Positions 1-46,776 of a DNA stretch of 46,776 bases are shown here, one piece after another. The notes beneath the pieces are model-generated. The model worked only from the letters and a program-made list of their open reading frames with translations. It had not been told where the DNA came from and ran no database searches. Positions within the stretch are counted from its first letter, which is position 1. Every line of letters begins with the position of its first letter. The position numbers and the translations under genes were made by a program. Origin of the DNA: Thermoleophilaceae bacterium (GTDB lineage Bacteria > Actinomycetota > Thermoleophilia > Solirubrobacterales > Thermoleophilaceae); contig JBEVKE010000133.1 in NCBI GenBank assembly GCA_040509835.1, positions 1 to 46,776 of the forward strand, written 5' to 3'.

Positions 1-695
1 AGCACGACGAGGCGCTCCTCGGGGTCGAAGCGGGCGTCGTGGAGCAGCGCGGCCGCGCCGCGCAGCCACGCGGCCACGAACGCGTTGCGCGCGGAGAGGG
101 ACCAGCCGCTCGCCGCGGTGCACCAGCACAGCTCGCGGGGTCGCGCGCCGTACCAGTGCTCGGCCTGGACGCGCTGGCCGGCGAGGTAGCCGTGGCCGTG
201 ACGGATCGGCTTGGGCTCGCCGGCGGTGCCGGATGTGAACACGATCAGGGCGGGGTGGTCGTCCGGGAAGTGGCGCGCCGCCACGGGCTCGTGCGCTGAC
301 AGGCGCTCGTCCGGCACCGCGAGCACGGGCCCGTCGAAGCCGCTCGCGGATACCAGGTCGAGATCGCGCGCGTCGGCCACCACCGCCGCGGGCTCCACGC
401 TCTCCACGCGTGCGCGAAGGTCGCCCGGCCGGAGCTGCTCCGAGCACGGGGCCGCCACCGCCCCGATCCGCCAGCAGGCGAGCATCGCGTACACCCACTC
501 TGGCCGGTTTCCGACGACGGTCATGACCACGTCGCCGGCGCCGGCCCCGTGGCTCACGAGCGCCCCCGCCATGCGGGCCGAGCGCTCGGCCACCTCGCCG
601 AATGTGAGCTCGCGCCGCTCGCCGTCGCGCCCGATCGCGACCAGCGCGAGCTGCGACGGCTCGGCCGCGTCGACGAGCTGGCCCACGACGCTCAT
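1..695 (-). CDS. AMP-dependent synthetase/ligase (acyl-CoA synthetase family), N-terminal ~231 aa; the 3' end lies beyond the window edge
   Basis: Own minus-strand translation from the ATG at 695..693: MSVVGQLVDAAEPSQLALVAIGRDGERRELTFGEVAERS...LIVFTSGTAGEPKPIRHGHGY... The adenylate-forming TSGTxGxPK signature lies around 205..250. It is absent from the ORF track because the stop is off-window. The ATG overlaps the TGA of the upstream TetR gene (ATGA at 692..695). Confidence 0.8.
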   Translation of the reverse strand, partial: MSVVGQLVDAAEPSQLALVAIGRDGERRELTFGEVAERSARMAGALVSHGAGAGDVVMTVVGNRPEWVYAMLACWRIGAVAAPCSEQLRPGDLRARVESVEPAAVVADARDLDLVSASGFDGPVLAVPDERLSAHEPVAARHFPDDHPALIVFTSGTAGEPKPIRHGHGYLAGQRVQAEHWYGARPRELCWCTAASGWSLSARNAFVAAWLRGAAALLHDARFDPEERLVV

Positions 696-1369
696 TCAGG
701 CGCCGACCAGCGCTCGCCGCGGCTCAGCCGCTCGAGCCCCAGCCAGGCGAAGTCCATCGCGATCTCGACCAGTTCCGCGCGAGGCGTCTTGGGGTGGTCC
801 GTCCACCAGTTCGCCATCGACTGAGCCCCGCCCACGAGCATCTCTGCCAGCAGGCGCAGCGAGCGATCCGCCTGGACGCGCGTGAGCTCCCGCGCGCCCG
901 GGTCCTGCGAGATCAGCACGGTCACCTCGGCGGTGACCTGGCCCACCATCCGGTCGAGCACCGCCGCCGACTCGGGGTCGCTCGGATCGCGGAACAGCAT
1001 CCGCCAGGCGTCGCGGCGCTCCTCGACGAACGCGAAGAAGGCCTCGAGTCCGGTGGCGAGCCGCTCGGCGGTCGACTCGACCTCGACCCCCGACAGCGCG
1101 CCCGCCACCCGCTGCGTCAGGTCGCGCGCGTTCCGGGCGATCAGCTCCCCGTACAGCTCCTGCTTCGAGGAGAAGTGCTCGTAGATGAGCGCCTTCGACA
1201 CGCCCGCCTCGCCGGCGATCTCGTCGATCGAGGCGTCGTGGTAGCCGCGTTCGGAGAAGACGGCGAGCGCCGCGTCCAGGATTCCGGTCCTGCGCTCCTC
1301 TGCTGTGAGACGGCGTTTGGCGGTGGGGGCCACGGGCTGAGAACACTCTGTGAGTAACGTCACACCCAA
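692..1369 (-). CDS. TetR/AcrR family transcriptional regulator
   Basis: 225-aa ORF. The N-terminal HTH region RTGILDAALAVFSERGYHDASIDEIAGEAGVSKALIYEHFSSKQELY is a typical TetR_N. It is translationally coupled to the downstream acyl-CoA synthetase. Confidence 0.9.
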   Translation of the reverse strand: MGVTLLTECSQPVAPTAKRRLTAEERRTGILDAALAVFSERGYHDASIDEIAGEAGVSKALIYEHFSSKQELYGELIARNARDLTQRVAGALSGVEVESTAERLATGLEAFFAFVEERRDAWRMLFRDPSDPESAAVLDRMVGQVTAEVTVLISQDPGARELTRVQADRSLRLLAEMLVGGAQSMANWWTDHPKTPRAELVEIAMDFAWLGLERLSRGERWSAPE

Positions 1370-1372
1370 CTG

Positions 1373-1386
1373 ACTGACCGGTCAGT
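1373..1386. promoter_or_regulatory. Perfect 14-bp palindrome ACTGACCGGTCAGT; candidate TetR operator in the divergent promoter region
   Basis: Read directly from the sequence. It lies 4 bp upstream of the TetR start (1369) and about 70 bp upstream of the divergent membrane-protein gene. TetR dimers typically bind palindromes of this size. Confidence 0.5.
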
Positions 1387-1453
1387 TAGGTTTTCACGCT
1401 TTCTGGGAAGACCAGTCTCTATGCGGGATTCAAGGCAACAAGGAGCTAAGCAC

Positions 1454-3364
1454 ATGCGTGCCGGGATTATCGGTGCCGCAACCGGCGTGATCGGCATGCT
1501 CGCCGCGGCCGGACCTGCGTTTGCGCAGTCCAACGGCACGCAGCCGGCCGGAGGCGCGGCGCTCGGAGAGGCGATCGGCGCCACCGCCGGCGCGCTCGTG
1601 GCCACAGCGCTCGTGATGCTCCTCATCTCGCGCCACCGCACGGGTCGCACCGACATCCTGAACCGCTTTGGCAGCTGGGCCGAGCGCCACACGGGGCTGC
1701 CCGCCTGGGCCTCGGTGCCGTCGATGCTGCTGAGCGTCTCGCTGCTTGTCGCCGTGCTCGGCATGTACTGGGACATCTCGCTCCACATCGATAACGGCCG
1801 CGACCCCGGGCCGCTCGCCAACCCCGCCCACTACCTGATTCTCGTCGGGCTGTACGGCGTGCTGGTGGCGGGCGTGATGTCGATCGTCATGTCCGGCACG
1901 GAGCGCCCCGTCAAGACGGCCATCCATCTGGGCGGAGACTGGTGGGCGCCGGTCGGCGGCCTGATGATGGCGGCCTGCGGCGCCTTCGCGCTGAGCGGCT
2001 TCCCGCTCGACGACATGTGGCACCGGCTGTTCGGCCAGGACGTCACGCTGTGGGGCCCGACACACCTGATGCTGATCGGCGGCGCGTCGCTCGCGACGCT
2101 CGGCGGCATGGTGCTGATGGGCGAGGCCATCACGGCGACCGGGCGCGACCCGGAGCGCGAGGCCACGCCGCTCGTCTACCACGTGCGCCGCGCGCTCTTG
2201 GTGGGGAGCTTCCTCGTCGCCCTATCGACCTTCCAGGCCGAGTTCGACTTCGGCGTTCCCCAGTTCCGCGAGGTCTACCAGCCGATCCTGATCATGCTCT
2301 CGGCGGGCATCGGCCTGGTCACCTGCCGGCTCTTCGCCGGTCGCGGCGGAGCGCTCCTGGCCGTGGCCGGCTACCTCGTCATCCGCGGCTTCCTGTCGAT
2401 CATGGTCGGTGTCGTCTGGGGCGAGGTCACTCCGCACTTCCCGCTCTACATCGTCGAGGCGCTCCTGGTCGAGGCCGTCTTCCTTCGGGCCGGTGGCCGC
2501 AGCCCGGTCGTGAACGGAGCCATCGCGGGCGGGCTGATCGGAACGATCGGCCTCGCCGCCGAATGGGCGTGGTCTCACATCTGGATGCCGATCCCGTGGA
2601 ACGACTCGCTGCTCCCCGAGGCCGCGATCGCCGGCTTCCTCACGGCGGTGGCCGCCGGCGTCGTCGGCGGCTTCATCGGCGGCTCGCTCGTCGGGAGGAG
2701 CGGCGCGCTGATCAGCCGCGAGGACGGCGCCCGGCTCACCTCGGGCGACCGCCGCGCCGCCCTGGCAGGCGGGCTCGTGCTGCTGGCGGTCATCGGCTGG
2801 GCGCTGCCCCTCTCGACCTCCGGTCCGGAGCGCGCCCAGGTGGCGCTGAAGGACATCCAGAGCGGCAGCCGGCGCACGGTGGCCGCGACGATCAAGCTCG
2901 ATCCGCCCGGCTCCGTGAAGGATCCGGAGTTCATGAACATCACCGCGTGGCAGGGCGGCAGGACGCGCGTCCTCGACCCGCTGGAGAAGGTCGGGCCGGA
3001 TGTCTACCGGACCACCAAACCGATCCCGGTCTACGGCAGCTGGAAGTCCACCCTGCGCATGCAGCAGGGCGATGCGCTGATCTCCATGCCGATCTTCCTG
3101 CCGGAGGACCGGGCGATCCCCGCCAAGAAGGTTCCGGCGAAGGCGAGCTTCACGCGCGGCTTCCTCGCGGACAAGAAGGTGCTCCAGCGCGAGCAGAAGG
3201 CGGGCGTGCCGGGCTTCCTCACGCTGTCCGCCTACCTCACGGTTCTCGCGATCGCGCTCTCACTGATCGCCCTGATCGCGTGGTCGCTCCTGCGGGTGGA
3301 TCGCGGCGAGGCACGTTCGCGTGGGGCCGGCAGGACACGGCGCCGCCAGGCCGAACTCGTGTGA
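1454..3364 (+). CDS. Large polytopic membrane protein of unknown function (signal peptide, >10 predicted TM segments, soluble domain near the C-terminus, terminal TM)
   Basis: The ORF track gives 1421..3364. I prefer the ATG at 1454 because AAGGAG (1440..1445) sits 8 nt upstream and the product then starts MRAGIIGAATGVIGMLAAAGPAFAQ (signal-peptide-like). His-containing motifs: DISLHIDNGRDPGPLANPAHY and DDMWHRLFGQDVTLWGPTHL. Confidence 0.75.
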   Translation: MRAGIIGAATGVIGMLAAAGPAFAQSNGTQPAGGAALGEAIGATAGALVATALVMLLISRHRTGRTDILNRFGSWAERHTGLPAWASVPSMLLSVSLLVAVLGMYWDISLHIDNGRDPGPLANPAHYLILVGLYGVLVAGVMSIVMSGTERPVKTAIHLGGDWWAPVGGLMMAACGAFALSGFPLDDMWHRLFGQDVTLWGPTHLMLIGGASLATLGGMVLMGEAITATGRDPEREATPLVYHVRRALLVGSFLVALSTFQAEFDFGVPQFREVYQPILIMLSAGIGLVTCRLFAGRGGALLAVAGYLVIRGFLSIMVGVVWGEVTPHFPLYIVEALLVEAVFLRAGGRSPVVNGAIAGGLIGTIGLAAEWAWSHIWMPIPWNDSLLPEAAIAGFLTAVAAGVVGGFIGGSLVGRSGALISREDGARLTSGDRRAALAGGLVLLAVIGWALPLSTSGPERAQVALKDIQSGSRRTVAATIKLDPPGSVKDPEFMNITAWQGGRTRVLDPLEKVGPDVYRTTKPIPVYGSWKSTLRMQQGDALISMPIFLPEDRAIPAKKVPAKASFTRGFLADKKVLQREQKAGVPGFLTLSAYLTVLAIALSLIALIAWSLLRVDRGEARSRGAGRTRRRQAELV

Positions 3365-3409
3365 TAACGCATTAAAGGAACCGGCGACGTCGCCGAGACA
3401 TCTGATAGC

Positions 3410-3556
3410 TTCACCGCCACGCCGAATCCGCCTCAGTGCGGAACGGGGGAACCAAGGTGGCCATGCCAACGGCCACTGGGGCGAACCTTCCTTCTGGAAG
3501 GCGCGCAAGCTCTTTCAGCGCGAGCCCGTCAGCTAACCCCGTAGGCGTTCGAAAGA
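3410..3556 (+). promoter_or_regulatory. c-di-AMP riboswitch (ydaO-yuaA class), 5' leader of the NlpC/P60 gene
   Basis: Contains the hallmark blocks CGCCGAAUCC, GAACGGGGGAACCA, GGGGCGAACC and the 3' block GCCCGUCAGCUAACCCCGUAGGCGUUCGAAAGAGA. This closely matches my recollection of the B. subtilis ydaO element (...CCCGUCAGCUAACCUCGUAAGCGUUCGAAAGAG). The boundaries are approximate. Confidence 0.85.
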
Positions 3557-3558
3557 GA

Positions 3559-4134
3559 ATGCCTTCTACCTTCTTAAACAGGTTGCTTTTCGCCGCGCTG
3601 GCGTTCGCATGCGCGCTCGTCGCCGTGCCGAGCGCGATGGCGCAGAGCTCGTCGATGAGCGGCGGCGGCGCGACCTTCCAGCCGCCCCCGCCGCCACCCG
3701 CCAAGGCGAAGCTCGTGGACGGGCGCCTGCTCGCACCCGCCTCGGCGCCCATGCGCATCAAGCGCGTGATCGCAGCGGCGAACCAGATCGTTGAGAAGCC
3801 GTACGTGTACGGCGGCGGCCACCGCCCGTACCGGCGCGGCCAGCTCGACCGCGGCTACGACTGCTCCGGCAGCGTGTCGCACGCGCTCCACGGCGGAGGC
3901 TTCCTCCGCTCACCGCTCCCGAGCGGCGCGCTCATGAGCTGGGGCTCGAGCGGCCCGGGCACCTGGCTGACGGTGTACGCGCACGGCGGCCACGCCTACC
4001 TGGTCGTGGCCGGCTTCCGCTTCGACACGTCGATGCACGACTCGGACGCGCCCGGCCCCGCGACCGGCCCGCGCTGGAGCAAGACGCTCCGCCGCTCGTC
4101 CGCCTTCGTGGCGCGGCACCCGAGCGGATACTGA
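3559..4134 (+). CDS. Secreted NlpC/P60 (C40) family cell-wall peptidase
   Basis: Start chosen at the ATG at 3559 (MPSTFLNRLLFAALAFACALVAVPSAMAQ, a signal peptide). The longer track ORF from 3436 would run through the riboswitch. Catalytic-Cys motif YDCSGSVSHAL and a downstream GGHAYLVV His motif are present. Confidence 0.85.
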   Translation: MPSTFLNRLLFAALAFACALVAVPSAMAQSSSMSGGGATFQPPPPPPAKAKLVDGRLLAPASAPMRIKRVIAAANQIVEKPYVYGGGHRPYRRGQLDRGYDCSGSVSHALHGGGFLRSPLPSGALMSWGSSGPGTWLTVYAHGGHAYLVVAGFRFDTSMHDSDAPGPATGPRWSKTLRRSSAFVARHPSGY

Positions 4135-4160
4135 TCCGCCGTCGGTAATCTGCGGCGCCT

Positions 4161-5360
4161 ATGGCCGTCGCAACCGCGTACACAGACAAGACCGACGAGC
4201 AGAAAGCCATTACCGAGATGGTGAGGCAGTTCGTCGACAACGAGGTCCTCCCGATCGCCGAGGAGCACGACCACGAGGACTCGTTCCCGGACGCCGTCGT
4301 CGAGCAGATGAAGGAGCTGGGCCTGTTCGGCGTGACCATCCCCGAGGAGTACGGCGGGATGGGGCTCGACCTGACGACCTACGCGATGATCGTCGAGGAG
4401 CTGTCGCGCGGCTGGATCTCGGTCTCCGGCATCGTGAACACCCACTTCATCGGCTCGTACCTGTTGATGAAGTTCGGGACCGACGAGCAGAAGCAGGAGC
4501 TGCTGCCGAAGATGGCCACCGGCGAAATCCGGGCGGCCTTCTCGCTGTCCGAGCCCGAGGTGGGCTCCGACGTCCAGGGGATCAAGTCGGTCGCGCGGAA
4601 GACGGACGACGGCGACTGGGAGCTGAACGGCCAGAAGATGTGGGTCACGAACGGCCTGCGCTCGGGCGTGGTGTTCGTGCTGATGAAGACGGATCCGAAG
4701 GCGGACCCGCCGCACCGCGGCATGACGTGCTTCATAACGGAGAAGGAGCCGGGCGTGGCCGAGAAGGACGGCCTCACGATCCCGCCCCAGATCAAGAAGA
4801 TGGGCTACAAGGGCGTGGAGTCGACCGAGCTCGTGTATGACGGCTTCCGCTGCCCGCCCGACCGGATCCTGGGCGGCGAGGAGGGCGGGCTCGGGAAGGG
4901 CTTCGCGCAGATGATGGACGCCCTCGAGGTAGGCCGGGTGAACGTCGCGGCGCGCGGCGTGGGCATCGCCCAGCGCGCCCTGGAGCTGGCGCTGCGCTAC
5001 TCGCAGGAGCGGAAGGCGTTCGGCAAGCCGATCGCGAAGCACCAGGCGATCCAGTTCAAGCTCGCCGACATGGCGACCAAGATCGAGGCCGCCAGGCTGC
5101 TCACCCTGAAGGCGGCCCGCATGAAGGACGCGGGCCAGCGCTCCGACCTCGAGGCCGGCATGGCGAAGCTGTTCGCCTCCGAGACCGGCAAGGAGGTGGT
5201 GGAGGAGGCGTTCCGCATCCACGGCGGCTACGGCTACTCGAAGGAGTACGAGATCGAGCGGCTGTACCGCGACGCGCCGCTGCTTCTCATCGGCGAGGGC
5301 ACGTCCGAGATCCAGCGAATGGTGATCGGCAAGAAGCTGCTCGAGCGGAACAAGATCTAG
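4161..5360 (+). CDS. Acyl-CoA dehydrogenase
   Basis: 399 aa with typical ACAD length and motifs (AFSLSEPEVGSDV, WVTNG, RIHGGYGYSKEYEIERLYRDAPLLLIGEGTSEIQ). Confidence 0.92.
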   Translation: MAVATAYTDKTDEQKAITEMVRQFVDNEVLPIAEEHDHEDSFPDAVVEQMKELGLFGVTIPEEYGGMGLDLTTYAMIVEELSRGWISVSGIVNTHFIGSYLLMKFGTDEQKQELLPKMATGEIRAAFSLSEPEVGSDVQGIKSVARKTDDGDWELNGQKMWVTNGLRSGVVFVLMKTDPKADPPHRGMTCFITEKEPGVAEKDGLTIPPQIKKMGYKGVESTELVYDGFRCPPDRILGGEEGGLGKGFAQMMDALEVGRVNVAARGVGIAQRALELALRYSQERKAFGKPIAKHQAIQFKLADMATKIEAARLLTLKAARMKDAGQRSDLEAGMAKLFASETGKEVVEEAFRIHGGYGYSKEYEIERLYRDAPLLLIGEGTSEIQRMVIGKKLLERNKI

Positions 5361-5362
5361 CC

Positions 5363-5713
5363 GTGTCCAGCGGCGACACCCGCTCATTGATCAGGCAGGC
5401 CGTGGAGAACCTCTACGGTGAGATCCCGGCGCTCAAGCAGCTCAAGCTCGTGATCCGGCTCGAGCTGCGCGCCCGCGGCGACGTGCCGATCTGGCGCGTG
5501 GAGGTGCCCGGGCCGGAGATCTCGAAGGACCCGGCGGGCGACGCCCGCATCGACGTGTCGGTCTCGCGCTCCCACTTCAACGAGCTGGCGGCCGAGGGGC
5601 GGCTCCGCGACTGGGTGGACGCCTACGAGCACGGCCACGTGCGGGTGAGCGGCGAACCGGCCGTGACGAAGCTGATCGGCAACGTGATCCAGCGCCAGCT
5701 TGCGCGGACTTAG
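5363..5713 (+). CDS. SCP2 sterol-carrier-like small protein
   Basis: 116 aa with a GTG start 2 nt after the ACAD stop. The pattern (...HFNELAAEGRLRDWVDAYEHGHVRVSGEPAVTKLIGNV) resembles an SCP2/alkyl-sulfatase C-terminal-type lipid-binding domain. SCP2 next to an ACAD is a common arrangement. Confidence 0.55.
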   Translation: MSSGDTRSLIRQAVENLYGEIPALKQLKLVIRLELRARGDVPIWRVEVPGPEISKDPAGDARIDVSVSRSHFNELAAEGRLRDWVDAYEHGHVRVSGEPAVTKLIGNVIQRQLART

Positions 5714-5774
5714 CGGGCCGAGCCCGCGCATGGACAGCACATCCATCGCCCCTCGTGGCTAGCATGGCCGTCCT

Positions 5775-6200
5775 ATGGAGGCCTCCCACGGCACGGAGCC
5801 TCGCGTCATCAGGCTGAGGGACGCGCCCGACGCGATCGAGCTCAAGACAACCGACCTGCTCGGCCGGCTGGAGGCACAGGCCGAGGAGAACGGGCGACTG
5901 GCGGCGAGAGCCGAGTCGTTCGAGCGCGTGGCGCGGGCGGAGCGCGACGCGCGCCGCCGGCTATCGGACACGCTGAAGCGCGAGCGTAAGAGTGCCCGGG
6001 CCCTGCACGAGCGCGCGGAGCAGGCCGAGGCGGCCCTGGCCGCGAGGACCGAGGAGGCGGAGCGCCACGAGCAGGCGCTCGCGGTCTCCGAGCAGCAGCG
6101 GCACCTGACCTGGATGCAGCTGACCGAGGCCTCGCGTCAGGTCGAGCTGCAGACGCGGCCGCCGTGGCGAAAGCTGCTGCGCCGGCCGCCGAGCCGCTAG
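5775..6200 (+). CDS. Hypothetical charged coiled-coil protein
   Basis: 141-aa ORF with the high third-position GC typical of coding sequence here. Very Arg/Glu/Ala-rich and predicted helical. No family recognised. Confidence 0.5.
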   Translation: MEASHGTEPRVIRLRDAPDAIELKTTDLLGRLEAQAEENGRLAARAESFERVARAERDARRRLSDTLKRERKSARALHERAEQAEAALAARTEEAERHEQALAVSEQQRHLTWMQLTEASRQVELQTRPPWRKLLRRPPSR

Positions 6201-6607
6201 TCGAGCACCACCTGCGTACAGGTGAAGAGGGCCGCGTTGCGGCCCTCCTTCCTGATGAGCACCTCCCACACCTGGGTGCGGCGGCCAACGTGGAGCGGGC
6301 GGCCCACGGCCGTGAGCACGTCGCCCTCGCGGGCGGCGGTGAACACGTTGGCCTTCAGCTCGGCGGTTGTGAAGTCCCTGCCGGGCTCGAGGTGGCGGAA
6401 GGTGCCCCAGGCGGCGACGGTGTCGGCAAATCCGACCCAGACGCCGCCGTGCACGTAGCCGCCGGGGTGGAGGTGGCGCCGGTCGACGGTGAGCCGGCCC
6501 TCGACGCTGTCGTCCGCGATCCGGATCACCTCGATGCCGATGTCGCCGGGGAAGCTGCCCTCGATCCCCTCGCGGAAGCGCTCCGGGGTGACCTCCGGGT
6601 TGGTCAA
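6197..6607 (-). CDS. PaaI/hotdog-fold acyl-CoA thioesterase
   Basis: 136 aa. [22 protein letters not shown] plus the C-terminal pattern [11 protein letters not shown] match PaaI-type 4HBT thioesterases. The start overlaps the stop of the 1316-aa gene (6604..6607). Confidence 0.85.
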
Positions 6608-9600
6608 CCGGCGCCGGTGCCGAGCCGGAAGTGGTCCCTGACCGCGACCGCGCCGAGCGCCGCCTTGTAGACGGCGACCTCGTCGAGCACGCCCGCGTAG
6701 GCGCCCGGGTCCCCAGATCGGCGCCCGGCCGGGCCTCCGAACAGGAACGACCGCGAGCGCACGTAGGCAATCCCGGCCGAATAGCGCCGCGCCCCGCGGC
6801 GCCGGCCATTCAGGTACAGCACCAGCGATCGGCCGTCATAGGACGCGACCAGGTGGTACGTCTGGCCGCTCCTGAGAGCGGGCCCCGTGACCGACGCGCG
6901 CCGCCCGCGGGCTCCGCCGAGGGCGACCACGGGCCGGTGCCGAGCGTCCAGGTACAGCGTGAACCCGTCGGCAAGCGGCTTGCGGGCGTCGGTCACGAGA
7001 AGCGGCCTGCGCGCTCCGCCGCGTGCGGCGCGTTCGAGCCAAAGCTCCACCGTGACGGCGCGTGGGCTCCCGATGGCGGCCGGCGGAAGCTTCACCCGGT
7101 CGTCACGGCCATCGAAGCGGCGAGCGCCATCCGATTTCGTTTGGATCAGGGCGTCGGCGCGCGCCGGTCCACCGAGGTAGCGGCCGCGGTTGCCCGACCT
7201 GAGGTCGGCCGCGCGACCACCGGCGTCGCCGAGCGGCCAGAGCCCGAGCAGGCCGCGCGTGCCGGCGATCACCTCCGAGTAGCGACGGGCGGCCGGGCCG
7301 GCCTCGATGGTCCAGGAGCGCGTGGCCGGCGTGGGGTCCACGTTCGCCGCGCCGTCGCGCGCGCGTACGCCGAACGAGTGCGTCCCGACCGCCAGGCCGT
7401 CGTACGAGCGCGGCGATGTGCAGGCGCCGTACTCCGCGCCGTCCAGGCTGCACTCGAAGCTCGCGCCCGGCTCGCTCGCGAACGCGAAGGTCGCGGACGT
7501 GCTCGTGGTCGAGCCGGTCGGGCCGGACGTGATCTGCGTGTCCGGCGCGGTCATGTCCGGATCCGTGCCGCCGTAGACCCGCGCATCGAAGAAGGAGATG
7601 CCGAACATCGTGGCGCGGCTGAGCGCCGTGATACGGACGAAGCGGGCCGTCCTGGGGGCGAAGGTGGTTCTCCGGAGGCCCGGCGCGGAGATGTTCTCGG
7701 TGGCAGCCGTCGCGAAGTTGACGCCGTCGGTGGAGGTCTGGATCTCGTAGCTCGACGCGTACGCGGTCTCCCAGTTCAGCTCCACTGCGTCCACGGTCCG
7801 GAGCGCGCCGAGGTCCACCTGCCACCACTGGTTGTCGTCCGACACGCTGCCCCAGCGCGTGATCGAGTCCTCGTCCACCGCCTTGGACGGGTCGAGCGTG
7901 CCGGCGATCTGGGTGCTCGACGCGGAGGCGGGACGCCCCGCGGCCTTGTCCTCGAGGACCGGGTCCGAGTCGGGCGGGCCGAGGGCGCGCGCCGCAAAGA
8001 ACGACACGCCGAAGCTGGTGCCGTGTTGCTGCACCTGCAGCCTCACGTACCGCGCTTTGCGGGTCTGGAAGCCGGTCCGCTGCTTGAGCGCGTCGGTCAC
8101 CGACTCGCTTGCGGCCAGCGACCAGTGAACGTGGTCGACGGAGGTGAGGACGTCGTAGCGGGACGCGTAGGCGGCCTCCCACTCCACCTCGAGCGCGGAG
8201 ACCGACCGCGCCGAGCCGAGGTCGACCTCCCACCACGGATGCGGGTCGAGGCCCTGGGCCTTGCTGGCCCAGCGCGTGGTGGGGTCGTCGTCGGTGGCCT
8301 TGCCGGGGGCGAGGGTCGGGTCGTTGTCCTGGAAGCTCGACGCCGTCGCCGGGTGGCCGTTCGCCTTGTCCTCCAGGTAGCGCACGGAGAGGCCTGACGC
8401 GTGGTCAGGGATCTCGAGCTGGCGCAGGCGGCTGCCGCCGTCGGCCCAGGAGTCGAAGAAGTAGTTGACGCCGTTCTTCGTGAAGCGCGCGGCCGCGGAG
8501 ATCGAGGTGTCGAGGCCGATCGCCGAGAGGGTCGAGAACGGGGCGGTCACGGCCAGGCCGGCGTACGAGAGCGGCGCACCGGGCGGGGTGCTCTGGATCT
8601 GGAACGGCACGCCCTGGGGCCGAAGCTGGATCGTGGTCTGCCGCCATTCGTTGTCAAAGTCGGTCGCGCGGAGGCGCACCTCGTAGAACGAATTGGTGTC
8701 GTGATCTCGCCGTGCCACGAAGCTCGGGTGGGCGGTCCCGTTGAACGTCCCGACGAAGTGCGTGTGCGCGCCGTGGTGGAGGATCACCGTCCACGACAGG
8801 CCGGAGGCCGGCAGCGTGCCGTCCTGCGCGTCGGTCGCCGACCCGCTCAGCGAGATCGTGTCTCCGTCGTGGTAGGTCGACTCGTCCGCGGGGCTGTCGA
8901 TCGAGGGCGTGGGCGGGCTGTCGAACACCTCGACGTCGACGCTCTCGTCGTCGGTGTGGTGGTCGGGGTCCTCCACCGTCACGACCGCGTGGTAGGAGCC
9001 TGCGTTCGTGTAGATGTGGTTCGGGGTGGCGCCGGTGCCGGTCGTGCCGTCGCCGAAGTCCCAGTGGTAGGTGAGCGCCTGTCCTTCCGGATCGCTCGAG
9101 CCGACGGCGCTGAAGGTGACGGTGAGCGGCTTGCCGCCCGCGACCGGGTCGGCCGACGCGAGCGCGTGCGGGGCGCCTGTGCTCGGCTCGTACACGATCT
9201 CCTTGATTGAGCCGGTGCCCGGCTCGCCGGTGCCGAGGTCTGGGTAGGCGATGTTGCCGTCGGGCGCGAGCAGCAGGTCCACGCCCATCCAGTCATCGGA
9301 CAGGTCGGTGGTGCCGGTCACCGCCCCGCCCGAGTCGAGGTTCAGCAGCTTCAGGAAGCTGTCGCTGTAGTCCCCGAAGAACATCTGGCCGTCGTAGGAG
9401 TCCGGGTACGGGCCGCCCGGGTAGATCGGGCCGCCTATGATCGCGTTGGTCGCGCCGTGGAGGTAGAAGTAGTTGGGCGGGACGTGCGCGGCCGCGGTGC
9501 CCTCCTTGGCGTACTCCGGGTCGCACTTCGGGTCGTCCTGATAGGTCGTCGTGTGCACCGGGCCCTCGTAGCAGGGCCACCCGTAGGTGTGGCCGGGCGT

Positions 9601-10554
9601 GCCGACGAGGTCGACCTCCTCGCGCGTGTTCCAGCCGACGTCACCGATGCTCAGGGCGCCGTCGGGCGTGCCGTCGTCGCGCCACTTGAAGCGGAACGGG
9701 TTGCGGAACGCGAGCGAGTGGATCTTGGTGCAGACGTGCGTGAGATCGGTGTCCGACGGGCAGAACGGATGGCCGGGCAGGCCGTTCCCGTTCCGGTCGA
9801 TGTGCAGGATCTTGCCGGCGAAGCTGTGCTGGTCGTAGACGCGGAACGCGAGCTGGTCGAACTCGGCGTAGCTCGACGCATCGCCGGATCCCACGTAGAG
9901 CGTGCCGTCGGACGCGGCTGCCACCGTCCCGATCGAGTGCGAGCGTCCCTCGGAGGGGAGGCAGTCCAGGTCGTTCGCGGATGGCCACGTGGACACGAAG
10001 TTCTGGGTCACGCAGTCCGTCCCATCGGTGCCCACGACGCCGTCGCTGCCGAGCAGGACCGTCCTGTCCGACACGCCGTTCGAGCCGCTCACCTGGATGC
10101 GCTCGAGGCGCGAGAACGTGGGCGCGTCGGTGTCCGCCATCAGCGGATGCTTTTCGGCGGTGTAGAGCAGGTAGACGTAGTGGTTCGTCTCGTAGTCGGC
10201 GTCGATCGCGAGGCCGAGCAGCCCGCGGTCGTACGCATCGTTCACCTCGTCCGAGATGTCGAGGATCGTGCCGGCGCTCGTCTCGCCCTGGTTCAGAACC
10301 TTCAGGACGCCGGACTTCTCCGCAATGAAGAGTCGGCCGTCCGGCGCCCACGCCGCCGTCGTGGGGATCGTGAGCCCGCCCACGATTGCGTCCTCGTGGA
10401 AGTTCGCGTCGGCGTATGTAGCGGCCAGGGCCGGACCGGCGACAAGGCATGCAGCGGCCACGGCAAGCGCCGTCGCGAGCCCGACGCGAAATGTCCCTGC
10501 GCGTGAGTCCAAACCCTGCAGGTCAAGAGTAGGTGTGACCCGGGCGAGCCGCAA
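6604..10554 (-). CDS. Secreted multidomain protein: PQQ-dependent sugar dehydrogenase beta-propeller + PKD + Ig-like domains + 2x F5/8 type C (discoidin/CBM32-like) + LamG/concanavalin-like
   Basis: 1316 aa with a TTG start. N-terminal hydrophobic signal ([21 protein letters not shown]). sGDH-like motifs ([28 protein letters not shown]). PKD motif ([34 protein letters not shown]). Two discoidin repeats (TTRWASK...WWEVDLG and ITRWGSV...WWQVDLG). C-terminal LamG-like region (LVLYLNGRR...[11 protein letters not shown]). Confidence 0.85.
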
Positions 10555-10558
10555 GCGA

Positions 10559-11560
10559 TCAGTGCGCCAGGCCGCGAATGCCGTGCGAGAGCCGCCTGCG
10601 CGCGGCCGCCGGCACGCGCGCCAGCACCGCCCGCGCGGACCGGTTAACGCCGCTGAGGAGCACTAGCGCGCTCCTCCCCGCGGGGGTGCGCCTCAGCCAC
10701 AGCGGCAGCTCGCGCGGCTCGAGGCGGACCGGAACGTCGGCGGCGAGCAGCAGGCGCGGCATGAGCCGCACGTATGCATCGCGCGACGCGCGGATCCAGG
10801 CGTTCCGCTCCCATGGCTTCGGGCCGCCCCAGTAGTGGAGGAGGTAGGGCCTGTGGCCGCGCAGCTCGCACTCGAGGGTGCGCTCGTCCAGCACCCGCAC
10901 CTCGTGGAGCAGCTCGGGCGACGGACCCTCCTCCTCCGGCAGCTCCGTCACCGCGTCGCGGTCCACCTCGCTCATCAGGAGCGCGTTGATCGCGTCCTGG
11001 TCGCCACCCCAGAACGGCTGGTCGTAGTCGCTCGCCGCGACCAGGGTTTGGCCGGACGGTATTCGCCGGCACACCTCCCAGTAGCGCCGGAGCAGGTCGG
11101 GGTGGTGGCGCGTGGAGAGTGCGATGAAGCCGGCGTTCAAGTAGTGCGCGCGCCGGAGCGGGGCGGTCAGCCCGAACGCCCCCTCCCACTCGGGGACGAA
11201 GCGGTGTCGCTGGTCCTCGATGTCGGCGAACATGCAGACCTGTCCCGCCTCGGCCCGCTCGAGGACCGGCTCGAGCGAGCGCGTGACGATCATGTCGCTG
11301 TCGATGATCACGACGGTGCCCTCCGGCTCCAGCGTGTGGGGAAAGGACTTGAGCAGCATGTGCGCCTCGAGCACCTCGCCGGGCGGGCTCACCAGTCGCG
11401 CGTGCGGCTCGAGCCTGCGCCGCTGGGCCTCCGAGAGGCCGGTGTCCAAGATCACCAGCTCGGCGTCGTTGCCGCTGACGCGGAGCGAGTTCAGGAGACA
11501 CGCGACGCCCGGGAAGAAGCGGTCGTTGGCGACCGTGAAGAAGGTCGTGTCAGGCCGCAA
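10559..11560 (-). CDS. Glycosyltransferase family 8
   Basis: 333 aa with GT8 signatures: DxD (IIDSDMIV), [19 protein letters not shown] and HYWGGPKPW. Confidence 0.85.
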
Positions 11561-11801
11561 GCTCTAGCAGTGCGTCATTGTCGTAGAGCTTGATCACCTT
11601 GACGGTGCCGGGCGGCGACGCGTCCAGGCAGAGGCCGCACAGCACGCACTCGTCGAGGTTCGCCTCCACGATGTCCACCCCGCTCTCGGTGGCCGCGTAG
11701 ATGTCCACCGGGCAGGCCTCCGCGAGCTTCCTGGCGAGCTCCGTGTCGCCGGCGGCCGAGTCATCGACCTCCACGCCGATGAACGTGCCGTCACGCCTCA
11801 C
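11550..11801 (-). CDS. Small ferredoxin-like protein (single Fe-S cluster motif)
   Basis: 83 aa. ACPVDI ... ECVLCGLCLDASP gives CP + CxxCxxC, enough ligands for one [3Fe-4S]/[4Fe-4S] cluster. The GTG start overlaps the SucD-like stop (GTGA, 11798..11801). Confidence 0.6.
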   Translation of the reverse strand: MRRDGTFIGVEVDDSAAGDTELARKLAEACPVDIYAATESGVDIVEANLDECVLCGLCLDASPPGTVKVIKLYDNDALLELAA

Positions 11802-12718
11802 GCCGCCACCCCCATCCGCTGCTTGACGAGGTCGGGGATCTCGGCGATCTCCTCCGCGACGACGATGCCGGCGGACGCAAGCCGCTCGATCTTCTCGGCC
11901 GCCGTGTCCTCCTGGCCCTCGACGATCGTGCCGGCGTGGCCGAAGCTCATGCCGGGCATCTCGTCCATGAAGCGGCCGGCCATGAACGCCACGATCGGCA
12001 GCTTCCGGGTGGACTCCTCAGTCACGTAGCGGGCGAGCTCCGCCTCCATGCGGCCGCCGGGCTCCGTGTAGATCACGATCGCCTCGGTCTGCTCGTCGGC
12101 CTCGAACAGCGGCATCAGCTCGGCGTAGGAGGAGCCGATGATGGCGTCGCCGCCGATCGACACGGCCGTGGACTGGCCGAGCCCGGCCGCGGTGAGTGTG
12201 GAGGACATCTCGGTGGTCATGCCGCCTGAGCGCGAGATGACGCCCACCGGTCCCGACGAGTACGCCTTGGCCGCGTCGCGCGCCGGCCCGCCGATGCCGC
12301 CCATCTTGATCACGTCCGGGACGATGATCCCGAGGCAGTTCGGCCCGATGATGCGCGCGCCGCGCGTCCCGGCGAGCTCGACCATCTGCGCCACGTCGGC
12401 GCGCGGGATCCGCTCGGTCACGATCACAATCAGCTCGATGCCGTGCTCGATCGCCTCGAACACGGCGTCCTTCGTGAAGGCGGGGGGCACGGTCACGACC
12501 GACCCCTTGATCGGACCGCCGTGGTGCTCCACCGCCTGCTCGACGGTGTCGAACACCGGCACCCCGTGCACGTCGCGGCCCCTGCGGCCGGGAGTGACCC
12601 CGCCCACGACCTGGGCGCCCCTCCCGTAGTCGAGGCACTCGCGGGTGAGGTTGACCGCCTCGCGGCCGGTGATGCCCTGCACGATGAAGGTGGTGTTCTC
12701 GTCGATCAGGATGCTCAC
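11798..12718 (-). CDS. Succinyl-CoA-synthetase alpha-subunit-like (CoA-binding/CoA-ligase) protein; possible malate-CoA ligase subunit
   Basis: 306 aa. MSILIDENTTFIVQGITGREA, GPNCLGII, SRSGGMTTE and the phosphohistidine loop SFGHAGTIV parallel SucD. GTGA overlap with the beta-like gene. Confidence 0.85.
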   Translation of the reverse strand: MSILIDENTTFIVQGITGREAVNLTRECLDYGRGAQVVGGVTPGRRGRDVHGVPVFDTVEQAVEHHGGPIKGSVVTVPPAFTKDAVFEAIEHGIELIVIVTERIPRADVAQMVELAGTRGARIIGPNCLGIIVPDVIKMGGIGGPARDAAKAYSSGPVGVISRSGGMTTEMSSTLTAAGLGQSTAVSIGGDAIIGSSYAELMPLFEADEQTEAIVIYTEPGGRMEAELARYVTEESTRKLPIVAFMAGRFMDEMPGMSFGHAGTIVEGQEDTAAEKIERLASAGIVVAEEIAEIPDLVKQRMGVAA

Positions 12719-13926
12719 GCCGCCGCACCCTGGATCTTCTCGACGGCTCGCCGCGCGGCCTCGTGCATCGACACCGAGCGGTCGCAGTACTCCACGCCGT
12801 ACAGCTCGAGGATCTTGAACCCCTCCTCCTCCCAGGCGCCCGGGATGCGGAAGATGGCGATCTTCTCGGCGGGGTCGTAGCCGAGCTCGAGGCAGGCCTT
12901 GATCACGCCGCGGGCGACGATGTCCACGCGCGTGTTGGACACGATGGACATCATCACCGCGATCTTGTCCACGCCCGGCTTCTGGAGCACGAGCTTCGCC
13001 AGGCCGGCGGCCTTACGCACCGACGGGTTGCCGCCGATCTCGCAGTAGTTCGCCGGCCGGCCGCCGTGGGCGCGGACGGCGTCGAAAAGCGTCAGCGAGC
13101 CGCCGCCGGCGCCGATCACGAGGCCGAGGTCGCCGTCGAACTCGGTCACGTTGCCGGCCACCCCGCGGTGGTCCATGGAGTCGACCTCCTCGCCGGCCAG
13201 CTCGAACTCGGTGGGCTCACGTGCCTCGCGCGTCTCCTCGTCACCCACGCCGAGCTCGTTCAGGAGCGCCTGCTGGCGCGGCCGGGCCTCGTTCTCCATG
13301 TCCATGTGCGCGTCGAGCGCGACGAACGAGCCGTCCTTCAGCTCACCCAGCGGGTTGATCTCCGCGAGCGTCATGTCGTAATCCACGAACAGCTCGGCCA
13401 GCCGGGCGAGGATGGGGGTCATGCGCGTGAGCGCGCGGCCGGTGACGCCCGTGGAGGCGATCACCTCCTTCGCCATGTAGTCGCTGAACGGCTCGATCGT
13501 CGAGAAGTGGCGGCGGCCGACCTTGTCCGGCTGCTCCTCCGCCACCTGCTCGATGTCGATGCCGCCGACCGGCGAGAAGATCATCACCGGCTGCTTCGTG
13601 AGGCCGTCCCAGACGACGCCGGCGTAGTACTCCTGCTTCACGTCTGCCTTCGGGTCCACGAGCACGCCGCGCGGCATGTGGCCGCCGATCTCGAGCTTCA
13701 GGATGTCCTTGGCGTACGCAGCGGCCTGGTCGGCGTCGTCGGCGAACTTCACGCCGCCCGCCTTCATGCGGCCGCCGGTGAGCACCTGCGACTTGATCAC
13801 CGTCGGCCCACCAATCCGGCGCGCGATCTCGCGCGCATCCTGGTCGGTCGTCGCGAAGCCGAAATCCGTGACCGGAATCCCGGCCCGCCGGACGATCTCG
13901 CGTGCCTCGTACTCGAAGAAGCGCAT
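12715..13926 (-). CDS. Succinyl-CoA-synthetase beta-subunit-like (ATP-grasp) protein; possible malate-CoA ligase subunit
   Basis: 403 aa. The N-terminal ATP-grasp (MRFFEYEAREIVRRAGIPV...VIKSQVLTGGRMKAGGVKF) and EINPL motif match SucC. It is divergent from canonical SucC in the C-terminal half. Confidence 0.85.
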   Translation of the reverse strand: MRFFEYEAREIVRRAGIPVTDFGFATTDQDAREIARRIGGPTVIKSQVLTGGRMKAGGVKFADDADQAAAYAKDILKLEIGGHMPRGVLVDPKADVKQEYYAGVVWDGLTKQPVMIFSPVGGIDIEQVAEEQPDKVGRRHFSTIEPFSDYMAKEVIASTGVTGRALTRMTPILARLAELFVDYDMTLAEINPLGELKDGSFVALDAHMDMENEARPRQQALLNELGVGDEETREAREPTEFELAGEEVDSMDHRGVAGNVTEFDGDLGLVIGAGGGSLTLFDAVRAHGGRPANYCEIGGNPSVRKAAGLAKLVLQKPGVDKIAVMMSIVSNTRVDIVARGVIKACLELGYDPAEKIAIFRIPGAWEEEGFKILELYGVEYCDRSVSMHEAARRAVEKIQGAAA

Positions 13927-13957
13927 TTGGGCGCGGAACCCTACCGCGCTACAGGAG

Positions 13958-14467
13958 CTACGGAAGCTGGATGTCGGGCAGCTGAGTGCCCGGCAGCGTC
14001 AGCCTGCCGGCGTGCAGCACCCAGATCGTGGCGCGGCGGCCGCCGAAGCGGCCGCGCGTGACGCCCGCACCCTGGCGGCGCATCGTCGGCGACAGCACGA
14101 TCGCGCGGTGCGACGGCGACGCCAGCCACCGCCGGAGCGAGCCGTGCACGTCGAACCGGCGCCCCGAGTGCCACTCGAGCGCCTCGCCGATCAGCTTGAA
14201 GCGGCTGCTGGCCCAGACCGAGCTCTGATGGGTGAACACGTCGTGCTCCATCAGATACTGCGAGTAGCCCTCCGCCGACGCGGTGAGCGAGGCGGACGTG
14301 CGGAAGGCGGGCAGCCCGTGCTCCGCTCGCACCGCGTTGATCGCCTCCGTCATCTGGCGCTCCGCCCGCTCGTTGGGCGTCAGCCCTGCGGCTGAGGCTG
14401 GTATGGCGAGAGTCATCAGCGCGGCCACCCCGGCCGCGACCGTGCGCATCCGTGGCACTGAGCTCAC
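13958..14467 (-). CDS. Secreted CAP/SCP/PR-1-like (YkwD-type) domain protein
   Basis: 169 aa with a signal peptide (MRTVAAGVAALMTLAIPASA). CAP pattern: INAVRAEHGLPAF...SQYLMEHDVFTH...GEALEW...WLASPSHRAIVL. GTG start at 14467; the ATG at 14449 is an alternative. Confidence 0.8.
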   Translation of the reverse strand: MSSVPRMRTVAAGVAALMTLAIPASAAGLTPNERAERQMTEAINAVRAEHGLPAFRTSASLTASAEGYSQYLMEHDVFTHQSSVWASSRFKLIGEALEWHSGRRFDVHGSLRRWLASPSHRAIVLSPTMRRQGAGVTRGRFGGRRATIWVLHAGRLTLPGTQLPDIQLP

Positions 14468-14469
14468 CT

Positions 14470-14605
14470 TCTCTTCAGGCCTACGGGGTTAGCTGACGGG
14501 CTGGCGCGAAGAGATGCGCGCTCCGCCGAACGTCCGGCGATTCGCCCCTACTACCTGGTTCCCCCGTTCGCGACTACGGCAACAGCCGCGATTCGGCGTT
14601 GTATC
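14470..14605 (-). promoter_or_regulatory. c-di-AMP riboswitch (ydaO-yuaA class), 5' leader of the CAP-domain gene
   Basis: The reverse complement reads ...CGCCGAAUCGCGG...GAACGGGGGAACCAGG...GGGGCGAAUCGCC...GCCCGUCAGCUAACCCCGUAGGCCUGAAGAGAAGG. These are the same conserved blocks, in the same order, as the element at 3410..3556. The boundaries are approximate. Confidence 0.85.
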
Positions 14606-14636
14606 CCCGGAATGTTCTACCCCACGTCGGTCGGAA

Positions 14637-15701
14637 TTAAGCGCGCGCGGGCTCGAGCTCGTATGCGGCGGCCAGCTCCGGGTCCTTGCGAGCCAGCATC
14701 TCGGCCAGGTCGACCATCACCTTGCACTGTTTCCAGGTGGCGTCGTCCTGCATCTTCCCGTCGATCATGTGCACGCCGCGGCCGTCCGGGATCGCCTCGA
14801 GCACCTTCTTGGCGAACTTGACCTCTTCGGGGTCGGGCGAGAACACCTTCTTCGCGATCTCGATCTGGGCGGGGTGGAGCGACCATGCGCCCACGCAGCC
14901 GAGCAGGAAGGCCGCGCGGAACTGGGTCTCGCAGCCCTCGGTGTCCCTGATGTCGCCGTACGGGCCGTAGAAGGGCAGGATGCCGGCGCCGGCGCAGGCA
15001 TCCACCATGCGCGCGATCGAGTAGTGCCACGGGTCCTGCTGGGCGGTCGCCCGGGGCGCGTCGGGGTCGTCCGGGGCCGGGTCCTCGATCACCCGGTATC
15101 CGGGGTGGCCGCCGCCCACGCGCGTCGTCTTCATCCGCCGGTTCGCGGCGAGGTCGGCCGGCCCGAAGCTCATGCCCTGCATGCGCGGGCTCGCCGTGGC
15201 GATCTCCTCGAGGTTCGTCACGCCCTGGGCGGTCTCGAGGATCGCGTGGATCAGGATCGGGCGGTCGAGCTCGGCCTTCGCCTCGAGCTGGGCGAGTAGC
15301 CGGTCCACGTAGTGGATGTCCCAGGCGCCCTCCACCTTCGGCACCATCACGACGTCGAGCCGGTCTCCGATCGCGGCGATCAGCTGGGTCAGGTCGTCGA
15401 GCACCCACGGGCTCTCGAGCGCGTTCACGCGCGTCCACAGCTGCGTCTCGCCGAGCTCCATCTCGGAGCCCACGCGGACGAGGCCCTCGCGCGCGGCCTC
15501 CTTGCGGTCCACCGGAATGGCGTCCTCGAGGTTCCCGAGCAGGATGTCCACCTGCGGGGCGATGTCGGGCGCCTTCGCGACCATCTTCTCGTTCGAGAAG
15601 TCGAGGAAGTGGATCATCCGCGAGGGCCGGACGGGCACCTCGCGGATCGGCTCTGGAGCGCCGATCGCGAGCGCCGTGAAGAAATCGCGTGGATTGCGCA
15701 T
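14637..15701 (-). CDS. mcl: L-malyl-CoA/beta-methylmalyl-CoA lyase-like (HpcH/HpaI/CitE family, Chloroflexus Mcl type)
   Basis: Start set at the ATG at 15701 ([32 protein letters not shown]...). As I recall it, the N-terminus of the Chloroflexus aurantiacus malyl-CoA lyase reads ...[23 protein letters not shown]. The whole length parallels that enzyme ([62 protein letters not shown]). The track ORF reaches 15773 but would then overlap the divergent MaoC gene. Confidence 0.8.
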
Positions 15702-15741
15702 GGCCTGCCGGAATCTAGCGGTGAGTAGGATTCCGCGGTCC

Positions 15742-16251
15742 ATGGGCGAGACCGAGACGCGATCGATCGACACCGACCAGGCCGACCGCGAGGCCTCCGG
15801 AGCACGGCCATACGGCCGGTACCTGGAGGACTTCGAGGTGGGCGCGGTCTACAAGCACTGGCCGGCCAAGACCGTGACCGAGGCGGATGACCACCTGTTC
15901 TGCCTGCTCACGATGAACCACCATCCGCTGCACATCAACGACGTGTACGCGGCCGAGTCCCAGCAGGGGCGCAACGTCGTGGTGGGGCCGCTCGTGTACT
16001 CGCTGGCGCTCGGCATGTCGGTGGCCGACGTGTCCGGCAAGGCGATCGCCAACCTCGCCACCGAGGAGCTCCTGCACCCCGCGCCGGTCTTCCACGGCGA
16101 CACGCTGTTCGCCGAGTCCGAGGTGCTCGAGGTGCGCCCGTCGCAGTCCAAGTCCGACCGTGGCGTGGTGAAGGTGCACACGCGCGTCTTCAAGCAGGAC
16201 GGCACGCTGGTGGCTGAGTTCAAGCGCGCCGTGCTCGTCCCCCGCCGCTAA
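15742..16251 (+). CDS. MaoC-like (R)-specific enoyl-CoA hydratase/dehydratase (hotdog fold)
   Basis: Start at the ATG at 15742 (MGETETRS...). The long upstream in-frame extension from 15316 is antisense to mcl. Core: [40 protein letters not shown]...[20 protein letters not shown]. Confidence 0.85.
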
Positions 16252-17279
16252 CCGCGCCGTACGGACGCCCAGCGGGCAAGCCGCCCGCGCACCCTCTGCG
16301 CGAAATGGCCGGCGCGGCCGCGGGCCGTTCTGGGGATCACGAAGCTGTCCAGCCCGTGGTCCGCGGTGGCGAAGCGGGCCTTGTAGGGCTCCTCGCCCAG
16401 CAGGAACCTATAGGCGCGCATGCCGTCGTTGACGGCCTCTCTCACGGCGTGGACGGTGAGCACCCAGCCGACCGACTGGTGGTCGAAGGCCGGATCGCGG
16501 CCCGTCTGGTACGACCAGTCCGAGTCGCCGAACCGAAATCCGTACCAGGCCGCGGCCGGCCGTCCGTTCAACTCCGCGATCCAGAGCCGGAGCCAGCCGC
16601 GGTCCAGCGCGGCGTGCGCGAAGTCGCGGTGAAACGAGCGCGCGGGCTCGAGCTGAAACTCGGTCGCGCCCTCGCCCCAGCGCTTCGCGTGCAGCTCGAA
16701 GACGAGGTTCAGGTCCCGCTCCAGGCCATCGTGGTCGCTGGTGAGCCGGTAGCGCAGGTCGTGGTCCCGCAGCAGCCTCCGCTCGAACTTGCCGGCCTGC
16801 TGGCGGAAGTTCGAGCTCCTCGCGGCGAGGAACTCGTCCCAGTCCGAGGTCTCGATCTCGAGCACCGGGCTCGCCTCGTGAACGGCCGGCGCGGCGCCGA
16901 GCAGCGCCGGCCAGCTCTCCTCGCCAGCGAGCCGGTCACCCAGGAAGAGGTCATGCGGCACGTCGTGGAGCATGCTCCGCAGCTCGCCCCCGGCGACGGG
17001 AAGGTCGGCGGGCGCGCAGACGGCGCCGACCTGGTCGGCCACGCCACCCCCGACGAAGCGGAGCGTCCGTACCGCGCTGCCGCCCCGGTGAAGCGGCACG
17101 AGCGCGGCCACCTGGCCGTCCTGCCGCACGACGCCGAACGCCGGCTCCCGCCCGGCGCCGAAATGGCGCCACCAGGCGGCGGCGAACTCCCACGTGAGGA
17201 ACACGTTCCCGGACGCCGTCGCGAGCCTGTCCCAGTCCTCGCGCAGAGCCTCCAGCTCGCTCGGAAGTGCGGTGCTCAC
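16248..17279 (-). CDS. GNAT-fold acetyltransferase, CelD/BcsL (FemAB-like) type
   Basis: 343 aa. LTWEFAAAWWRHFG ... LNGRPAAAWYGFRFGDSDWSYQTGRDPAF ... YRFLLGEEPYKARFA matches the Acetyltransf_6/CelD pattern found in EPS clusters. Confidence 0.75.
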   Translation of the reverse strand: MSTALPSELEALREDWDRLATASGNVFLTWEFAAAWWRHFGAGREPAFGVVRQDGQVAALVPLHRGGSAVRTLRFVGGGVADQVGAVCAPADLPVAGGELRSMLHDVPHDLFLGDRLAGEESWPALLGAAPAVHEASPVLEIETSDWDEFLAARSSNFRQQAGKFERRLLRDHDLRYRLTSDHDGLERDLNLVFELHAKRWGEGATEFQLEPARSFHRDFAHAALDRGWLRLWIAELNGRPAAAWYGFRFGDSDWSYQTGRDPAFDHQSVGWVLTVHAVREAVNDGMRAYRFLLGEEPYKARFATADHGLDSFVIPRTARGRAGHFAQRVRGRLARWASVRRG

Positions 17280-18451
17280 GCCGTTCGTCCTCCAAGCCCA
17301 TAGAGCTCGAGGAGAGCGTCCGCGCGACGCTCCCAGCCGTATTCACGCTCCACGAGAGCCCGGGCGGCGGCGGCGATCCGCACGCGCTCGTCCGCGTCGG
17401 CGAGCAGCCTCGCGGAGGCCTCGGCGAGCGCGTCGGCTCCCTCGGCCTCGAGATAGTGGACGCGGTCCTGGGCGCCGACGATGCCGTCGATGCCGGCCCG
17501 GTTCGTGACCACCGGAGTTCCCGCCGCGAATGCCTCTAGCACCTTGTTCTTGATGCCAGATCCCGAGCTGGCGGGAAGGACCGCGACCGCGGCGCGATGC
17601 AGCTCGGCGGACATGCTCGGCACATCGGCGGCGACCTCGATGCCGTCCCGCCCCGCCAGGTCCCGCACGGCCGCGGCGGGCCGCGCCCCCGCGATGCGCA
17701 GCGAGGCCTCCGGGGCGAGCCGGCGAAGGCGCGGCAGCACCTCGAGCGCCACCAGCCGTGCCGGCGCCACGTTGTGGAAATAGCCGAGGTTGCCGAAGAA
17801 GATCGCGTTCGCCGCCCGCCGCGAGGGCTCGGCGTAGGGGAGGTCGTCGAGCGCGACCCCGTTGGGGATGACCGTCGCGCGGGCGAGTCCGGGCGACGCG
17901 AGCCTGTCGCGCTCCGAGACCACCGACGTCGTGTCGGCCGCGGCGGCCACGCGCGCCTCGTAGCGCGCCATCAGGCGCGCCTCGAGCGCGAATGCTGAGG
18001 ACGGGGGAAAGCGCGACCGGTTGGCCCGGCTCGCCATGTTCAGCGACAGCGCATCCACGAAGTCCAGGTGGACGTGCACGCCCGGCGGCGCGTGCCGCAT
18101 GTACGGCGCCATGCGCGCCAGCGTCACGTGCAGGACATCCGGCTCGAAGCCGCCCATCGCCGCGCGCACGACGTCGTGCATGCGGCCGTCGAGGTAGAGA
18201 CGCGTCTGGAGCGGGAGCAGGGGGTTCGGCGCTCGCAGGTTGGCCACGGCCGCCGGCAGCACTCCGCGCGGCACGGACCGCAATGCGACGCCCGGGAGCG
18301 AGGCGCCCGATTCGGCCCCAAAGCACACCAGCATGACGTCCGCCCGCGCCGACAACGCGCGTGCCAGGTGATACACGCGGACCTGGTCGCCGCGCGTAGG
18401 GGGCGCAGGGTTGCGCGGAGACAGCATCAGGAGGCGGGGCCGGCGGCTCAC
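17276..18451 (-). CDS. Glycosyltransferase family 4
   Basis: C-terminal GT4 motifs (SSGSGIKNKVLEAFAAGTPVVTNRAGIDGIV). The maximal ORF reaches 18529, but that N-terminal extension has atypically low GC3. The GTG at 18451 (VSRRPRLLMLSP...) or the ATG at 18427 is more plausible. Confidence 0.8.
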   Translation of the reverse strand: MSRRPRLLMLSPRNPAPPTRGDQVRVYHLARALSARADVMLVCFGAESGASLPGVALRSVPRGVLPAAVANLRAPNPLLPLQTRLYLDGRMHDVVRAAMGGFEPDVLHVTLARMAPYMRHAPPGVHVHLDFVDALSLNMASRANRSRFPPSSAFALEARLMARYEARVAAAADTTSVVSERDRLASPGLARATVIPNGVALDDLPYAEPSRRAANAIFFGNLGYFHNVAPARLVALEVLPRLRRLAPEASLRIAGARPAAAVRDLAGRDGIEVAADVPSMSAELHRAAVAVLPASSGSGIKNKVLEAFAAGTPVVTNRAGIDGIVGAQDRVHYLEAEGADALAEASARLLADADERVRIAAAARALVEREYGWERRADALLELYGLGGRTA

Positions 18452-18523
18452 CCCGGAGGTGTATCGCTTCGCACGGAGGGAAACGGTTCCGGCCGCCGCT
18501 CGTTCGGACACAATGCGCGGCTC

Positions 18524-20578
18524 GTGCACTTCTCCGGCTCATCCGCGCCGCGGCGGCAGCAGCAGCTCGTGCTGGCCCTGCCGGGGCTGATCGTCGTCGC
18601 AGGCGGCCTCCTGCTCGCCCTCGACGACGCCGGCTACCCGCCGACGATGTGGTACCCCGCGGCGCTCTTCGCGCTCGCCCTGCTCGCGGTAACCGTGATC
18701 GCGGCTCCGCCCGCGGGGCTCGGGCCCAGGGCCGTGGTGGTCGGCCTGTGCGCGTTCGCGGCGTTCGCCGTGATCGCGTATGCGTCGATCGCCTGGGCGG
18801 ATGCCCCGGGGGAGGCGTGGCACGCGGCGAACCGGATCCTGCTGTACGGGCTCGTCCTCGTGCTGGTCACGCTGCGCCCGTGGAGCACGGGCACGGCCAC
18901 AGCGGCGGTCGCGATGGTGGGGTTCGGCACGGCGCTGATCGCCGCGGGCATCCTCCTCGGCGGGGTCGTGAGCGACGATCCGGCGAACCTGTTCCAGGGC
19001 GGCCGCCTCGCCGAGCCGGCGGGATACCTGAACGCGACGGCCAACCTCTGGCTGATCGGCTTCTGGCCCGCTCTGTACCTCGCGATCCGGCGCCCATGGC
19101 CGGCCTGGGCCCGCGGCCTGGCGCTGATGGCGGCGACCGTGCTGCTCGAGATGGAGCTGCTGTCGCAGAGTCGCGGCGCCGTCATCGCCTTCGCGGCGAC
19201 CGCGCTCGTGTACGTCCTCGTAACGCCCCGCCGCTGGCCGGCGCTGTTCGCGCTCGGGGCGACGGTGGGCCTCGCGGCGCTCGCGTTCAACACCGTCGTA
19301 GACGTGCGGGACGCGGCTCAGGCCGCGGACCTGGGGCCCGCGCTCGACCACGCGGCTCGCGCGATCGCGCTCAGCGCCGCGGCCGCGTTCGTCCTCGGCC
19401 TGGCGGGCGGCCTTCTCGGCGCGAGGTCAAGGTCCGAGGTGGAGCGCCGGCCGTGGATCCCGCGTGCGGGCAACATCGCGCTCGCGGCCCTTGCCGTGGC
19501 GGGTATCGCCGCGGTCCTGCTCGTGATCGGGAACCCGAGCGACTGGGTGAACGCCCGGTGGGACGACTTCAAGAGCTCGGGCTACAGCAAGGTCGAGTCC
19601 GGGCATACCCGCTTCACCGGAGGGCTCGGGTCGAACCGCTACGACTTCTACCGCGTCGCGCTCGACCAGTTCGCCGACCACCCGGTCCTCGGCGTGGGCG
19701 GCGACAACTTCGCCGACGCGTACCTGCTGCACCGGCGCACGCTCGAGGCGCCGCGGCATCCACACAGCCTGGCGTTCCGCCTCCTGTCCCAGTACGGCGC
19801 GGTCGGGACCGCGGTGTTCCTCCTCTTCCTGGGCGGGTTCGTGACCGCGGTACTGCGCGCTCGCCGACGAAACAGCGTGGAGGGCGCCGCGCTCGTGGCG
19901 GCGGCCTTCGCATCCTTTGCCGCCTTCTTTTTCCACGCCCTCGTCGACTGGCTGTGGGCGTTCCCCGCCCTGGGAGTGCTCGCCTTCGCGATGCTCGGCA
20001 TCGCAAGCCGGACGGAGGAGGGTGCGGTCGAATCCGCCCCCGGCCGGCCACTTCCCTTCGTCGCGCGGGCCGCCTTCGGGGTCGCGACGCTGGCGGCCGC
20101 CGTGAGCCTCGCTCTGCCTGGGGTGGCGGCGCGCTACACGGCCTCCGCGTACGACCACTTCAGGGAGAATCCCGAGACCGCGATCGACCAGCTCGAGCGT
20201 GCCGCCGACCTCGACCCCCTGAGCGACGAACCGCTCGTCGCCGAGGGCGTCATCCAGCAGCGGCTCGGCCATCCCGACCGCGCGATCGACCCGCTGCGCC
20301 GTGCCGTCGAGCGCCGGCCCGGAAACTGGTTCGCGCACCTGGAGCTGGGCCTCGCCGAGTCCGCAACCGGGCACACACGCGCTGCGCTCGCGAGCCTGAG
20401 GGAGGCCACCAGCCTCAACCCGCGCCAGCCGCTGGCACGGAGGACCTACCGTCAGGTGCGCGCCGGCCGCCACATCGACGCCGCGGCCGTCGAGCGGAGG
20501 CTCTATCTCGGCCTCCAGGCACGGCTGCGTGCGACCGATCCAGACGCTGCGTCACACTCTGAGACGGATCAGCCTTAG
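18524..20578 (+). CDS. Wzy_C (O-antigen ligase / O-antigen polymerase superfamily) polytopic membrane protein with a C-terminal TPR domain
   Basis: The track ORF starts at 18068 but is antisense to the GT4 gene there. The first plausible starts are the GTG at 18524 or 18569, or the ATG at 18647. Multiple TM segments. Wzy_C-like loop LEMELLSQSRGAVIAFAATALVY. HPHSLAFRLLSQYG follows the periplasmic loop. The last ~140 aa are TPR-like (AIDQLERAADLDPLSDEPL...RAVERRPGNWFAHLELGLA...LREATSLNPRQP). Confidence 0.75.
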   Translation: MHFSGSSAPRRQQQLVLALPGLIVVAGGLLLALDDAGYPPTMWYPAALFALALLAVTVIAAPPAGLGPRAVVVGLCAFAAFAVIAYASIAWADAPGEAWHAANRILLYGLVLVLVTLRPWSTGTATAAVAMVGFGTALIAAGILLGGVVSDDPANLFQGGRLAEPAGYLNATANLWLIGFWPALYLAIRRPWPAWARGLALMAATVLLEMELLSQSRGAVIAFAATALVYVLVTPRRWPALFALGATVGLAALAFNTVVDVRDAAQAADLGPALDHAARAIALSAAAAFVLGLAGGLLGARSRSEVERRPWIPRAGNIALAALAVAGIAAVLLVIGNPSDWVNARWDDFKSSGYSKVESGHTRFTGGLGSNRYDFYRVALDQFADHPVLGVGGDNFADAYLLHRRTLEAPRHPHSLAFRLLSQYGAVGTAVFLLFLGGFVTAVLRARRRNSVEGAALVAAAFASFAAFFFHALVDWLWAFPALGVLAFAMLGIASRTEEGAVESAPGRPLPFVARAAFGVATLAAAVSLALPGVAARYTASAYDHFRENPETAIDQLERAADLDPLSDEPLVAEGVIQQRLGHPDRAIDPLRRAVERRPGNWFAHLELGLAESATGHTRAALASLREATSLNPRQPLARRTYRQVRAGRHIDAAAVERRLYLGLQARLRATDPDAASHSETDQP

Positions 20579-20594
20579 GAACCTGCGCAATTAT

Positions 20595-20667
20595 GGAATC
20601 TCCCGCTTAGAGTGTGAGATTCCGGGGTACCTAAGATCGGAATCTTCACGATGTTCGCAAGAATCCG
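20595..20667. promoter_or_regulatory. Two tandem inverted repeats built on GGAATCT (GGAATCTC-N13-GAGATTCC and CGGAATCTT-N12-AAGAATCCG) in an AT-rich intergenic island
   Basis: Read directly: arms at 20595..20602/20616..20623 (perfect 8 bp) and 20638..20646/20659..20667 (8 of 9 bp). The second repeat overlaps a possible -35 TTCGCA (20654..20659), with a -10 TACTCT (20678..20683) 18 nt downstream. Confidence 0.4.
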
Positions 20668-20781
20668 ACAGTGCCTGTACTCTCGGAGAGGACTCGCTGG
20701 CAAGGGGCCCGCGCCAGTCCCGAACCCCAAATCTCGAGGGCCCAGGACACAAGGGTTCGCGTTAAGGAGGACACCATCAGC

Positions 20782-21075
20782 ATGACAATCAAGACAAAGA
20801 CCCGGCTGGCTGGCGCAATCTGCGCGTTGGCAGTCGCGGGACTGGCCCCCGCGGCTCAGGCCCAGACCGCCGCGCAGCAGGGGTACGACGAGAGCGGCCT
20901 TCTGGGTAGCGTGGATCAGGGTGGCAGCGGACCGACCCAGAGCGTCAGCGGGAGCACCCAGGGTGGGTCGCTTCCGTTCACCGGGCTCGATCTCGGCATT
21001 CTCGTGGCGCTTGGCGGCACGGCGGCCGGTGCCGGGTACATGATGCGGCGCACGCTCCGCAACCCGGCTCAGTAG
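20782..21075 (+). CDS. Minimal LPXTG-type (LPFTG) cell-wall-anchored protein, 97 aa
   Basis: AAGGAGG RBS (20764..20770) upstream of the ATG at 20782. Signal peptide MTIKTKTRLAGAICALAVAGLAPAAQA, a Gly/Ser/Thr/Gln-rich ~37-aa stub, then LPFTG + LDLGILVALGGTAAGAGYMM + RRTLR, a canonical sortase sorting signal. Confidence 0.8.
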   Translation: MTIKTKTRLAGAICALAVAGLAPAAQAQTAAQQGYDESGLLGSVDQGGSGPTQSVSGSTQGGSLPFTGLDLGILVALGGTAAGAGYMMRRTLRNPAQ

Positions 21076-21103
21076 CCGAAGCACCCCAAACAGTCTGGTC
21101 GTG

Positions 21104-21130
21104 AAGGCCGCCCGGTGGGCGGCCTTTTCG
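21104..21130. terminator. Intrinsic terminator hairpin between convergent genes
   Basis: AAGGCCGCCC-GGT-GGGCGGCCTT (a perfect 10-bp stem) followed by TTTTCGTTT on the + strand. It lies between the LPFTG gene stop (21075) and the stop of the minus-strand phosphotransferase gene (21140). Confidence 0.75.
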
Positions 21131-21139
21131 TTTCCGGAC

Positions 21140-22618
21140 TCAGACCGACGCCGCGTCGGCCCAGTCGTCCACCCCGGTGGAGAGCGCCTCCGGCGGCGGG
21201 GGAAGCGGGTCGTAGCCGTGGATGAACGACACCCACTTGGGCTCGATGGAGTAGCGGCGATCGGCGAACACCGTGCGGAAGGTCTCGCCGATTATCGCGA
21301 GGTCGAACGCCATCGAACGGTGCTTGAGGTAGTAGAGGTCGTGCGACAGCTTCCACGCTGATCCCACGTCCGATCCCGCGTACCCGCATCGCACCTGCGC
21401 CCACCCGGTGAGGCCCGGCTTGAGGAGGTGACGGCGCTGATAGAAGGGGAGGACCTCCTCGAGCTGCTGGACGAATTCCGGCTGCTCGGGGCGCGGGCCG
21501 ACGAGGCTCATCTCCCCGCGCAGGATGTTGTACAGCTGCGGCAGCTCGTCGAAGTGGGTCCTGCGCAGAATGCGGCCGACCCGGGTCACGCGCGGGTCGT
21601 CGGGGTCGGCCCACTGCGCGCTCGGATCCGCGACCCTCATGGTGCGGAGCTTCCACAGCGTAAGCGTGCGGCCGGCCTCGCCGATGCGGGACTGCTTGAA
21701 AAAGACGGGGCCGCCATCCAGCTTGATCGCGAGGGCGCTCAGGAGAATGAGCGGCGCGGTGGCAAAGGCGGCAATCGTGGAGACGACGATGTCCACAGCG
21801 CGCTTCGATGCCGGAGCCACGGTCCGGAACTTCGGGTGCATGATGTACTGGAACCAGGCCGCGTTGATCTCGGCCACCGGCACGTGACCGAAGATGTCCT
21901 CGTAGAACGAGGACAGCTCCCAGAGGCGCACGGGCAGGTGGAGGCAGGTGGTCGATAGCTCCTCGAAGACGCTGAAGCGCGGCGCTTCGCTCGTGAGGAC
22001 AAGCAGGTCGATGTCATTCGTCTCGATCACGTCGGCAAGGCCGCCCAGCGCGCCTAGCGTCGGCACCTCGCCGTCCACGCGCGAGGGGCCGGCCGCGATC
22101 GCGATTCGACCCACCACCTGATACCCCGGGATGCCCACCAGGGCCAGCTCGCGCGCGACGTCCGTGGCGTTGCGCTGCGAGCCGATGATCGCGGTCCGCA
22201 GCGGGCCCTGGCGCGTGCTTCCGCCCGACAGGGAGCACGCGACGGAGGCGGAGGCCGCCGCGGTGGCTACAAGAATCATCTCGGCGGTCGAGAGCCCCGG
22301 CAGGCCGGTGACGGCGTTCACGAGCGTCAGCGCGCAGATACCGAGCAGCGGTGACAGCACCACCAGCGGGTTGCGCATGAGCGGGAGCAGGTTGGCCCAT
22401 GCCCGTCGCTCCGGCACGACGAACGCCGCGCACGCAAACGCGAGCGTGGTCAGCACCACGGCCTCGAAGGCCTCTTCGGCGAGCAGCCCCGCCGTGAGCG
22501 CGGCAACCGCCGGCACCAGCACGCGCTCCGAGAGCAGCGGACCCCTTTGGGCCGCGCGTCTGGGCGCGTGAACCGCGTGCAGCGGCCCGTCCGTCGTGCT
22601 GTCGGTGATGAGGCCCAT
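21140..22618 (-). CDS. Polyprenyl-phosphate sugar-1-phosphate transferase (WbaP/CpsE-type priming glycosyltransferase)
   Basis: 492 aa with N-terminal TM segments and a central Rossmann-like domain. C-terminal bacterial sugar transferase domain: FKQSRIGEAGRTLTLWKLRTM...DELPQLYNILRGEMSLVGPRPE...KPGLTGWAQV. Confidence 0.9.
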   Translation of the reverse strand: MGLITDSTTDGPLHAVHAPRRAAQRGPLLSERVLVPAVAALTAGLLAEEAFEAVVLTTLAFACAAFVVPERRAWANLLPLMRNPLVVLSPLLGICALTLVNAVTGLPGLSTAEMILVATAAASASVACSLSGGSTRQGPLRTAIIGSQRNATDVARELALVGIPGYQVVGRIAIAAGPSRVDGEVPTLGALGGLADVIETNDIDLLVLTSEAPRFSVFEELSTTCLHLPVRLWELSSFYEDIFGHVPVAEINAAWFQYIMHPKFRTVAPASKRAVDIVVSTIAAFATAPLILLSALAIKLDGGPVFFKQSRIGEAGRTLTLWKLRTMRVADPSAQWADPDDPRVTRVGRILRRTHFDELPQLYNILRGEMSLVGPRPEQPEFVQQLEEVLPFYQRRHLLKPGLTGWAQVRCGYAGSDVGSAWKLSHDLYYLKHRSMAFDLAIIGETFRTVFADRRYSIEPKWVSFIHGYDPLPPPPEALSTGVDDWADAASV

Positions 22619-22634
22619 CAGGAATTAGTCGGCA

Positions 22635-24092
22635 TCACGTAGGCCGTCCATGAACGGCCCAGGCCCCCGCCGATGCACGTCGATGATAAACGCGGTCCGG
22701 ACGCTCCGCCATTGGCAACCGTACCGCTACCCCGTACATGATCGGTCCAAGCGCGAGCAGGAGCCAGAAGCGCACGTCGTTGCCGTCCGAGAGGAAGAAC
22801 GAGGCCGCCGCGAAGGCGATTATTCCCACCAGGCATCCGCGCGCCAGGTTCGCCATGTCGCGGTCGCTTTTCAGGTCGAACAGCCGCCCGGCACGCCATG
22901 CCGAGCGCGCGCAGCCGAGGACCAGGAGGATCCACAGGATCGCCCCGATGAACCCAGTCTCCGCGAGGAACTGGAGGTAGACGTTGTGCGCCACATGCGG
23001 CTTCTCCGCGATGTTGTGGACCAGCTCCAGCTTGCCCGGCTCGAGCGTGTACTTCGGTGCCTGCTCCACGAAGTTGTCGAGGCCCACGCCGTTGACCGGA
23101 TGGTCCTCCGCGATCCGCCACGCGACGGTCCACAGCGCGGTGCGGCCGGTGCCCGACGAGTCGAACTCGGAGATTCGCTGCCACGCGTGCGGGTTGAAGG
23201 AGAACCAGATCGCCGCAACGGCCACAAGCGTTCCGATCGTGATCGCGACCTGCGCCCGTCGTCCGGAGAAGAACAGGAGCGCGGCAACCGTCGCGATGCC
23301 GGCGGCCACCAGCGCGCCGCGTGACTCCGTGGCGGCGACCGTCACGGTCAGGACGCCCATCGACGCGACGAGCAGCAGATTGGCAACGGGGTGGCGCGGC
23401 CGCAGCAGGCCCGTGGCAAGGACGATCGCCGCGACCATCCCGGCGGCCACGTAGTTGGGGTCGTCGAGGAGCGACCCGAACCGCTGTCTGTCGGCCGCGG
23501 CCAGCGCGAGCGAATCCGACGAGGTGCTGAGCGATTGGCCGAGGATCCCGATCAGCGCGGAGAGCAGGGCTCCGACCACGAGCATCGCGACGAACAGTCG
23601 CGCCTGCCGCGGCGTCGAGATCGTCGTGACCGACACCAGGAAGGCGATACCGGCGAGCCACCACTGCCAGAGGTGGGCGATGCCGTTCTCGGGGTGAAGC
23701 GCCCAGCTCACCGAGAGGGTGATCCAGGTGAGGAGCACGAGCCCGAGCAGGATCAGGCGCCGGTGGAGCGCGAGGAGCGTCCGCGTCGCGGCGCCGCGCG
23801 CGCGCAGCGACGGCAACCAGGCGAGCAGGATCACCGCGGCGCCGGCCGTGGGCGCCGCCCCGACAAAGCCGAGCGGAGGGAGGAACGCGAACGGCACCCA
23901 GAGGATCACCGCGGCGGGCAGGTTGAGCACCGCCGGAATCACGAACAGCATTCCGAGCAGCAGCGCGGTGGCCTTCTGCAGACCCACGGCGGCGAACGCG
24001 GCGCAGACGGCGAGCAGGCCGAGGCCGAGCACGGTCAGCACCGCGGCCGGCGGGAAGGTCACGGCGGGTTGCCGCAGAGCGCGGGTTGTCAC
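22635..24092 (-). CDS. Wzy-type O-antigen/EPS polymerase (Wzy_C family) membrane protein
   Basis: Polytopic protein with a TESRGALVAAGIATVAALLFF loop motif and HPVNGVGLDNF...HVAHNVYLQFLAETG. Start set at the GTG at 24092, 2 nt after the upstream stop. The track ORF extends to 24245 and would overlap the kinase gene by about 150 bp. Confidence 0.8.
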   Translation of the reverse strand: MTTRALRQPAVTFPPAAVLTVLGLGLLAVCAAFAAVGLQKATALLLGMLFVIPAVLNLPAAVILWVPFAFLPPLGFVGAAPTAGAAVILLAWLPSLRARGAATRTLLALHRRLILLGLVLLTWITLSVSWALHPENGIAHLWQWWLAGIAFLVSVTTISTPRQARLFVAMLVVGALLSALIGILGQSLSTSSDSLALAAADRQRFGSLLDDPNYVAAGMVAAIVLATGLLRPRHPVANLLLVASMGVLTVTVAATESRGALVAAGIATVAALLFFSGRRAQVAITIGTLVAVAAIWFSFNPHAWQRISEFDSSGTGRTALWTVAWRIAEDHPVNGVGLDNFVEQAPKYTLEPGKLELVHNIAEKPHVAHNVYLQFLAETGFIGAILWILLVLGCARSAWRAGRLFDLKSDRDMANLARGCLVGIIAFAAASFFLSDGNDVRFWLLLALGPIMYGVAVRLPMAERPDRVYHRRASAGAWAVHGRPT

Positions 24093-24093
24093 G

Positions 24094-25641
24094 TCAGTGC
24101 GTGGAGCGCGTGGTCCGCTCGGGCACGGGCTCTTCGACGAACAGCTCGCGGCGCCGGTGGTGGCCGTACGCGTAGTAGCTGCTGGTCTGACCCGGGGTGT
24201 CGCCGACCACCAGGAAGCCCGCCGGATCGGTCCCTGTCCTGGCAAGCAGGTCGGCTGTCGTCGACAGGCCGACGCGATCCGAATTGCCGGGCCGGACGAC
24301 GATCACCACCTCGTCGACGAAGCCGAGCAGCCGCAGCGCGTCGCTGATCTCGCCGAGCGGCGGCGTGTCGATGATCACGTGATCGGCGAGGCTGCGCGCC
24401 TCAGCAACGAGCTGCGGAAGCCGGGCGTAGAGCGGGTCGAGGAGTATGGCGTCGCCCTGCAGGAGCTCCGTCGCGAGGACCGACACCGAGGGCAGCGAAG
24501 GCGCGGTGCGGAGCAGGGGGACGAGGTGATCCGGCGACAGGAGCTCGTTCAGGTGCACCGGGTCCGGCACCGCCAGCCGGTGTGCCACGTCAGCTTTCCT
24601 GAGGTCCAGATCGAGCAGGATGACGCGCTCGCCCGAGGCGGCCAGCGTGGCAGCCAGGTTGATCGCCGACGTGGTCTTGCCGTCTCCCGTGGAAGCACTA
24701 GTGACCATGAGGACGCGGCCGCCCTCATGGCTGCTGGGCGGCAGCTGGAGCAGGAGCGTGCGGCACGCCTCGCGAACCGCGGGCGCGACCGTCCACGCGT
24801 CCGTCGGGCGCGCGCGGCCGAGCTGCCGGCGTTGAAGCGGCACGCGTGCGAGTACCGGGAGCGGCAGGATGGACAGCGCTTCGTCCTCGTCCCGAATGCG
24901 CCGGTCGAGCAGCTCGAGCAGCACCGCGGCCGCGGCTCCGAGCGCGAGGCCGGCGAAGCCGGCGAGGACCAGGATGACCAGCGGGCTGGCGCCCGATGGC
25001 GAGGTCGGCACCTCGGCCGCCTGCGAGATCGAGAGCGTCGGGTCGTTGCCGGTGCCCACGTTCTCGAGCTGGTTGATGCGGTCCTCGAGCTGCGCCCCTG
25101 CCTCGGTGTTCGTCGATCCAAGCGCCTTCTGACGGGACTTGAGCTGGTCGAGCAGCGGGCCGACGTCGCGGTCGAGCACGTCGCGCCGAACCGCCAGCGT
25201 CTGTTTCGTGAAGGTGTTCGCGAGCTTGGCGGCCGTCTCTGCGTCGCCCGCGGACCCGGTCACGGCGAGGATGTTGCTCTCGCCCACGGGCTCGACGGTC
25301 ACGGCGTCCATCACCTGCTGGGTGGTCCAGTCCGGTCCAAGGATCTTCGCGGTCCGGCGCGCCGCCTCCGGCGACTCGACGAGGCTCGCGGCGGTCTGGA
25401 CGGTGCGCGTGGGGTCACCCGAGTCGCGCAGGAGCTGGAGTCCCCGGAAGGTCTGATCGTCCTGTGGCAGCGGGGTGACCAGTAGGTTCGCTGTGGCCTC
25501 ATACGAGGGATTCCGCCCCACGGCGAGCCACAGGAGGGCGAGCACGACGAAGCCGACCGTGGTCAGGACGACCAGCAGCCTGTGCGCACGCAGCGCACGC
25601 AGGTATGGACCAAGCGCGGGCTCGGCCGTGGGAGGATGCAT
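24094..25641 (-). CDS. Polysaccharide co-polymerase (Wzz domain) fused to a BY-type tyrosine autokinase
   Basis: N-terminal TM + Wzz-like periplasmic coiled region + second TM. Kinase domain with Walker A (VTSASTGDGKTTSAINLA), ILLDLDLRKA, and a C-terminal Tyr cluster (SSYYAYGHH). Start set at the ATG at 25641, because the upstream in-frame extension to 25749 has low GC3 (GAT, ACT, GGA, GAA, CAA, TAT). Confidence 0.85.
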   Translation of the reverse strand: MHPPTAEPALGPYLRALRAHRLLVVLTTVGFVVLALLWLAVGRNPSYEATANLLVTPLPQDDQTFRGLQLLRDSGDPTRTVQTAASLVESPEAARRTAKILGPDWTTQQVMDAVTVEPVGESNILAVTGSAGDAETAAKLANTFTKQTLAVRRDVLDRDVGPLLDQLKSRQKALGSTNTEAGAQLEDRINQLENVGTGNDPTLSISQAAEVPTSPSGASPLVILVLAGFAGLALGAAAAVLLELLDRRIRDEDEALSILPLPVLARVPLQRRQLGRARPTDAWTVAPAVREACRTLLLQLPPSSHEGGRVLMVTSASTGDGKTTSAINLAATLAASGERVILLDLDLRKADVAHRLAVPDPVHLNELLSPDHLVPLLRTAPSLPSVSVLATELLQGDAILLDPLYARLPQLVAEARSLADHVIIDTPPLGEISDALRLLGFVDEVVIVVRPGNSDRVGLSTTADLLARTGTDPAGFLVVGDTPGQTSSYYAYGHHRRRELFVEEPVPERTTRSTH

Positions 25642-25781
25642 CGACTGGCCTGAGGCGGGCTGCAAGCTCCGGTGAGTGTAGAGGCGGGGATAGCCGTTTT
25701 GCTCCAGCTTGCGGTGCGCTTCCATGGGTCCAGTATCGGCAGCCGGCACCCGCGCCTTTGATACAAGCCGCTTGTTCAGGC

Positions 25782-27014
25782 ATGCGACTCGCGTACATCG
25801 TCTCCCGTTTCCCTCACGCCTCCGAGACGTTCATCGCGCGCGAGCTGCGGGCGCTGGAGGGCGTCCGAGGGGACGAGGTCGAGCTGATGTCGCTGTTTCC
25901 GCCGGTCGACCCGAAGGTCCATCCCTCGGCCGCGCCCTTCGTGGACCGCCTCTTCCGGCCCGGCGTGGGGGAGGCGCTGGCGGCACTTGGCTGGTGGTCG
26001 CTCCGGCGGCCGTTCCGGCTTGCGACGAGCATCGGGATCATGCTCCGAGAGCACGTGCGGAGTCGCCGCGTCCTGCCGCGCGCGCTTGTCACGATCCCGC
26101 TGGCTGCGGCGCACGCGCGCGCGGTGCAGCGCGGCGTGGATCACGTGCACGCGCACTACGCGACCTATCCGGCGCTCGCGGCCTGGCTGTCATGGCGCCT
26201 GACCGGAACGCCCTACAGCTTCACGGCGCACGCGCACGACATCTTCGTCGACCAGAGCATGCTGAGGCGCAAGTTGGCGGATGCGGCCTTCACCGTGACG
26301 GTCTCCGATTACAACCGCCGCTTTCTCTCGGAGTACGGCGACCCGGCGCGGATCCACGTCGTGCATGCGGGGATCGACACCGCCGCGCAGCCGTTCAGGC
26401 CCCGATCCGTGCCGGTGGAGGGTCCGGTGCGCGCGCTCTGCGTTGCGAGCCTTCAGGAGTACAAGGGGCACGTCGTGCTGCTGGAGGCGCTGGCCGGGTC
26501 GCCAGTGCTCGAGCGCGTGGCGCTCGACCTCGTGGGCGGGGGCCCGCTGCGCTCGGGCCTCGAGAGCCGGGCGCGCGAGCTCGGCCTTGCGGACCGTGTG
26601 CGGTTCCACGGCAGCGCCACCGAGGACGCCGTGCGCGACCAGCTCGACCGGGCCGACCTCTTCGTGCTGGCGAGCATCGTGGCTCGGAGCGGTCAGATGG
26701 AGGGGCTGCCCGTCGTCCTGATGGAGGCGCTCGCCGCCGGCCTGCCGGTCGTCGCGACGAGACTGTCCGGGATCCCCGAGCTCGTGGCTGACGGCCAGAC
26801 CGGTCTCCTCGCCGCACCGGGCGACGCCGCCGCGCTTCGCGACGCGCTCGAACGGGTCGTTAGCGGCGACTTCCAGCCCGACCTGACGCAGGGGAGGGCC
26901 CTCGTCGAGGAGCAGTTCGAGGCGGCCGAGGCCGCCGCGCGGCTGCGCGAGCTGTTCGCGACGGCCCAGGGCGGGTTACAACAAACGTCCAGCACGTTGG
27001 CGACCACCACTTGA
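25782..27014 (+). CDS. Glycosyltransferase family 4 (WcaL-like)
   Basis: Start at the ATG at 25782 (MRLAYIVSRFPHASETFIAREL...). C-terminal EGLPVVLMEALAAGLPVVATRLSGIPELV motif. Confidence 0.85.
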   Translation: MRLAYIVSRFPHASETFIARELRALEGVRGDEVELMSLFPPVDPKVHPSAAPFVDRLFRPGVGEALAALGWWSLRRPFRLATSIGIMLREHVRSRRVLPRALVTIPLAAAHARAVQRGVDHVHAHYATYPALAAWLSWRLTGTPYSFTAHAHDIFVDQSMLRRKLADAAFTVTVSDYNRRFLSEYGDPARIHVVHAGIDTAAQPFRPRSVPVEGPVRALCVASLQEYKGHVVLLEALAGSPVLERVALDLVGGGPLRSGLESRARELGLADRVRFHGSATEDAVRDQLDRADLFVLASIVARSGQMEGLPVVLMEALAAGLPVVATRLSGIPELVADGQTGLLAAPGDAAALRDALERVVSGDFQPDLTQGRALVEEQFEAAEAAARLRELFATAQGGLQQTSSTLATTT

Positions 27015-27063
27015 TGCCTCTCGCAGGGCCGTCGATGAACACGTGGACCCTCGGTCCGCGTGT

Positions 27064-28329
27064 ATGCATCGCAGAATCGGACTCCTCACCCTGATCGTCG
27101 CGGCACTGTCCCTCGTGCCGGCGAGCCCCGATGCGGAGGCCGGCATGCGTCGCGTCAAGCCCGCTCGCGTGGTCGGGAAGGTTGTCGTCTACCGGCTTCC
27201 ACACCTGAAGCCGGCCCGCGTGCGCCGCGCCCGGATCCAGGCGCGGGGCGTCCGGCGCCCGATCGCGCTCCGCCGCATCAGGCGCGCGGTGCGACGGGGA
27301 GTTCTGCGCACGCGAATCGCCCGGCGCGAGCGGCGCCGCTCGCGGCTCGTGCTCGTGACCGGGGCGGCCCACGCGCAGCGGGGCGTCTGCTCGTGGCCCG
27401 ATGCGTGCTGGCGGCCGTACGCCGACTCCAGTCCGTTCAATCGCCCGCTGCCCCCCGACCCGCGCCTCATGCCGAACTCGTCGGCGATCGTCCATAGCCT
27501 CGCCGAGCGGCCGGACAAGGTGACGGTCGGGAACTCGGCCACGAGCTGGGACTACTCGCACCCCATCTACTTCTCGCGGCCCGGAGACCCGGAGTTCACG
27601 CTTCACTGCTACGAGTCGAGCTGGGGCCGCTGCGCGATCGAGGGGATGCGTGTGCGGGTGCCCGACAGGGCGCGCGCGGCGCGGGGCGAGGATGCGCACA
27701 TGACCATCGCGGACCGCGAGTCGGGATGGGAGTACGACCTCTACAAGGTGCGCTCGAAGCCGGCAGGCGGCGGCACGCTCGAGTTCCGCTGGGGCGGGCG
27801 GACGCGCATCGACGGGTCCGGCACCGGCTCGGGCGCAACGGCGTCCGGGTTCGGGAACCTGGCCGGGATCATCCGGGCGCAGGAGCTCCAGGCCGGCGAG
27901 ATACGGCATGCGCTCTTCATGTTGATCCAGTGCAGCTCGGGCACGACCGTCTACCCGGCGACCGGGGGCGCCGGCAGCCGCTGTTCCGGGGGCGCCGAGG
28001 CCGCGCCGATGGGCGCGCGGGTCCAGCTCGACATGTCCGACGCCGAGATCGCCTCGCTCGACGTTCCGCGCTGGAAGAAGACGATCCTCCGCGCCATGGC
28101 CCAATACGGCATGTACTTCGGGGACACGGGCAGCGGCGGCTGGGGGATCCAGATGGAGTCGGGCGCGACCTACACGAGCTTCGGACTGCCCGACGCGCTC
28201 GCGTCGTTCGCGCGAGCGGCCGGCGTGCCGGGGGAGGGCGGCGAGCACGTGTTCGACATCGGGGCCGGGGTCGAGTGGCGCTCGCGCCTGCGGATCATCG
28301 ATCCGTGCGAGTCACGCGGCGACTGCTGA
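27064..28329 (+). CDS. Secreted protein of unknown family, paralog A (Arg-rich N-terminal region + ~310-aa Cys-containing conserved domain)
   Basis: Signal peptide MHRRIGLLTLIVAALSLVPASPDAEA. The start was chosen by analogy with paralog B (MHRPLRTF...); the GTG at 27043 is an alternative. It aligns by eye with 30854..32296 from PDACWRPY to the C-terminal IDPCESRGDC. Confidence 0.7.
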   Translation: MHRRIGLLTLIVAALSLVPASPDAEAGMRRVKPARVVGKVVVYRLPHLKPARVRRARIQARGVRRPIALRRIRRAVRRGVLRTRIARRERRRSRLVLVTGAAHAQRGVCSWPDACWRPYADSSPFNRPLPPDPRLMPNSSAIVHSLAERPDKVTVGNSATSWDYSHPIYFSRPGDPEFTLHCYESSWGRCAIEGMRVRVPDRARAARGEDAHMTIADRESGWEYDLYKVRSKPAGGGTLEFRWGGRTRIDGSGTGSGATASGFGNLAGIIRAQELQAGEIRHALFMLIQCSSGTTVYPATGGAGSRCSGGAEAAPMGARVQLDMSDAEIASLDVPRWKKTILRAMAQYGMYFGDTGSGGWGIQMESGATYTSFGLPDALASFARAAGVPGEGGEHVFDIGAGVEWRSRLRIIDPCESRGDC

Positions 28330-29461
28330 TCGCCTCGAGCATCCGGTCCGCGACCGCGTCCCATGTGAACCGCTCCCTGTAGCGGCTCGCGCCTGCATTT
28401 CCCAGCGCGCGGCACAGGTCGGGCGCCGTCGCCAGCTCGCGCATGCGCTCGACCAGGGCGTCCTCGTCCCCGGGTTTCACCAGCAGTCCCGTCACGCCGT
28501 CCTCAATCAGCTCGGGCAGCGCGCCGCCGGTACTGCCGATGCACGGCAGGCCCGCCGCCATCGCCTCGAGGACCGCCACGCCGAGCGGCTCGTAGAGCGA
28601 CGGCATGACGAACACGGTGGCGCGCCGGTACAGGTCGGCCATCGCGCCGGCGCCCTCGCTGCCCTCGCGCGACACGCGGCCGAGCACCTGAACGCCCGGC
28701 ACGTCGACGGACAGGTTGGCGGGCCCCGCGATCGTGAGCTCCGCGTCCGGCAGCTCCCGGCGCAGCCGCTCGAACGCCCGCAGCACGGTCGGACCGCCCT
28801 TGCGCTCCCACTGCTTGCCGACGAACAGGAAGCGCGCCGGAGCAAACTCGCGTTCCGGCACGTCCGTCGTGTCCACATTGGCGCCGGCGCCCACCGTGAC
28901 GACCTTGTCGGGTGCCTGGCCGAAGTCTCCGATGAACGACTCTCGGAGCTGCTCGCTCATGCAGAAGATCAGGTCGATCGAGTCGTACAGGCGGCGCTCG
29001 TAGCGCAACGACCAGCGCGCGAACCGCGAGGCGGGCTCGATCCGGAGGTCCGGACGTCTGAGGAAGCCCGCCAGATTGCCGTCGTGGTACGAGCACCGCA
29101 ACACGTGCGGACCCGGGCGGCCGGGATCGAAGTAGCCGGTCAGCTGTAGGAGCGTGTCGGCGCCGTCCAAGGCGGCCGCGGCACGCGATGCGCTCACCCG
29201 GCTCATGGCGGCCCGGGCGAGCGGGCTGAGGAACGAGGCGCCGGCGTTCGCCCGCTGCTTCCAGCGCTCGATGTCAGGCGCAAAGCTGGCGGCGCGCTCG
29301 ACGATCGTGATCGCGTCGGCGCGGCCGTCCACGGCCGCCGCCAGGGCCCCGCGGCGCTCGAGCGCGCGAAGGAGGGCCGCGCTCGAGCCTGAGAACGTCT
29401 CGGGCGCGAATGGGGGGCCGGGTGTCACGGCAAGGATGCTGGGACCGGGGTTCACCTGCAC
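28295..29461 (-). CDS. Glycosyltransferase family 4
   Basis: 388 aa. C-terminal MPSLYEPLGVAVLEAMAAGLPCIGSTGGALPELIEDGVTGLLV motif. GTG start. Confidence 0.85.
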   Translation of the reverse strand: MQVNPGPSILAVTPGPPFAPETFSGSSAALLRALERRGALAAAVDGRADAITIVERAASFAPDIERWKQRANAGASFLSPLARAAMSRVSASRAAAALDGADTLLQLTGYFDPGRPGPHVLRCSYHDGNLAGFLRRPDLRIEPASRFARWSLRYERRLYDSIDLIFCMSEQLRESFIGDFGQAPDKVVTVGAGANVDTTDVPEREFAPARFLFVGKQWERKGGPTVLRAFERLRRELPDAELTIAGPANLSVDVPGVQVLGRVSREGSEGAGAMADLYRRATVFVMPSLYEPLGVAVLEAMAAGLPCIGSTGGALPELIEDGVTGLLVKPGDEDALVERMRELATAPDLCRALGNAGASRYRERFTWDAVADRMLEAISSRRVTRTDR

Positions 29462-29478
29462 CTAGACTCTGACGCGCG

Positions 29479-30654
29479 ATGCGATTGGCCGTCGTCGAGA
29501 GCGCCCCGCGCGGCGGCTTGTTGCACTACGCGGCACAGCTGGCGGCGGCGCTCGCGGCCCGCGGCCACGAAACGAGCCTGGTCACGGCGCGCGACGGCGA
29601 GCTGGACTCGCCGCCGCCGGGCGTGCGCCTCCGGGACGTGCTGCCGGCGGCGGTGCGCACGCCGACCGAGCCCCCCTCCGGCGTGGCCTACCTGATGCGC
29701 CGGGCGGCGATCGCGCTCCGCGTCGTGGCCGCCTCGCTGCGCACGCTGGCGGTCGTCGTCCGCGGCCGGTACGACGGTGTCGTGCTGGTGGACGACCTGA
29801 GCGTGGCGCCGGCCGCGGCGGGCGCGCTCGCGCTGACCCTTGTGCCGCGCGGACCGGTCGTCGCGGCGATCTGCCACGAGCCGCGCCCACGGAGCCGGCG
29901 CGGCGACGGTGATCTGTACGCGCGGTCGCCGGCCCTCCTCGGGCTGTTGCGAGCGTTCTACGCTCGAGCCGACGCGGTCTTCGTGCACGGCGAGGCGAGC
30001 CGCGACCAGTTCCTCGACACGTGGCGCGCCCGCCGGGTCGACGTGATCCCCCACGGCGACTCGCGGCTGCTCGCGGGCGAGCCGCCCGCGCAGGCGGAGG
30101 ACGAGACGATCCTGTTCTTCGGCGAGTGGCGGCGCGCCAAGGGCATCCACGTGCTGATGGACGCCTTCGACCTGGTGGCCGCACGACGGGAGACCGCGCG
30201 GCTGACGATCGCGGGCGTGCCGACGCCCGACGCCGATCCCGACGCGGTGCGGAGGTGGGCGGTGCCGTACGGCGAGCGGGTGACGCTCATCGACCGGTAC
30301 GTGCCGATCGCAGAGCTGAGCGCGCTGTTCGCGCGCACGCGCGTCGTCGCGACGCCGTACGTGGCGGGATCCCAGAGCGGGGTGGTGCACCTGGCGATGT
30401 CGATGGCGCGAGCAGTCGTGGCGAGCGACGTCGGCGAGCTACCGCGTGCCGTGGCCGATGGCGTGACTGGGCGGGTGGTGCCGCGCGGCGACACCGCCGC
30501 GCTCGCCGATGCGCTCGAGGAGCTGCTGGCCGATCCGGGGCTGGCGCGGCGGTGGGGCGAGGCCGGCCGCGAGCGGGTGACCGGCGAATTCGGCTGGGAG
30601 CGCGTGGCTGAGCGCGTCGAGGCTGCGCTCGAGCCTGGACGCGCGTCCAGCTAG
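29479..30654 (+). CDS. Glycosyltransferase family 4
   Basis: 391 aa. MRLAVVESAPRGGLLHY..., ATPYVAGSQSGVVHLAMSMARAVVASDVGELPRAVADGVTGRVV. Confidence 0.85.
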   Translation: MRLAVVESAPRGGLLHYAAQLAAALAARGHETSLVTARDGELDSPPPGVRLRDVLPAAVRTPTEPPSGVAYLMRRAAIALRVVAASLRTLAVVVRGRYDGVVLVDDLSVAPAAAGALALTLVPRGPVVAAICHEPRPRSRRGDGDLYARSPALLGLLRAFYARADAVFVHGEASRDQFLDTWRARRVDVIPHGDSRLLAGEPPAQAEDETILFFGEWRRAKGIHVLMDAFDLVAARRETARLTIAGVPTPDADPDAVRRWAVPYGERVTLIDRYVPIAELSALFARTRVVATPYVAGSQSGVVHLAMSMARAVVASDVGELPRAVADGVTGRVVPRGDTAALADALEELLADPGLARRWGEAGRERVTGEFGWERVAERVEAALEPGRASS

Positions 30655-30853
30655 GCCTGCCGGCGCGCGACCGCCGGCGCGCGGATGCCGACAGTTCGTC
30701 TGACCGAACCCCAAACCGGCACTTCTCGACAAGGGCACCCCCGCCGCGAGGCGGGTCCGCAAAGCCACGGGGCTCCTGACGGAGCCGGCCGGGCTGCCGA
30801 ACGAAGATCGCGTGAGCGGTGCCCAGACGTAGGCACGGAGGTGTCGAAGCGTC

Positions 30854-32296
30854 TTGCACCGCCCGCTGCGCACCTTCATTCGAATCGCCACCCTCGCCCT
30901 GATCGCGGCCGCCGCGCAGGCGGGGGTCGCCGAGGCGCGGGTCGCCGTCTACTCGCCGAGTGGGGTGACGTTGCAGAGCGCCAGCTTCCGGGTGCAGGGC
31001 GTGCGTGCCGTGAGCGTCCGGGCGGCCGTGCTCCGGGTCGGGCGCTCGCATCGCGCCCTGTCTCTGCGCCGGGTGCGCTCCGCCGTCCGCCGCGGGCGTG
31101 TCAATGTGCGCGTTCACCGGGCCCGCCGGGCGGGTCGCCGCCTGCGCCTCGTCCTGCGCCTCCGCGCGTCGGCGGCGACCACGCCGACACCTGCGCGCGA
31201 CCGTCGCAAGGGCGGCCCGGCGCCCACTCCGCCGTCGCCGACGACCGATCCCGTGCCCTCCGAACCGCCCCCCACCGACCCCGTGCCCTCCGACCCGCTT
31301 CCCTCCGGGCCGAGCGGCGACTGCCCGTCGTCACCGACGGGCTTCCAGGCCGGAGCGTGGCCGGATGCGTGCTGGCGTCCATTCGCGCCAACCTCGCCGT
31401 TCAACAGGCCGATCCCCGACACCCCCAGGCTGGTGTCCAACTCCGACGCGATCGTCCAGCGGATGGTGTCGCTGTACAGGGGCCCGGCCAAGATGACGGC
31501 GGGCGACGCGGACACCGAGTACGACTACACGCACCCGCTCTACTACGCGACCGCCGGCGACCCGCTTTTCACGCTTCACTGCTACGAGACGAGCTGGGGC
31601 GTGTGCCCAATCGAGGGCCACAGGATCCGGATCCCGGACGCCGCCCGTCCCGCGGGCGGGGGCGACGCGCACCTCGCGGTGATCGACTACTCGACGGGAT
31701 GGGAGTACGACCTCTACAAGGTGCGCTCGAAGCCCGCCGGCGGCGGCACGCTCGAGTTCCGCTGGGGCGGGCGGACGCGGCTGGACGGCGACGGTCTCGG
31801 GACCAACGCCACCGCCGCCCAGTTCGCGCTCAGCGCCGGGGTGATCCGTCCCGAGGAGATCGCGGCCGGCCGAATCGACCACGCGCTGTTCATGGTGGTG
31901 AAGTGCACGGCCGGCAAGGTCTACCCGGCGCTCGGGGGCGGGGCCCAGTGCGCGGATGGCACGAACGCCCCGGCGGGCGGCATGCGCTTCCAGCTCGCCT
32001 ACAGCGACGCCGAAATCGAGGCGCTCGCGGTCCCGCGCTGGAAGAAGACGATCCTCCAGGCCCTCCGCACCTACGGCGCGTACATCGGCGACACCGGTGG
32101 TGGCGGGTTCAACTTCCAGTTCCAGTCCGGCTCCACCTACACGAGCTTCGGCCAGGCCGACAGGCTCGTCGAGTGGGCGCACACACAGCCGGGAGTCAGC
32201 CTCTACAACGGCAAGTACGTGCTCGATCTCGCACCCGGCGTCGACTGGTCGCGCCTCCGCGTGATCGACCCCTGCGTCACCAGCGGCTCCTGCTGA
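30854..32296 (+). CDS. Secreted protein of unknown family, paralog B (Arg-rich N-terminal region, Pro-rich linker, conserved Cys-containing domain)
   Basis: TTG start with GGAGG (30837..30841) upstream. Signal peptide MHRPLRTFIRIATLALIAAAAQAGVAEA. The C-terminal ~310 aa are colinear with paralog A (CWRPF...HCYETSWGVC...GWEYDLYKVRSKPAGGGTLEFRWGGRTR...VPRWKKTIL...IDPCVTSGSC). Confidence 0.75.
   Translation: MHRPLRTFIRIATLALIAAAAQAGVAEARVAVYSPSGVTLQSASFRVQGVRAVSVRAAVLRVGRSHRALSLRRVRSAVRRGRVNVRVHRARRAGRRLRLVLRLRASAATTPTPARDRRKGGPAPTPPSPTTDPVPSEPPPTDPVPSDPLPSGPSGDCPSSPTGFQAGAWPDACWRPFAPTSPFNRPIPDTPRLVSNSDAIVQRMVSLYRGPAKMTAGDADTEYDYTHPLYYATAGDPLFTLHCYETSWGVCPIEGHRIRIPDAARPAGGGDAHLAVIDYSTGWEYDLYKVRSKPAGGGTLEFRWGGRTRLDGDGLGTNATAAQFALSAGVIRPEEIAAGRIDHALFMVVKCTAGKVYPALGGGAQCADGTNAPAGGMRFQLAYSDAEIEALAVPRWKKTILQALRTYGAYIGDTGGGGFNFQFQSGSTYTSFGQADRLVEWAHTQPGVSLYNGKYVLDLAPGVDWSRLRVIDPCVTSGSC
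31244..31303 (+). repeat. 2 x 30-nt tandem repeat inside the paralog B linker (TDPVPSEPPP / TDPVPSDPLP)
   Basis: Direct reading: accgatcccgtgccctccgaaccgcccccc followed by accgaccccgtgccctccgacccgcttccc. Confidence 0.8.
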
Positions 32297-32349
32297 GTCC
32301 TCCGGCCGGTCCGCCCGCGCGCCGATAATGGCCGCGGACAGCCGGACAC

Positions 32350-33864
32350 ATGACAGAAAAGCCACCCGACACTCGCATCGGCGCACGCACGCTGCGTGGC
32401 GCCTTCTGGGCGTACTTCTCGTACGTCGGCGGCCGGCTGGTGATTCTGGTCGCGACCTCGATCCTGGCGCGGCTGCTCACGCCCGAGGACTTCGGCATCG
32501 TGGGCTTCGCTCTGGTCTTCATGGCGCTGCTCGAGACCGTGAAGGACCTGGGTCTGGGTCAGGCGCTGGTCGCCAGCCGTCCACAGGACGTCTACGAGCG
32601 GGCGGACACCGTGTTCGTGGCAGGGGTCGGCCTCGGCGTGCTCATGAGCGCGATCGTGGCCGCGATCGCCCCGCTGGCGGCTGACTTCTTCGACGAACCC
32701 AAGCTGCTCGCCATCGTGCCCGTGCTCGGCCTGAACTTCCTGATCCGGTCGCTCGGCGCGACGCACTACGCCCTCGCCCAGAAGGAGATGCGCTTCCGCA
32801 CGCGCACGATCGCCGAGTTCTCAGACGTCTTCGTGCGCGGCACGGTCGGCGTCGTCCTGGCCCTCACGGGCGCCGGCGTGTGGTCGCTCGTGCTCGGCTA
32901 CGTGGCCGGCACGATCGCGCTCGTGATCGCGCTGTGGATCCTGGTGCCGTGGCGGCCCCGCCTGCGGCTCGACCGCCGGCACCTGCCGGGCCTGCTCAAG
33001 TTCGGGGGAACCCTGACGGGCGTGGACATCACGGCGGCGATCACGAACAACGCCGACTACCTGTTCGTCGGCAAGGTCCTCGGCCCCGCCGCCCTGGGCG
33101 TCTACACGCTCGCCTTTCGGCTTCCTGAGCTGGCGATCGTGAACGTGGCGACCGTGGCCGGCCTCGTGCTCTTCCCGGCGTTCGCGAACGTCCCGCGCGA
33201 GTCGCTCTCGCATGCGTACCAGGTCTCGCTCCGCTACATGCTGATGGTCTGCATGCCGCTGGCGGCAGGGGTCGCACTGCTCGCGGCGCCGCTCGTCGAG
33301 CTTCTGTTCGGGTCCCAGTGGGGCGGTGCCGTCGATCCGATGCGGCTGCTCACGGTGTACGCCTTCGCGGTGACCATCGGCATCCCGGCCGGTACGGCCT
33401 ACAAGGCGGTCGGCCGTGCCGGCGTCCTCCTAAAGCTGGCCATCCCGCGGACCATCATGCTGGTCGTCGGCGTCTGGATCTTCGTGCACAGCGGACTCAC
33501 CGCGGTGGCCGCGACCCACGCGGTGGTGGCCGGGCTCTTCTCGGTGATCGGCATCGCGCTCGCGTCGCGGCTCCTGGCGGTGCGCGGCAGAGACCTGCTC
33601 CGCCTGGGCGCCGCACCGCTCGTCGCCACGGCCGCGATGTCGGTGGTCGTGTTCGCGATCGATTCGCTCTTCGACTCGGCCCTGGTCAGCGTGCTCGCGG
33701 GCGCGGCCGCGGGCGCGGCGGTCTACCTGGCGGTGCTCAGCATGCTGGCGCGCGACGCCGTCGACGATCTGCGCACGAAGCTGCGGAGCCCGCAGGTGCC
33801 GGCCGAGGCGTCGGGCGAGCTCGATCCGCTGACGGTCACGCGCGAGACGGATGTGATCGCGTGA
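32350..33864 (+). CDS. Wzx-type polysaccharide flippase (MOP/PST superfamily)
   Basis: 504 aa with about 14 TM segments. N-terminus RTLRGAFWAYFSYVGGRLVILVATSILARLLTPEDFGIVGFALVF is typical of PST-family flippases. Confidence 0.85.
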   Translation: MTEKPPDTRIGARTLRGAFWAYFSYVGGRLVILVATSILARLLTPEDFGIVGFALVFMALLETVKDLGLGQALVASRPQDVYERADTVFVAGVGLGVLMSAIVAAIAPLAADFFDEPKLLAIVPVLGLNFLIRSLGATHYALAQKEMRFRTRTIAEFSDVFVRGTVGVVLALTGAGVWSLVLGYVAGTIALVIALWILVPWRPRLRLDRRHLPGLLKFGGTLTGVDITAAITNNADYLFVGKVLGPAALGVYTLAFRLPELAIVNVATVAGLVLFPAFANVPRESLSHAYQVSLRYMLMVCMPLAAGVALLAAPLVELLFGSQWGGAVDPMRLLTVYAFAVTIGIPAGTAYKAVGRAGVLLKLAIPRTIMLVVGVWIFVHSGLTAVAATHAVVAGLFSVIGIALASRLLAVRGRDLLRLGAAPLVATAAMSVVVFAIDSLFDSALVSVLAGAAAGAAVYLAVLSMLARDAVDDLRTKLRSPQVPAEASGELDPLTVTRETDVIA

Positions 33865-35000
33865 CGGCCGACGAGCTGCATGTCCTCGTCCTCATCGACT
33901 CGCTCACGCACGGCGGCGCGGAGCTGCTCCTCACGGACTTCGTCGAAGCCGCGGAGGGGGCCGGCATCCGCGCGTCGGTCGCGTATCTCGGAGAGCGCGA
34001 CGGCAGCCCGAGCGCGGCCCGTCTGCGCGAGCTCGGCCTCGAGCCCCAGTGCGTCCAGATCGATGGCCTGCTCCATCCGGCCTCGCTGCGCCGCCTGCGC
34101 CAGCACGTCAGGAGCGCGCGGCCGGACATCGTCCACACGCATCTCGCGTACGCCGACCTGATGGGAGCCCTGGTGGCCCGGTCGCTCGGAATCCCGGCCG
34201 TCTCGACCATCCACGTGACGGACTGGGGCGCTCGAGGTGTCCGGGACCGCGTGCGCCGCCGGCTGATCGCGTCGGTGCGGCGTCGATTCGCGGCCTCGGT
34301 CGTGACCGTGTCGGACGCGGCGCGCGAGGCGCTGCTCGCCGCCCGCCTCGACCGGCCGGGCCACGTCGTGACCATCCACAACGGCGTGGCGGCCACGCCC
34401 GCCACCGGCGCCGGCGTCGCCGTCCGAGCGGAGCTTGGCCTCGAGCCGGACGCGCTCGTCGTGGCGCAGGTGGCGGTGCTCAGGGCAGGCAAGGGGCACG
34501 CCGTGGCGGCCGAGGCCGTGGCGCGGCTCCGCGCCGAACATCCTGGCCTACGGCTCGTCGTGGCCGGAGAGGGCCCGGCGCGCGCGGACGTCGAGGCCGC
34601 GTTGCGGCCGCTCGGTGACGGTGCCCTGATGCTCGGCCACCGCGACGACGTGATGGCCCTCCTGGATGCGGCCGACGTCCTTCTGCACCCATCCGAGCTC
34701 GACGCGTTTCCCGGCGCGGTCATGGAGGCGATGGCGGCCTCGATCCCGGTGGTGGCCACCCGTGTGGGAGGGATCCCGGAGATCGTCTCGGACGGCGAGA
34801 CCGGGACGCTCGTCTCCGGCCCCGCCACGCCCGTCGGACTCGCCGAGGCGCTCGCTCCGATCCTCGCGGATGCGGAGCTGCGGCTCAGGATGGGGGAGGC
34901 GGGTCGCGCGCGCTACGAGCGCGAGTTCACCGCCGACGGCTGGGTGCGGCGGACCCGAGCGCTGTACGACCGCGTGCTCCGGGAGAGGAAGCGCGGGTGA
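33861..35000 (+). CDS. Glycosyltransferase family 4
   Basis: The GTG at 33861 overlaps the wzx stop (GTGA). VLVLIDSLTHGGAELLL..., HPSELDAFPGAVMEAMAASIPVVATRVGGIPEIVSDGETGTLV. Confidence 0.85.
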   Translation: MTADELHVLVLIDSLTHGGAELLLTDFVEAAEGAGIRASVAYLGERDGSPSAARLRELGLEPQCVQIDGLLHPASLRRLRQHVRSARPDIVHTHLAYADLMGALVARSLGIPAVSTIHVTDWGARGVRDRVRRRLIASVRRRFAASVVTVSDAAREALLAARLDRPGHVVTIHNGVAATPATGAGVAVRAELGLEPDALVVAQVAVLRAGKGHAVAAEAVARLRAEHPGLRLVVAGEGPARADVEAALRPLGDGALMLGHRDDVMALLDAADVLLHPSELDAFPGAVMEAMAASIPVVATRVGGIPEIVSDGETGTLVSGPATPVGLAEALAPILADAELRLRMGEAGRARYEREFTADGWVRRTRALYDRVLRERKRG

Positions 35001-35788
35001 GCGACGCGCTCGTCCTGTGTTACCACGGGGTCAGCGAGGACTGGCCGGCGGACATCTCGATCAGCCCGGGGAGGCTCGCGGACCAGATCCGCTGGTTCCT
35101 CGCCCGCGGCCACCGCCCGGTCACCTTCACGGCCGCCGCCACCGGCGAGGAGCGTGGTCGAGTCCTTGCCGTGACGTTCGACGACGCCTATCGCAGCATC
35201 GGGGAGCTGGCCCTGCCGCTCCTGTCCGAGCTGGGCGTGCCGGCCACCGTCTTCGCGCCCACCCGGTTCGTCGCCGACCCGGGCGCGCGCGGCTGGGACG
35301 GAACCGACATGTGGGTCGGTACGCAGTGGGAGGACGAGCTCGCGGTGATGAGCTGGAACGAGCTTGGCACGCTCGCGGACGCGGGGTGGGAGATCGGGTC
35401 CCACACCCGCACGCATCCTCGCCTCACCCGGCTCGGCGACGCCGCGCTGAGGGACGAGCTCGGGACGTCGAGGGTCGAGCTGGAGGAGGCGCTGGGACGC
35501 CCGTGCCGGTCGCTCGCCTATCCGTACGGCGACACCGACCGGCGCGTGGCCACGGCGGCGGCGGCGGCCGGCTACAGCGCCGCGGGCGGGCTGCTGCCCG
35601 GCCGAGTGAGCGCGCGCGACCCGCTCCTGTTTCCGCGCATCTCGGTGGGGCGAGGCTGGGCGGACGCGACCCTGCGGCGGCGCGCGCGGCCGGTGCATCG
35701 CCGCCTCCAGAGGAGCAGGGCGTGGCCGGCGGTTCCGGTGCTCCTCCGCGCGGCGCGAACGATGCGCCGTCGCGCCCGGCTGAAATGA
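34997..35788 (+). CDS. Polysaccharide deacetylase (CE4 / NodB homology domain)
   Basis: 263 aa. VTFDDAYRS, ATVFAPT, MSWNELGTLADAGWEIGSHTRTHPRL and LAYPYGDTD are the NodB motifs. 4-bp overlap with the upstream GT4 gene. Confidence 0.85.
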   Translation: MSDALVLCYHGVSEDWPADISISPGRLADQIRWFLARGHRPVTFTAAATGEERGRVLAVTFDDAYRSIGELALPLLSELGVPATVFAPTRFVADPGARGWDGTDMWVGTQWEDELAVMSWNELGTLADAGWEIGSHTRTHPRLTRLGDAALRDELGTSRVELEEALGRPCRSLAYPYGDTDRRVATAAAAAGYSAAGGLLPGRVSARDPLLFPRISVGRGWADATLRRRARPVHRRLQRSRAWPAVPVLLRAARTMRRRARLK

Positions 35789-35940
35789 TTCCGAGCGTGC
35801 GGTTGCTGGGGACGGTCCTCTATTGGGTGGCGGTGGTCGCCATCTCCGTCGTGCTCGTGATCCTCCTGATCCTCTTCTTCGAGTCGCGCGACCAGGCGGA
35901 CGTCGGCGCGACCGCTCCTCCGGCGTCGATGCCGGCGTGA
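35785..35940 (+). CDS. 51-aa single-pass membrane microprotein
   Basis: Its ATG overlaps the deacetylase stop (ATGA, 35785..35788) and its stop overlaps the next gene's GTG (GTGA, 35937..35940). MIPSVRLLGTVLYWVAVVAISVVLVILLILFFESRDQ... has one clear TM segment. It is hidden in the track inside a long alternative-frame ORF (34666..35940). Confidence 0.55.
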   Translation: MIPSVRLLGTVLYWVAVVAISVVLVILLILFFESRDQADVGATAPPASMPA

Positions 35941-37136
35941 GCACGGACGGCGCCTCGTCGCCGCTCAGGTTCGTGACGCGAGGCTGGCGGAGGGTGGATG
36001 GCCGGCCGGCCGCGACTCGGCGAGCCATCGGGGCGCGGCTGCGCCACTCGAACGCGTATCTCGCCTGGTCCGACGCGGACACGCCCCGCCAGATCGTCCC
36101 GACCGCCAGACCCGATGTGGCCCGATGGGTGCGGCGCACGTTCGAGCCATGGGCGCGCCGGAAGCTCGACGCCGCCACTTGGAGCGCGCTCAGGGCCGGC
36201 TCTCTCGTCGTGGGCGAGGGACCCGGATTGGCCCAGCTCGGAGCCGAGGAGGCGCTCGGCCGGTCGCTCGACGGAGCGGTGCTGGGCTGCGTCTCGGCCT
36301 CCGGGCACGTCCAGGCCAAGCTCCTGTGCTTCGTGTTCGAGCGCGGCGAACGGGAGCCTTCGGTCGTGGTCAAGGGCATCCCGCTCGAGGGCGAGGGGAG
36401 TCGTCTCCTCGCGGAGGCGAGCGCGGTTGCGGCGATCAGGAAGCTGCTGTCGGGCGCGACCGCCGCGGCGCTTCCACCCGAGCCGGTCTGGGCGGGTGAC
36501 GTGGGCGGCCACGACGTGGTGGTCGTGGAGCCCGTGGACCCGCTGGCCGGGGCGACGGGGCACGAGGACCGCGATGCGGCCCTCGGGTGGCTCGCGCGCC
36601 TCCAGGACGAGACCGCACACGACGAGTGGGGGACCGACGCGGACCTCGCCTCGCTCGACGAGGTGCTCGAGTTCGCGTCGTCTGAGTCCGGCCTCGGCGC
36701 GGGGGCGCTCCGGACCATGTGGCGCGAGCAGTGGGATGACCTCGGGCGAACGACCATTCCCCGCTGCGCCGTGCACGGCGACTTCTGGCGCGGCAACCTC
36801 GCCGTCGATGGCTTGCGCCTCAGGGTGTACGACTGGGAATGGGCGGCGCTCAGCGGCCACCCGCTGTTCGACCCGTGGACCTACGAGCTCGCCGCGCTGC
36901 GGGGCCGCGCCGAATCGCCCCACGAGGTTGCCGCCGCGCTCGCGGACGCGTGCCGGCGCGTCGAGGCGCAGCTCGAGGGGCGCGGCCTCGATCGCCGCTT
37001 GGCGCGCGCATTTCTGCTGCCTGCGGCCGCGGACATCGCCTACCGGGTACGCCGGGTGCGCGGCACGCCGCCCGACCACGAGGAGCGGGCGCGCGCGCTC
37101 CTGGCAGGGGCCGCGCGCCTAGTCTCCGGCGGCTAG
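35937..37136 (+). CDS. Aminoglycoside-phosphotransferase/choline-kinase-like (APH fold) kinase
   Basis: The GTG at 35937 is coupled to the microprotein stop. Catalytic loop VHGDFWRGNLAV and metal-binding VYDWEWA match the HGDxxxxN ... DWE pattern of the APH family. Confidence 0.7.
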   Translation: MSTDGASSPLRFVTRGWRRVDGRPAATRRAIGARLRHSNAYLAWSDADTPRQIVPTARPDVARWVRRTFEPWARRKLDAATWSALRAGSLVVGEGPGLAQLGAEEALGRSLDGAVLGCVSASGHVQAKLLCFVFERGEREPSVVVKGIPLEGEGSRLLAEASAVAAIRKLLSGATAAALPPEPVWAGDVGGHDVVVVEPVDPLAGATGHEDRDAALGWLARLQDETAHDEWGTDADLASLDEVLEFASSESGLGAGALRTMWREQWDDLGRTTIPRCAVHGDFWRGNLAVDGLRLRVYDWEWAALSGHPLFDPWTYELAALRGRAESPHEVAAALADACRRVEAQLEGRGLDRRLARAFLLPAAADIAYRVRRVRGTPPDHEERARALLAGAARLVSGG

Positions 37137-38096
37137 CGCGCGGTCGACCACCTCGAGCAGCCTCTCCACGTAGCGCTCGGGGCCGAAGCGCGCGAGCGCG
37201 TCGGCGCGGGCCCGCTCGCCGAGCGCGGCCACCTCCCCCTCGTTCGCGGGGTCGAGCACCCAGTCGAGCGCTTCGTGCATGGCGCGCGCGTCAGCGGGCG
37301 GCACCACCAGGCCGGTCCGCCCGTGCTCGACGTATTCCCGGGCGCCGAGCGAGTCCGTCACGATCACCGGCTTGCCGAGCACCATCGCGTTCAGATAGCT
37401 CTGCTGGCCGGCGCTTCGATCGCCGCGCGGCTCCAACGCCACGACGATCACCGACGCTCTCCTGAACGCCTCGTCGTACGACGGCGGGTCGAGTGGGCTC
37501 AGACGCACGTTGGCGGGCACTTCGGTCCGCTCGTAGGTCCTGCTCGCGATCGTGACCTCCGCCGTGAGACCGCGGGCGGCCTCGACGAGCGGGCCGTAGT
37601 CCCGGAGCGAGTCACCGCCGGCGAAGACGCCGCCGTCGCGCGGCGGCACCTCCTCCACGTCCGCTTCGTCGAGCACCCAGTGGAACGGCGTCACGTGCAC
37701 GCGAGCCGGGGGCACGCCCCACGTCGCGGGGAAAAGCCGCGCCTCCGCCTCCGACAGCACGCAGTAGTGAGCGCCCCCGTGGCCGAGGCCCCGCACCGCG
37801 TACCGCCGGACCCGCCCCTCGAATGAACCGGCTTCGGCCTTCCAGGTGGCGTCGGCGAGCACAACCGCCGGCGGCCGGCGGCGGCGGGCGATCAGCGCGG
37901 CCGCAAGCTGGTCCGGCCTGAGCGAGCCGTTCAGCACGACGGCCTCGTACCGGCCCGCCGCTCGCACCAGCTTCGCGACGAGCTGCCGGCGGGGCACCGA
38001 GCTCGGGTCGATCACGTCGGCGCGCGCCATCCACGCGCGCCGGCGGCGGTAGGGCAGTGTCGTGAGGAAGCGCGGAGCGGCTCCCGCCGCCGTCAT
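37119..38096 (-). CDS. Glycosyltransferase (GT1/GT4-like, GT-B fold)
   Basis: 325 aa. C-terminal LGKPVIVTDSLGAREYVEHGRTGLVVPPADARAMHEAL motif. The ATG overlaps the sortase stop (ATGA, 38093..38096). Confidence 0.75.
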   Translation of the reverse strand: MTAAGAAPRFLTTLPYRRRRAWMARADVIDPSSVPRRQLVAKLVRAAGRYEAVVLNGSLRPDQLAAALIARRRRPPAVVLADATWKAEAGSFEGRVRRYAVRGLGHGGAHYCVLSEAEARLFPATWGVPPARVHVTPFHWVLDEADVEEVPPRDGGVFAGGDSLRDYGPLVEAARGLTAEVTIASRTYERTEVPANVRLSPLDPPSYDEAFRRASVIVVALEPRGDRSAGQQSYLNAMVLGKPVIVTDSLGAREYVEHGRTGLVVPPADARAMHEALDWVLDPANEGEVAALGERARADALARFGPERYVERLLEVVDRALAAGD

Positions 38097-38743
38097 CCTC
38101 GCCGGACCCGCGCCGGCTCGCGCCGGAGGAGTCGCGCGAACACGATGATGCGCTGCGCAGCGCTGTAGAGCGGGTGGCAGGCGCTCAGGACGAGCCGCTG
38201 GTAGCCGACCCGGTCGAGCACCGACAGGTCCTGGTCGTCGACGACCTTCGTCCCCTGGACCCGGTAGACGAAGCGTCCGTCGGGCATGTCGATGATGATC
38301 GGTTCGCCGCGCTTCACCTCGTCGATGTGCCGGAACGGCGCCCCATAGGTGGTGCGGTGGCCGGCGATCGCTGTTGTGCCCGGCTCGCCGGGAAGCGGCG
38401 TCTCGGGGTAGTGGCCAGGGCCCTTCCTGAGGCTGTCCACGTCGGTTCCCTGGACGACGTACTTGGTCAGCCCGATGCTCGGAATCTTGATCCGGGCGAT
38501 GGCGTCGCCCTTCAGGGGCTGCCTCCGTACCACCCTCTGGGGCGGGTCGAAGAAGGCCTTCTTGAGCGTTTCCTGGTTCTTCCCGCCGACGTAGGCGGAA
38601 ACCGGCTCCTGCCAGAGGAGCGTCACGGCAGCATCGGCGATCAGCAGCGTTCCGCTGACCATCATGACCGACGCCACGAAGCGCAAGACCGCCCGCACGC
38701 GGCGCAGTCTAGGGCGCGCCGAGGATAGGCTTATCGGGCTCAC
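38093..38743 (-). CDS. Sortase (class E-like transpeptidase)
   Basis: 216 aa with an N-terminal TM anchor. Catalytic His in TAIAGHRTTYGAPF, Cys in LVLSACHP, and Arg in RIIVFARL. Confidence 0.85.
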   Translation of the reverse strand: MSPISLSSARPRLRRVRAVLRFVASVMMVSGTLLIADAAVTLLWQEPVSAYVGGKNQETLKKAFFDPPQRVVRRQPLKGDAIARIKIPSIGLTKYVVQGTDVDSLRKGPGHYPETPLPGEPGTTAIAGHRTTYGAPFRHIDEVKRGEPIIIDMPDGRFVYRVQGTKVVDDQDLSVLDRVGYQRLVLSACHPLYSAAQRIIVFARLLRREPARVRRG

Positions 38744-38772
38744 ACGCCTGAGATAAGGAGACTCGCAAGCCC

Positions 38773-40578
38773 GTGACGCAAGCCACGACCGCGCCTACAA
38801 CTCACCAAAAGCTGCTCGCCTGGGTCGAGCAGGTTGCCGAGCTCACCCAACCCGAAGCGGTGCACTGGTGTGACGGCTCGGCGGAGGAATACGACGAGCT
38901 GTGCCAGCAGCTCGTGGACGCGGGCACCTTCGAGCGGCTCTCCGACGCGAAGCGACCCAACTCGTACCTGGCGCGCTCGAATCCGAAGGACGTGGCGCGA
39001 GTAGAGGACCGCACCTTCATCTGCTCCGAGGACGAGGGTGACGCCGGACCCACCAACAACTGGCGCGACCCCGTGGAGATGCGCGAGACGCTGACGGAGC
39101 TGTTCCGGGGCGCGATGCGGGGTCGGACGATGTACGTGGTGCCGTTCTCGATGGGCCCGCTCGGCTCGCCGATCGCGCACGTGGGTGTGCAGGTCACGGA
39201 TTCGCCCTACGTGGCGGTGTCGATGCGGATCATGACCAGGATGGGGCAGCCGGCGCTCGACGTGCTGGGCAACGACGGCGGGTTCGTGCCGTGCCTCCAC
39301 TCGGTCGGGGCGCCCCTCGCCGACGGCGAGGACGACGTGCCGTGGCCCTGCAACGACGAGAAGTACATCGTGCACTTCCCTGAGACCCGCGAGATCTGGT
39401 CGTTCGGGTCCGGGTACGGCGGCAACGCCCTCCTCGGTAAGAAGTGCTTCGCGCTGCGGATCGCGTCCGTGATGGCGCGCGACGAGGGCTGGCTCGCCGA
39501 GCACATGCTGATCCTGAAGCTGACCTCTCCGGACGGCCGCGTGAAGCACGTCACGGGCGCGTTCCCTTCCGCGTGCGGGAAGACGAACCTCGCGATGCTG
39601 ATCCCCACGCTGCCGGGCTGGAAGGTGGAGACGGTCGGCGACGACATCGCCTGGATGAAGTTCGGCGACGACGGCCGCCTGTACGCGATCAACCCGGAGG
39701 CGGGCTTCTTCGGCGTGGCACCCGGCACGTCCGAGGAGACCAACCCGAACGCGATGGCCACGCTGCGGGAGAACTCGATCTTCACGAACTGCGCGCTCAC
39801 GGACGAGGGCGACATCTGGTGGGAGGGGATGTCGGACCCGCCCGAGCACGCCATCGATTGGCTGGGCGAGGACTGGACTCCGGACGCCGAGACGACCGCG
39901 GCGCACCCGAACGCCCGCTTCACGACGCCGGCGGAGCAGTGCCCGTCGATGTCGGACGACTGGGAGGACCCCAAGGGCGTCCCGATCGACGCGTTCCTGT
40001 TCGGCGGCCGGCGCGCGGCGGTGGTGCCGCTCGTGACCGAGGCGTTCGACTGGGAGCACGGCGTCTTCATGGGCGCGATCATGGGCTCCGAGAAGACGGC
40101 CGCCGCCGCCGGCGCGGTGGGAGAGCTGCGCTTCGACCCGATGGCGATGCTGCCCTTCTGCGGCTACCACATGGGCGACTACTTCGGGCACTGGCTCCAG
40201 ATCGGCGGCCGGAAGGGCGCGGATCTGCCGAAGATCTTCATGGTCAACTGGTTCCGCAAGGACGGCGACGGCGAGTTCCTGTGGCCGGGCTTCGGCGAGA
40301 ACAGCCGCGTGCTCGCGTGGGTGTTCGAGCGCTGTGACGACCAGGGCGAGGTGGAGGAGACCGCGATCGGCCTGGTGCCGGCGAGGGGCGGGCTGGACAC
40401 GTCGGGACTCGACCTGTCCGAGGAGGCGGTGGCGAAGCTGCTGCTGGTGGACCCGGAGGAATGGCGCGGCCAGCTGCCTCGCCTGCGCGAGCACTTCGCC
40501 CAGTTCGGCGACCGGCTGCCCGACGAGCTCGAGCAGCAGCTCGAGGCGCTCGAGCAGCGCCTCGGCCCGACGGGCTAG
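38773..40578 (+). CDS. pckG: Phosphoenolpyruvate carboxykinase (GTP)
   Basis: 601 aa. The kinase-1a P-loop [29 protein letters not shown] and FMVNWFRKD are hallmarks of GTP-dependent PEPCK. Confidence 0.95.
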
Positions 40579-40607
40579 AGCCCGCTCGGCGCCGATACGC
40601 TAGGCGC

Positions 40608-42173
40608 ATGAGCATTACGGAGACGAGGACTGTCGGATCGGTCGTCGACGGCGAGGACCGCGGCGGTGGCGAGCGCATCGAGTCGCGCAACCCGGCGAAC
40701 CTCGAGGACATCGTCTGCGAGGCGCATCTGGGCGACGCCGGGGTATTCGTCGACGCCTGCCGCGCCGCCCGCGAGGCGCAGCGCGAGTGGGCGGCCGTGC
40801 CCGCGCCGGTCCGCGGCAACGTAATCAAGCAGATCGGCCGGATCGTCGAGGACAACAAGGAGGCGCTCGCCCGGCTCGTCACGCGCGAGATCGGCAAGCC
40901 GTACCCCGAGTCGCTCGGCGAGGTGCAGGAGATCGTCGACACCTGCGACTTCTTCCTCTCCGAGGGCCGGCGCCTGTACGGGCAGACCGTGCCGAGCGAG
41001 ATGTCGGACAAGCAGTTGTTCACCTTCCGGACACCGGTTGGCGTGGCGGCGATCATCACCGCCGGCAACTTCCCGGTGGCCGTGCCCTCGTGGTACCTGG
41101 TCCCGGCGATCCTGTGCGGCAACGCGGTCGTCTGGAAGCCCGCGGAGTACGCCCCGGCCACGGGCGACGCGCTCGCGCGGCTGTTCATCGCCGGCGGGCT
41201 GCCCGACGGCGTGCTGAATCTGGTGCAGTCGGACGGCCCCACCGCCTTCGAGGGTCTCGAACGCGCGCTCGACGAGCGGCTGGTGGACAAGGTGGGCTTC
41301 ACCGGGTCGTCGGCCGTCGGCTCGCGGATCGGCGAGCTCACCGGCCGCAATGGCCAGGCGGCCTGTCTCGAGCTCGGCGGGAAGAACCCGCTCGTGGTGA
41401 TGCCGGACGCCACGCTCGACCTCGCGGTGGAGGGCACGCTGTTCAGCGGCTTCGGCACCGCGGGCCAGCGCTGCACCTCGCTCGGGACGGCGATCGTCCA
41501 CGAGTCTGTCCACGACGAGTTCATGGAGCGGCTCACGGCGGCGGTCGAGGAGGCCGCCATCGGCGATCCGACCCAGGAGGTCCTGTACGGGCCGATGATC
41601 CACGAGCGCTTCGCGGAGCGCTTCGAGGACTGGCTCGGCCTGATTCGGGACCATCACACGATCTCCGGGTCCACCGGCACCGGCCGCATCACGAGCGACA
41701 ACCCGCGCGACGGGTTCGTGGGCGACCCCGACGCCGGGATCTACTGCCATCCGACGATCGTGGACGGCGTGTGCCGCGACGACGAGATCTACTCGACGGA
41801 GACGTTCGGGCCGATCATCGGCGTCGCGAGCTTCTCGGACTTCGACGAGGCGATGGACCTCGCCAACGGCCACGGCTACGGCCTGTCGTCGGCGATCTAC
41901 ACGAACGACCCGAAGTCGGCGTTCCGCTTCCGCGAGCGTGTGACCGCCGGGATGGTCTCGGTGAACAACTCCACGAGCGGCGCCGAGGCCCACCTGCCCT
42001 TCGGCGGCAACGGCAAGTCGGGCAACGGCTCGCGCCAGTCGGGGATCTGGGTGCTCGACCAGTTCACCCGCTGGCAGTCGATGAACTGGGACTACGCCGG
42101 CAAGCTCCAGAAGGCGCAGATGGAGGTCGCCGAGATCAGTGGCGACAGCGACTTCCGGCTCGCCTGGGACTAG
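40608..42173 (+). CDS. NAD(P)-dependent aldehyde dehydrogenase
   Basis: Start at the ATG at 40608 (MSITETRTVGS...). ELGGKNP, the catalytic Cys in GTAGQRCTS, and TETFGPI are present. Confidence 0.9.
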   Translation: MSITETRTVGSVVDGEDRGGGERIESRNPANLEDIVCEAHLGDAGVFVDACRAAREAQREWAAVPAPVRGNVIKQIGRIVEDNKEALARLVTREIGKPYPESLGEVQEIVDTCDFFLSEGRRLYGQTVPSEMSDKQLFTFRTPVGVAAIITAGNFPVAVPSWYLVPAILCGNAVVWKPAEYAPATGDALARLFIAGGLPDGVLNLVQSDGPTAFEGLERALDERLVDKVGFTGSSAVGSRIGELTGRNGQAACLELGGKNPLVVMPDATLDLAVEGTLFSGFGTAGQRCTSLGTAIVHESVHDEFMERLTAAVEEAAIGDPTQEVLYGPMIHERFAERFEDWLGLIRDHHTISGSTGTGRITSDNPRDGFVGDPDAGIYCHPTIVDGVCRDDEIYSTETFGPIIGVASFSDFDEAMDLANGHGYGLSSAIYTNDPKSAFRFRERVTAGMVSVNNSTSGAEAHLPFGGNGKSGNGSRQSGIWVLDQFTRWQSMNWDYAGKLQKAQMEVAEISGDSDFRLAWD

Positions 42174-43372
42174 TCCTCCGGGGGCTCGAGCGGCTCGCCG
42201 GGCGCAGTTCTGACCGCCTGCTGCGCCTCCGAACGCGGCACGCCGCCGGCTCTGAGCAGGTCCACGGCCACCAGCCGCACCTGGCCAACTATGTGGACCG
42301 CCGACAGGTTGGAGGTCTCCGCCAGCACCGCGTTGGCCAGCCGCACGGCGCGAAGCGCCGCCTCGCGCGACGGCGCGGCGTCGTCGTCCTCCAGCAGCGT
42401 GGTCAGCTCGCGCGCCGCCGTGGCGAGCTCGTGGATCGCGGCCGGCACCTCCGGCGGGATGGAGTCGTCGAGCGCGATCGCGCGTGTGGCTCCGCGGGCG
42501 AGCGCCCTCGTGTTCTCGATCGCCAGCCCCACCTCGCCCACGGCGACCACGTAGCGGTCGAGGCGGCTCAGGCTGCCGCGGCGGCTGAGCGAGATGCGCG
42601 CGGCGTCACCGGCCTCGGCGAGCGTCTCGGCGAGGTGGTCGTACTGGTCGTCGAGCCGCGCCACCGCCGCCAGCGCTCGCTCGGCGTCGCGCGCGTCGCG
42701 GTGCTCCAGCGTGTCGGCGATCAGGCCGAGCACCGCGGCGAACCGGTCGAGCACCGGGCCGAGCCCCTCCCGGACCAGCCTGACCGGGTCGATGGGGAGG
42801 AGCAGCGCCCCCACGAGGAGCCCCGTGGCGCTCCCCACGCAGGCGTCGAGCGAGCGGGTGAAGTCGAACCCCTCGGGAGGCTGGAGCGTGGCCACCAGCA
42901 CGGCCGACGCGCCGGCCTGCGAGGCGAGCAGGGTGCCGCCGCCCACCAGCGTCGCGGCGAGCATCGCCAGGCCGGTCACGACGCCGATCTGCCAGGTGCC
43001 GGTGCCGATCGCCCGGACGAGCAGGTCCGCGATGAAGATGCCGACCGACACGCCGATCGCGAGCTCGACCGCGCGCCTGCGCCGCTGGCCGACCGTCAGG
43101 CCCAGCGTGATGACCGCGGAGATGGGGGCGAAGAAGGGAGCCGAGTGACCAACCACCTCGGTCGCGAACAGCCAGGCCAGGGAGGCGGCCACGGACGCCT
43201 GGAGGATCGGCCGCGCCGTCGCGATGATCCGCTCGCGCCGCGTCCGGATCCCGGCTTTCGACACCTCCGCTGCCTGGTCGATCAGCTCTGCCGTGGGTGG
43301 AATCCGCTCACTGGCGCGCCTGGTGCGTTCGCCTGCGCGCCTGGCGAGCCGCCGGGGTGTGCGCTCGCTCAT
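42170..43372 (-). CDS. FUSC/ArAE-like (aromatic acid exporter family) membrane protein
   Basis: Start at the ATG at 43372, overlapping the upstream stop (ATGA). The N-terminal half has 4-6 TM segments (ASLAWLFATEVVGHSAPFFAPISAVITL...). The C-terminal half is a soluble helical domain. Confidence 0.55.
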   Translation of the reverse strand: MSERTPRRLARRAGERTRRASERIPPTAELIDQAAEVSKAGIRTRRERIIATARPILQASVAASLAWLFATEVVGHSAPFFAPISAVITLGLTVGQRRRRAVELAIGVSVGIFIADLLVRAIGTGTWQIGVVTGLAMLAATLVGGGTLLASQAGASAVLVATLQPPEGFDFTRSLDACVGSATGLLVGALLLPIDPVRLVREGLGPVLDRFAAVLGLIADTLEHRDARDAERALAAVARLDDQYDHLAETLAEAGDAARISLSRRGSLSRLDRYVVAVGEVGLAIENTRALARGATRAIALDDSIPPEVPAAIHELATAARELTTLLEDDDAAPSREAALRAVRLANAVLAETSNLSAVHIVGQVRLVAVDLLRAGGVPRSEAQQAVRTAPGEPLEPPED

Positions 43373-45015
43373 CGCCGGTACCAGCGCGGGGACACGTTCG
43401 GCGGCGGGCCCAGGGCGGCGCGTGCCACCAGCAGTGTCGGCTCCCTCAGGGCCACGTGTCCCTTCAGCGCCATTCCGAAGTGCTCGCCGAGGCCGTCCAC
43501 GCTGTTCGCGCGGATCCCGAACGAGGCCGCGAGCGCGACGAAGTCGGGGCTCGCCAGGTCCACGCCCTCGCGCGGGTCGCCGTGCAGGTCCTGGTCGTAG
43601 CGGATCATCCCGTAGCCGCCGTCGTCCACGATCACGGCCGTGAGCGGGATGTCCTCCTGCTTCGCCGCGGCCAGCTCGCCGACCGCGTACAGAAAGCCGC
43701 CGTCGCCCGAGATGCTCACCGCGGGCCCCGCGTCCGCCAGCGCCGCGCCAAGCCCCTGCGGGAACGCGCATCCGAGCGTCCCCCAGCCGAGCGGATAGGT
43801 CAGCTTCCGGGGCGCCGGGGTGCGGTGAAAGCCGCCCAGCCAGTAGCCGGGGATGCACATGTCACACACCACGATCGCGTCGTCGGGCAGCGCGGCGTCG
43901 AGCGCGTCGAGGAAGGTAACGGCCTCCGGGTCCTCGCTCGCGACCCGCGCGCGCACCGCGCGGTTCAGCTCGCGGATCCGGCGCTGGAGCGAGTCGAGCC
44001 CGCCGCGGTCGCCCAGCCGCTCGGCGAGGGCGGTGACCGCCTCCCTCGCGTCGGCCTCGACCACCACGTCCGGCCGGTAGTTCTTGGACGCGTCGGCGGC
44101 GTCGACGTTGATCGCAACCAGGTGCGGCGGCTGGGGCTGCTTCCAGCCCTGGGTCATCATGCCGTCGAGGTCGGAGCCGATCGCCACCACGACATCGGCC
44201 TCGTCCCACAGCTCGCCCGCCTCCGGCACGTGCGGCGACGACTCCACGAGGCAGGGGTGACCCGGCGGAACGAGGCCCTTGGCGGAGAACGTCAGGATCA
44301 CCGGCGCCACGAGCCGCTCGGCGAGCCGCGCGACCGCCTCACCCGCCCCCGACTGAAGCGCGCCGCCGCCGGCCCAGACGAGCGGCCGCCGGGCGCGCTC
44401 GAGGAGATCGAGAGCCCGCTGGAGCTGGGCCGGATCCGGCTCGCGCCGCGAATTGTTAAGAACGGATGAGGGGTCAGACCCCTCGCCGTCCAGGAGGTCC
44501 GTCGGGATCTCCACGTACACCGGGCGGCACGGCGCCGTCATCGCGGCCCGCGCGCCGCGCGCTACCGCCGGGGCGATCTCCTCAGCCGACCGGACCCTAA
44601 TCGCCTCCTTCACCACCGGCATGAACATGGCCGCCTGGTCCGTCGCCTCGTGGAGGACGCCGCGCCATACGCCCGGGCGGCGGGCGGTGGAGGGGATGTC
44701 CGTCGCGATCACGAGGACGGGCTGGCGCGAGGCCCAGGCCTCGCCCACGGCCGCGAGCGTGTTGGCCGCCCCGGGGCCGGTGGTGGTGAGCGCCACGCCC
44801 AGCCGGCCGCTCGCGCGGGTGTACCCGTCGGCGGCGTAGGCGGCCGTCTGCTCGTGCCGGACGCCCACCAGCCGGATCGGCGAGCCGTTCAGCTCGCGCC
44901 ACAGCGCGAGGTTGTGGACGCCGGGCAGGCCGAAGGCCACGGACACGCCGGCGTCCTCGAGCGCCGCCACCGCCGCCCGCGCCCCTGTCAGGATGCCCTT
45001 CGATGGAGCGGTCAT
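43369..45015 (-). CDS. Thiamine-diphosphate-dependent enzyme (acetolactate synthase large subunit / decarboxylase superfamily)
   Basis: 548 aa. N-terminal GARAAVAALEDAGVSVAFGLPGVHNL. ThDP-binding motif SGDGGFLYAVGELAAAKQEDIPLTAVIVDDGGYGMI. Confidence 0.85.
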   Translation of the reverse strand: MTAPSKGILTGARAAVAALEDAGVSVAFGLPGVHNLALWRELNGSPIRLVGVRHEQTAAYAADGYTRASGRLGVALTTTGPGAANTLAAVGEAWASRQPVLVIATDIPSTARRPGVWRGVLHEATDQAAMFMPVVKEAIRVRSAEEIAPAVARGARAAMTAPCRPVYVEIPTDLLDGEGSDPSSVLNNSRREPDPAQLQRALDLLERARRPLVWAGGGALQSGAGEAVARLAERLVAPVILTFSAKGLVPPGHPCLVESSPHVPEAGELWDEADVVVAIGSDLDGMMTQGWKQPQPPHLVAINVDAADASKNYRPDVVVEADAREAVTALAERLGDRGGLDSLQRRIRELNRAVRARVASEDPEAVTFLDALDAALPDDAIVVCDMCIPGYWLGGFHRTPAPRKLTYPLGWGTLGCAFPQGLGAALADAGPAVSISGDGGFLYAVGELAAAKQEDIPLTAVIVDDGGYGMIRYDQDLHGDPREGVDLASPDFVALAASFGIRANSVDGLGEHFGMALKGHVALREPTLLVARAALGPPPNVSPRWYRR

Positions 45016-46190
45016 CGGGAAGCGCCCCGCTGGCCGGCGTCCGGGTCGCCGATCTGTCGCGCGTCCTCGCCGGCCCCTACTGCACGATGGTCCTTGCCGA
45101 CCTCGGCGCCGACGTCGTGAAGGTCGAACGGCCCGAGGGCGGGGACGAGACGCGCTCCTGGGGCCCGCCGTTCGCGGGCGGCGAGGCCGCCTACTACCTG
45201 TCGGTCAACCGGAACAAGCGCAGCTGCGCGCTCGACCTCTCCCAGGAGGAGGGCCGCGCGCTCGCCCTCGAGCTGTGCGCGCGCGCCGACATCGTCGTCG
45301 AGAACTTCAAGGTCGGGGGCGCCGATCGGCTCGGCGTGGGCTACGAGCACGTGCGCGACCGGAACCCGCGTGTCGTCTACTGCTCGATCACCGGGTTCGG
45401 CTCCGAGCGCACGCCGCCCGGCAGGCCCGGTTACGACTTCGTCGCGCAGGCCGAGACCGGGCTCATGTCGATCACGGGGCCCGAGGAGGGGCCGCCGTAC
45501 AAGGTGGGTGTGGCGCTCGTGGACGTGCTCACGGGCCTCCACGCAGCGGCCGCGGTGCTCGGGGCGCTCCATGGGGGAGAGGGCGCTCGGATCGAGGTGC
45601 CGCTGCTCGACAGCGGCCTCGCGGGGCTCGTGAATGTGGCCCAGAATGCGCTGGTCACGGGTACGGAGCCGGAGCGGCATGGAAACGCGCACCCGAACAT
45701 CGTGCCTTACCAGGACTTCGAGACCTCTTCCGGCCGGATCGCGGTGGCCGCGGCGAACGACGGCCTGTTCCGGGCGCTGTGCTCCGTGCTCGGCATTCCC
45801 GAGCTTCCGGAGGACGACCGATTCAGGACCAACGCGTCGCGGGTCGAGCATCGAGAGGAGCTCGTCCCGGTGCTCCAGGGGCGCTTCCGGGGACGGTCGG
45901 CCGAGGACTGGCTCAGCGAGCTCGACGCTGCCGGCGTGCCCGCCGGCAAGGTGCGCTCGGTGCCGGATGCGCTCGCCGCAGCCGCCGCGGCCGGCCGGCC
46001 CGCGACCCACACCGTGGACCACCCGACTGCCGGCGCACTCGACCTGGTGGCGTCGCCGATCTGGGGCGTCACCCGCCGCGATCCCACGCCGCCGCCGCTG
46101 CTTGGCGAGCACACCGCGGAGGTGCTGCGGGAGCTCGGACGCTCCGATCAGGAGATAGCGGAGCTCGCGGAACGCGGCGTCGCGCGCTAG
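45003..46190 (+). CDS. Family III CoA-transferase (CaiB/BaiF/Frc family)
   Basis: 395 aa. LAGVRVADLSRVLAGPYCTMVLADLGADVVKVERPEGGDETR and VENFKVGG are typical of the family. Confidence 0.9.
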   Translation: MERSSGSAPLAGVRVADLSRVLAGPYCTMVLADLGADVVKVERPEGGDETRSWGPPFAGGEAAYYLSVNRNKRSCALDLSQEEGRALALELCARADIVVENFKVGGADRLGVGYEHVRDRNPRVVYCSITGFGSERTPPGRPGYDFVAQAETGLMSITGPEEGPPYKVGVALVDVLTGLHAAAAVLGALHGGEGARIEVPLLDSGLAGLVNVAQNALVTGTEPERHGNAHPNIVPYQDFETSSGRIAVAAANDGLFRALCSVLGIPELPEDDRFRTNASRVEHREELVPVLQGRFRGRSAEDWLSELDAAGVPAGKVRSVPDALAAAAAAGRPATHTVDHPTAGALDLVASPIWGVTRRDPTPPPLLGEHTAEVLRELGRSDQEIAELAERGVAR

Positions 46191-46776
46191 TGCGCCTCGC
46201 CGTGGCTCGACGCCGGCGGGCGCGACTCCTCGGCGAGTGAGGTGATCGTGAGCTCGCCGCGGGCGGCGTCCGACATCACGTCGGTGGCCTCGTCGGAAGA
46301 GCGCGCGTACAGCTCCACGAGCATGTGGATGACGATCCGGTCCTCCTCGTGCTTGTGGAAGCGCACGTGCGTGAAGAACTCGCGCGTGCCGTAGTCGCCG
46401 AAGGCCGCGAACGCGAGCGACTCCGCCGCGTCCGGCCCGGAGCAGGACTCAACCTGATCGGCGTCCACGCTCACCGTGCACGACGCCACCCACGGAGTGC
46501 CGGTCACCATCCGCTCCCAGCGGTCCTCGACCGGCTCGATCCGGGACACCCGCCGCCCGTCCTCGTCGTAGAACGTCAGCGACAGGTGCGGCTGGTCGTG
46601 CAGGCAGTCCAGGCACTGCACCACGGCCTCCTGGACCTCCTCCACCGGGTCCACCGCCTCGCCTGTGTCGGCGTCGACCTTCAAGATGCCCTCGTAATGA
46701 AGCTGCACCTCGAGGTTCTGCGACCAGCAGCGGTAGCACCGCAGCCAGCTCGACTGCGTGCCCAGCGACTCCTGTG
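46187..46776 (-). CDS. Hypothetical acidic protein with CxxC pairs; the 5' end may lie beyond the window
   Basis: The track ORF 46187..46708 starts at a GTG. The frame stays open to the window edge (own translation: ...QESLGTQSSWLRCYRCWSQNLEVQLHYEG...). CYRC and CLDC motifs are about 45 aa apart. No family recognised. Confidence 0.45.
   Translation of the reverse strand, partial: QESLGTQSSWLRCYRCWSQNLEVQLHYEGILKVDADTGEAVDPVEEVQEAVVQCLDCLHDQPHLSLTFYDEDGRRVSRIEPVEDRWERMVTGTPWVASCTVSVDADQVESCSGPDAAESLAFAAFGDYGTREFFTHVRFHKHEEDRIVIHMLVELYARSSDEATDVMSDAARGELTITSLAEESRPPASSHGEAH

Follow-up and report, generated by a model that had tools for sequence, protein, structure and literature searches.

The six minus-strand genes joined end to end in the stretch of DNA analysed here (the window: all 46,776 nucleotides, from a soil Thermoleophilaceae MAG) are probably a mosaic, that is, the operon of a hydroxy-dicarboxylate-CoA ligase with hitch-hiking envelope genes. 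Three of them, encoding a SucC-like subunit, a SucD-like subunit and an 83-residue ferredoxin-fold protein (fd83), are a conserved old core. Since two envelope genes have been inserted beside this conserved trio in only a few soil actinobacteria, the arrangement points to a mosaic and probably not to one new pathway. The original prediction had offered two readings of the string: a dedicated pathway that activates a carboxylic acid and acts on a glycan, or a compacted set of unrelated genes. Its gene identifications were essentially right, and of its two readings the second is the better supported. What looks new is the ligase together with its Fe-S partner. The features discussed are collected in Table 1.

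Table 1. Features of the ligase operon and its surroundings (positions in the window)
Feature	Position	Strand	Basis
Acyl-CoA dehydrogenase	4161-5360	+	Pfam ACAD domains
SCP2-fold protein, 116 aa	5363-5713	+	Structure model and Foldseek
Hotdog-fold PaaI/4HBT-type acyl-CoA thioesterase	6197..6607	-	Pfam 4HBT E 1e-16; TIGR00369 77 bits (cut-off 36.6)
Secreted 1316-aa protein	6604..10554	-	Signal peptide; GSDH beta-propeller, PKD, two F5/8 type C, Laminin_G_3 (Pfam)
Inserted segment, about 4.9 kb (GT8-like and 1316-aa genes)	6607..11549		Between fd83 stop and thioesterase start
GT8-like glycosyltransferase, GT-A fold, retaining-type	10559..11560	-	Motifs; marginal Pfam match
fd83, 83-aa ferredoxin-fold protein	11550..11801	-	Invariant Cys; predicted fold
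SucD-like alpha subunit	11798..12718	-	Pfam CoA_binding, Ligase_CoA, Succ_CoA_lig
SucC-like ATP-grasp beta subunit, NDP-forming acyl-CoA synthetase	12715..13926	-	Pfam ATP-grasp_2, 174 bits
Secreted CAP/YkwD-domain protein	13958..14467	-	Pfam CAP E 4.7e-10
c-di-AMP (ydaO-type) riboswitch aptamer	14464..14608	-	Rfam RF00379
Chloroflexus-type malyl-CoA/beta-methylmalyl-CoA/citramalyl-CoA lyase, CitE superfamily	14637..15773	-	PDB, Pfam HpcH_HpaI
MaoC-type (R)-enoyl-CoA hydratase	15709..16251	+	Pfam MaoC_dehydratas, MC_hydratase; start somewhere in 15709-15790

All six reading frames originally predicted are present in the sequence, with a third-position GC of 0.92-0.97 in each. The close junctions are also seen: the SucC-like and SucD-like genes overlap by GTGA (12715-12718), as do the SucD-like gene and fd83 (11798-11801), fd83 and the GT8-like gene overlap by 11 bp, the GT8-like and 1316-aa genes are 4 bp apart, and the 1316-aa and thioesterase genes overlap by the letters TTGA (6604..6607). 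Junctions of 4 bp or less, counted with longest-ORF starts, make up 5/5 of those in the block and 6/16 of the other same-strand pairs of the window. Short junctions are thus common in the window. The junctions of the block also occur in four independent assemblies (L046, L125, L126 and L129). In addition, soil-metagenome contigs from runs of three studies bridge the junction between the 1316-aa and thioesterase genes, and those from one run, which may be the source sample, bridge that between fd83 and the GT8-like gene. A scan of the block for promoters and terminators found none, such a scan being uninformative for this phylum, and among RNA runs none was found to contain the stretch. The genes of the block are probably co-transcribed.

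Most of the family assignments (SucC-like, SucD-like, GSDH/PKD/F5-8C/LamG and hotdog thioesterase) hold with Pfam and NCBIfam. The ferredoxin and GT8 assignments are below the Pfam cut-offs, but homologues retain the invariant Cys of the former and the DSD, DQD and H..K.W motifs of the latter. The string does not, as had been supposed, begin at the SucC-like gene. A CAP-domain gene lies 31 bp upstream, preceded in turn by a riboswitch and, before that, by a lyase gene.

Synteny, which the original prediction had proposed to examine for the whole block, is kept by the trio but not by the six genes together. The SucC-like gene, the SucD-like gene and fd83 are contiguous in 20/20 loci from relatives, in 80/80 Solirubrobacterales loci (three of these share contigs with the set of 20, and in three the SucC-like gene is cut by a contig end) and in 3/3 distant Actinomycetota genomes that carry fd83 and lie outside the order. 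In every one of these loci (20/20, 80/80 and 3/3) fd83 directly follows the SucD-like gene. The six-gene form was found at 1/80 loci, with parts of it on three metagenome contigs. Across the order, conservation per alignment column is 84-87% for the ligase subunits, and fd83 is present in 55/60 sampled relatives as well as in the window's own genome. Its model (pLDDT 86) has a ferredoxin-like fold (best Foldseek E 4e-3) with a single predicted 4Fe-4S ligand set of invariant Cys (C30-P31, C52, C55 and C58), one of two clusters having been lost in this order. We infer that fd83 is a subunit or a regulator of the ligase.

The SucC-like/SucD-like pair appears, from sequence comparison, to be a paralogue of canonical SucCD and not the housekeeping enzyme. 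A canonical sucCD, whose presence the original prediction had asked about, lies elsewhere in the same genome (contig C127). Its SucC scores 516 bits against 251 for the SucC-like protein, and the pair is only 31% (SucC-like) and 39% (SucD-like) identical to it. Both subunits are below the SucCD and MtkAB equivalog cut-offs (252 bits against 370 for SucC; 286 against 336 for SucD) and are equidistant from succinyl-CoA synthetase (SCS) and citryl-CoA synthetase (CCS). For the SucC-like protein the PDB matches are Thermus SCS beta (180 bits) and the Hydrogenobacter CCS large subunit (168 bits); for the SucD-like protein they are SCS alpha (237 bits) and the CCS small subunit (185 bits). The GHAG motif that holds the catalytic His (G260-H261-A262-G263) is invariant in the SucD-like protein and its homologues (n=19 sequences). 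The substrate is probably a hydroxy-di- or tricarboxylic acid of the malate, citramalate, beta-methylmalate or citrate type.

The pair could instead be a second succinyl-CoA synthetase isoenzyme, with fd83 an unrelated soluble electron carrier on the same transcript (for example, for the acyl-CoA dehydrogenase or an ETF-type system). This would agree with the best NCBIfam matches, which are the SucC and SucD equivalogs, with the top PDB matches of both subunits, and with the placing of fd83 in an Atlas cluster of FixX/ETF-QO-type ferredoxins (score 0.92, rank 30). fd83 also matches weakly (E 0.27) the ferredoxin-like 7KOE_D, which we take to be linked to ETF systems. We nevertheless regard it as quite improbable given the scores below the equivalog cut-offs and the canonical sucCD in the same genome. 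In addition, fd83 stays with the SucD-like gene where no acyl-CoA dehydrogenase is near (L208-L210 and several other loci), the loss of one of two clusters is odd for a wire-type ferredoxin, and the constant neighbour of the trio is a C-C lyase.

This neighbour is an acyl-CoA C-C lyase always, although from three lyase families. A malyl-CoA lyase lies beside the trio in the window and in 17/20 loci from relatives. In L208 the order is TRAP DctPQM, trio and a CitE/RipC-like lyase; in L209 a citryl-CoA lyase, scoring above its NCBIfam cut-off, comes after the trio, with glutamate mutase and methylaspartase as divergent neighbours. The lyase of the window is about 69% identical to 4L7Z/4L80 (510 bits, E 3e-152), described as the C. 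aurantiacus malyl-CoA lyase (PMC3832036). Its true start is probably near 15704, since homology starts at residues 24-29 of the longest ORF.

A third possibility is that the trio is a citryl-CoA synthetase which, with a CitE-superfamily lyase, carries out the two-step ATP-dependent cleavage of citrate as in Hydrogenobacter; the oxaloacetate and acetyl-CoA so formed would pass to PEP carboxykinase (PEPCK). The SucC-like protein scores 168 bits against the CCS large subunit, where the top SCS reaches 180, the CCS small subunit is matched at 185 bits, some homologues are named 'succinyl-CoA synthetase beta/citryl-CoA synthetase large subunit' by JGI, and L209 has its citryl-CoA lyase directly behind fd83. 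Moreover, a PEPCK gene lies beside the SucC-like gene in four loci (L033, L037, L038 and L119) and at 38773-40578 in the window. However, the lyase of the window resembles malyl-/methylmalyl-/citramalyl-CoA lyase and not the citrate-synthase-type citryl-CoA lyase, and with glutamate mutase and methylaspartase in L209 citramalate or mesaconate is as likely as citrate. We therefore consider this possibility highly improbable.

The CoA chemistry of the block is explained by genes nearby that the original prediction had missed: those for the malyl-CoA lyase, the MaoC hydratase, the SCP2-like protein and the acyl-CoA dehydrogenase. The best PDB match of the dehydrogenase is FadE3 (4IV6, 422 bits), with methylsuccinyl-CoA dehydrogenase (Mcd; 6ES9) at 295 bits. 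The SCP2-fold protein next to it has a model with pLDDT 87.7 whose top Foldseek matches are SCP2 or SCP2-type domains (best E 1.3e-5), and Pfam SCP2 matches occur in 5/15 of its homologues. This gene pair (4161..5713) is kept near the ligase operon. The MaoC hydratase matches beta-methylmalyl-CoA dehydratase (8HGN, 94 bits) and 4E3E (90 bits), and resembles the N-terminal half of mesaconyl-CoA hydratase. It is contained in a longer ORF (15316-16251) of which relatives match residues 132-311 only, as a separate gene; the upstream part is a shadow of the lyase gene. A thioesterase gene directly follows fd83 in ten loci from relatives (L024, L025, L027, L047, L049, L050, L074, L075, L093 and L102), all in part of one genus, within which it would be the original downstream neighbour. 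The start of the thioesterase is uncertain. Among five genomes, Ccr scores above its cut-off in 5/5, isocitrate lyase in 1/5 and malate synthase G in 0/5, and two loci from relatives have a B12-dependent acyl-CoA mutase close to Ccr. The ethylmalonyl-CoA pathway is likely because Ccr is present.

The mosaic reading would thus work as follows. The trio would form a CoA thioester from a hydroxy-di- or tricarboxylic acid at the expense of ATP and act with the adjacent C-C lyase, here a malyl-CoA lyase at the glyoxylate/acetyl-CoA node of an ethylmalonyl-CoA-pathway host. The acyl-CoA dehydrogenase, SCP2-like protein and MaoC hydratase would supply or consume related enoyl- or hydroxyacyl-CoA esters, and the thioesterase, a genus-level add-on, probably hydrolyses either the same CoA ester or a stray one. 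In one Thermoleophilaceae sub-lineage a 4.9-kb piece with the GT8-like and GSDH/PKD/F5-8C/LamG genes would then have entered exactly at the fd83 stop and thioesterase start. In a separate event, the c-di-AMP riboswitch and the secreted CAP gene would have entered between the lyase and SucC-like genes. The inserted genes would be kept by selection and, as we propose from their position, expressed from the operon by promoter capture and not through shared chemistry. Both the direction of flux and the lack of a shared pathway are what we infer.

At the larger insertion, blastn homology to an insertion-free relative (G031, locus L024) stops at 11549 and resumes at 6606, and TGAC is present at both junctions. 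The start codon of the GT8-like gene falls within the final codons of fd83, and L046 has a GTG start at this same position. DSD, DQD and H242..K248.W250 are invariant in the protein (n=21 homologues), and PF01501 is precomputed on several homologues. The signal peptide of the 1316-aa protein can be read from the translation (18 protein letters, not shown), and its gene may start at a conserved TTG at 10512 instead of at 10554. The protein is 71% identical to its L046 orthologue, and relatives have paralogues with 40-50% identity elsewhere in the vicinity of the locus. Purifying selection acts on both inserted genes (dN/dS between the window and L046 of 0.20 for the GT8-like gene and 0.31 for the 1316-aa gene). 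Their placing between fd83 and the thioesterase gene is restricted to this genome, L046 (genome G439) and three metagenome contigs.

It could also be that the two parts are functionally coupled: the acyl-CoA of the ligase (for example, malyl-, succinyl- or citramalyl-CoA) would decorate, or be otherwise tied to, an envelope glycan built by the GT8-like enzyme and acted on extracellularly by the 1316-aa lectin-like dehydrogenase, and a GNAT-type acyltransferase beside the operon would be the acyl-transferring enzyme. Several observations are in keeping with this. In all three family genomes with this GT8 (the window's own, G439 and G346) it is inside the same operon, at one of two positions (either behind fd83 or in the gap that separates the lyase and SucC-like genes). 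On a quick tree, with the group defined by gene context and the partial rows L125, L129 and L164 left out, the operon-borne GT8s form one group (SH-aLRT 96). The tight start in the tail of fd83 is kept in L046, the dN/dS values are low, and the window, L024, L029, L046, L150 and L164 have Acetyltransf_6 GNAT genes at the flanks of the operon. However, any GT8 homologue was found in 0/60 of the relatives of which 55/60 have fd83, and this GT8 in 2/210 other genomes of the family (absent from 208). No ligase is seen in 75/80 metagenome loci with GT8 homologues, many of these contigs being short, and the visible neighbours are ordinary polysaccharide genes (polysaccharide-synthesis genes in 11/14 loci examined, an adjacent Wzx-type flippase in 6). 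The 1316-aa gene accompanies the GT8-like gene only in the clade of the window and is absent with that of L150/G346, and in distant lineages the trio occurs with catabolic lyases and a TRAP transporter, and no envelope genes. Functional coupling, and with it the dedicated pathway of the original prediction, is thus unlikely.

In line with the mosaic reading, the window contains an EPS-type cluster from 16.2 kb onward. Against it, several relatives repeatedly have envelope-type genes (GNAT/Acetyltransf_6, polysaccharide deacetylase and CAP) near the operon, a pattern that selection for co-expression or a real functional link would explain as well as hitch-hiking does. The original prediction had also missed that a CAP gene led by a riboswitch stands at the start of the string. 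The aptamer is full length (1-134) and scores 80.4 bits against a gathering score of 38. Directly adjoining the CAP start codon here, it precedes the CAP gene also in L024, L046, L047 and L027. The CAP product has a visible signal-like sequence at its N-terminal end. In many relatives the lyase and SucC-like genes are separated by a spacer of only 10-100 bp, without a CAP gene. The riboswitch and CAP gene are thus an insertion in this lineage.

A number of known systems resemble parts of this operon. In the serine cycle of methylotrophs, malate thiokinase (MtkAB) acts with malyl-CoA lyase. As there, a two-subunit SucCD-type ligase is encoded beside a malyl-CoA lyase and the expected chemistry is acid + ATP + CoA to hydroxyacyl-CoA to glyoxylate + acetyl-CoA, or the reverse. 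Unlike MtkAB, the SucC-like protein scores 170 bits against the malate-CoA ligase beta (MtkA) cut-off of 604, the lyase belongs with the Chloroflexus type (510 bits) and not with the proteobacterial one (198 bits), an Fe-S gene is added as a third, and the host is on the ethylmalonyl-CoA pathway (Ccr). The Hydrogenobacter CcsAB and citryl-CoA lyase system (6HXQ) likewise combines a SucCD paralogue with a separate lyase, an order repeated by the trio and citryl-CoA lyase of L209, and CcsAB is about as distant from the window proteins as succinyl-CoA synthetase is. However, the lyase of the window is a CitE-superfamily malyl-CoA lyase, and 6HXQ has two kinds of chain (large and small), with no Fe-S protein among the matches.

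The mcd-mch-mcl cluster of the lower ethylmalonyl-CoA pathway, described for example in Streptomyces (PMC4606968), also brings an acyl-CoA dehydrogenase, a MaoC-type mesaconyl-CoA-hydratase-like protein and a malyl/methylmalyl-CoA lyase close together in a genome with Ccr and a B12 mutase. In the window, the dehydrogenase (399 aa) matches 6ES9 residues 169-551 but has no counterpart of the extension at the N-terminal end of the solved Mcd. The hydratase consists of one MaoC domain, is half-size and comes with an SCP2-fold protein, and the ligase trio is attached. The c-di-AMP (ydaO) riboswitch is described as controlling cell-wall-related genes in Actinobacteria (PMC9960051). Here too a full-length RF00379 aptamer directly precedes a secreted wall-type (CAP/YkwD) gene, but the unit lies within a metabolic operon, in the gap between lyase and ligase. 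Finally, the glycosyltransferase shares with GT8 enzymes (PF01501; 3TZT) the DxD-type motifs, a C-terminal H..G.KPW-like motif and homologues in polysaccharide clusters. Unlike typical GT8 proteins, it is marginal both to PF01501 (22.5 bits, cut-off 24.3) and to 3TZT, its sole PDB match (E 0.004), and it falls in a separate subfamily without a name, whose proteins have about 333 aa and are annotated as 'hypothetical'.

All six minus-strand ORFs of the original prediction, encoding a SucC-like and a SucD-like ligase subunit, an 83-aa ferredoxin-like protein (fd83), a GT8-like glycosyltransferase, a 1316-aa secreted protein and a hotdog thioesterase, are present, each with a third-position GC content of 0.92-0.97. 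The junctions it described can be read directly from the sequence: two GTGA overlaps, an 11-bp overlap between fd83 and the GT8-like ORF, a 4-bp gap ahead of the 1316-aa ORF and a TTGA overlap between this ORF and the thioesterase. The 1316-aa gene has an alternative TTG start, conserved in L046 (the locus of the other six-gene genome, G439), which may be the true start, and the start position of the thioesterase is uncertain. Such tight junctions are the local norm (5/5 in the block and 6/16 same-strand pairs elsewhere in the window). The string also extends upstream into a CAP/YkwD-domain gene. A promoter and terminator scan of positions 5500-16500, which is uninformative for this phylum, gave no sites, and a look-up of RNA runs covering positions 6100-14600 listed none. 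The source MAG is 2.16 Mb long and 78% complete, proteins and loci nearly identical to those of the window carry Thermoleophilaceae or Solirubrobacterales labels, and the genome evidence used here consists of MAG data only.

Coordinates of the features discussed (window positions unless another locus is named)
Feature	Position	Strand	Remarks
647-aa protein gene	1421-3364	+	no family match; kept at locus within genus
Second c-di-AMP riboswitch	3410-3562	+	full length, 84 bits
ORF led by second c-di-AMP riboswitch	ends at 4134		no Pfam family
116-aa protein gene	5363-5713	+	SCP2-like fold
141-aa protein gene	5775-6200	+	no family match; kept at locus within genus
Six-gene string	6197-13926	-	
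1316-aa gene, alternative start	10512		TTG
fd83 gene	11550-11801	-	
SucD-like/fd83 overlap	11798-11801		GTGA
SucC-like/SucD-like overlap	12715-12718		GTGA
CAP/YkwD-domain gene	13958-14467		31 bp ahead of sucC-like
c-di-AMP riboswitch (RF00379)	14464-14608	-	80.4 bits (gathering 38); model positions 1-134, full length
Predicted malyl-CoA lyase gene	14637-15773	-	
ORF at lyase gene	15316-16251		partly a shadow of lyase gene
EPS-type cluster	16.2 kb onward		
c-di-GMP-I riboswitch	30724-30801	+	57 bits
480-aa protein gene	30854-32296		no Pfam match
GTP-dependent PEP carboxykinase	38773-40578	+	
TPP-dependent enzyme	43369-45015	-	
Family III CoA-transferase	45003-46190	+	
L046 thioesterase orthologue	13442-13844		spread over three frames
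L208 fd83 homologue	8024-8254		intermediate Cys number
L209 fd83 homologue	7957-8193		eight Cys
L210 fd83 homologue	5799-6020		eight Cys

The gene for the 141-aa protein converges on the thioesterase gene, their 3' ends overlapping by 4 bp. The two frame changes in the L046 thioesterase orthologue may indicate a pseudogene or indel errors in the assembly.

The GT8-like and 1316-aa genes are an insertion into the operon. In a nucleotide comparison with the close relative G031, homology breaks off at position 11549 and picks up again at 6606. The fd83 stop of G031 is directly followed by the thioesterase, and TGAC occurs at both junctions of the insertion. GT8 homologues are absent from all 60 sampled relatives; of 210 other genomes in the family, 2 have this GT8. 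The metagenome contigs L125, L126 and L129 each hold parts of the six-gene form. The junctions in L046 are identical. There the GT8 start is GTG, compared with TTG in the window, at the same position inside the fd83 tail, so the GT8 frame starts within resident DNA. When the window is compared with L046, GT8 has a dN/dS of 0.20 and the 1316-aa gene one of 0.31, with values of 0.04-0.11 in the metabolic genes; both inserted genes are thus maintained. Contig depth in soil metagenomes is in the hundreds over the sucCD-like genes, whereas the insert is covered at about 1-40 (mostly 5-15); as a rough guide, because depth was summed over contigs, this fits a widely shared core with a rare insert.

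The assignment of the glycosyltransferase to GT8 is tentative. The protein itself scores 22.5 bits against Pfam PF01501 (cut-off 24.3), matching residues 237-253 only, and resembles PDB entry 3TZT with an E value of 0.004. Several homologues carry a precomputed PF01501 match, and the DSD and DQD motifs are invariant. Polysaccharide genes surround the homologues in 11 of 14 examined loci, among them genes for Wzx-type flippases (adjacent in 6), GT4/GT2, NDP-sugar enzymes, C-methyltransferases and DUF4910. The window has an EPS-type cluster of its own, and the c-di-GMP-I riboswitch in this polysaccharide cluster directly precedes the gene for the 480-aa protein. The 1316-aa protein includes a signal peptide and GSDH, PKD, two F5/8C and LamG domains, the GSDH domain (PF07995, 91.8 bits, cut-off 25) placing it by prediction in the PQQ-dependent dehydrogenase family. 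Several relatives carry paralogues with 40-50% identity elsewhere near the locus.

A second disruption is visible upstream. The c-di-AMP riboswitch takes up the interval from the lyase gene to the CAP gene and abuts the CAP start codon, a pairing repeated in L024 (the locus of G031), L046, L047 and L027. In many relatives the sucC-like gene lies 10-100 bp after the lyase gene with no CAP gene between them; in the lineage of the window the operon has therefore been split twice, both times by genes encoding secreted or envelope proteins. The second c-di-AMP riboswitch of the window lies between the 647-aa gene and the acyl-CoA dehydrogenase gene, and occupies an equivalent place in L024, L025, L027, L029 and L047.

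These results bear on the two readings initially proposed for the string. That of a single new pathway is not supported, while that of a compacted set of unrelated genes is largely borne out: the SucC-like, SucD-like and fd83 genes (the trio) stay together from locus to locus, whereas the six-gene block is found in 1 of 80 loci. That the core is kept where the envelope genes are lacking, and that members of the GT8 family are found apart from ligases, both argue for positional hitch-hiking, in which the envelope genes would ride in the operon by promoter capture. Some evidence points the other way. In G346, the second genome of the family with this GT8 (98% identical to L150), the gene also sits in this operon, although in the lyase/sucC-like gap; the operon-embedded GT8s group together on a quick tree (SH-aLRT 96; the group is defined by context and partial rows are omitted); and GNAT, deacetylase and CAP genes recur around the operon. 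On balance, a real functional tie between ligase and envelope genes, for example in acyl decoration of a glycan, seems unlikely to us. With hitch-hiking as the preferred reading, the six-gene 'system' as posed mostly dissolves. What it illustrates instead is how accessory envelope genes invade a conserved metabolic operon: one invading gene draws its start codon from the tail of the preceding gene, and a riboswitch-led gene has been dropped into another junction. It also cautions against annotating compact high-GC genomes on guilt by association.

The feature worth following is the trio beside its C-C lyases, in which fd83 is never separated from the ligase pair. Of 60 sampled relatives in the order, 55 have fd83, as does the window's own genome. 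The trio is contiguous in all 20 of the 20-kb loci fetched from relatives and in 80/80 loci from a species-level genome collection (three of these contigs are shared with the set of 20, and in three the sucC-like gene is cut by the contig end). When 251 genomes spanning the phylum were searched with a profile, fd83 turned up outside the order in three genomes only, and in 3/3 it follows a SucC-like/SucD-like pair 43-53% identical to that of the window. The neighbouring lyases belong to three different families: malyl-CoA lyase (Mcl), found within the loci of 17 out of 20 relatives; a CitE/RipC-like lyase in L208, where the order is TRAP DctPQM transporter, trio, lyase; and a citrate-synthase-type citryl-CoA lyase (Ccl), above its cut-off, following the trio in L209, where glutamate mutase and methylaspartase genes are divergent from it. 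This contiguity inside and outside the order, together with the lyase neighbours, marks the trio as an old unit repeatedly paired with a C-C lyase for hydroxy-di- or tricarboxylyl-CoA esters. The SucCD paralogue of the trio is very highly conserved in Solirubrobacterales, which are abundant in soil. Near-identical copies appear very abundant in soil metagenomes of several studies, given a summed contig depth of 100-950 over the sucCD-like genes (positions 11780-13770; runs X1, X4, X5 and X6).

The two larger proteins of the trio have the composition of the NDP-forming acyl-CoA synthetase superfamily, with an ATP-grasp beta subunit (ATP-grasp_2, 174 bits) and a CoA-binding/ligase-CoA alpha subunit (CoA_binding, 71 bits; Ligase_CoA, 52 bits) encoded by adjacent genes. 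The GHAG loop of the alpha subunit, site of the catalytic phosphohistidine, is invariant in the SucD-like alignment (G260-H261-A262-G263; n=19 sequences). Both proteins fall below the NCBIfam equivalog cut-offs for SucC (252 bits, cut-off 370) and SucD (286, cut-off 336), as well as that for the malate-CoA ligase MtkAB (NF010647; 170, cut-off 604). They share with MtkAB the association with a malyl-CoA lyase in the same string. A canonical sucCD, whose possible existence elsewhere in the genome had been raised at the outset, is indeed present on another contig: its SucC scores 516 bits compared with about 251-252 for that of the window, and the two pairs are 31% and 39% identical. Against solved structures, the large subunit scores 168 bits with citryl-CoA synthetase (CCS) and 180 with succinyl-CoA synthetase (SCS), and the small subunit 185 and 237. 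On these score comparisons with models and solved structures, on which the class placement rests, the pair is about equally near to SCS and to the Hydrogenobacter CCS. Citryl-CoA lyase is a neighbour of the trio in L209 only and not in the window. Public names of close homologues are generic ('ATP-grasp domain-containing protein', 'succinyl-CoA synthetase beta/citryl-CoA synthetase large subunit').

From the repeated lyase pairing we infer that the ligase may activate the hydroxy-acid matching its lyase, of the malate, citramalate, beta-methylmalate or citrate type, or may operate in reverse, conserving thioester energy. The PEP carboxykinase of the window has counterparts directly beside the sucC-like gene in L033, L037, L038 and L119, from other families, a possible sign that the ligase is tied to C4 acids.

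fd83 has four cysteines that are invariant within the order, C30 (followed by P31), C52, C55 and C58, corresponding to one 4Fe-4S ligand set, rather than the two CxxCxxCxxxCP motifs and eight cysteines of bacterial 2x[4Fe-4S] ferredoxins. The modelled structure (pLDDT 86) shows a ferredoxin-like fold. A Foldseek search of the PDB gave no match at E<1e-3, the nearest being Fe-S domains embedded in larger complexes. There is no Pfam match to PF05187 (FixX/ETF-QO-type ferredoxins); the FixX-like solved chain 7KOE_D matches weakly (E 0.27), and an Atlas cluster carrying PF05187 ranks 30 with a score of 0.92. The homologues in L209 and L210, from low-GC Actinomycetota, keep eight cysteines (two clusters), that in L208 has an intermediate number and those of Solirubrobacterales have four, a series that amounts to stepwise loss of one Fe-S cluster.

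The CitE-like gene upstream encodes a predicted Chloroflexus-type malyl-CoA lyase of the CitE superfamily. Over residues 29-372 it is about 69% identical (510 bits) to 4L7Z, the malyl-CoA/beta-methylmalyl-CoA/citramalyl-CoA lyase of Chloroflexus aurantiacus (PMC3832036). The MaoC hydratase encoded nearby resembles the N-terminal half of mesaconyl-CoA hydratase. The acyl-CoA dehydrogenase gene is followed by that for the 116-aa protein, whose model (pLDDT 87.7) has SCP2 and SCP2-type domains as top Foldseek matches (best E 1.3e-5, TM about 0.6), among them the SCP-2-like domain of MFE-2 (1IKT). The protein itself has no Pfam match, and 5 of 15 homologues match PF02036 (SCP2). It always adjoins the acyl-CoA dehydrogenase and, in other families, is followed by the MaoC hydratase, an arrangement that echoes the hydratase-SCP2 order of eukaryotic multifunctional enzyme 2. 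The lyase, the hydratase and the dehydrogenase/SCP2-like pair explain the CoA chemistry. The thioesterase scores 77 bits with the hotdog domain model TIGR00369 (cut-off 36.6) and 42.5 with the PaaI equivalog (cut-off 118.9).

Several other assignments were discarded. The SCP2 fold rules out the 116-aa protein as a second hotdog half of the hydratase, and the dehydrogenase reaches 276 bits as a 3-sulfinopropionyl-CoA desulfinase (cut-off 600). An itaconate (Rip/Ich/Ccl) reading, derived from best NCBIfam matches to RipC and RipB, was dropped because of the closeness of the lyase to malyl-CoA lyase and a RipC score of only 90 bits. Genes for a sulfate-type ABC transporter, Rrf2 and a sulfotransferase in the gaps of some relatives are inconsistent across loci and were therefore treated as unrelated insertions.

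Malyl/methylmalyl-CoA lyase and mesaconyl-CoA hydratase are part of the ethylmalonyl-CoA pathway. Ccr is above its cut-off in 5/5 genomes tested, including that of the window, isocitrate lyase in one and malate synthase G in none, and in the loci of two relatives Ccr has a B12 acyl-CoA mutase nearby; this gene content makes it very likely that these organisms run the pathway. At the far end of the window, the TPP-dependent enzyme and adjacent family III CoA-transferase are reminiscent of oxalyl-CoA decarboxylase and formyl-CoA transferase, and would add another glyoxylate/oxalate-node function.

In a search of literature outside subscription journals, we found no account of a SucCD-type ligase with an Fe-S partner, nor of malyl-CoA/ethylmalonyl-CoA metabolism in Thermoleophilia/Solirubrobacterales. 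We propose tentatively that the trio could be a hitherto undescribed three-subunit class of NDP-forming acyl-CoA synthetase with a degenerate ferredoxin (one [4Fe-4S] cluster in Solirubrobacterales) as fixed partner, which perhaps gates the enzyme according to redox state or oxygen. In the course of evolution the enzyme would have been combined with lyases of three unrelated families to cleave different hydroxy-acids. A bolder addition is that in a few Thermoleophilaceae the riboswitch-headed operon would have taken in envelope genes, which would couple the expression of wall remodelling to that of glyoxylate-node metabolism; taken jointly, the two are possible but doubtful. For these uncultured soil bacteria, the trio could also reveal which enzyme performs the missing step that handles malyl-CoA or citramalyl-CoA. 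If fd83 is a subunit or switch, it would represent a new architecture in the family that includes succinyl-CoA synthetase, citryl-CoA synthetase and ATP-citrate lyase.

Follow-up and report, generated by a model that had tools for sequence, protein, structure and literature searches.

We analyzed a 46,776-nt stretch of DNA from a Thermoleophilaceae bacterium (GCA_040509835.1 JBEVKE010000133.1:1-46776; hereafter, the window), in which the region of interest, from 18,524 to 21,130, encodes a membrane protein with Wzy_C and TPR domains (Wzy_C-TPR) followed by a 97-aa protein (the mini-protein, encoded by the mini-ORF) (Table 1). Pfam domains in the window, including the LCP domain, were sought in ORFs with GC3 support. 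An initial annotation of this DNA had described a Wzy_C protein with a TPR tail just upstream of a gene whose 97-aa product consists of sorting signals and a stub; a strong RBS, an AT-rich island and a terminator around that gene; and a sortase translationally coupled to a glycosyltransferase. All of these features are borne out by the data below and in Table 1. The annotation had also placed them in a polysaccharide locus, and the EPS genes are indeed present, but a second Wzy_C gene had been overlooked; its product, which has a weak full-length match to TIGR03097, is likely a Wzy polymerase. A c-di-GMP-I riboswitch, likewise overlooked in that annotation, lies within the EPS locus upstream of an ORF at 30833-32296.

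Table 1. Features of the window, in order of position
Feature	Coordinates	Strand	Evidence and remarks
FemAB-like GNAT (Acetyltransf_6)	16248..17342	-	PF13480, 102 bits; left edge of locus
Wzy_C-TPR membrane protein, 684 aa; proposed glycan ligase / protein O-oligosaccharyltransferase	18524..20578	+	Pfam Wzy_C and TPR
TGTACTCTCGG box, -10-like promoter element	20676..20686	+	In AT-rich intergenic island, ~95 nt upstream of mini-ORF start
RBS AAGGAGG	20764..20770	+	11 nt ahead of ATG; AAGGAGGAC invariant in 7/7 aligned relatives
Mini-protein CDS, 97 aa	20782..21075	+	ATG 20782, TAG 21075; product MTIKTKTRLAGAICALAVAGLAPAAQAQTAAQQGYDESGLLGSVDQGGSGPTQSVSGSTQGGSLPFTGLDLGILVALGGTAAGAGYMMRRTLRNPAQ
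Intrinsic terminator, 11-bp hairpin and U-tract	21103..21135	+	Between the convergent mini-ORF and priming-transferase gene
Priming phosphoglycosyl transferase (Bac_transf)	21140..22618	-	PF02397, 202 bits; conserved neighbor of mini-ORF in relatives
Second Wzy_C protein	22635..24302	-	PF04932, 84 bits; operon with Wzz/BY-kinase and priming transferase
Wzz chain-length determinant fused to BY-type tyrosine kinase	24094..25830	-	PF02706 and PF13614; TIGR01007
c-di-GMP-I riboswitch	30724..30801	+	Rfam RF01051, 57.3 bits, above gathering cutoff
Wzx-type flippase	32350..33864	+	PF13440, 258 bits
GT4 glycosyltransferase	37119..38096	-	Pfam; sortase stop overlaps GT4 ATG as ATGA
Sortase	38093..38743	-	PF04203, 112 bits; divergent from PEPCK (38773+)

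The GC content of the sequence from 20550 to 20800 is 51-63%, compared to ~74% in the flanks, and within this island the TGTACTCTCGG box is invariant across seven related loci in an alignment in which the surrounding intergenic sequence is variable. On the other side of the mini-ORF, the terminator hairpin (21103-21127) is followed by UUUUCGUUU. A simple terminator scan did not call this hairpin, which was found by folding instead: the 70 nt from 21076 to 21145 fold with an energy of -34.3 kcal/mol (z = -3.76), and none of 200 shuffled sequences was equally stable.

The mini-protein has the features of a sortase substrate, with a Sec signal peptide at its N terminus and an LPXTG-type pentapeptide, a hydrophobic segment and a basic tail at its C terminus. 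The signal peptide (aa 1-27, with the site between AQA and Q), which we judged from the sequence pattern, the alignment and the AF2 helix, has a K/R n-region and a hydrophobic core, and this pattern is kept in the alignment. It is followed by a GY motif (aa 33-48), in which G34-Y35 is invariant, a variable Gly/Ser/Thr spacer, S63, LPFTG (aa 64-68; nt 20971-20985), LD, a TM helix (aa 68-93) and an RR tail (MRRTLR). LPFTG is invariant through the alignment and occurs in the context GSLPFTGLD in every LPFTG-type member analyzed. The AF2 model contains only the two terminal helices (the N-terminal one at aa 3-32), while aa 33-67 form a coil with pLDDT of ~52-55, and disorder is predicted for the stub.

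The proposal in the initial annotation that this protein carries a glycan turned on conservation of the mini-ORF, which is indeed conserved, both in sequence and in strong synteny (see below). A word-index search found 64 homologs, ~40 of them with 57-79% identity and 94-102 aa in length, and a profile search with a cutoff of E<=1e-10 found 514 clusters; no model was matched in a Pfam and NCBIfam scan. By these searches, the mini-proteins are a large, unannotated family that appears restricted to Thermoleophilia, as far as sampled. Each of the 208 members analyzed has a Tyr after the signal peptide, and in 189 of them it is the sole Tyr before LPFTG; the spacer of the family is rich in G, S, A, D, P and T. 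We also considered that the mini-protein might form a pilin-like polymer, but this is unlikely because Lys is missing in 155 of the 208 members.

In Wzy_C-TPR, for which we found more than 606 homologs, the Wzy_C domain (PF04932) scores 51.7 bits against a gathering cutoff of 31.7 and the TPR domain (aa ~550-667; Pfam TPR families) is C-terminal; neither a PglL_A nor a Wzy_C_2 domain was found (Pfam, E<=0.01). A PDB sequence search gave no match, the similarity being too low, but the AF2 model (pLDDT 90.7, pTM 0.91) had WaaL as its top PDB fold match (7tpg_B, E 2.9e-4, TMt 0.63). We derived the topology from the helix count and the positive-inside rule on this model, by which the loop 336-415, the Arg-bearing loops and the TPR domain are all predicted to lie outside the cell. 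Invariant residues at external positions are R161, R217 (QSRG), R372-Y373-D374, E408, P410, H414 and D475-W476. H414, at the end of the loop 336-415, is invariant in 40 sequences and is the putative equivalent of PglL H349 and WaaL H337. A structure search revealed that the fold of the TPR domain resembles that of the peptide-binding TPRs of SGT, RPAP3 and OGT. Wzy_C-TPR combines three features of an O-oligosaccharyltransferase: a conserved His in a predicted external loop, a C-terminal TPR domain, and a disordered, Tyr-containing candidate acceptor encoded nearby. The Wzy_C domain is common to polymerases and ligases (PMC12645811), so the activity of the protein is not assignable from this domain.

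The sortase keeps the catalytic His (AGHRTTY), Cys (LSACHP) and Arg in comparison with its orthologs, on the basis of which its true start is probably GTG 38701. It falls below the cutoff for class E sortases (NF033747; 129 vs 160 bits), although this is still the nearest NCBIfam class. Class E is the housekeeping sortase class in Actinobacteria, with a substrate motif that is typically LAXTG, compared to LPFTG here.

We compared the gene order in 43 genome loci anchored on Wzy_C-TPR and in 39 metagenome loci. An ortholog of Wzy_C-TPR lies directly upstream of the mini-ORF in 32 of the 39 metagenome loci, and two others have it at a different place in the locus; likewise, a GY protein is encoded next to Wzy_C-TPR in ~36 of the 43 genome loci, while in Patulibacter (L020) no mini-ORF adjoins the Wzy_C-TPR gene. 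The usual gene on the other side of the mini-ORF is that of the priming sugar transferase, and in many Thermoleophilaceae the genes form a tight cassette, in the order PEPCK, sortase, Wzy_C-TPR, mini-ORF and transferase. Wzy_C-TPR lies within the conserved flank of the locus, and the sets of downstream glycosyltransferases vary between loci.

The sortase is a less constant neighbor. Of 26 LPFTG-type genome loci, 20 have a sortase next door, whereas none of 10 TM-type loci has one; among the metagenome loci, 22 extend 3.5 kb or more upstream, and only 6 of these carry it. The TM-type loci belong to a single clade of Solirubrobacteraceae that lacks a sortase in the vicinity; there, the partner of Wzy_C-TPR retains the GY motif, but its LPFTG has decayed, leaving just a TM anchor. 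The type of anchor is variable, while the GY motif and the partnership with Wzy_C-TPR are constant. The TM-type clade branches from among the LPFTG clades, and the association of sortase and LPFTG amounts to essentially one evolutionary event. The co-occurrence of mini-ORF, Wzy_C-TPR gene and sortase that the initial annotation had proposed as a check accordingly holds for the first two, but in many relatives the sortase is outside the locus. We conclude that the mini-proteins are a conserved family of Sec-exported, disordered peptides tethered through a C-terminal LPFTG sorting signal, and that in the Wzx/Wzy-type loci of Thermoleophilia their genes are tightly linked to those of a WaaL-fold membrane protein and a priming transferase.

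We put the chance at about even that the 97-aa protein is a dedicated acceptor, or carrier peptide, that is O-glycosylated by the adjacent Wzy_C-TPR enzyme and then anchored by sortase. Under this model, the priming transferase and GT4 enzymes would build an undecaprenyl-PP-linked glycan, which Wzx would flip over the membrane and the second Wzy_C protein would polymerize under the control of the Wzz/BY-kinase. The external TPR domain of Wzy_C-TPR would grip the membrane-tethered peptide, and the enzyme would move the glycan en bloc to a hydroxyl of the peptide. The prime candidate for the site of glycosylation, by analogy, is the invariant Tyr35 of the GY motif, with Ser and Thr residues of the spacer as alternatives. 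Sortase would then cut LPFTG between T and G and join the glycopeptide to peptidoglycan, and the polysaccharide would thus be wall-bound via a linker of ~40 residues; in the Solirubrobacteraceae clade that has no sortase close by, the carrier would be held in the membrane by its TM helix. The mini-peptide is probably, then, a handle that fixes a polysaccharide to the cell wall in a common group of soil bacteria. The carrier proposal of the initial annotation gains from the conserved synteny of mini-ORF, Wzy_C-TPR and priming transferase, the WaaL fold and the predicted external TPR domain, but is weakened by the frequent location of the sortase outside the locus.

We considered that Wzy_C-TPR might instead act in polymerization, as polymerase or co-polymerase, or might ligate the glycan to something other than a protein (peptidoglycan, lipid II or a membrane lipid). 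The mini-peptide would then be an accessory, such as a wall-anchored TPR ligand that controls the position or activity of the enzyme. A Wzy_C domain does not by itself identify a ligase, TPR domains serve complex assembly too, and the best fold match, WaaL, is a lipid-acceptor ligase. Moreover, in ~23 loci that span 19 kb or more, no second Wzy_C was detected within ±10 kb, and one locus (L005) appears complete with a single Wzy_C. In loci of this type, polymerization could be the task of the TPR protein, or the glycan could be unpolymerized. We nevertheless regard this explanation as rather unlikely. The window and at least 18 related loci, which represent every locus type, have a separate pair of Wzy_C and Wzz/kinase genes. 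Furthermore, polymerases normally track the repeat unit, but Wzy_C-TPR is 35-40% identical across families that have differing sets of glycosyltransferases, and the mini-peptide, being anchored and disordered, with a single invariant Tyr and a spacer rich in Ser and Thr, would be a better acceptor than regulator.

Two other explanations concern the sortase. It is quite improbable, in our view, that sortase joins the peptide to the polysaccharide or to a lipid-linked precursor rather than to peptidoglycan, using as nucleophile an amino group of the glycan, possibly supplied by the FemAB-like GNAT, such that the peptide caps or cross-links the EPS. The translational coupling of the sortase to a glycosyltransferase is consistent with this idea, as are the presence of the GNAT in the locus, the adjacency of its orthologs to the sortase in L028, L030, L045 and L046, and a polysaccharide deacetylase gene in related cassette loci, the product of which could free sugar amines; yet most cassette-type loci have no GNAT within ±10 kb, we know of no sortase with a glycan nucleophile, and neither the invariant pairing with Wzy_C-TPR nor the sortase-less, TM-anchored variant would be explained. 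Similarly, the adjacency might have no mechanistic meaning, if the mini-protein were a small surface peptide of a housekeeping sortase that shares a conserved PEPCK neighborhood with the EPS locus. The sortase does adjoin the housekeeping PEPCK gene in most relatives and scores nearest to class E, and many LPFTG loci have no sortase nearby. We find this very improbable indeed, however, since the mini-ORF keeps its place beside Wzy_C-TPR, the priming transferase or both in loci whose sortase and PEPCK are distant or absent (the window, L001, L009, L060, L071, L085 and L112, and likewise the exceptional loci L063, L080 and L086), the GY-motif partner outlasts the loss of the sorting motif, and no other proteins with sorting signals were found in 938 kb of related DNA.

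Returning to the carrier peptide, we propose more tentatively, and at somewhat less than an even chance, that Thermoleophilia use a "mini-proteoglycan" route in place of LCP ligases. A WaaL-like, TPR-bearing O-oligosaccharyltransferase would put the polymer on the invariant Tyr of the peptide, and a locus-linked sortase would transfer it to peptidoglycan; the product in the sister lineage would be a membrane-anchored substitute for a lipoglycan. The initial annotation had pointed to the lack of an LCP gene, and indeed neither the GC3-supported ORFs of the window nor the Pfam lists of related loci gave a match to the LCP domain (PF03816). The argument from this absence is weak, however, because the genome could have an LCP gene outside the window, and EPS that is secreted does not require one.

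WaaL has 12 TM helices, compared to 15 in Wzy_C-TPR, one of the about three to four extra helices placing the external TPR domain. Shared with WaaL (PDB 7TPG) are the fold of the membrane domain, a conserved His that ends a large external loop, and conserved external Arg residues, although this Gram-positive lineage, unlike WaaL, would have no lipid A-core acceptor. Dedicated O-oligosaccharyltransferases (TfpO, TfpM and PglS) are typically encoded beside their single substrate and accept Und-PP-linked O-antigen or capsule units (PMC12645811). In TfpO(PilO)-PilA, TfpM-pilin and PglS-ComP, as here, the gene for a Wzy_C/WaaL-like enzyme is immediately beside that of a single cognate protein; the PglL_A and Wzy_C_2 domains of PglL and PglS are missing from Wzy_C-TPR, as they are from TfpO and TfpM (PMC12645811). 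Unlike the system described here, however, those pairs are Gram-negative, glycosylate type IV pilins at or near the C terminus, and have neither sortase nor TPR domain.

The PEP-CTERM/exosortase (EpsH) systems of Gram-negative bacteria also combine a C-terminal tripartite sorting signal with a processing enzyme embedded in an EPS locus, and their loci encode a tyrosine kinase, a chain-length determinant, a TPR protein, a FemAB-like GNAT and a Wzy_C "putative O-glycosylation ligase" (PMC1569441). We rejected an assignment to these systems, since the motif here is LPFTG and the enzyme a PF04203 sortase. The likeness is limited to accessory genes (sub-threshold matches to TIGR03097, TIGR03018 and PrsT-like models), and the organism here, unlike those with PEP-CTERM systems, is monoderm, with one substrate per locus rather than many.

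A further parallel is provided by WsfB of Paenibacillus alvei and WsaB of Geobacillus stearothermophilus, Wzy_C enzymes of Gram-positive bacteria that are proposed to transfer a long, Und-PP-built polysaccharide to Tyr, Ser or Thr of a surface protein (PMC2943079); we set Wzy_C-TPR beside WsfB by description. Like Wzy_C-TPR, the O-oligosaccharyltransferases WsfB and PglL have Wzy_C and a C-terminal TPR domain, and the WsfB-dependent glycans are long polysaccharides on Tyr (PMC2943079). The WsfB and WsaB loci likewise encode a WbaP-like priming transferase and GT4 enzymes. Their acceptor, in contrast, is a large, self-assembling S-layer protein that is held non-covalently, whereas here the candidate acceptor is a minimal peptide that has a single invariant Tyr and an anchor of the sortase or TM type.

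There is a precedent for a sortase-anchored carrier of glycopolymers: in Actinomyces oris, GspA is anchored by sortase and carries glycopolymers added by LcpA (PMC6381275). In the GspA/LcpA/SrtA system, as proposed here, a Sec-exported, LPXTG-type protein is loaded at the membrane with a glycopolymer from a lipid-PP-linked donor and then joined by sortase to peptidoglycan (PMC6381275). In both cases, the gene for the glycan-transferring enzyme adjoins that of its substrate, although the role of the enzyme here is proposed. The two systems differ in that LcpA is an LCP phosphotransferase, whereas the neighbor here is the WaaL-fold Wzy_C-TPR in a window with no LCP, and in that GspA is a protein of ~25 kDa, whereas the substrate here is a disordered stub of ~40 residues. 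Finally, while the glycan locus for GspA is unknown, the carrier described here is encoded inside a glycan locus.

The initial annotation described the product of the mini-ORF as little more than sorting signals around an LPFTG motif, and re-reading of the sequence found this description of the 97-aa protein to be exact. Its claims about expression also held: the strong ribosome binding site is AAGGAGG at 20764-20770, the AT-rich island is a 200-bp intergenic region 5' of the mini-ORF with 51-63% GC, compared to ~74% in its flanks (window G+C, 71%), and the clean terminator is a hairpin of 11 bp (21103-21127) with UUUUCGUUU after it. The 70-nt stretch 21076-21145 folded at -34.3 kcal/mol, and none of 200 shuffled sequences was as stable. 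A simple terminator scan detected nothing, a result that we discarded because direct folding gives a strong hairpin and a U-tract. The leader is variable across seven related loci, with an invariant TGTACTCTCGG box (20676-20686 in the window; also written TGTACTCT) and an invariant GTT-AAGGAGGAC, which fit a mini-ORF that would have its own promoter and ribosome binding site. Rfam at gathering thresholds detected no riboswitch or known RNA within the 200-nt leader.

The mini-protein belongs to a real, large and unannotated family. We obtained 64 homologues in a word-index search, ~40 of which are 57-79% identical and 94-102 aa long, while a profile search against 1.84 billion representatives yielded 514 clusters at a cutoff of E<=1e-10 and 3167 when this was relaxed to E<=1e-3; full-length matches of 90-140 aa make up nearly all of the best 150 profile matches listed. 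The mini-protein has no Pfam or NCBIfam model, and source annotations of the family read 'hypothetical protein'. Invariant positions in the alignment are G34-Y35, L-P-F-T-G-L-D and a few Gly and Arg residues of the anchor. All 208 members analysed have a Tyr no more than 25 residues from the signal-peptide core, which is the sole Tyr before LPFTG in 189 and is preceded by Gly in 170 of the 208. The spacer from this Tyr to LPFTG has a median length of 36 aa and is rich in G, S, A, D, P and T. In the AF2 model, the mini-protein has signal and anchor helices only, and residues 33-67 are low-confidence coil. We rejected pilin-like polymerisation because the stub mostly lacks Lys (none in 155 of 208), and we rejected a lipoprotein signal peptide; Ile precedes Cys14 and the Cys is not conserved.

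Individual members depart from this pattern (L-numbers denote related genome or metagenome loci fetched around matches). A divergent member in L051 (7197-7712, minus strand) lies 5' of Wzy_C-TPR in the opposite orientation and has VPFTG, two Cys and a very short spacer from Tyr to motif (EDAYCEGCSALHQKQVPFTG); in this locus the sortase is downstream, on the opposite strand. Among MAG or metagenome contigs, the mini-ORF of L019 (12308-12484) is frameshifted at a G-run, in its poly-Gly run, and frameshifts break the sortase and Wzy_C-TPR genes of L005 (7089-9827); sequencing errors in homopolymers are the most likely cause, rather than true pseudogenes.

We mapped the window with GC3-guided ORFs and with Pfam and NCBIfam scans, and found that a Wzx/Wzy-type polysaccharide locus spans ~16.2 to 38.7 kb.

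Features of the polysaccharide locus and of the rest of the window, in gene order
Feature	Coordinates	Strand	Remark
668-aa ORF	1358-3361	+	
First ydaO riboswitch	3410-3562	+	84 bits
Secreted protein with YVYGGGH...YDCSG	ends at 4134		
1352-aa ORF	6607-10662	-	
Secreted CAP/SCP-domain protein	13961-14488	-	
Second ydaO riboswitch	14464-14608	-	80 bits
FemAB-like GNAT (Acetyltransf_6)	16248-17342	-	Locus edge
GT4			Between GNAT and Wzy_C+TPR
Wzy_C+TPR	18524-20578	+	Pfam
Mini-ORF	20782-21075	+	
Priming Bac_transf	21140-22618	-	
Second Wzy_C	22635-24302	-	84 bits
Wzz/BY-kinase			Beyond second Wzy_C, then several GT4 genes
c-di-GMP-I riboswitch (RF01051)	30724-30801	+	57 bits
487-aa ORF	30833-32296	+	Followed by Wzx
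Wzx flippase	32350-33864		
GT4	37119-38096	-	Coupled to sortase
Sortase	38093-38743	-	
PEPCK			Divergent, beyond sortase

The claimed translational coupling of the sortase to a glycosyltransferase is evident as an ATGA in which the GT4 ATG overlaps the sortase stop, and the reported absence of an LCP gene was borne out by a Pfam scan in which no ORF of the window matched PF03816. The second Wzy_C gene, absent from the initial annotation, shares an operon with the Wzz/BY-kinase and priming transferase genes, and its product gives a full-length, sub-threshold match to TIGR03097 ('putative O-glycosylation ligase, exosortase A system-associated'); several accessory genes of the locus also give sub-threshold matches to PEP-CTERM/exosortase models. 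The GNAT orthologue immediately adjoins the sortase in one clade (L028, L030, L045 and L046, at about 4.9-6.6 kb), and a counterpart model, 'pepcterm_femAB', exists for exosortase systems. The initial annotation was also silent on the c-di-GMP-I riboswitch in the middle of the EPS locus; since this element is inside the locus, part of the locus appears to be under c-di-GMP control. The 487-aa ORF directly 3' of it has no Pfam or NCBIfam match. In the window (38093-40578) and in most relatives (L005, L006, L018, L019, L025-L031, L035, L038, L042, L047 and L048), the sortase gene is divergent from PEPCK. Since this junction is conserved, the polysaccharide locus occupies a chromosomal site that is conserved, as are its flanks, around a variable glycosyltransferase interior, much as in O-antigen and capsule loci.

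Outside the locus, the window has two c-di-AMP (ydaO) riboswitches. The first is upstream of a secreted protein whose YVYGGGH...YDCSG motif suggests an NlpC/P60-like wall hydrolase, and the second is upstream of the secreted CAP/SCP-domain protein. The 668-aa ORF has ~13 predicted TM helices and high GC3, with no Pfam match even at E<=0.1. Just beyond the locus, the 1352-aa ORF has GSDH, PKD, two F5/8 type C and Laminin_G_3 domains and is without a sorting signal.

We compared the Wzy_C-TPR alignment with one genome per GTDB species, which gave 43 loci. Forty records name lineages within Thermoleophilia (Thermoleophilaceae, Solirubrobacteraceae, Gaiellaceae and Patulibacter); two records are titled only 'Actinomycetes bacterium' and two only 'Actinobacteria bacterium', and L040, labelled Pseudomonadota, is probably misbinned. 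An LPFTG mini-ORF is directly downstream of Wzy_C-TPR in 24 of the 43 loci, in addition to the frameshifted copy in L019 and the upstream VPFTG copy in L051, while in six loci the contig ends short of the mini-ORF position. Ten loci (L010-L014, L021, L032, L041, L044 and L049; e.g., L011 12203-12778), from a single Solirubrobacteraceae clade, are TM-type: Wzy_C-TPR is followed by a gene for a protein of 150-190 aa that has a signal peptide and PLLSGYGGPGxGxQAIxGSTLLGG, with the same GY motif, then an extended tract of Gly/Ser/Thr, a degenerate form of LPFTG ('LGISGGD') and a TM anchor. This clade has no sortase within 10 kb on either side. Of the 26 LPFTG-type loci, 20 have a sortase, compared to none of 10 TM-type loci (Fisher p = 3e-5), an association that amounts to essentially one evolutionary event because the TM-type loci form a monophyletic clade that branches among LPFTG clades. 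The sole cultured match, Patulibacter defluvii DM4 (L020; NZ_JAWZSQ010000022.1), has a Wzy_C-TPR homologue with 42% identity, preceded by Mrp/Nuo antiporter-like genes and followed by a LuxR-type response regulator, with neither mini-ORF nor sortase within 10 kb; it is no obvious experimental host, because its enzyme lacks an adjacent mini-ORF.

A metagenome scan with the mini-protein gave 80 further loci. The initial annotation had asked whether a mini-ORF, Wzy_C-TPR and sortase co-occur in EPS loci of relatives, and the first pairing stood: Wzy_C-TPR is immediately upstream on the same strand in 32 of 39 metagenome loci with at least 1.5 kb upstream, and elsewhere in the locus in 2 more. The priming transferase adjoins the mini-ORF in three of the five exceptions (L063, L080 and L086), and the other two (L066 and L073) gave no Wzy_C-TPR or transferase match. 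The pairing with sortase held only in part, since sortase is upstream in only 6 of 22 metagenome loci with at least 3.5 kb upstream, and is absent from four metagenome loci with 10 kb on each side. From these adjacency counts, the constant core is the GY-peptide, Wzy_C-TPR and the priming transferase; sortase linkage is common, not universal. Contigs with distant family members (30-45% identity) have a compact cassette of PEPCK (minus strand), then sortase, Wzy_C (~700 aa), mini-ORF, Bac_transf and EPS genes. Across 938 kb (the window and related loci), we found no sorting-signal ORFs besides the mini-proteins, which is a weak proxy for a genome-wide count of sortases, LPXTG substrates and LCP genes.

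We found more than 606 homologues of Wzy_C-TPR; their annotations read 'O-antigen ligase family' or 'TPR repeat protein'. A fold search was required for its membrane domain, because a PDB profile search with the alignment gave TPR proteins alone. In the PDB, the confident AF2 model from 40 sequences (pLDDT 90.7, pTM 0.91) matched a single membrane protein, the O-antigen ligase WaaL (7TPG; E 2.9e-4, target-normalised TM 0.63), and its C-terminal domain matched peptide-binding TPRs, among them those of SGT, RPAP3 and OGT. The invariant residues (R161, QSR217G, R372-Y-D374, E408, P410, H414 and D475-W476) cluster in predicted external loops. We count eleven helices on the N-terminal side of the 336-415 loop and a further four beyond it, and every predicted cytoplasmic loop contains Arg (e.g., RARRR at 445-449). 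Given the extra helix at 512-545, helix counting and the positive-inside rule predict that the TPR domain, like the catalytic loop, is external.

The initial interpretation is supported in part: the genetic coupling of the stub peptide with the ligase-like Wzy_C-TPR is strong, and often includes sortase; glycosylation of the mini-protein, the Tyr as its site, and wall linkage we infer. The most economical reading, which we rate at about even, is a carrier-peptide model in which Wzy_C-TPR would put the locus glycan on the mini-protein, which sortase would then anchor. Its main competitor, which we consider rather unlikely, would make Wzy_C-TPR a polymerase, or a ligase whose acceptor is not a protein, and give the peptide an accessory role. 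The ~23 loci with no second Wzy_C detected within 10 kb on either side would suit a polymerase and count against a ligase, as does L005, which is seemingly complete with a single Wzy_C. However, a second Wzy_C is found beside the kinase in the window, and usually so in at least 18 related loci, of all architectures; an operon with Wzz/BY-kinase and a priming transferase is the classical polymerase position, and the second Wzy_C of the window is there. Moreover, Wzy_C-TPR is in the conserved flank, and the glycosyltransferase sets downstream vary between loci, which is how a ligase of relaxed specificity behaves, rather than a polymerase specific to one repeat unit.

If the carrier-peptide model is true, a WaaL-fold ligase, a minimal carrier peptide and sortase would constitute a second, independent route of wall attachment, and Wzy_C-type protein O-glycosylation, possibly on tyrosine, would extend into Actinomycetota. 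A function would also be assigned to an unannotated family of >500 protein clusters in Thermoleophilia, which are abundant in soil and barely cultured, and a natural acceptor tag of ~40 residues with a relaxed-specificity ligase would be of interest for glycoconjugate engineering.

LCP phosphotransferases are generally held to attach Gram-positive wall glycopolymers. The sole protein-mediated case known to us is GspA of A. oris, in which an LCP enzyme is still used. In the library searched, no paper on LPFTG, on a sortase together with an O-antigen ligase or Wzy_C, or on sortases or EPS of Thermoleophilia describes the present module. Before sortase anchors the LPXTG protein GspA of A. oris, the adjacent LcpA loads it with glycopolymers (PMC6381275). 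Among S-layer glycosylation systems, the predicted O-OTases WsaB and WsfB contain Wzy_C, WsfB and PglL have a C-terminal TPR, and tyrosine is the O-linkage site of a 22-25-repeat polysaccharide in P. alvei (S-layer glycosylation review, PMC2943079). O-OTases are not identifiable from Wzy_C/WaaL-like domains alone, and the genes for TfpO, TfpM and PglS adjoin those of their single substrates (2025 O-glycosylation review, PMC12645811). The PEP-CTERM/exosortase system of Haft is a Gram-negative analogue, in which a sorting signal is embedded in EPS loci (PMC1569441). On the carrier-peptide reading, the module would combine protein-mediated, sortase-dependent glycopolymer anchoring with Wzy_C-type O-glycosylation.

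What the first reader, a model, noticed from the sequence alone, without database searches (positions are those of the whole stretch)
27064..32296. Two paralogous secreted proteins of no family I recognise bracket a divergent GT4 pair in the EPS locus
27064..28329 and 30854..32296 share a ~310-aa C-terminal domain that aligns by eye end to end. Shared blocks: PDACWRP(Y/F)..SPFNRP, FTLHCYE(S/T)SWG.C.IEG, GDAH, SGWEYDLYKVRSKPAGGGTLEFRWGGRTR, HALFM, VPRWKKTIL, G.Y.GDTG.GG, and a C-terminal IDPC...G.C. Cysteines are conserved, which fits disulfides in an exported protein. Both have a signal peptide followed by an unusual Arg-rich segment (LRRIRRAVRRG / LRRVRSAVRRGR). I cannot assign the domain to any glycoside hydrolase, lyase or carbohydrate-binding family from memory. 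Their placement (paralog A, convergent GT4, divergent GT4, paralog B, then wzx) suggests an extracytoplasmic role in processing, modifying or degrading the locus polysaccharide. Invariant acidic and His residues (GDAH, WEYD, GDTG) are candidate catalytic residues.
Basis: partly seen in the sequence, partly recalled or inferred. Interest (0 to 1): 0.65.

Follow-up and report, generated by a model that had tools for sequence, protein, structure and literature searches.

The report
Uncharacterised secreted enzyme family, shared with phages
Two secreted sister proteins in a sugar-coat gene cluster of a soil actinobacterium carry a large, widespread domain with no match in any protein-family or structure database; the same domain occurs in phage tail proteins, so it is most likely an undescribed kind of polysaccharide-cutting enzyme, though no experiment has tested this.

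Summary
ORFs 27064..28329 and 30854..32296 share a 316-aa C-terminal domain at 59% identity (E 2e-132).

- **No known family.** The domain matches nothing in Pfam, NCBIfam or PDB sequences. Its AlphaFold model is very confident (pLDDT 97, pTM 0.93), yet Foldseek finds no PDB neighbour (best E 2.2).
- **Large family.** It has 3,551 50%-identity clusters, mostly from Thermoleophilia.
- **Polysaccharide context.** 60 of 77 genomic copies lie within 8 kb of a priming transferase, Wzy, BY-kinase or Wzx gene, and 22 loci hold 2-4 copies.
- **Carbohydrate-type fusions.** Relatives are fused to LamG, CBM60, CBM4_9, CBM26, dockerin, PG-binding, GH114, beta-helix and NodB modules.
- **Phage homologues.** The domain is homologous to the central domain of Gordonia phage minor tail proteins (hhalign 99.4%, Foldseek E 9e-20, PHROG 17388). 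It also occurs on IMG/VR phage contigs.
- **Conserved polar core.** N17, D104, R165, E168, H176 and D246 are invariant or nearly so; position 119 is always acidic.
- **Arg-rich segment.** It is a folded, strongly cationic module (+22 to +27) behind the signal peptide.

Best reading (about 0.5): a modular secreted glycan-cleaving enzyme of a new family acting on the locus polysaccharide. The chemistry is untested.

The parts
27064..28329 (+). Paralog A, 421 aa plus stop: signal peptide, cationic N-module, short linker, catalytic-type domain
   Evidence: ORF, translation. Ortholog clusters of 421-422 aa support the ATG at 27064. 59% identical to B over 316 aa.
27064..27141 (+). A: predicted Sec signal peptide (aa 1-26, MHRRIGLLTLIVAALSLVPASPDAEA)
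   Evidence: Read from the sequence: basic n-region, hydrophobic core, AEA at -3..-1. pLDDT below 50 in the model. No signal-peptide predictor was available.
27142..27363 (+). A: Arg-rich cationic N-module (aa 27-100; 34% Arg, net charge +27)
   Evidence: AF2 gives pLDDT 84-94 with five strands, a helix at 69-78 and two more strands. Charge. 89 of 193 family members have a window with at least 20% Arg.
27391..28326 (+). A: C-terminal domain of the uncharacterised superfamily (aa 110-421); all core residues present, including Glu at domain position 257
30854..32296 (+). Paralog B, 480 aa plus stop (TTG start): signal peptide, cationic N-module, Pro/Thr/Ser-rich linker, catalytic-type domain
   Evidence: The window's own cluster P0084 is 480 aa. 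A 53-bp gap to wzx suggests co-transcription (inference).
30854..30937 (+). B: predicted Sec signal peptide (aa 1-28, ...AAAQAGVAEA)
   Evidence: Read from the sequence. No predictor was run.
30938..31168 (+). B: Arg-rich cationic N-module (aa 29-105; 28% Arg, net charge +22)
   Evidence: Weak alignment to A's module (second HSP, E 0.057). Same pattern in relatives P0081, P0036 and P0074.
31169..31348 (+). B: Pro/Thr/Ser-rich linker (aa 106-165), absent from A. B-clade orthologs in another genome carry a LamG domain between the N-module and the C-terminal domain.
   Evidence: LamG-bearing orthologs of 596 and 714 aa in L001.
31355..32293 (+). B: C-terminal domain (aa 168-480), the sequence that was modelled
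   Evidence: AF2 pLDDT 97.3, pTM 0.93. No PDB neighbour. BFVD phage tail neighbours.
32123..32125 (+). B: CAG (Gln) at domain position 257, where most relatives have Glu
   Evidence: 100 of 115 close copies, and all but two of the 24 other distant and phage sequences aligned, have Glu. Gln occurs in B, in its closest ortholog (L018) and in 5 other copies.
25782..27014 (+). GT4 glycosyltransferase upstream of A (49-bp gap)
   Evidence: Pfam Glycos_transf_1 and Glyco_transf_4. Start inferred from relatives of 399-412 aa.
28295..29461 (-). GT4 glycosyltransferase, convergent with A (35-nt overlap)
29479..30654 (+). GT4 glycosyltransferase, divergent from the previous one and upstream of B
32350..33864 (+). 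Wzx-type flippase directly downstream of B
   Evidence: Pfam Polysacc_synt_3, E 1.3e-76.

Best explanation
A and B are modular secreted enzymes of a previously undescribed superfamily.

**Architecture**
- Each has a Sec signal peptide.
- Next comes a small, folded, extremely cationic module (+22 to +27). I infer that it holds the protein on the anionic cell surface or polymer.
- Last comes a ~310-aa domain, probably stabilised by disulfides.

**Proposed activity**
I propose that this domain cleaves glycan chains in an endo-acting manner. A hydrolase is most likely and a lyase is possible. It would use a conserved acidic/His/Arg centre: D104, D/E119, E168, D246 and usually E257, with R165, H176 and N17.

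**Proposed role**
In the cell it would act outside the membrane on the polysaccharide made by this Wzx/Wzy locus, by trimming, sizing or releasing it. A and B are old, separately conserved paralogs that probably differ in specificity or activity. Phages of actinobacteria carry the same domain on tail proteins, where it would cut through the host's surface glycan.

**Shown versus inferred**
- Shown: paralogy, family size, absence from databases, confident fold without a PDB neighbour, locus association, fusion partners, phage homology, the conserved residue set.
- Inferred: export, disulfides, surface retention, catalysis, substrate.
For: **The family is uncharacterised**
- Paralogy: 59% identity over 316 aa, E 2e-132.
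- No Pfam, NCBIfam or PDB match.
- AF2 pLDDT 97.3, with no Foldseek PDB hit at E<=1e-3.

**Genomic context**
- 60 of 77 genomic copies lie within 8 kb of Bac_transf, Wzy, BY-kinase or Wzx homologues.
- 22 loci hold 2-4 copies.
- Syntenic A and B positions appear in relatives, as does a rearranged locus.
- A and B form separate clades.

**Fusion partners typical of carbohydrate-active enzymes**
- LamG, CBM60, CBM_4_9, CBM26, dockerin, fn3 and PG_binding.
- GH114, beta-helix/Pectate_lyase_3 and He_PIG in distant relatives.
- NodB deacetylase in Gordonia phage Forza gp90.

**Phage homology**
- Foldseek against BFVD: E 9e-20 and 3e-19, TM 0.69, to actinophage tail proteins. One further hit is fused to a parallel beta-helix.
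- PHROG 17388 'minor tail protein', E 2.8e-10.
- 46 Gordonia phages by tblastn.
- hhalign probability 99.4%, E 8e-22.
- In phage Camerico the gene lies in the tail block after the tape measure gene.
- 10 IMG/VR phage contigs carry relatives.

**Conserved residues**
- Invariant charged and polar residues persist down to 20-25% identity across hosts that must have different glycans. This fits a catalytic centre better than a binding site.
- Copies outside EPS loci sit beside c-di-GMP EAL phosphodiesterases. This would fit matrix turnover (inference).
Against: - No activity data exist for any member, and the literature search found nothing.
- No similarity to any GH, PL or CE fold, so neither the bond cleaved nor catalysis itself is established.
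- I had no model coordinates, so I could not check that the conserved residues cluster in a pocket or that the Cys pairs are within bonding distance.
- Paralog B and six other copies carry Gln at the otherwise conserved E257. Either that residue is dispensable or B is not a normal catalyst.
- Tandem copies in one polypeptide (2 in P0011, 4 matched stretches in P0124) are more usual for binding modules.
- Fusion to other catalytic domains (GH114, NodB, beta-helix) fits an accessory role equally well.
- PG_binding fusions, and phage genes lying near lysin B, point towards the wall rather than EPS.
- The association was measured only on relatives at least 48% identical.
Confidence: 0.5

Rival explanations
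1. Cell-wall hydrolase. The domain cleaves peptidoglycan or a wall-linked glycopolymer. In the cell this would open the thick monoderm wall locally for export or anchoring of the polymer. In phages it would let the tail penetrate the wall.
For: - PG_binding_1/3 fusions (P0074 and another member).
- Copies outside EPS loci lie in the conserved metG-tatD-ispE...glmU neighbourhood of Conexibacter-type genomes.
- In phages KidneyBean and Asapag the gene lies downstream of lysin B.
- In L097 it lies next to a 'tail protein with lysin activity'.
- A cationic N-module would bind an anionic wall.
Against: - 78% of close copies lie in EPS loci, often in 2-4 diversified copies, which a generic wall hydrolase would not need.
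- Most fused binding modules are LamG or CBM types for non-PG glycans.
- No similarity to any known PG hydrolase fold.
Confidence: 0.15
2. Non-glycosidic polymer-modifying or transfer enzyme. Candidates are an esterase/deacylase, a sugar-phosphate phosphodiesterase, or a transferase or releasing enzyme. Such an enzyme would detach the finished polymer from its lipid carrier or from a protein anchor, or attach it to one.
For: - The conserved set (Asp/Glu, one His, Arg, Asn) does not point specifically to a glycosidase.
- Fusion to bona fide glycanase-type domains (GH114, beta-helix) recalls bifunctional hydrolase plus modifying enzymes.
I confirmed only the sortase. This leaves a release or attachment step unassigned.
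Against: - Forza gp90 already carries a NodB deacetylase next to the domain, so a second deacetylase would be redundant.
- A phage tail or virion location fits a depolymerase better than a biosynthetic transferase.
- No similarity to known esterase or phosphodiesterase folds.
Confidence: 0.15
3. Non-catalytic glycan-binding or structural surface protein. It would organise or tether the polysaccharide in the cell and serve as a receptor-binding domain in phages.
For: - Tandem repeats of the domain occur within single polypeptides.
- The domain co-occurs with separate catalytic domains.
- E257Q variants are tolerated.
- Repeated tandem gene duplication would fit diversification of binding specificities.
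Against: - At 310 aa the domain is large for a binding module.
- The same charged residues (N17, D104, D/E119, R165, E168, H176, D246) stay fixed from Thermoleophilia to Gordonia phages and a Pseudomonadota-labelled MAG. The ligands of these organisms must differ.
- The proteins already carry separate binding-type modules: the cationic module, LamG and CBMs.
- Phage proteins have a separate conserved C-terminal beta-rich domain that could serve as the receptor binder.
Confidence: 0.12

Closest known systems
Central domain of Gordonia/Rhodococcus phage 'minor tail proteins' (PHROG 17388; e.g. KidneyBean gp21, Camerico gp27, Forza gp90, and Stormageddon gp18, annotated 'glycosylhydrolase' in GenBank)
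   Same: - Homologous domain: hhalign 99.4%, E 8e-22 over 235 columns.
- Foldseek E 9e-20 to 3e-19, TM 0.69.
- PHROG E 2.8e-10.
- Shared N17, D69, D104, D111, D119, R165, E168, H176 and D246.
   Different: - Only 23-29% identical.
- No signal peptide.
- Most of the conserved Cys are missing (the phage central domain keeps only two); the cationic N-module is absent.
- H106 and E117 are replaced by S and A.
- The domain is flanked by variable tail-attachment N-termini and a conserved C-terminal beta-rich domain.
- The function of the phage domain is itself untested. The 'glycosylhydrolase' label is an annotation only.
Secreted or periplasmic glycanases encoded inside exopolysaccharide loci: ExoK/ExsH (succinoglycan, GH16), PslG (GH39), PelA hydrolase domain (GH166), BcsZ (GH8), AlgL (PL5). 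Named from established knowledge, not tested here.
   Same: - Genomic logic: an exported enzyme encoded among the GTs, flippase and polymerase of the polymer it processes.
- Locus association measured here: 60 of 77.
   Different: - No sequence or fold relationship. Pfam models covering those families do not match, and no PDB neighbour was found.
- Here there are 2-4 diversified paralogs per locus and a cationic targeting module.
Depolymerase families shared between hosts and their phages, e.g. K5 lyase KflA/ElmA and streptococcal phage hyaluronidases. Named from established knowledge.
   Same: The same catalytic-type domain is present both in bacterial chromosomes, at the polysaccharide locus, and on phage tail proteins.
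   Different: Those enzymes have beta-helix or triple-stranded folds and known chemistry. This domain has a different fold with no solved relative, and its chemistry is unknown.

Membership tests
Any Pfam / NCBIfam family (including Pfam-modelled GH, PL, CE and CBM families) | Match to the family HMM at or near the curated threshold | tested here: not met
   No hit at E<=1 for A or B in Pfam-A or NCBIfam. No Pfam model covers the domain in any of 60 members. dbCAN/CAZy HMMs were not available.
Any structurally characterised enzyme fold (PDB) | Significant sequence, profile or fold match to a solved structure | tested here: not met
PHROG 17388 / actinophage minor-tail central domain | Profile match and a shared fold across the domain | tested here: met
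   PHROG E 2.8e-10 and 1.1e-8. hhalign 99.4%. Foldseek against BFVD E 9e-20. Homology of the domain is established, but the bacterial proteins are not tail proteins.
PHROG 17388 / actinophage minor-tail central domain | Phage-borne, with a tail-attachment N-terminus and a conserved C-terminal beta-rich domain | tested here: not met
   A and B are chromosomal, carry signal peptides and a cationic N-module, and end with the domain itself.
Aspartic peptidases (suggested by the 'GDTG' motif) | Conserved D-T/S-G catalytic motif in a pepsin or retropepsin fold | tested here: not met
   Only the Asp is conserved. Relatives have DQS, DNS, DRG or DSA there. No Pfam aspartic peptidase hit and no such fold match.
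EPS-locus glycan-processing enzymes (functional class, not a homology family) | Encoded within polysaccharide biosynthesis loci | tested here: met
   Window locus. 60 of 77 related loci. 5 of 6 looked-up contexts.
EPS-locus glycan-processing enzymes (functional class, not a homology family) | Exported to the compartment where the polymer is | tested here: inconclusive
   Signal-peptide-like N-termini and conserved Cys pairs were read from the sequence. No predictor or experiment was available.
EPS-locus glycan-processing enzymes (functional class, not a homology family) | Cleaves the cognate polysaccharide | not testable with these tools
   Requires biochemistry.

The most novel reading that the evidence does not exclude
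The domain founds a new carbohydrate-active enzyme family with a fold absent from the PDB. The family would be shared between the exopolysaccharide loci of Thermoleophilia (and some other Actinomycetota) and the tails and virions of actinophages. Host copies would process or disperse the cell's own matrix, and phage copies would use the same chemistry to breach it. Repeated tandem duplication in the loci (up to four copies) would reflect co-diversification of polymer structure and enzyme specificity, possibly driven by phage pressure.
Probability: 0.4. Interest if true: 0.78.

Novelty: new variant of a known kind. Interest (0 to 1): 0.62.

Why it matters
**What would be new**
- If the domain is a glycanase, it would be a new enzyme family and fold of considerable size: 3,551 clusters at 50% identity.
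- It sits in an abundant but barely studied group of soil bacteria (Thermoleophilia), whose matrix polysaccharides are essentially unknown.
- It would assign a function to a recurrent 'minor tail protein' of Gordonia and Rhodococcus phages. That in turn would identify a host-recognition and depolymerase module for these phages.

**Possible uses**
- New specificities for polysaccharide analysis or biofilm dispersal.
- A clean case of one catalytic module shared between a host's polysaccharide locus and its phages.

**Testability**
Homologues exist in cultured strains (Actinoplanes nipponensis NBRC 14063, Conexibacter sp. CPCC 205762). The phage homologues infect the standard laboratory host Gordonia terrae 3612.

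Tried and rejected
**Searches that found nothing**
- Pfam and NCBIfam on both proteins.
- PDB by sequence, by a 60-sequence profile and by a broad 26-sequence profile: no meaningful hit; the only matches are chance-level, E 0.2-0.5.
- Foldseek against PDB with the domain model and the full-length model.
- tblastn of domain B against phage genomes at E<=1e-3. Domain A at E<=10 did recover 46 Gordonia phages, which profile and fold comparisons then validated.
- Literature searches on Gordonia phage tail glycosidases, Thermoleophilia EPS clusters, actinophage depolymerases and new GH families.
- Earlier scan notes by sequence or by relatives for this domain.

- The search for related loci with the diverse alignment A2 failed because it had no conserved 7-10-mer. 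The tighter A1 worked.
- A word-based search with the cationic N-module alone found only orthologs and three frameshifted assemblies. Whether the module occurs on other enzymes is therefore unresolved.
I could make no copy count in the window's own genome and no background control for the locus association.

**Ideas rejected**
- Aspartic peptidase, from the 'GDTG' motif: only the Asp is conserved.
- Zn-metallopeptidase of the LAS type: there is only one universally conserved His and no fold match.

Full report
**1. Observation**

The window is about 70% G+C. ORF A (27064..28329, +, 421 aa) and ORF B (30854..32296, +, TTG start, 480 aa) are present. BLASTP aligns A residues 110-421 with B residues 168-480. 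This gives 185/316 identities (59%), 73% positives and E 2e-132.

Both N-termini look like Sec signal peptides ending in AEA. This was read from the sequence; no predictor was available. Behind them lie segments with 34% (A) and 28% (B) arginine and net charge +27 and +22.

**2. Setting**

Pfam confirms a Wzx/Wzy-type polysaccharide locus:

| Gene | Coordinates |
|---|---|
| Bac_transf priming transferase | 21140-22618 (-) |
| Wzy_C | 22635-24245 (-) |
| Wzz/BY-kinase | 24094-25749 (-) |
| GT4 | about 25782-27014 (+) |
| A | 27064-28329 (+) |
| GT4 | 28295-29461 (-) |
| GT4 | 29479-30654 (+) |
| B | 30854-32296 (+) |
| Wzx | 32350-33864 (+) |
| GT4 | to 35000 (+) |
| CE4 deacetylase | 34997-35788 (+) |
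| APH-fold protein | 35823-37136 (+) |
| GT4 | 37119-38096 (-) |
| Sortase | 38093-38743 (-) |

**3. No known family, but a very large one**

- A and B hit nothing in Pfam or NCBIfam at E<=1.
- PDB sequence and profile searches give nothing meaningful: the only hits are chance-level, E 0.2-0.5.
- The word-indexed search returned more than 900 relatives. Almost all are 'hypothetical protein' from Thermoleophilia MAGs.
- The exhaustive phmmer search of 1.84 billion representatives found 3,551 clusters at E<=1e-3 and 513 at E<=1e-30.
- A scan of species-representative genomes kept the best 80 of 161 confirmed hits, which form 77 distinct loci. They come from Thermoleophilaceae, Solirubrobacteraceae, Conexibacter, Baekduia and Capillimicrobium, plus one Acidimicrobiales MAG and Actinoplanes nipponensis.

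**4. Structure**

With a 60-sequence alignment, AlphaFold2 models B's domain at mean pLDDT 97.3 and pTM 0.93. It is a mixed beta-rich fold with seven helices. Foldseek against 350,542 PDB chains gives no match at E<=1e-3; the best is E 2.2 with TM <=0.16.

The full-length model of A (pLDDT 85.5) shows three things:
- The Arg-rich stretch (aa 27-100) is a folded module with pLDDT 84-94. It has five strands, a helix over RRIRRAVRRG, and two more strands.
- The linker at aa 101-114 is disordered.
- The C-terminal domain has the same fold as in B's model.

This full-length model also has no PDB neighbour. About half of the sampled family members (89 of 193) have a comparable stretch with at least 20% Arg ahead of the domain. 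Caveats: only Foldseek was available, and I had no coordinates to inspect.

**5. Phage link**

Against predicted viral structures the same model matches several proteins:
- a 985-aa protein (E 9e-20, TM 0.69);
- the Gordonia phage Guillaume minor tail protein (E 3e-19);
- two stand-alone proteins of uncultured phages;
- a 760-aa phage protein annotated with parallel beta-helix repeats.

Sequence evidence agrees:
- PHROG 17388 'minor tail protein' is hit at E 2.8e-10 (A) and 1.1e-8 (B).
- tblastn finds 46 Gordonia phages at 27-29% identity over about 81% of the domain.
- hhalign of the bacterial alignment against six phage proteins gives 99.4% probability, E 8e-22, over 235 columns.

The phage proteins have variable N-termini, the shared central domain and a conserved C-terminal beta-rich domain. 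Individual phages add context:
- In Camerico the gene sits among minor tail genes after the tape measure gene.
- In Forza it lies beside the major tail protein, and the protein also carries a NodB polysaccharide deacetylase domain.
- In KidneyBean and Asapag it lies downstream of lysin B.
- Stormageddon gp18 is labelled 'glycosylhydrolase' in GenBank. This is an annotation only.

Ten IMG/VR contigs encode relatives at 29-38% identity. Three were checked:
- Two of the three carry terminase and portal genes.
- In those two the gene is a stand-alone ORF with no visible signal peptide and without the C-terminal Cys pair.
- In the third the domain lies inside an 813-aa protein next to a 'tail protein with lysin activity'.

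**6. Genomic association**

I searched the 77 genome loci (up to 8 kb each side) by tblastn with the window's own marker proteins.
- 60 loci contain at least one of Bac_transf, Wzy, BY-kinase or Wzx.
- The count is 40 of 47 among loci with full flanks.
- It rises to 65 of 77 if GT4 and deacetylase genes are counted.
- 22 loci hold two to four copies of the domain.

Gene tables for six individually looked-up homologues agree. Five lie in syntenic or rearranged EPS loci. One, a PG-binding fusion, lies among c-di-GMP and signalling genes.

Two further non-EPS copies (L081 from a Conexibacter isolate, L077 from an uncultured Actinomycetes MAG) lie in a conserved metG-tatD-ispE-[X]-PucR-EAL-glmU arrangement.

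A maximum-likelihood tree of 115 domain copies has two main features:
- The window's A groups with the A-position genes of two relatives.
- B groups with the Wzx-adjacent genes of the same relatives.

So the A/B split is old and positionally conserved. Many other lineages show their own tandem duplications.

That 78% far exceeds expectation is my inference from the small fraction of a genome occupied by such loci.

**7. Modular partners**

- Among 60 members, Pfam finds LamG, PG_binding_1/3, CBM60, CBM_4_9, CBM26, dockerin, fn3 and SNase next to the domain.
- Distant relatives carry GH114, beta-helix/Pectate_lyase_3 and He_PIG.
- Some polypeptides hold two full copies with all motifs (P0011), or four matched stretches (P0124).

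**8. Conserved residues**

Residues are numbered on B's 313-aa domain.

- Among 115 close copies, N17, D104, H106, E117, D119, R165, E168, H176 and D246 are invariant or nearly so.
- Across a 26-sequence alignment reaching 20-25% identity (phages, distant bacterial proteins), the fully invariant positions are P9, N17, P70, G147, G162, R165, I174, H176, P191, A192, G209, Y240, G241 and D246.
- In that alignment D104, E168 and E257 are present in at least 90% of sequences. Position 119 is always acidic, Asp or Glu.
- H106, E117, and T247/G248 of 'GDTG' are not conserved in phages.
- B carries Gln at 257 (CAG, 32123-32125). So do its closest ortholog and five other copies; A has Glu.

**9. Interpretation**

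These features fit a modular, exported, carbohydrate-active enzyme:
- an exported architecture;
- separate targeting-type modules;
- placement inside polysaccharide loci;
- partners typical of carbohydrate-active enzymes;
- presence on phage tail proteins;
- a fixed set of acidic, His, Arg and Asn residues across hosts that must have different surface glycans.

I consider an endo-acting glycan-cleaving activity on the locus polymer the most likely reading (about 0.5), with hydrolase more likely than lyase. The cationic module would act as a surface or polymer retention device (inference).

Rival readings are:
- a wall hydrolase (0.15), supported by PG-binding fusions, lysin-adjacent phage genes and the glmU-region copies;
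- a non-catalytic binding or structural protein (0.12), supported by tandem repeats, co-occurrence with other catalytic domains and the tolerated E257Q.

**10. Comparison and novelty**

The only demonstrable relatives are the equally uncharacterised phage tail domains. In genomic logic the proteins resemble ExoK/ExsH, PslG, PelA, BcsZ or AlgL, and host/phage-shared depolymerases. They share neither sequence nor fold with any of these.

The finding is therefore a new family, and apparently a new fold, within a known functional theme. It is not an instance of a known family. No paper in the searchable library describes it.

**11. Verdict**

The chemistry remains untested. Interest 0.62.

Noticed in passing
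window 32123-32125 (paralog B, domain position 257): B has Gln (CAG) where 100 of 115 close copies, and all but two of the other 24 sequences in the broad superfamily alignment (including every phage protein), have Glu. The same E->Q occurs in its closest ortholog (L018) and 5 other copies. Paralog A keeps Glu. B may be catalytically altered, or the residue may be dispensable.
   Followed up: partly
L081:7881-8972 and L077 (match at 8001-8954): Family copies outside EPS loci sit in a conserved housekeeping stretch: metG, tatD, (ksgA), ispE, [domain protein], PucR-like regulator, EAL phosphodiesterase, glmU. The PG-binding fusion P0074 (L004/L005) also lies beside EAL and HD-type c-di-GMP genes. 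This recurrent pairing with c-di-GMP breakdown enzymes is unexplained.
   Followed up: partly
L091:3555-6509 (Gordonia phage Forza gp90): This 985-aa minor tail protein combines a NodB/CE4 polysaccharide deacetylase domain (PF01522, 25.5 bits) with the domain studied here and the conserved C-terminal beta-rich domain.
   Followed up: partly
L093:7890-8993; L094:7698-9014: On two IMG/VR phage contigs the domain is a stand-alone ORF among head and packaging genes: between portal and a MuF-like gene in one, between terminase and portal in the other. There is no visible signal peptide. In KidneyBean (L010) the gene likewise lies just upstream of HNH, terminase and portal. This is an odd, recurrent position for a 'tail' gene.
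   Followed up: no
L067, L068, L074, L076 (genome loci): Arrays of three or four tandem copies of the domain gene lie inside EPS loci, and many lineages show independent recent duplications (tree). The driver of this repeated expansion is unknown.
   Followed up: partly
P0124 (1691 aa), P0195 (1613 aa), P0011/P0017-P0021 (711-733 aa): Some polypeptides hold two to four copies of the domain. The two-copy proteins keep every conserved motif in both copies and lack the C-terminal Cys pair.
   Followed up: partly
window 38740-40494 (-) versus 38773-40578 (+): The long minus-strand ORF next to the sortase is a high-GC shadow ORF. The real gene is a GTP-dependent PEP carboxykinase on the plus strand (PEPCK_GTP, E 2e-171).
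   Followed up: yes
window 18649-20562 (+): This membrane protein has a C-terminal TPR-like tail. It corresponds to the 688-700-aa Wzy_C+TPR proteins of related loci, yet it gets no Pfam hit here at E<=1e-3. In relatives it is followed by a 97-aa ORF (L001 3341-3634, L002 3702-3995), the LPFTG mini-protein noted by an earlier agent.
   Followed up: no
P0314, P0315, P0316: Public assemblies contain frameshifted versions of paralog A orthologs: the N-module is intact and is followed by out-of-frame Arg/Ala/Ser-rich text. These are probably assembly or long-read indel errors rather than pseudogenes.
   Followed up: no
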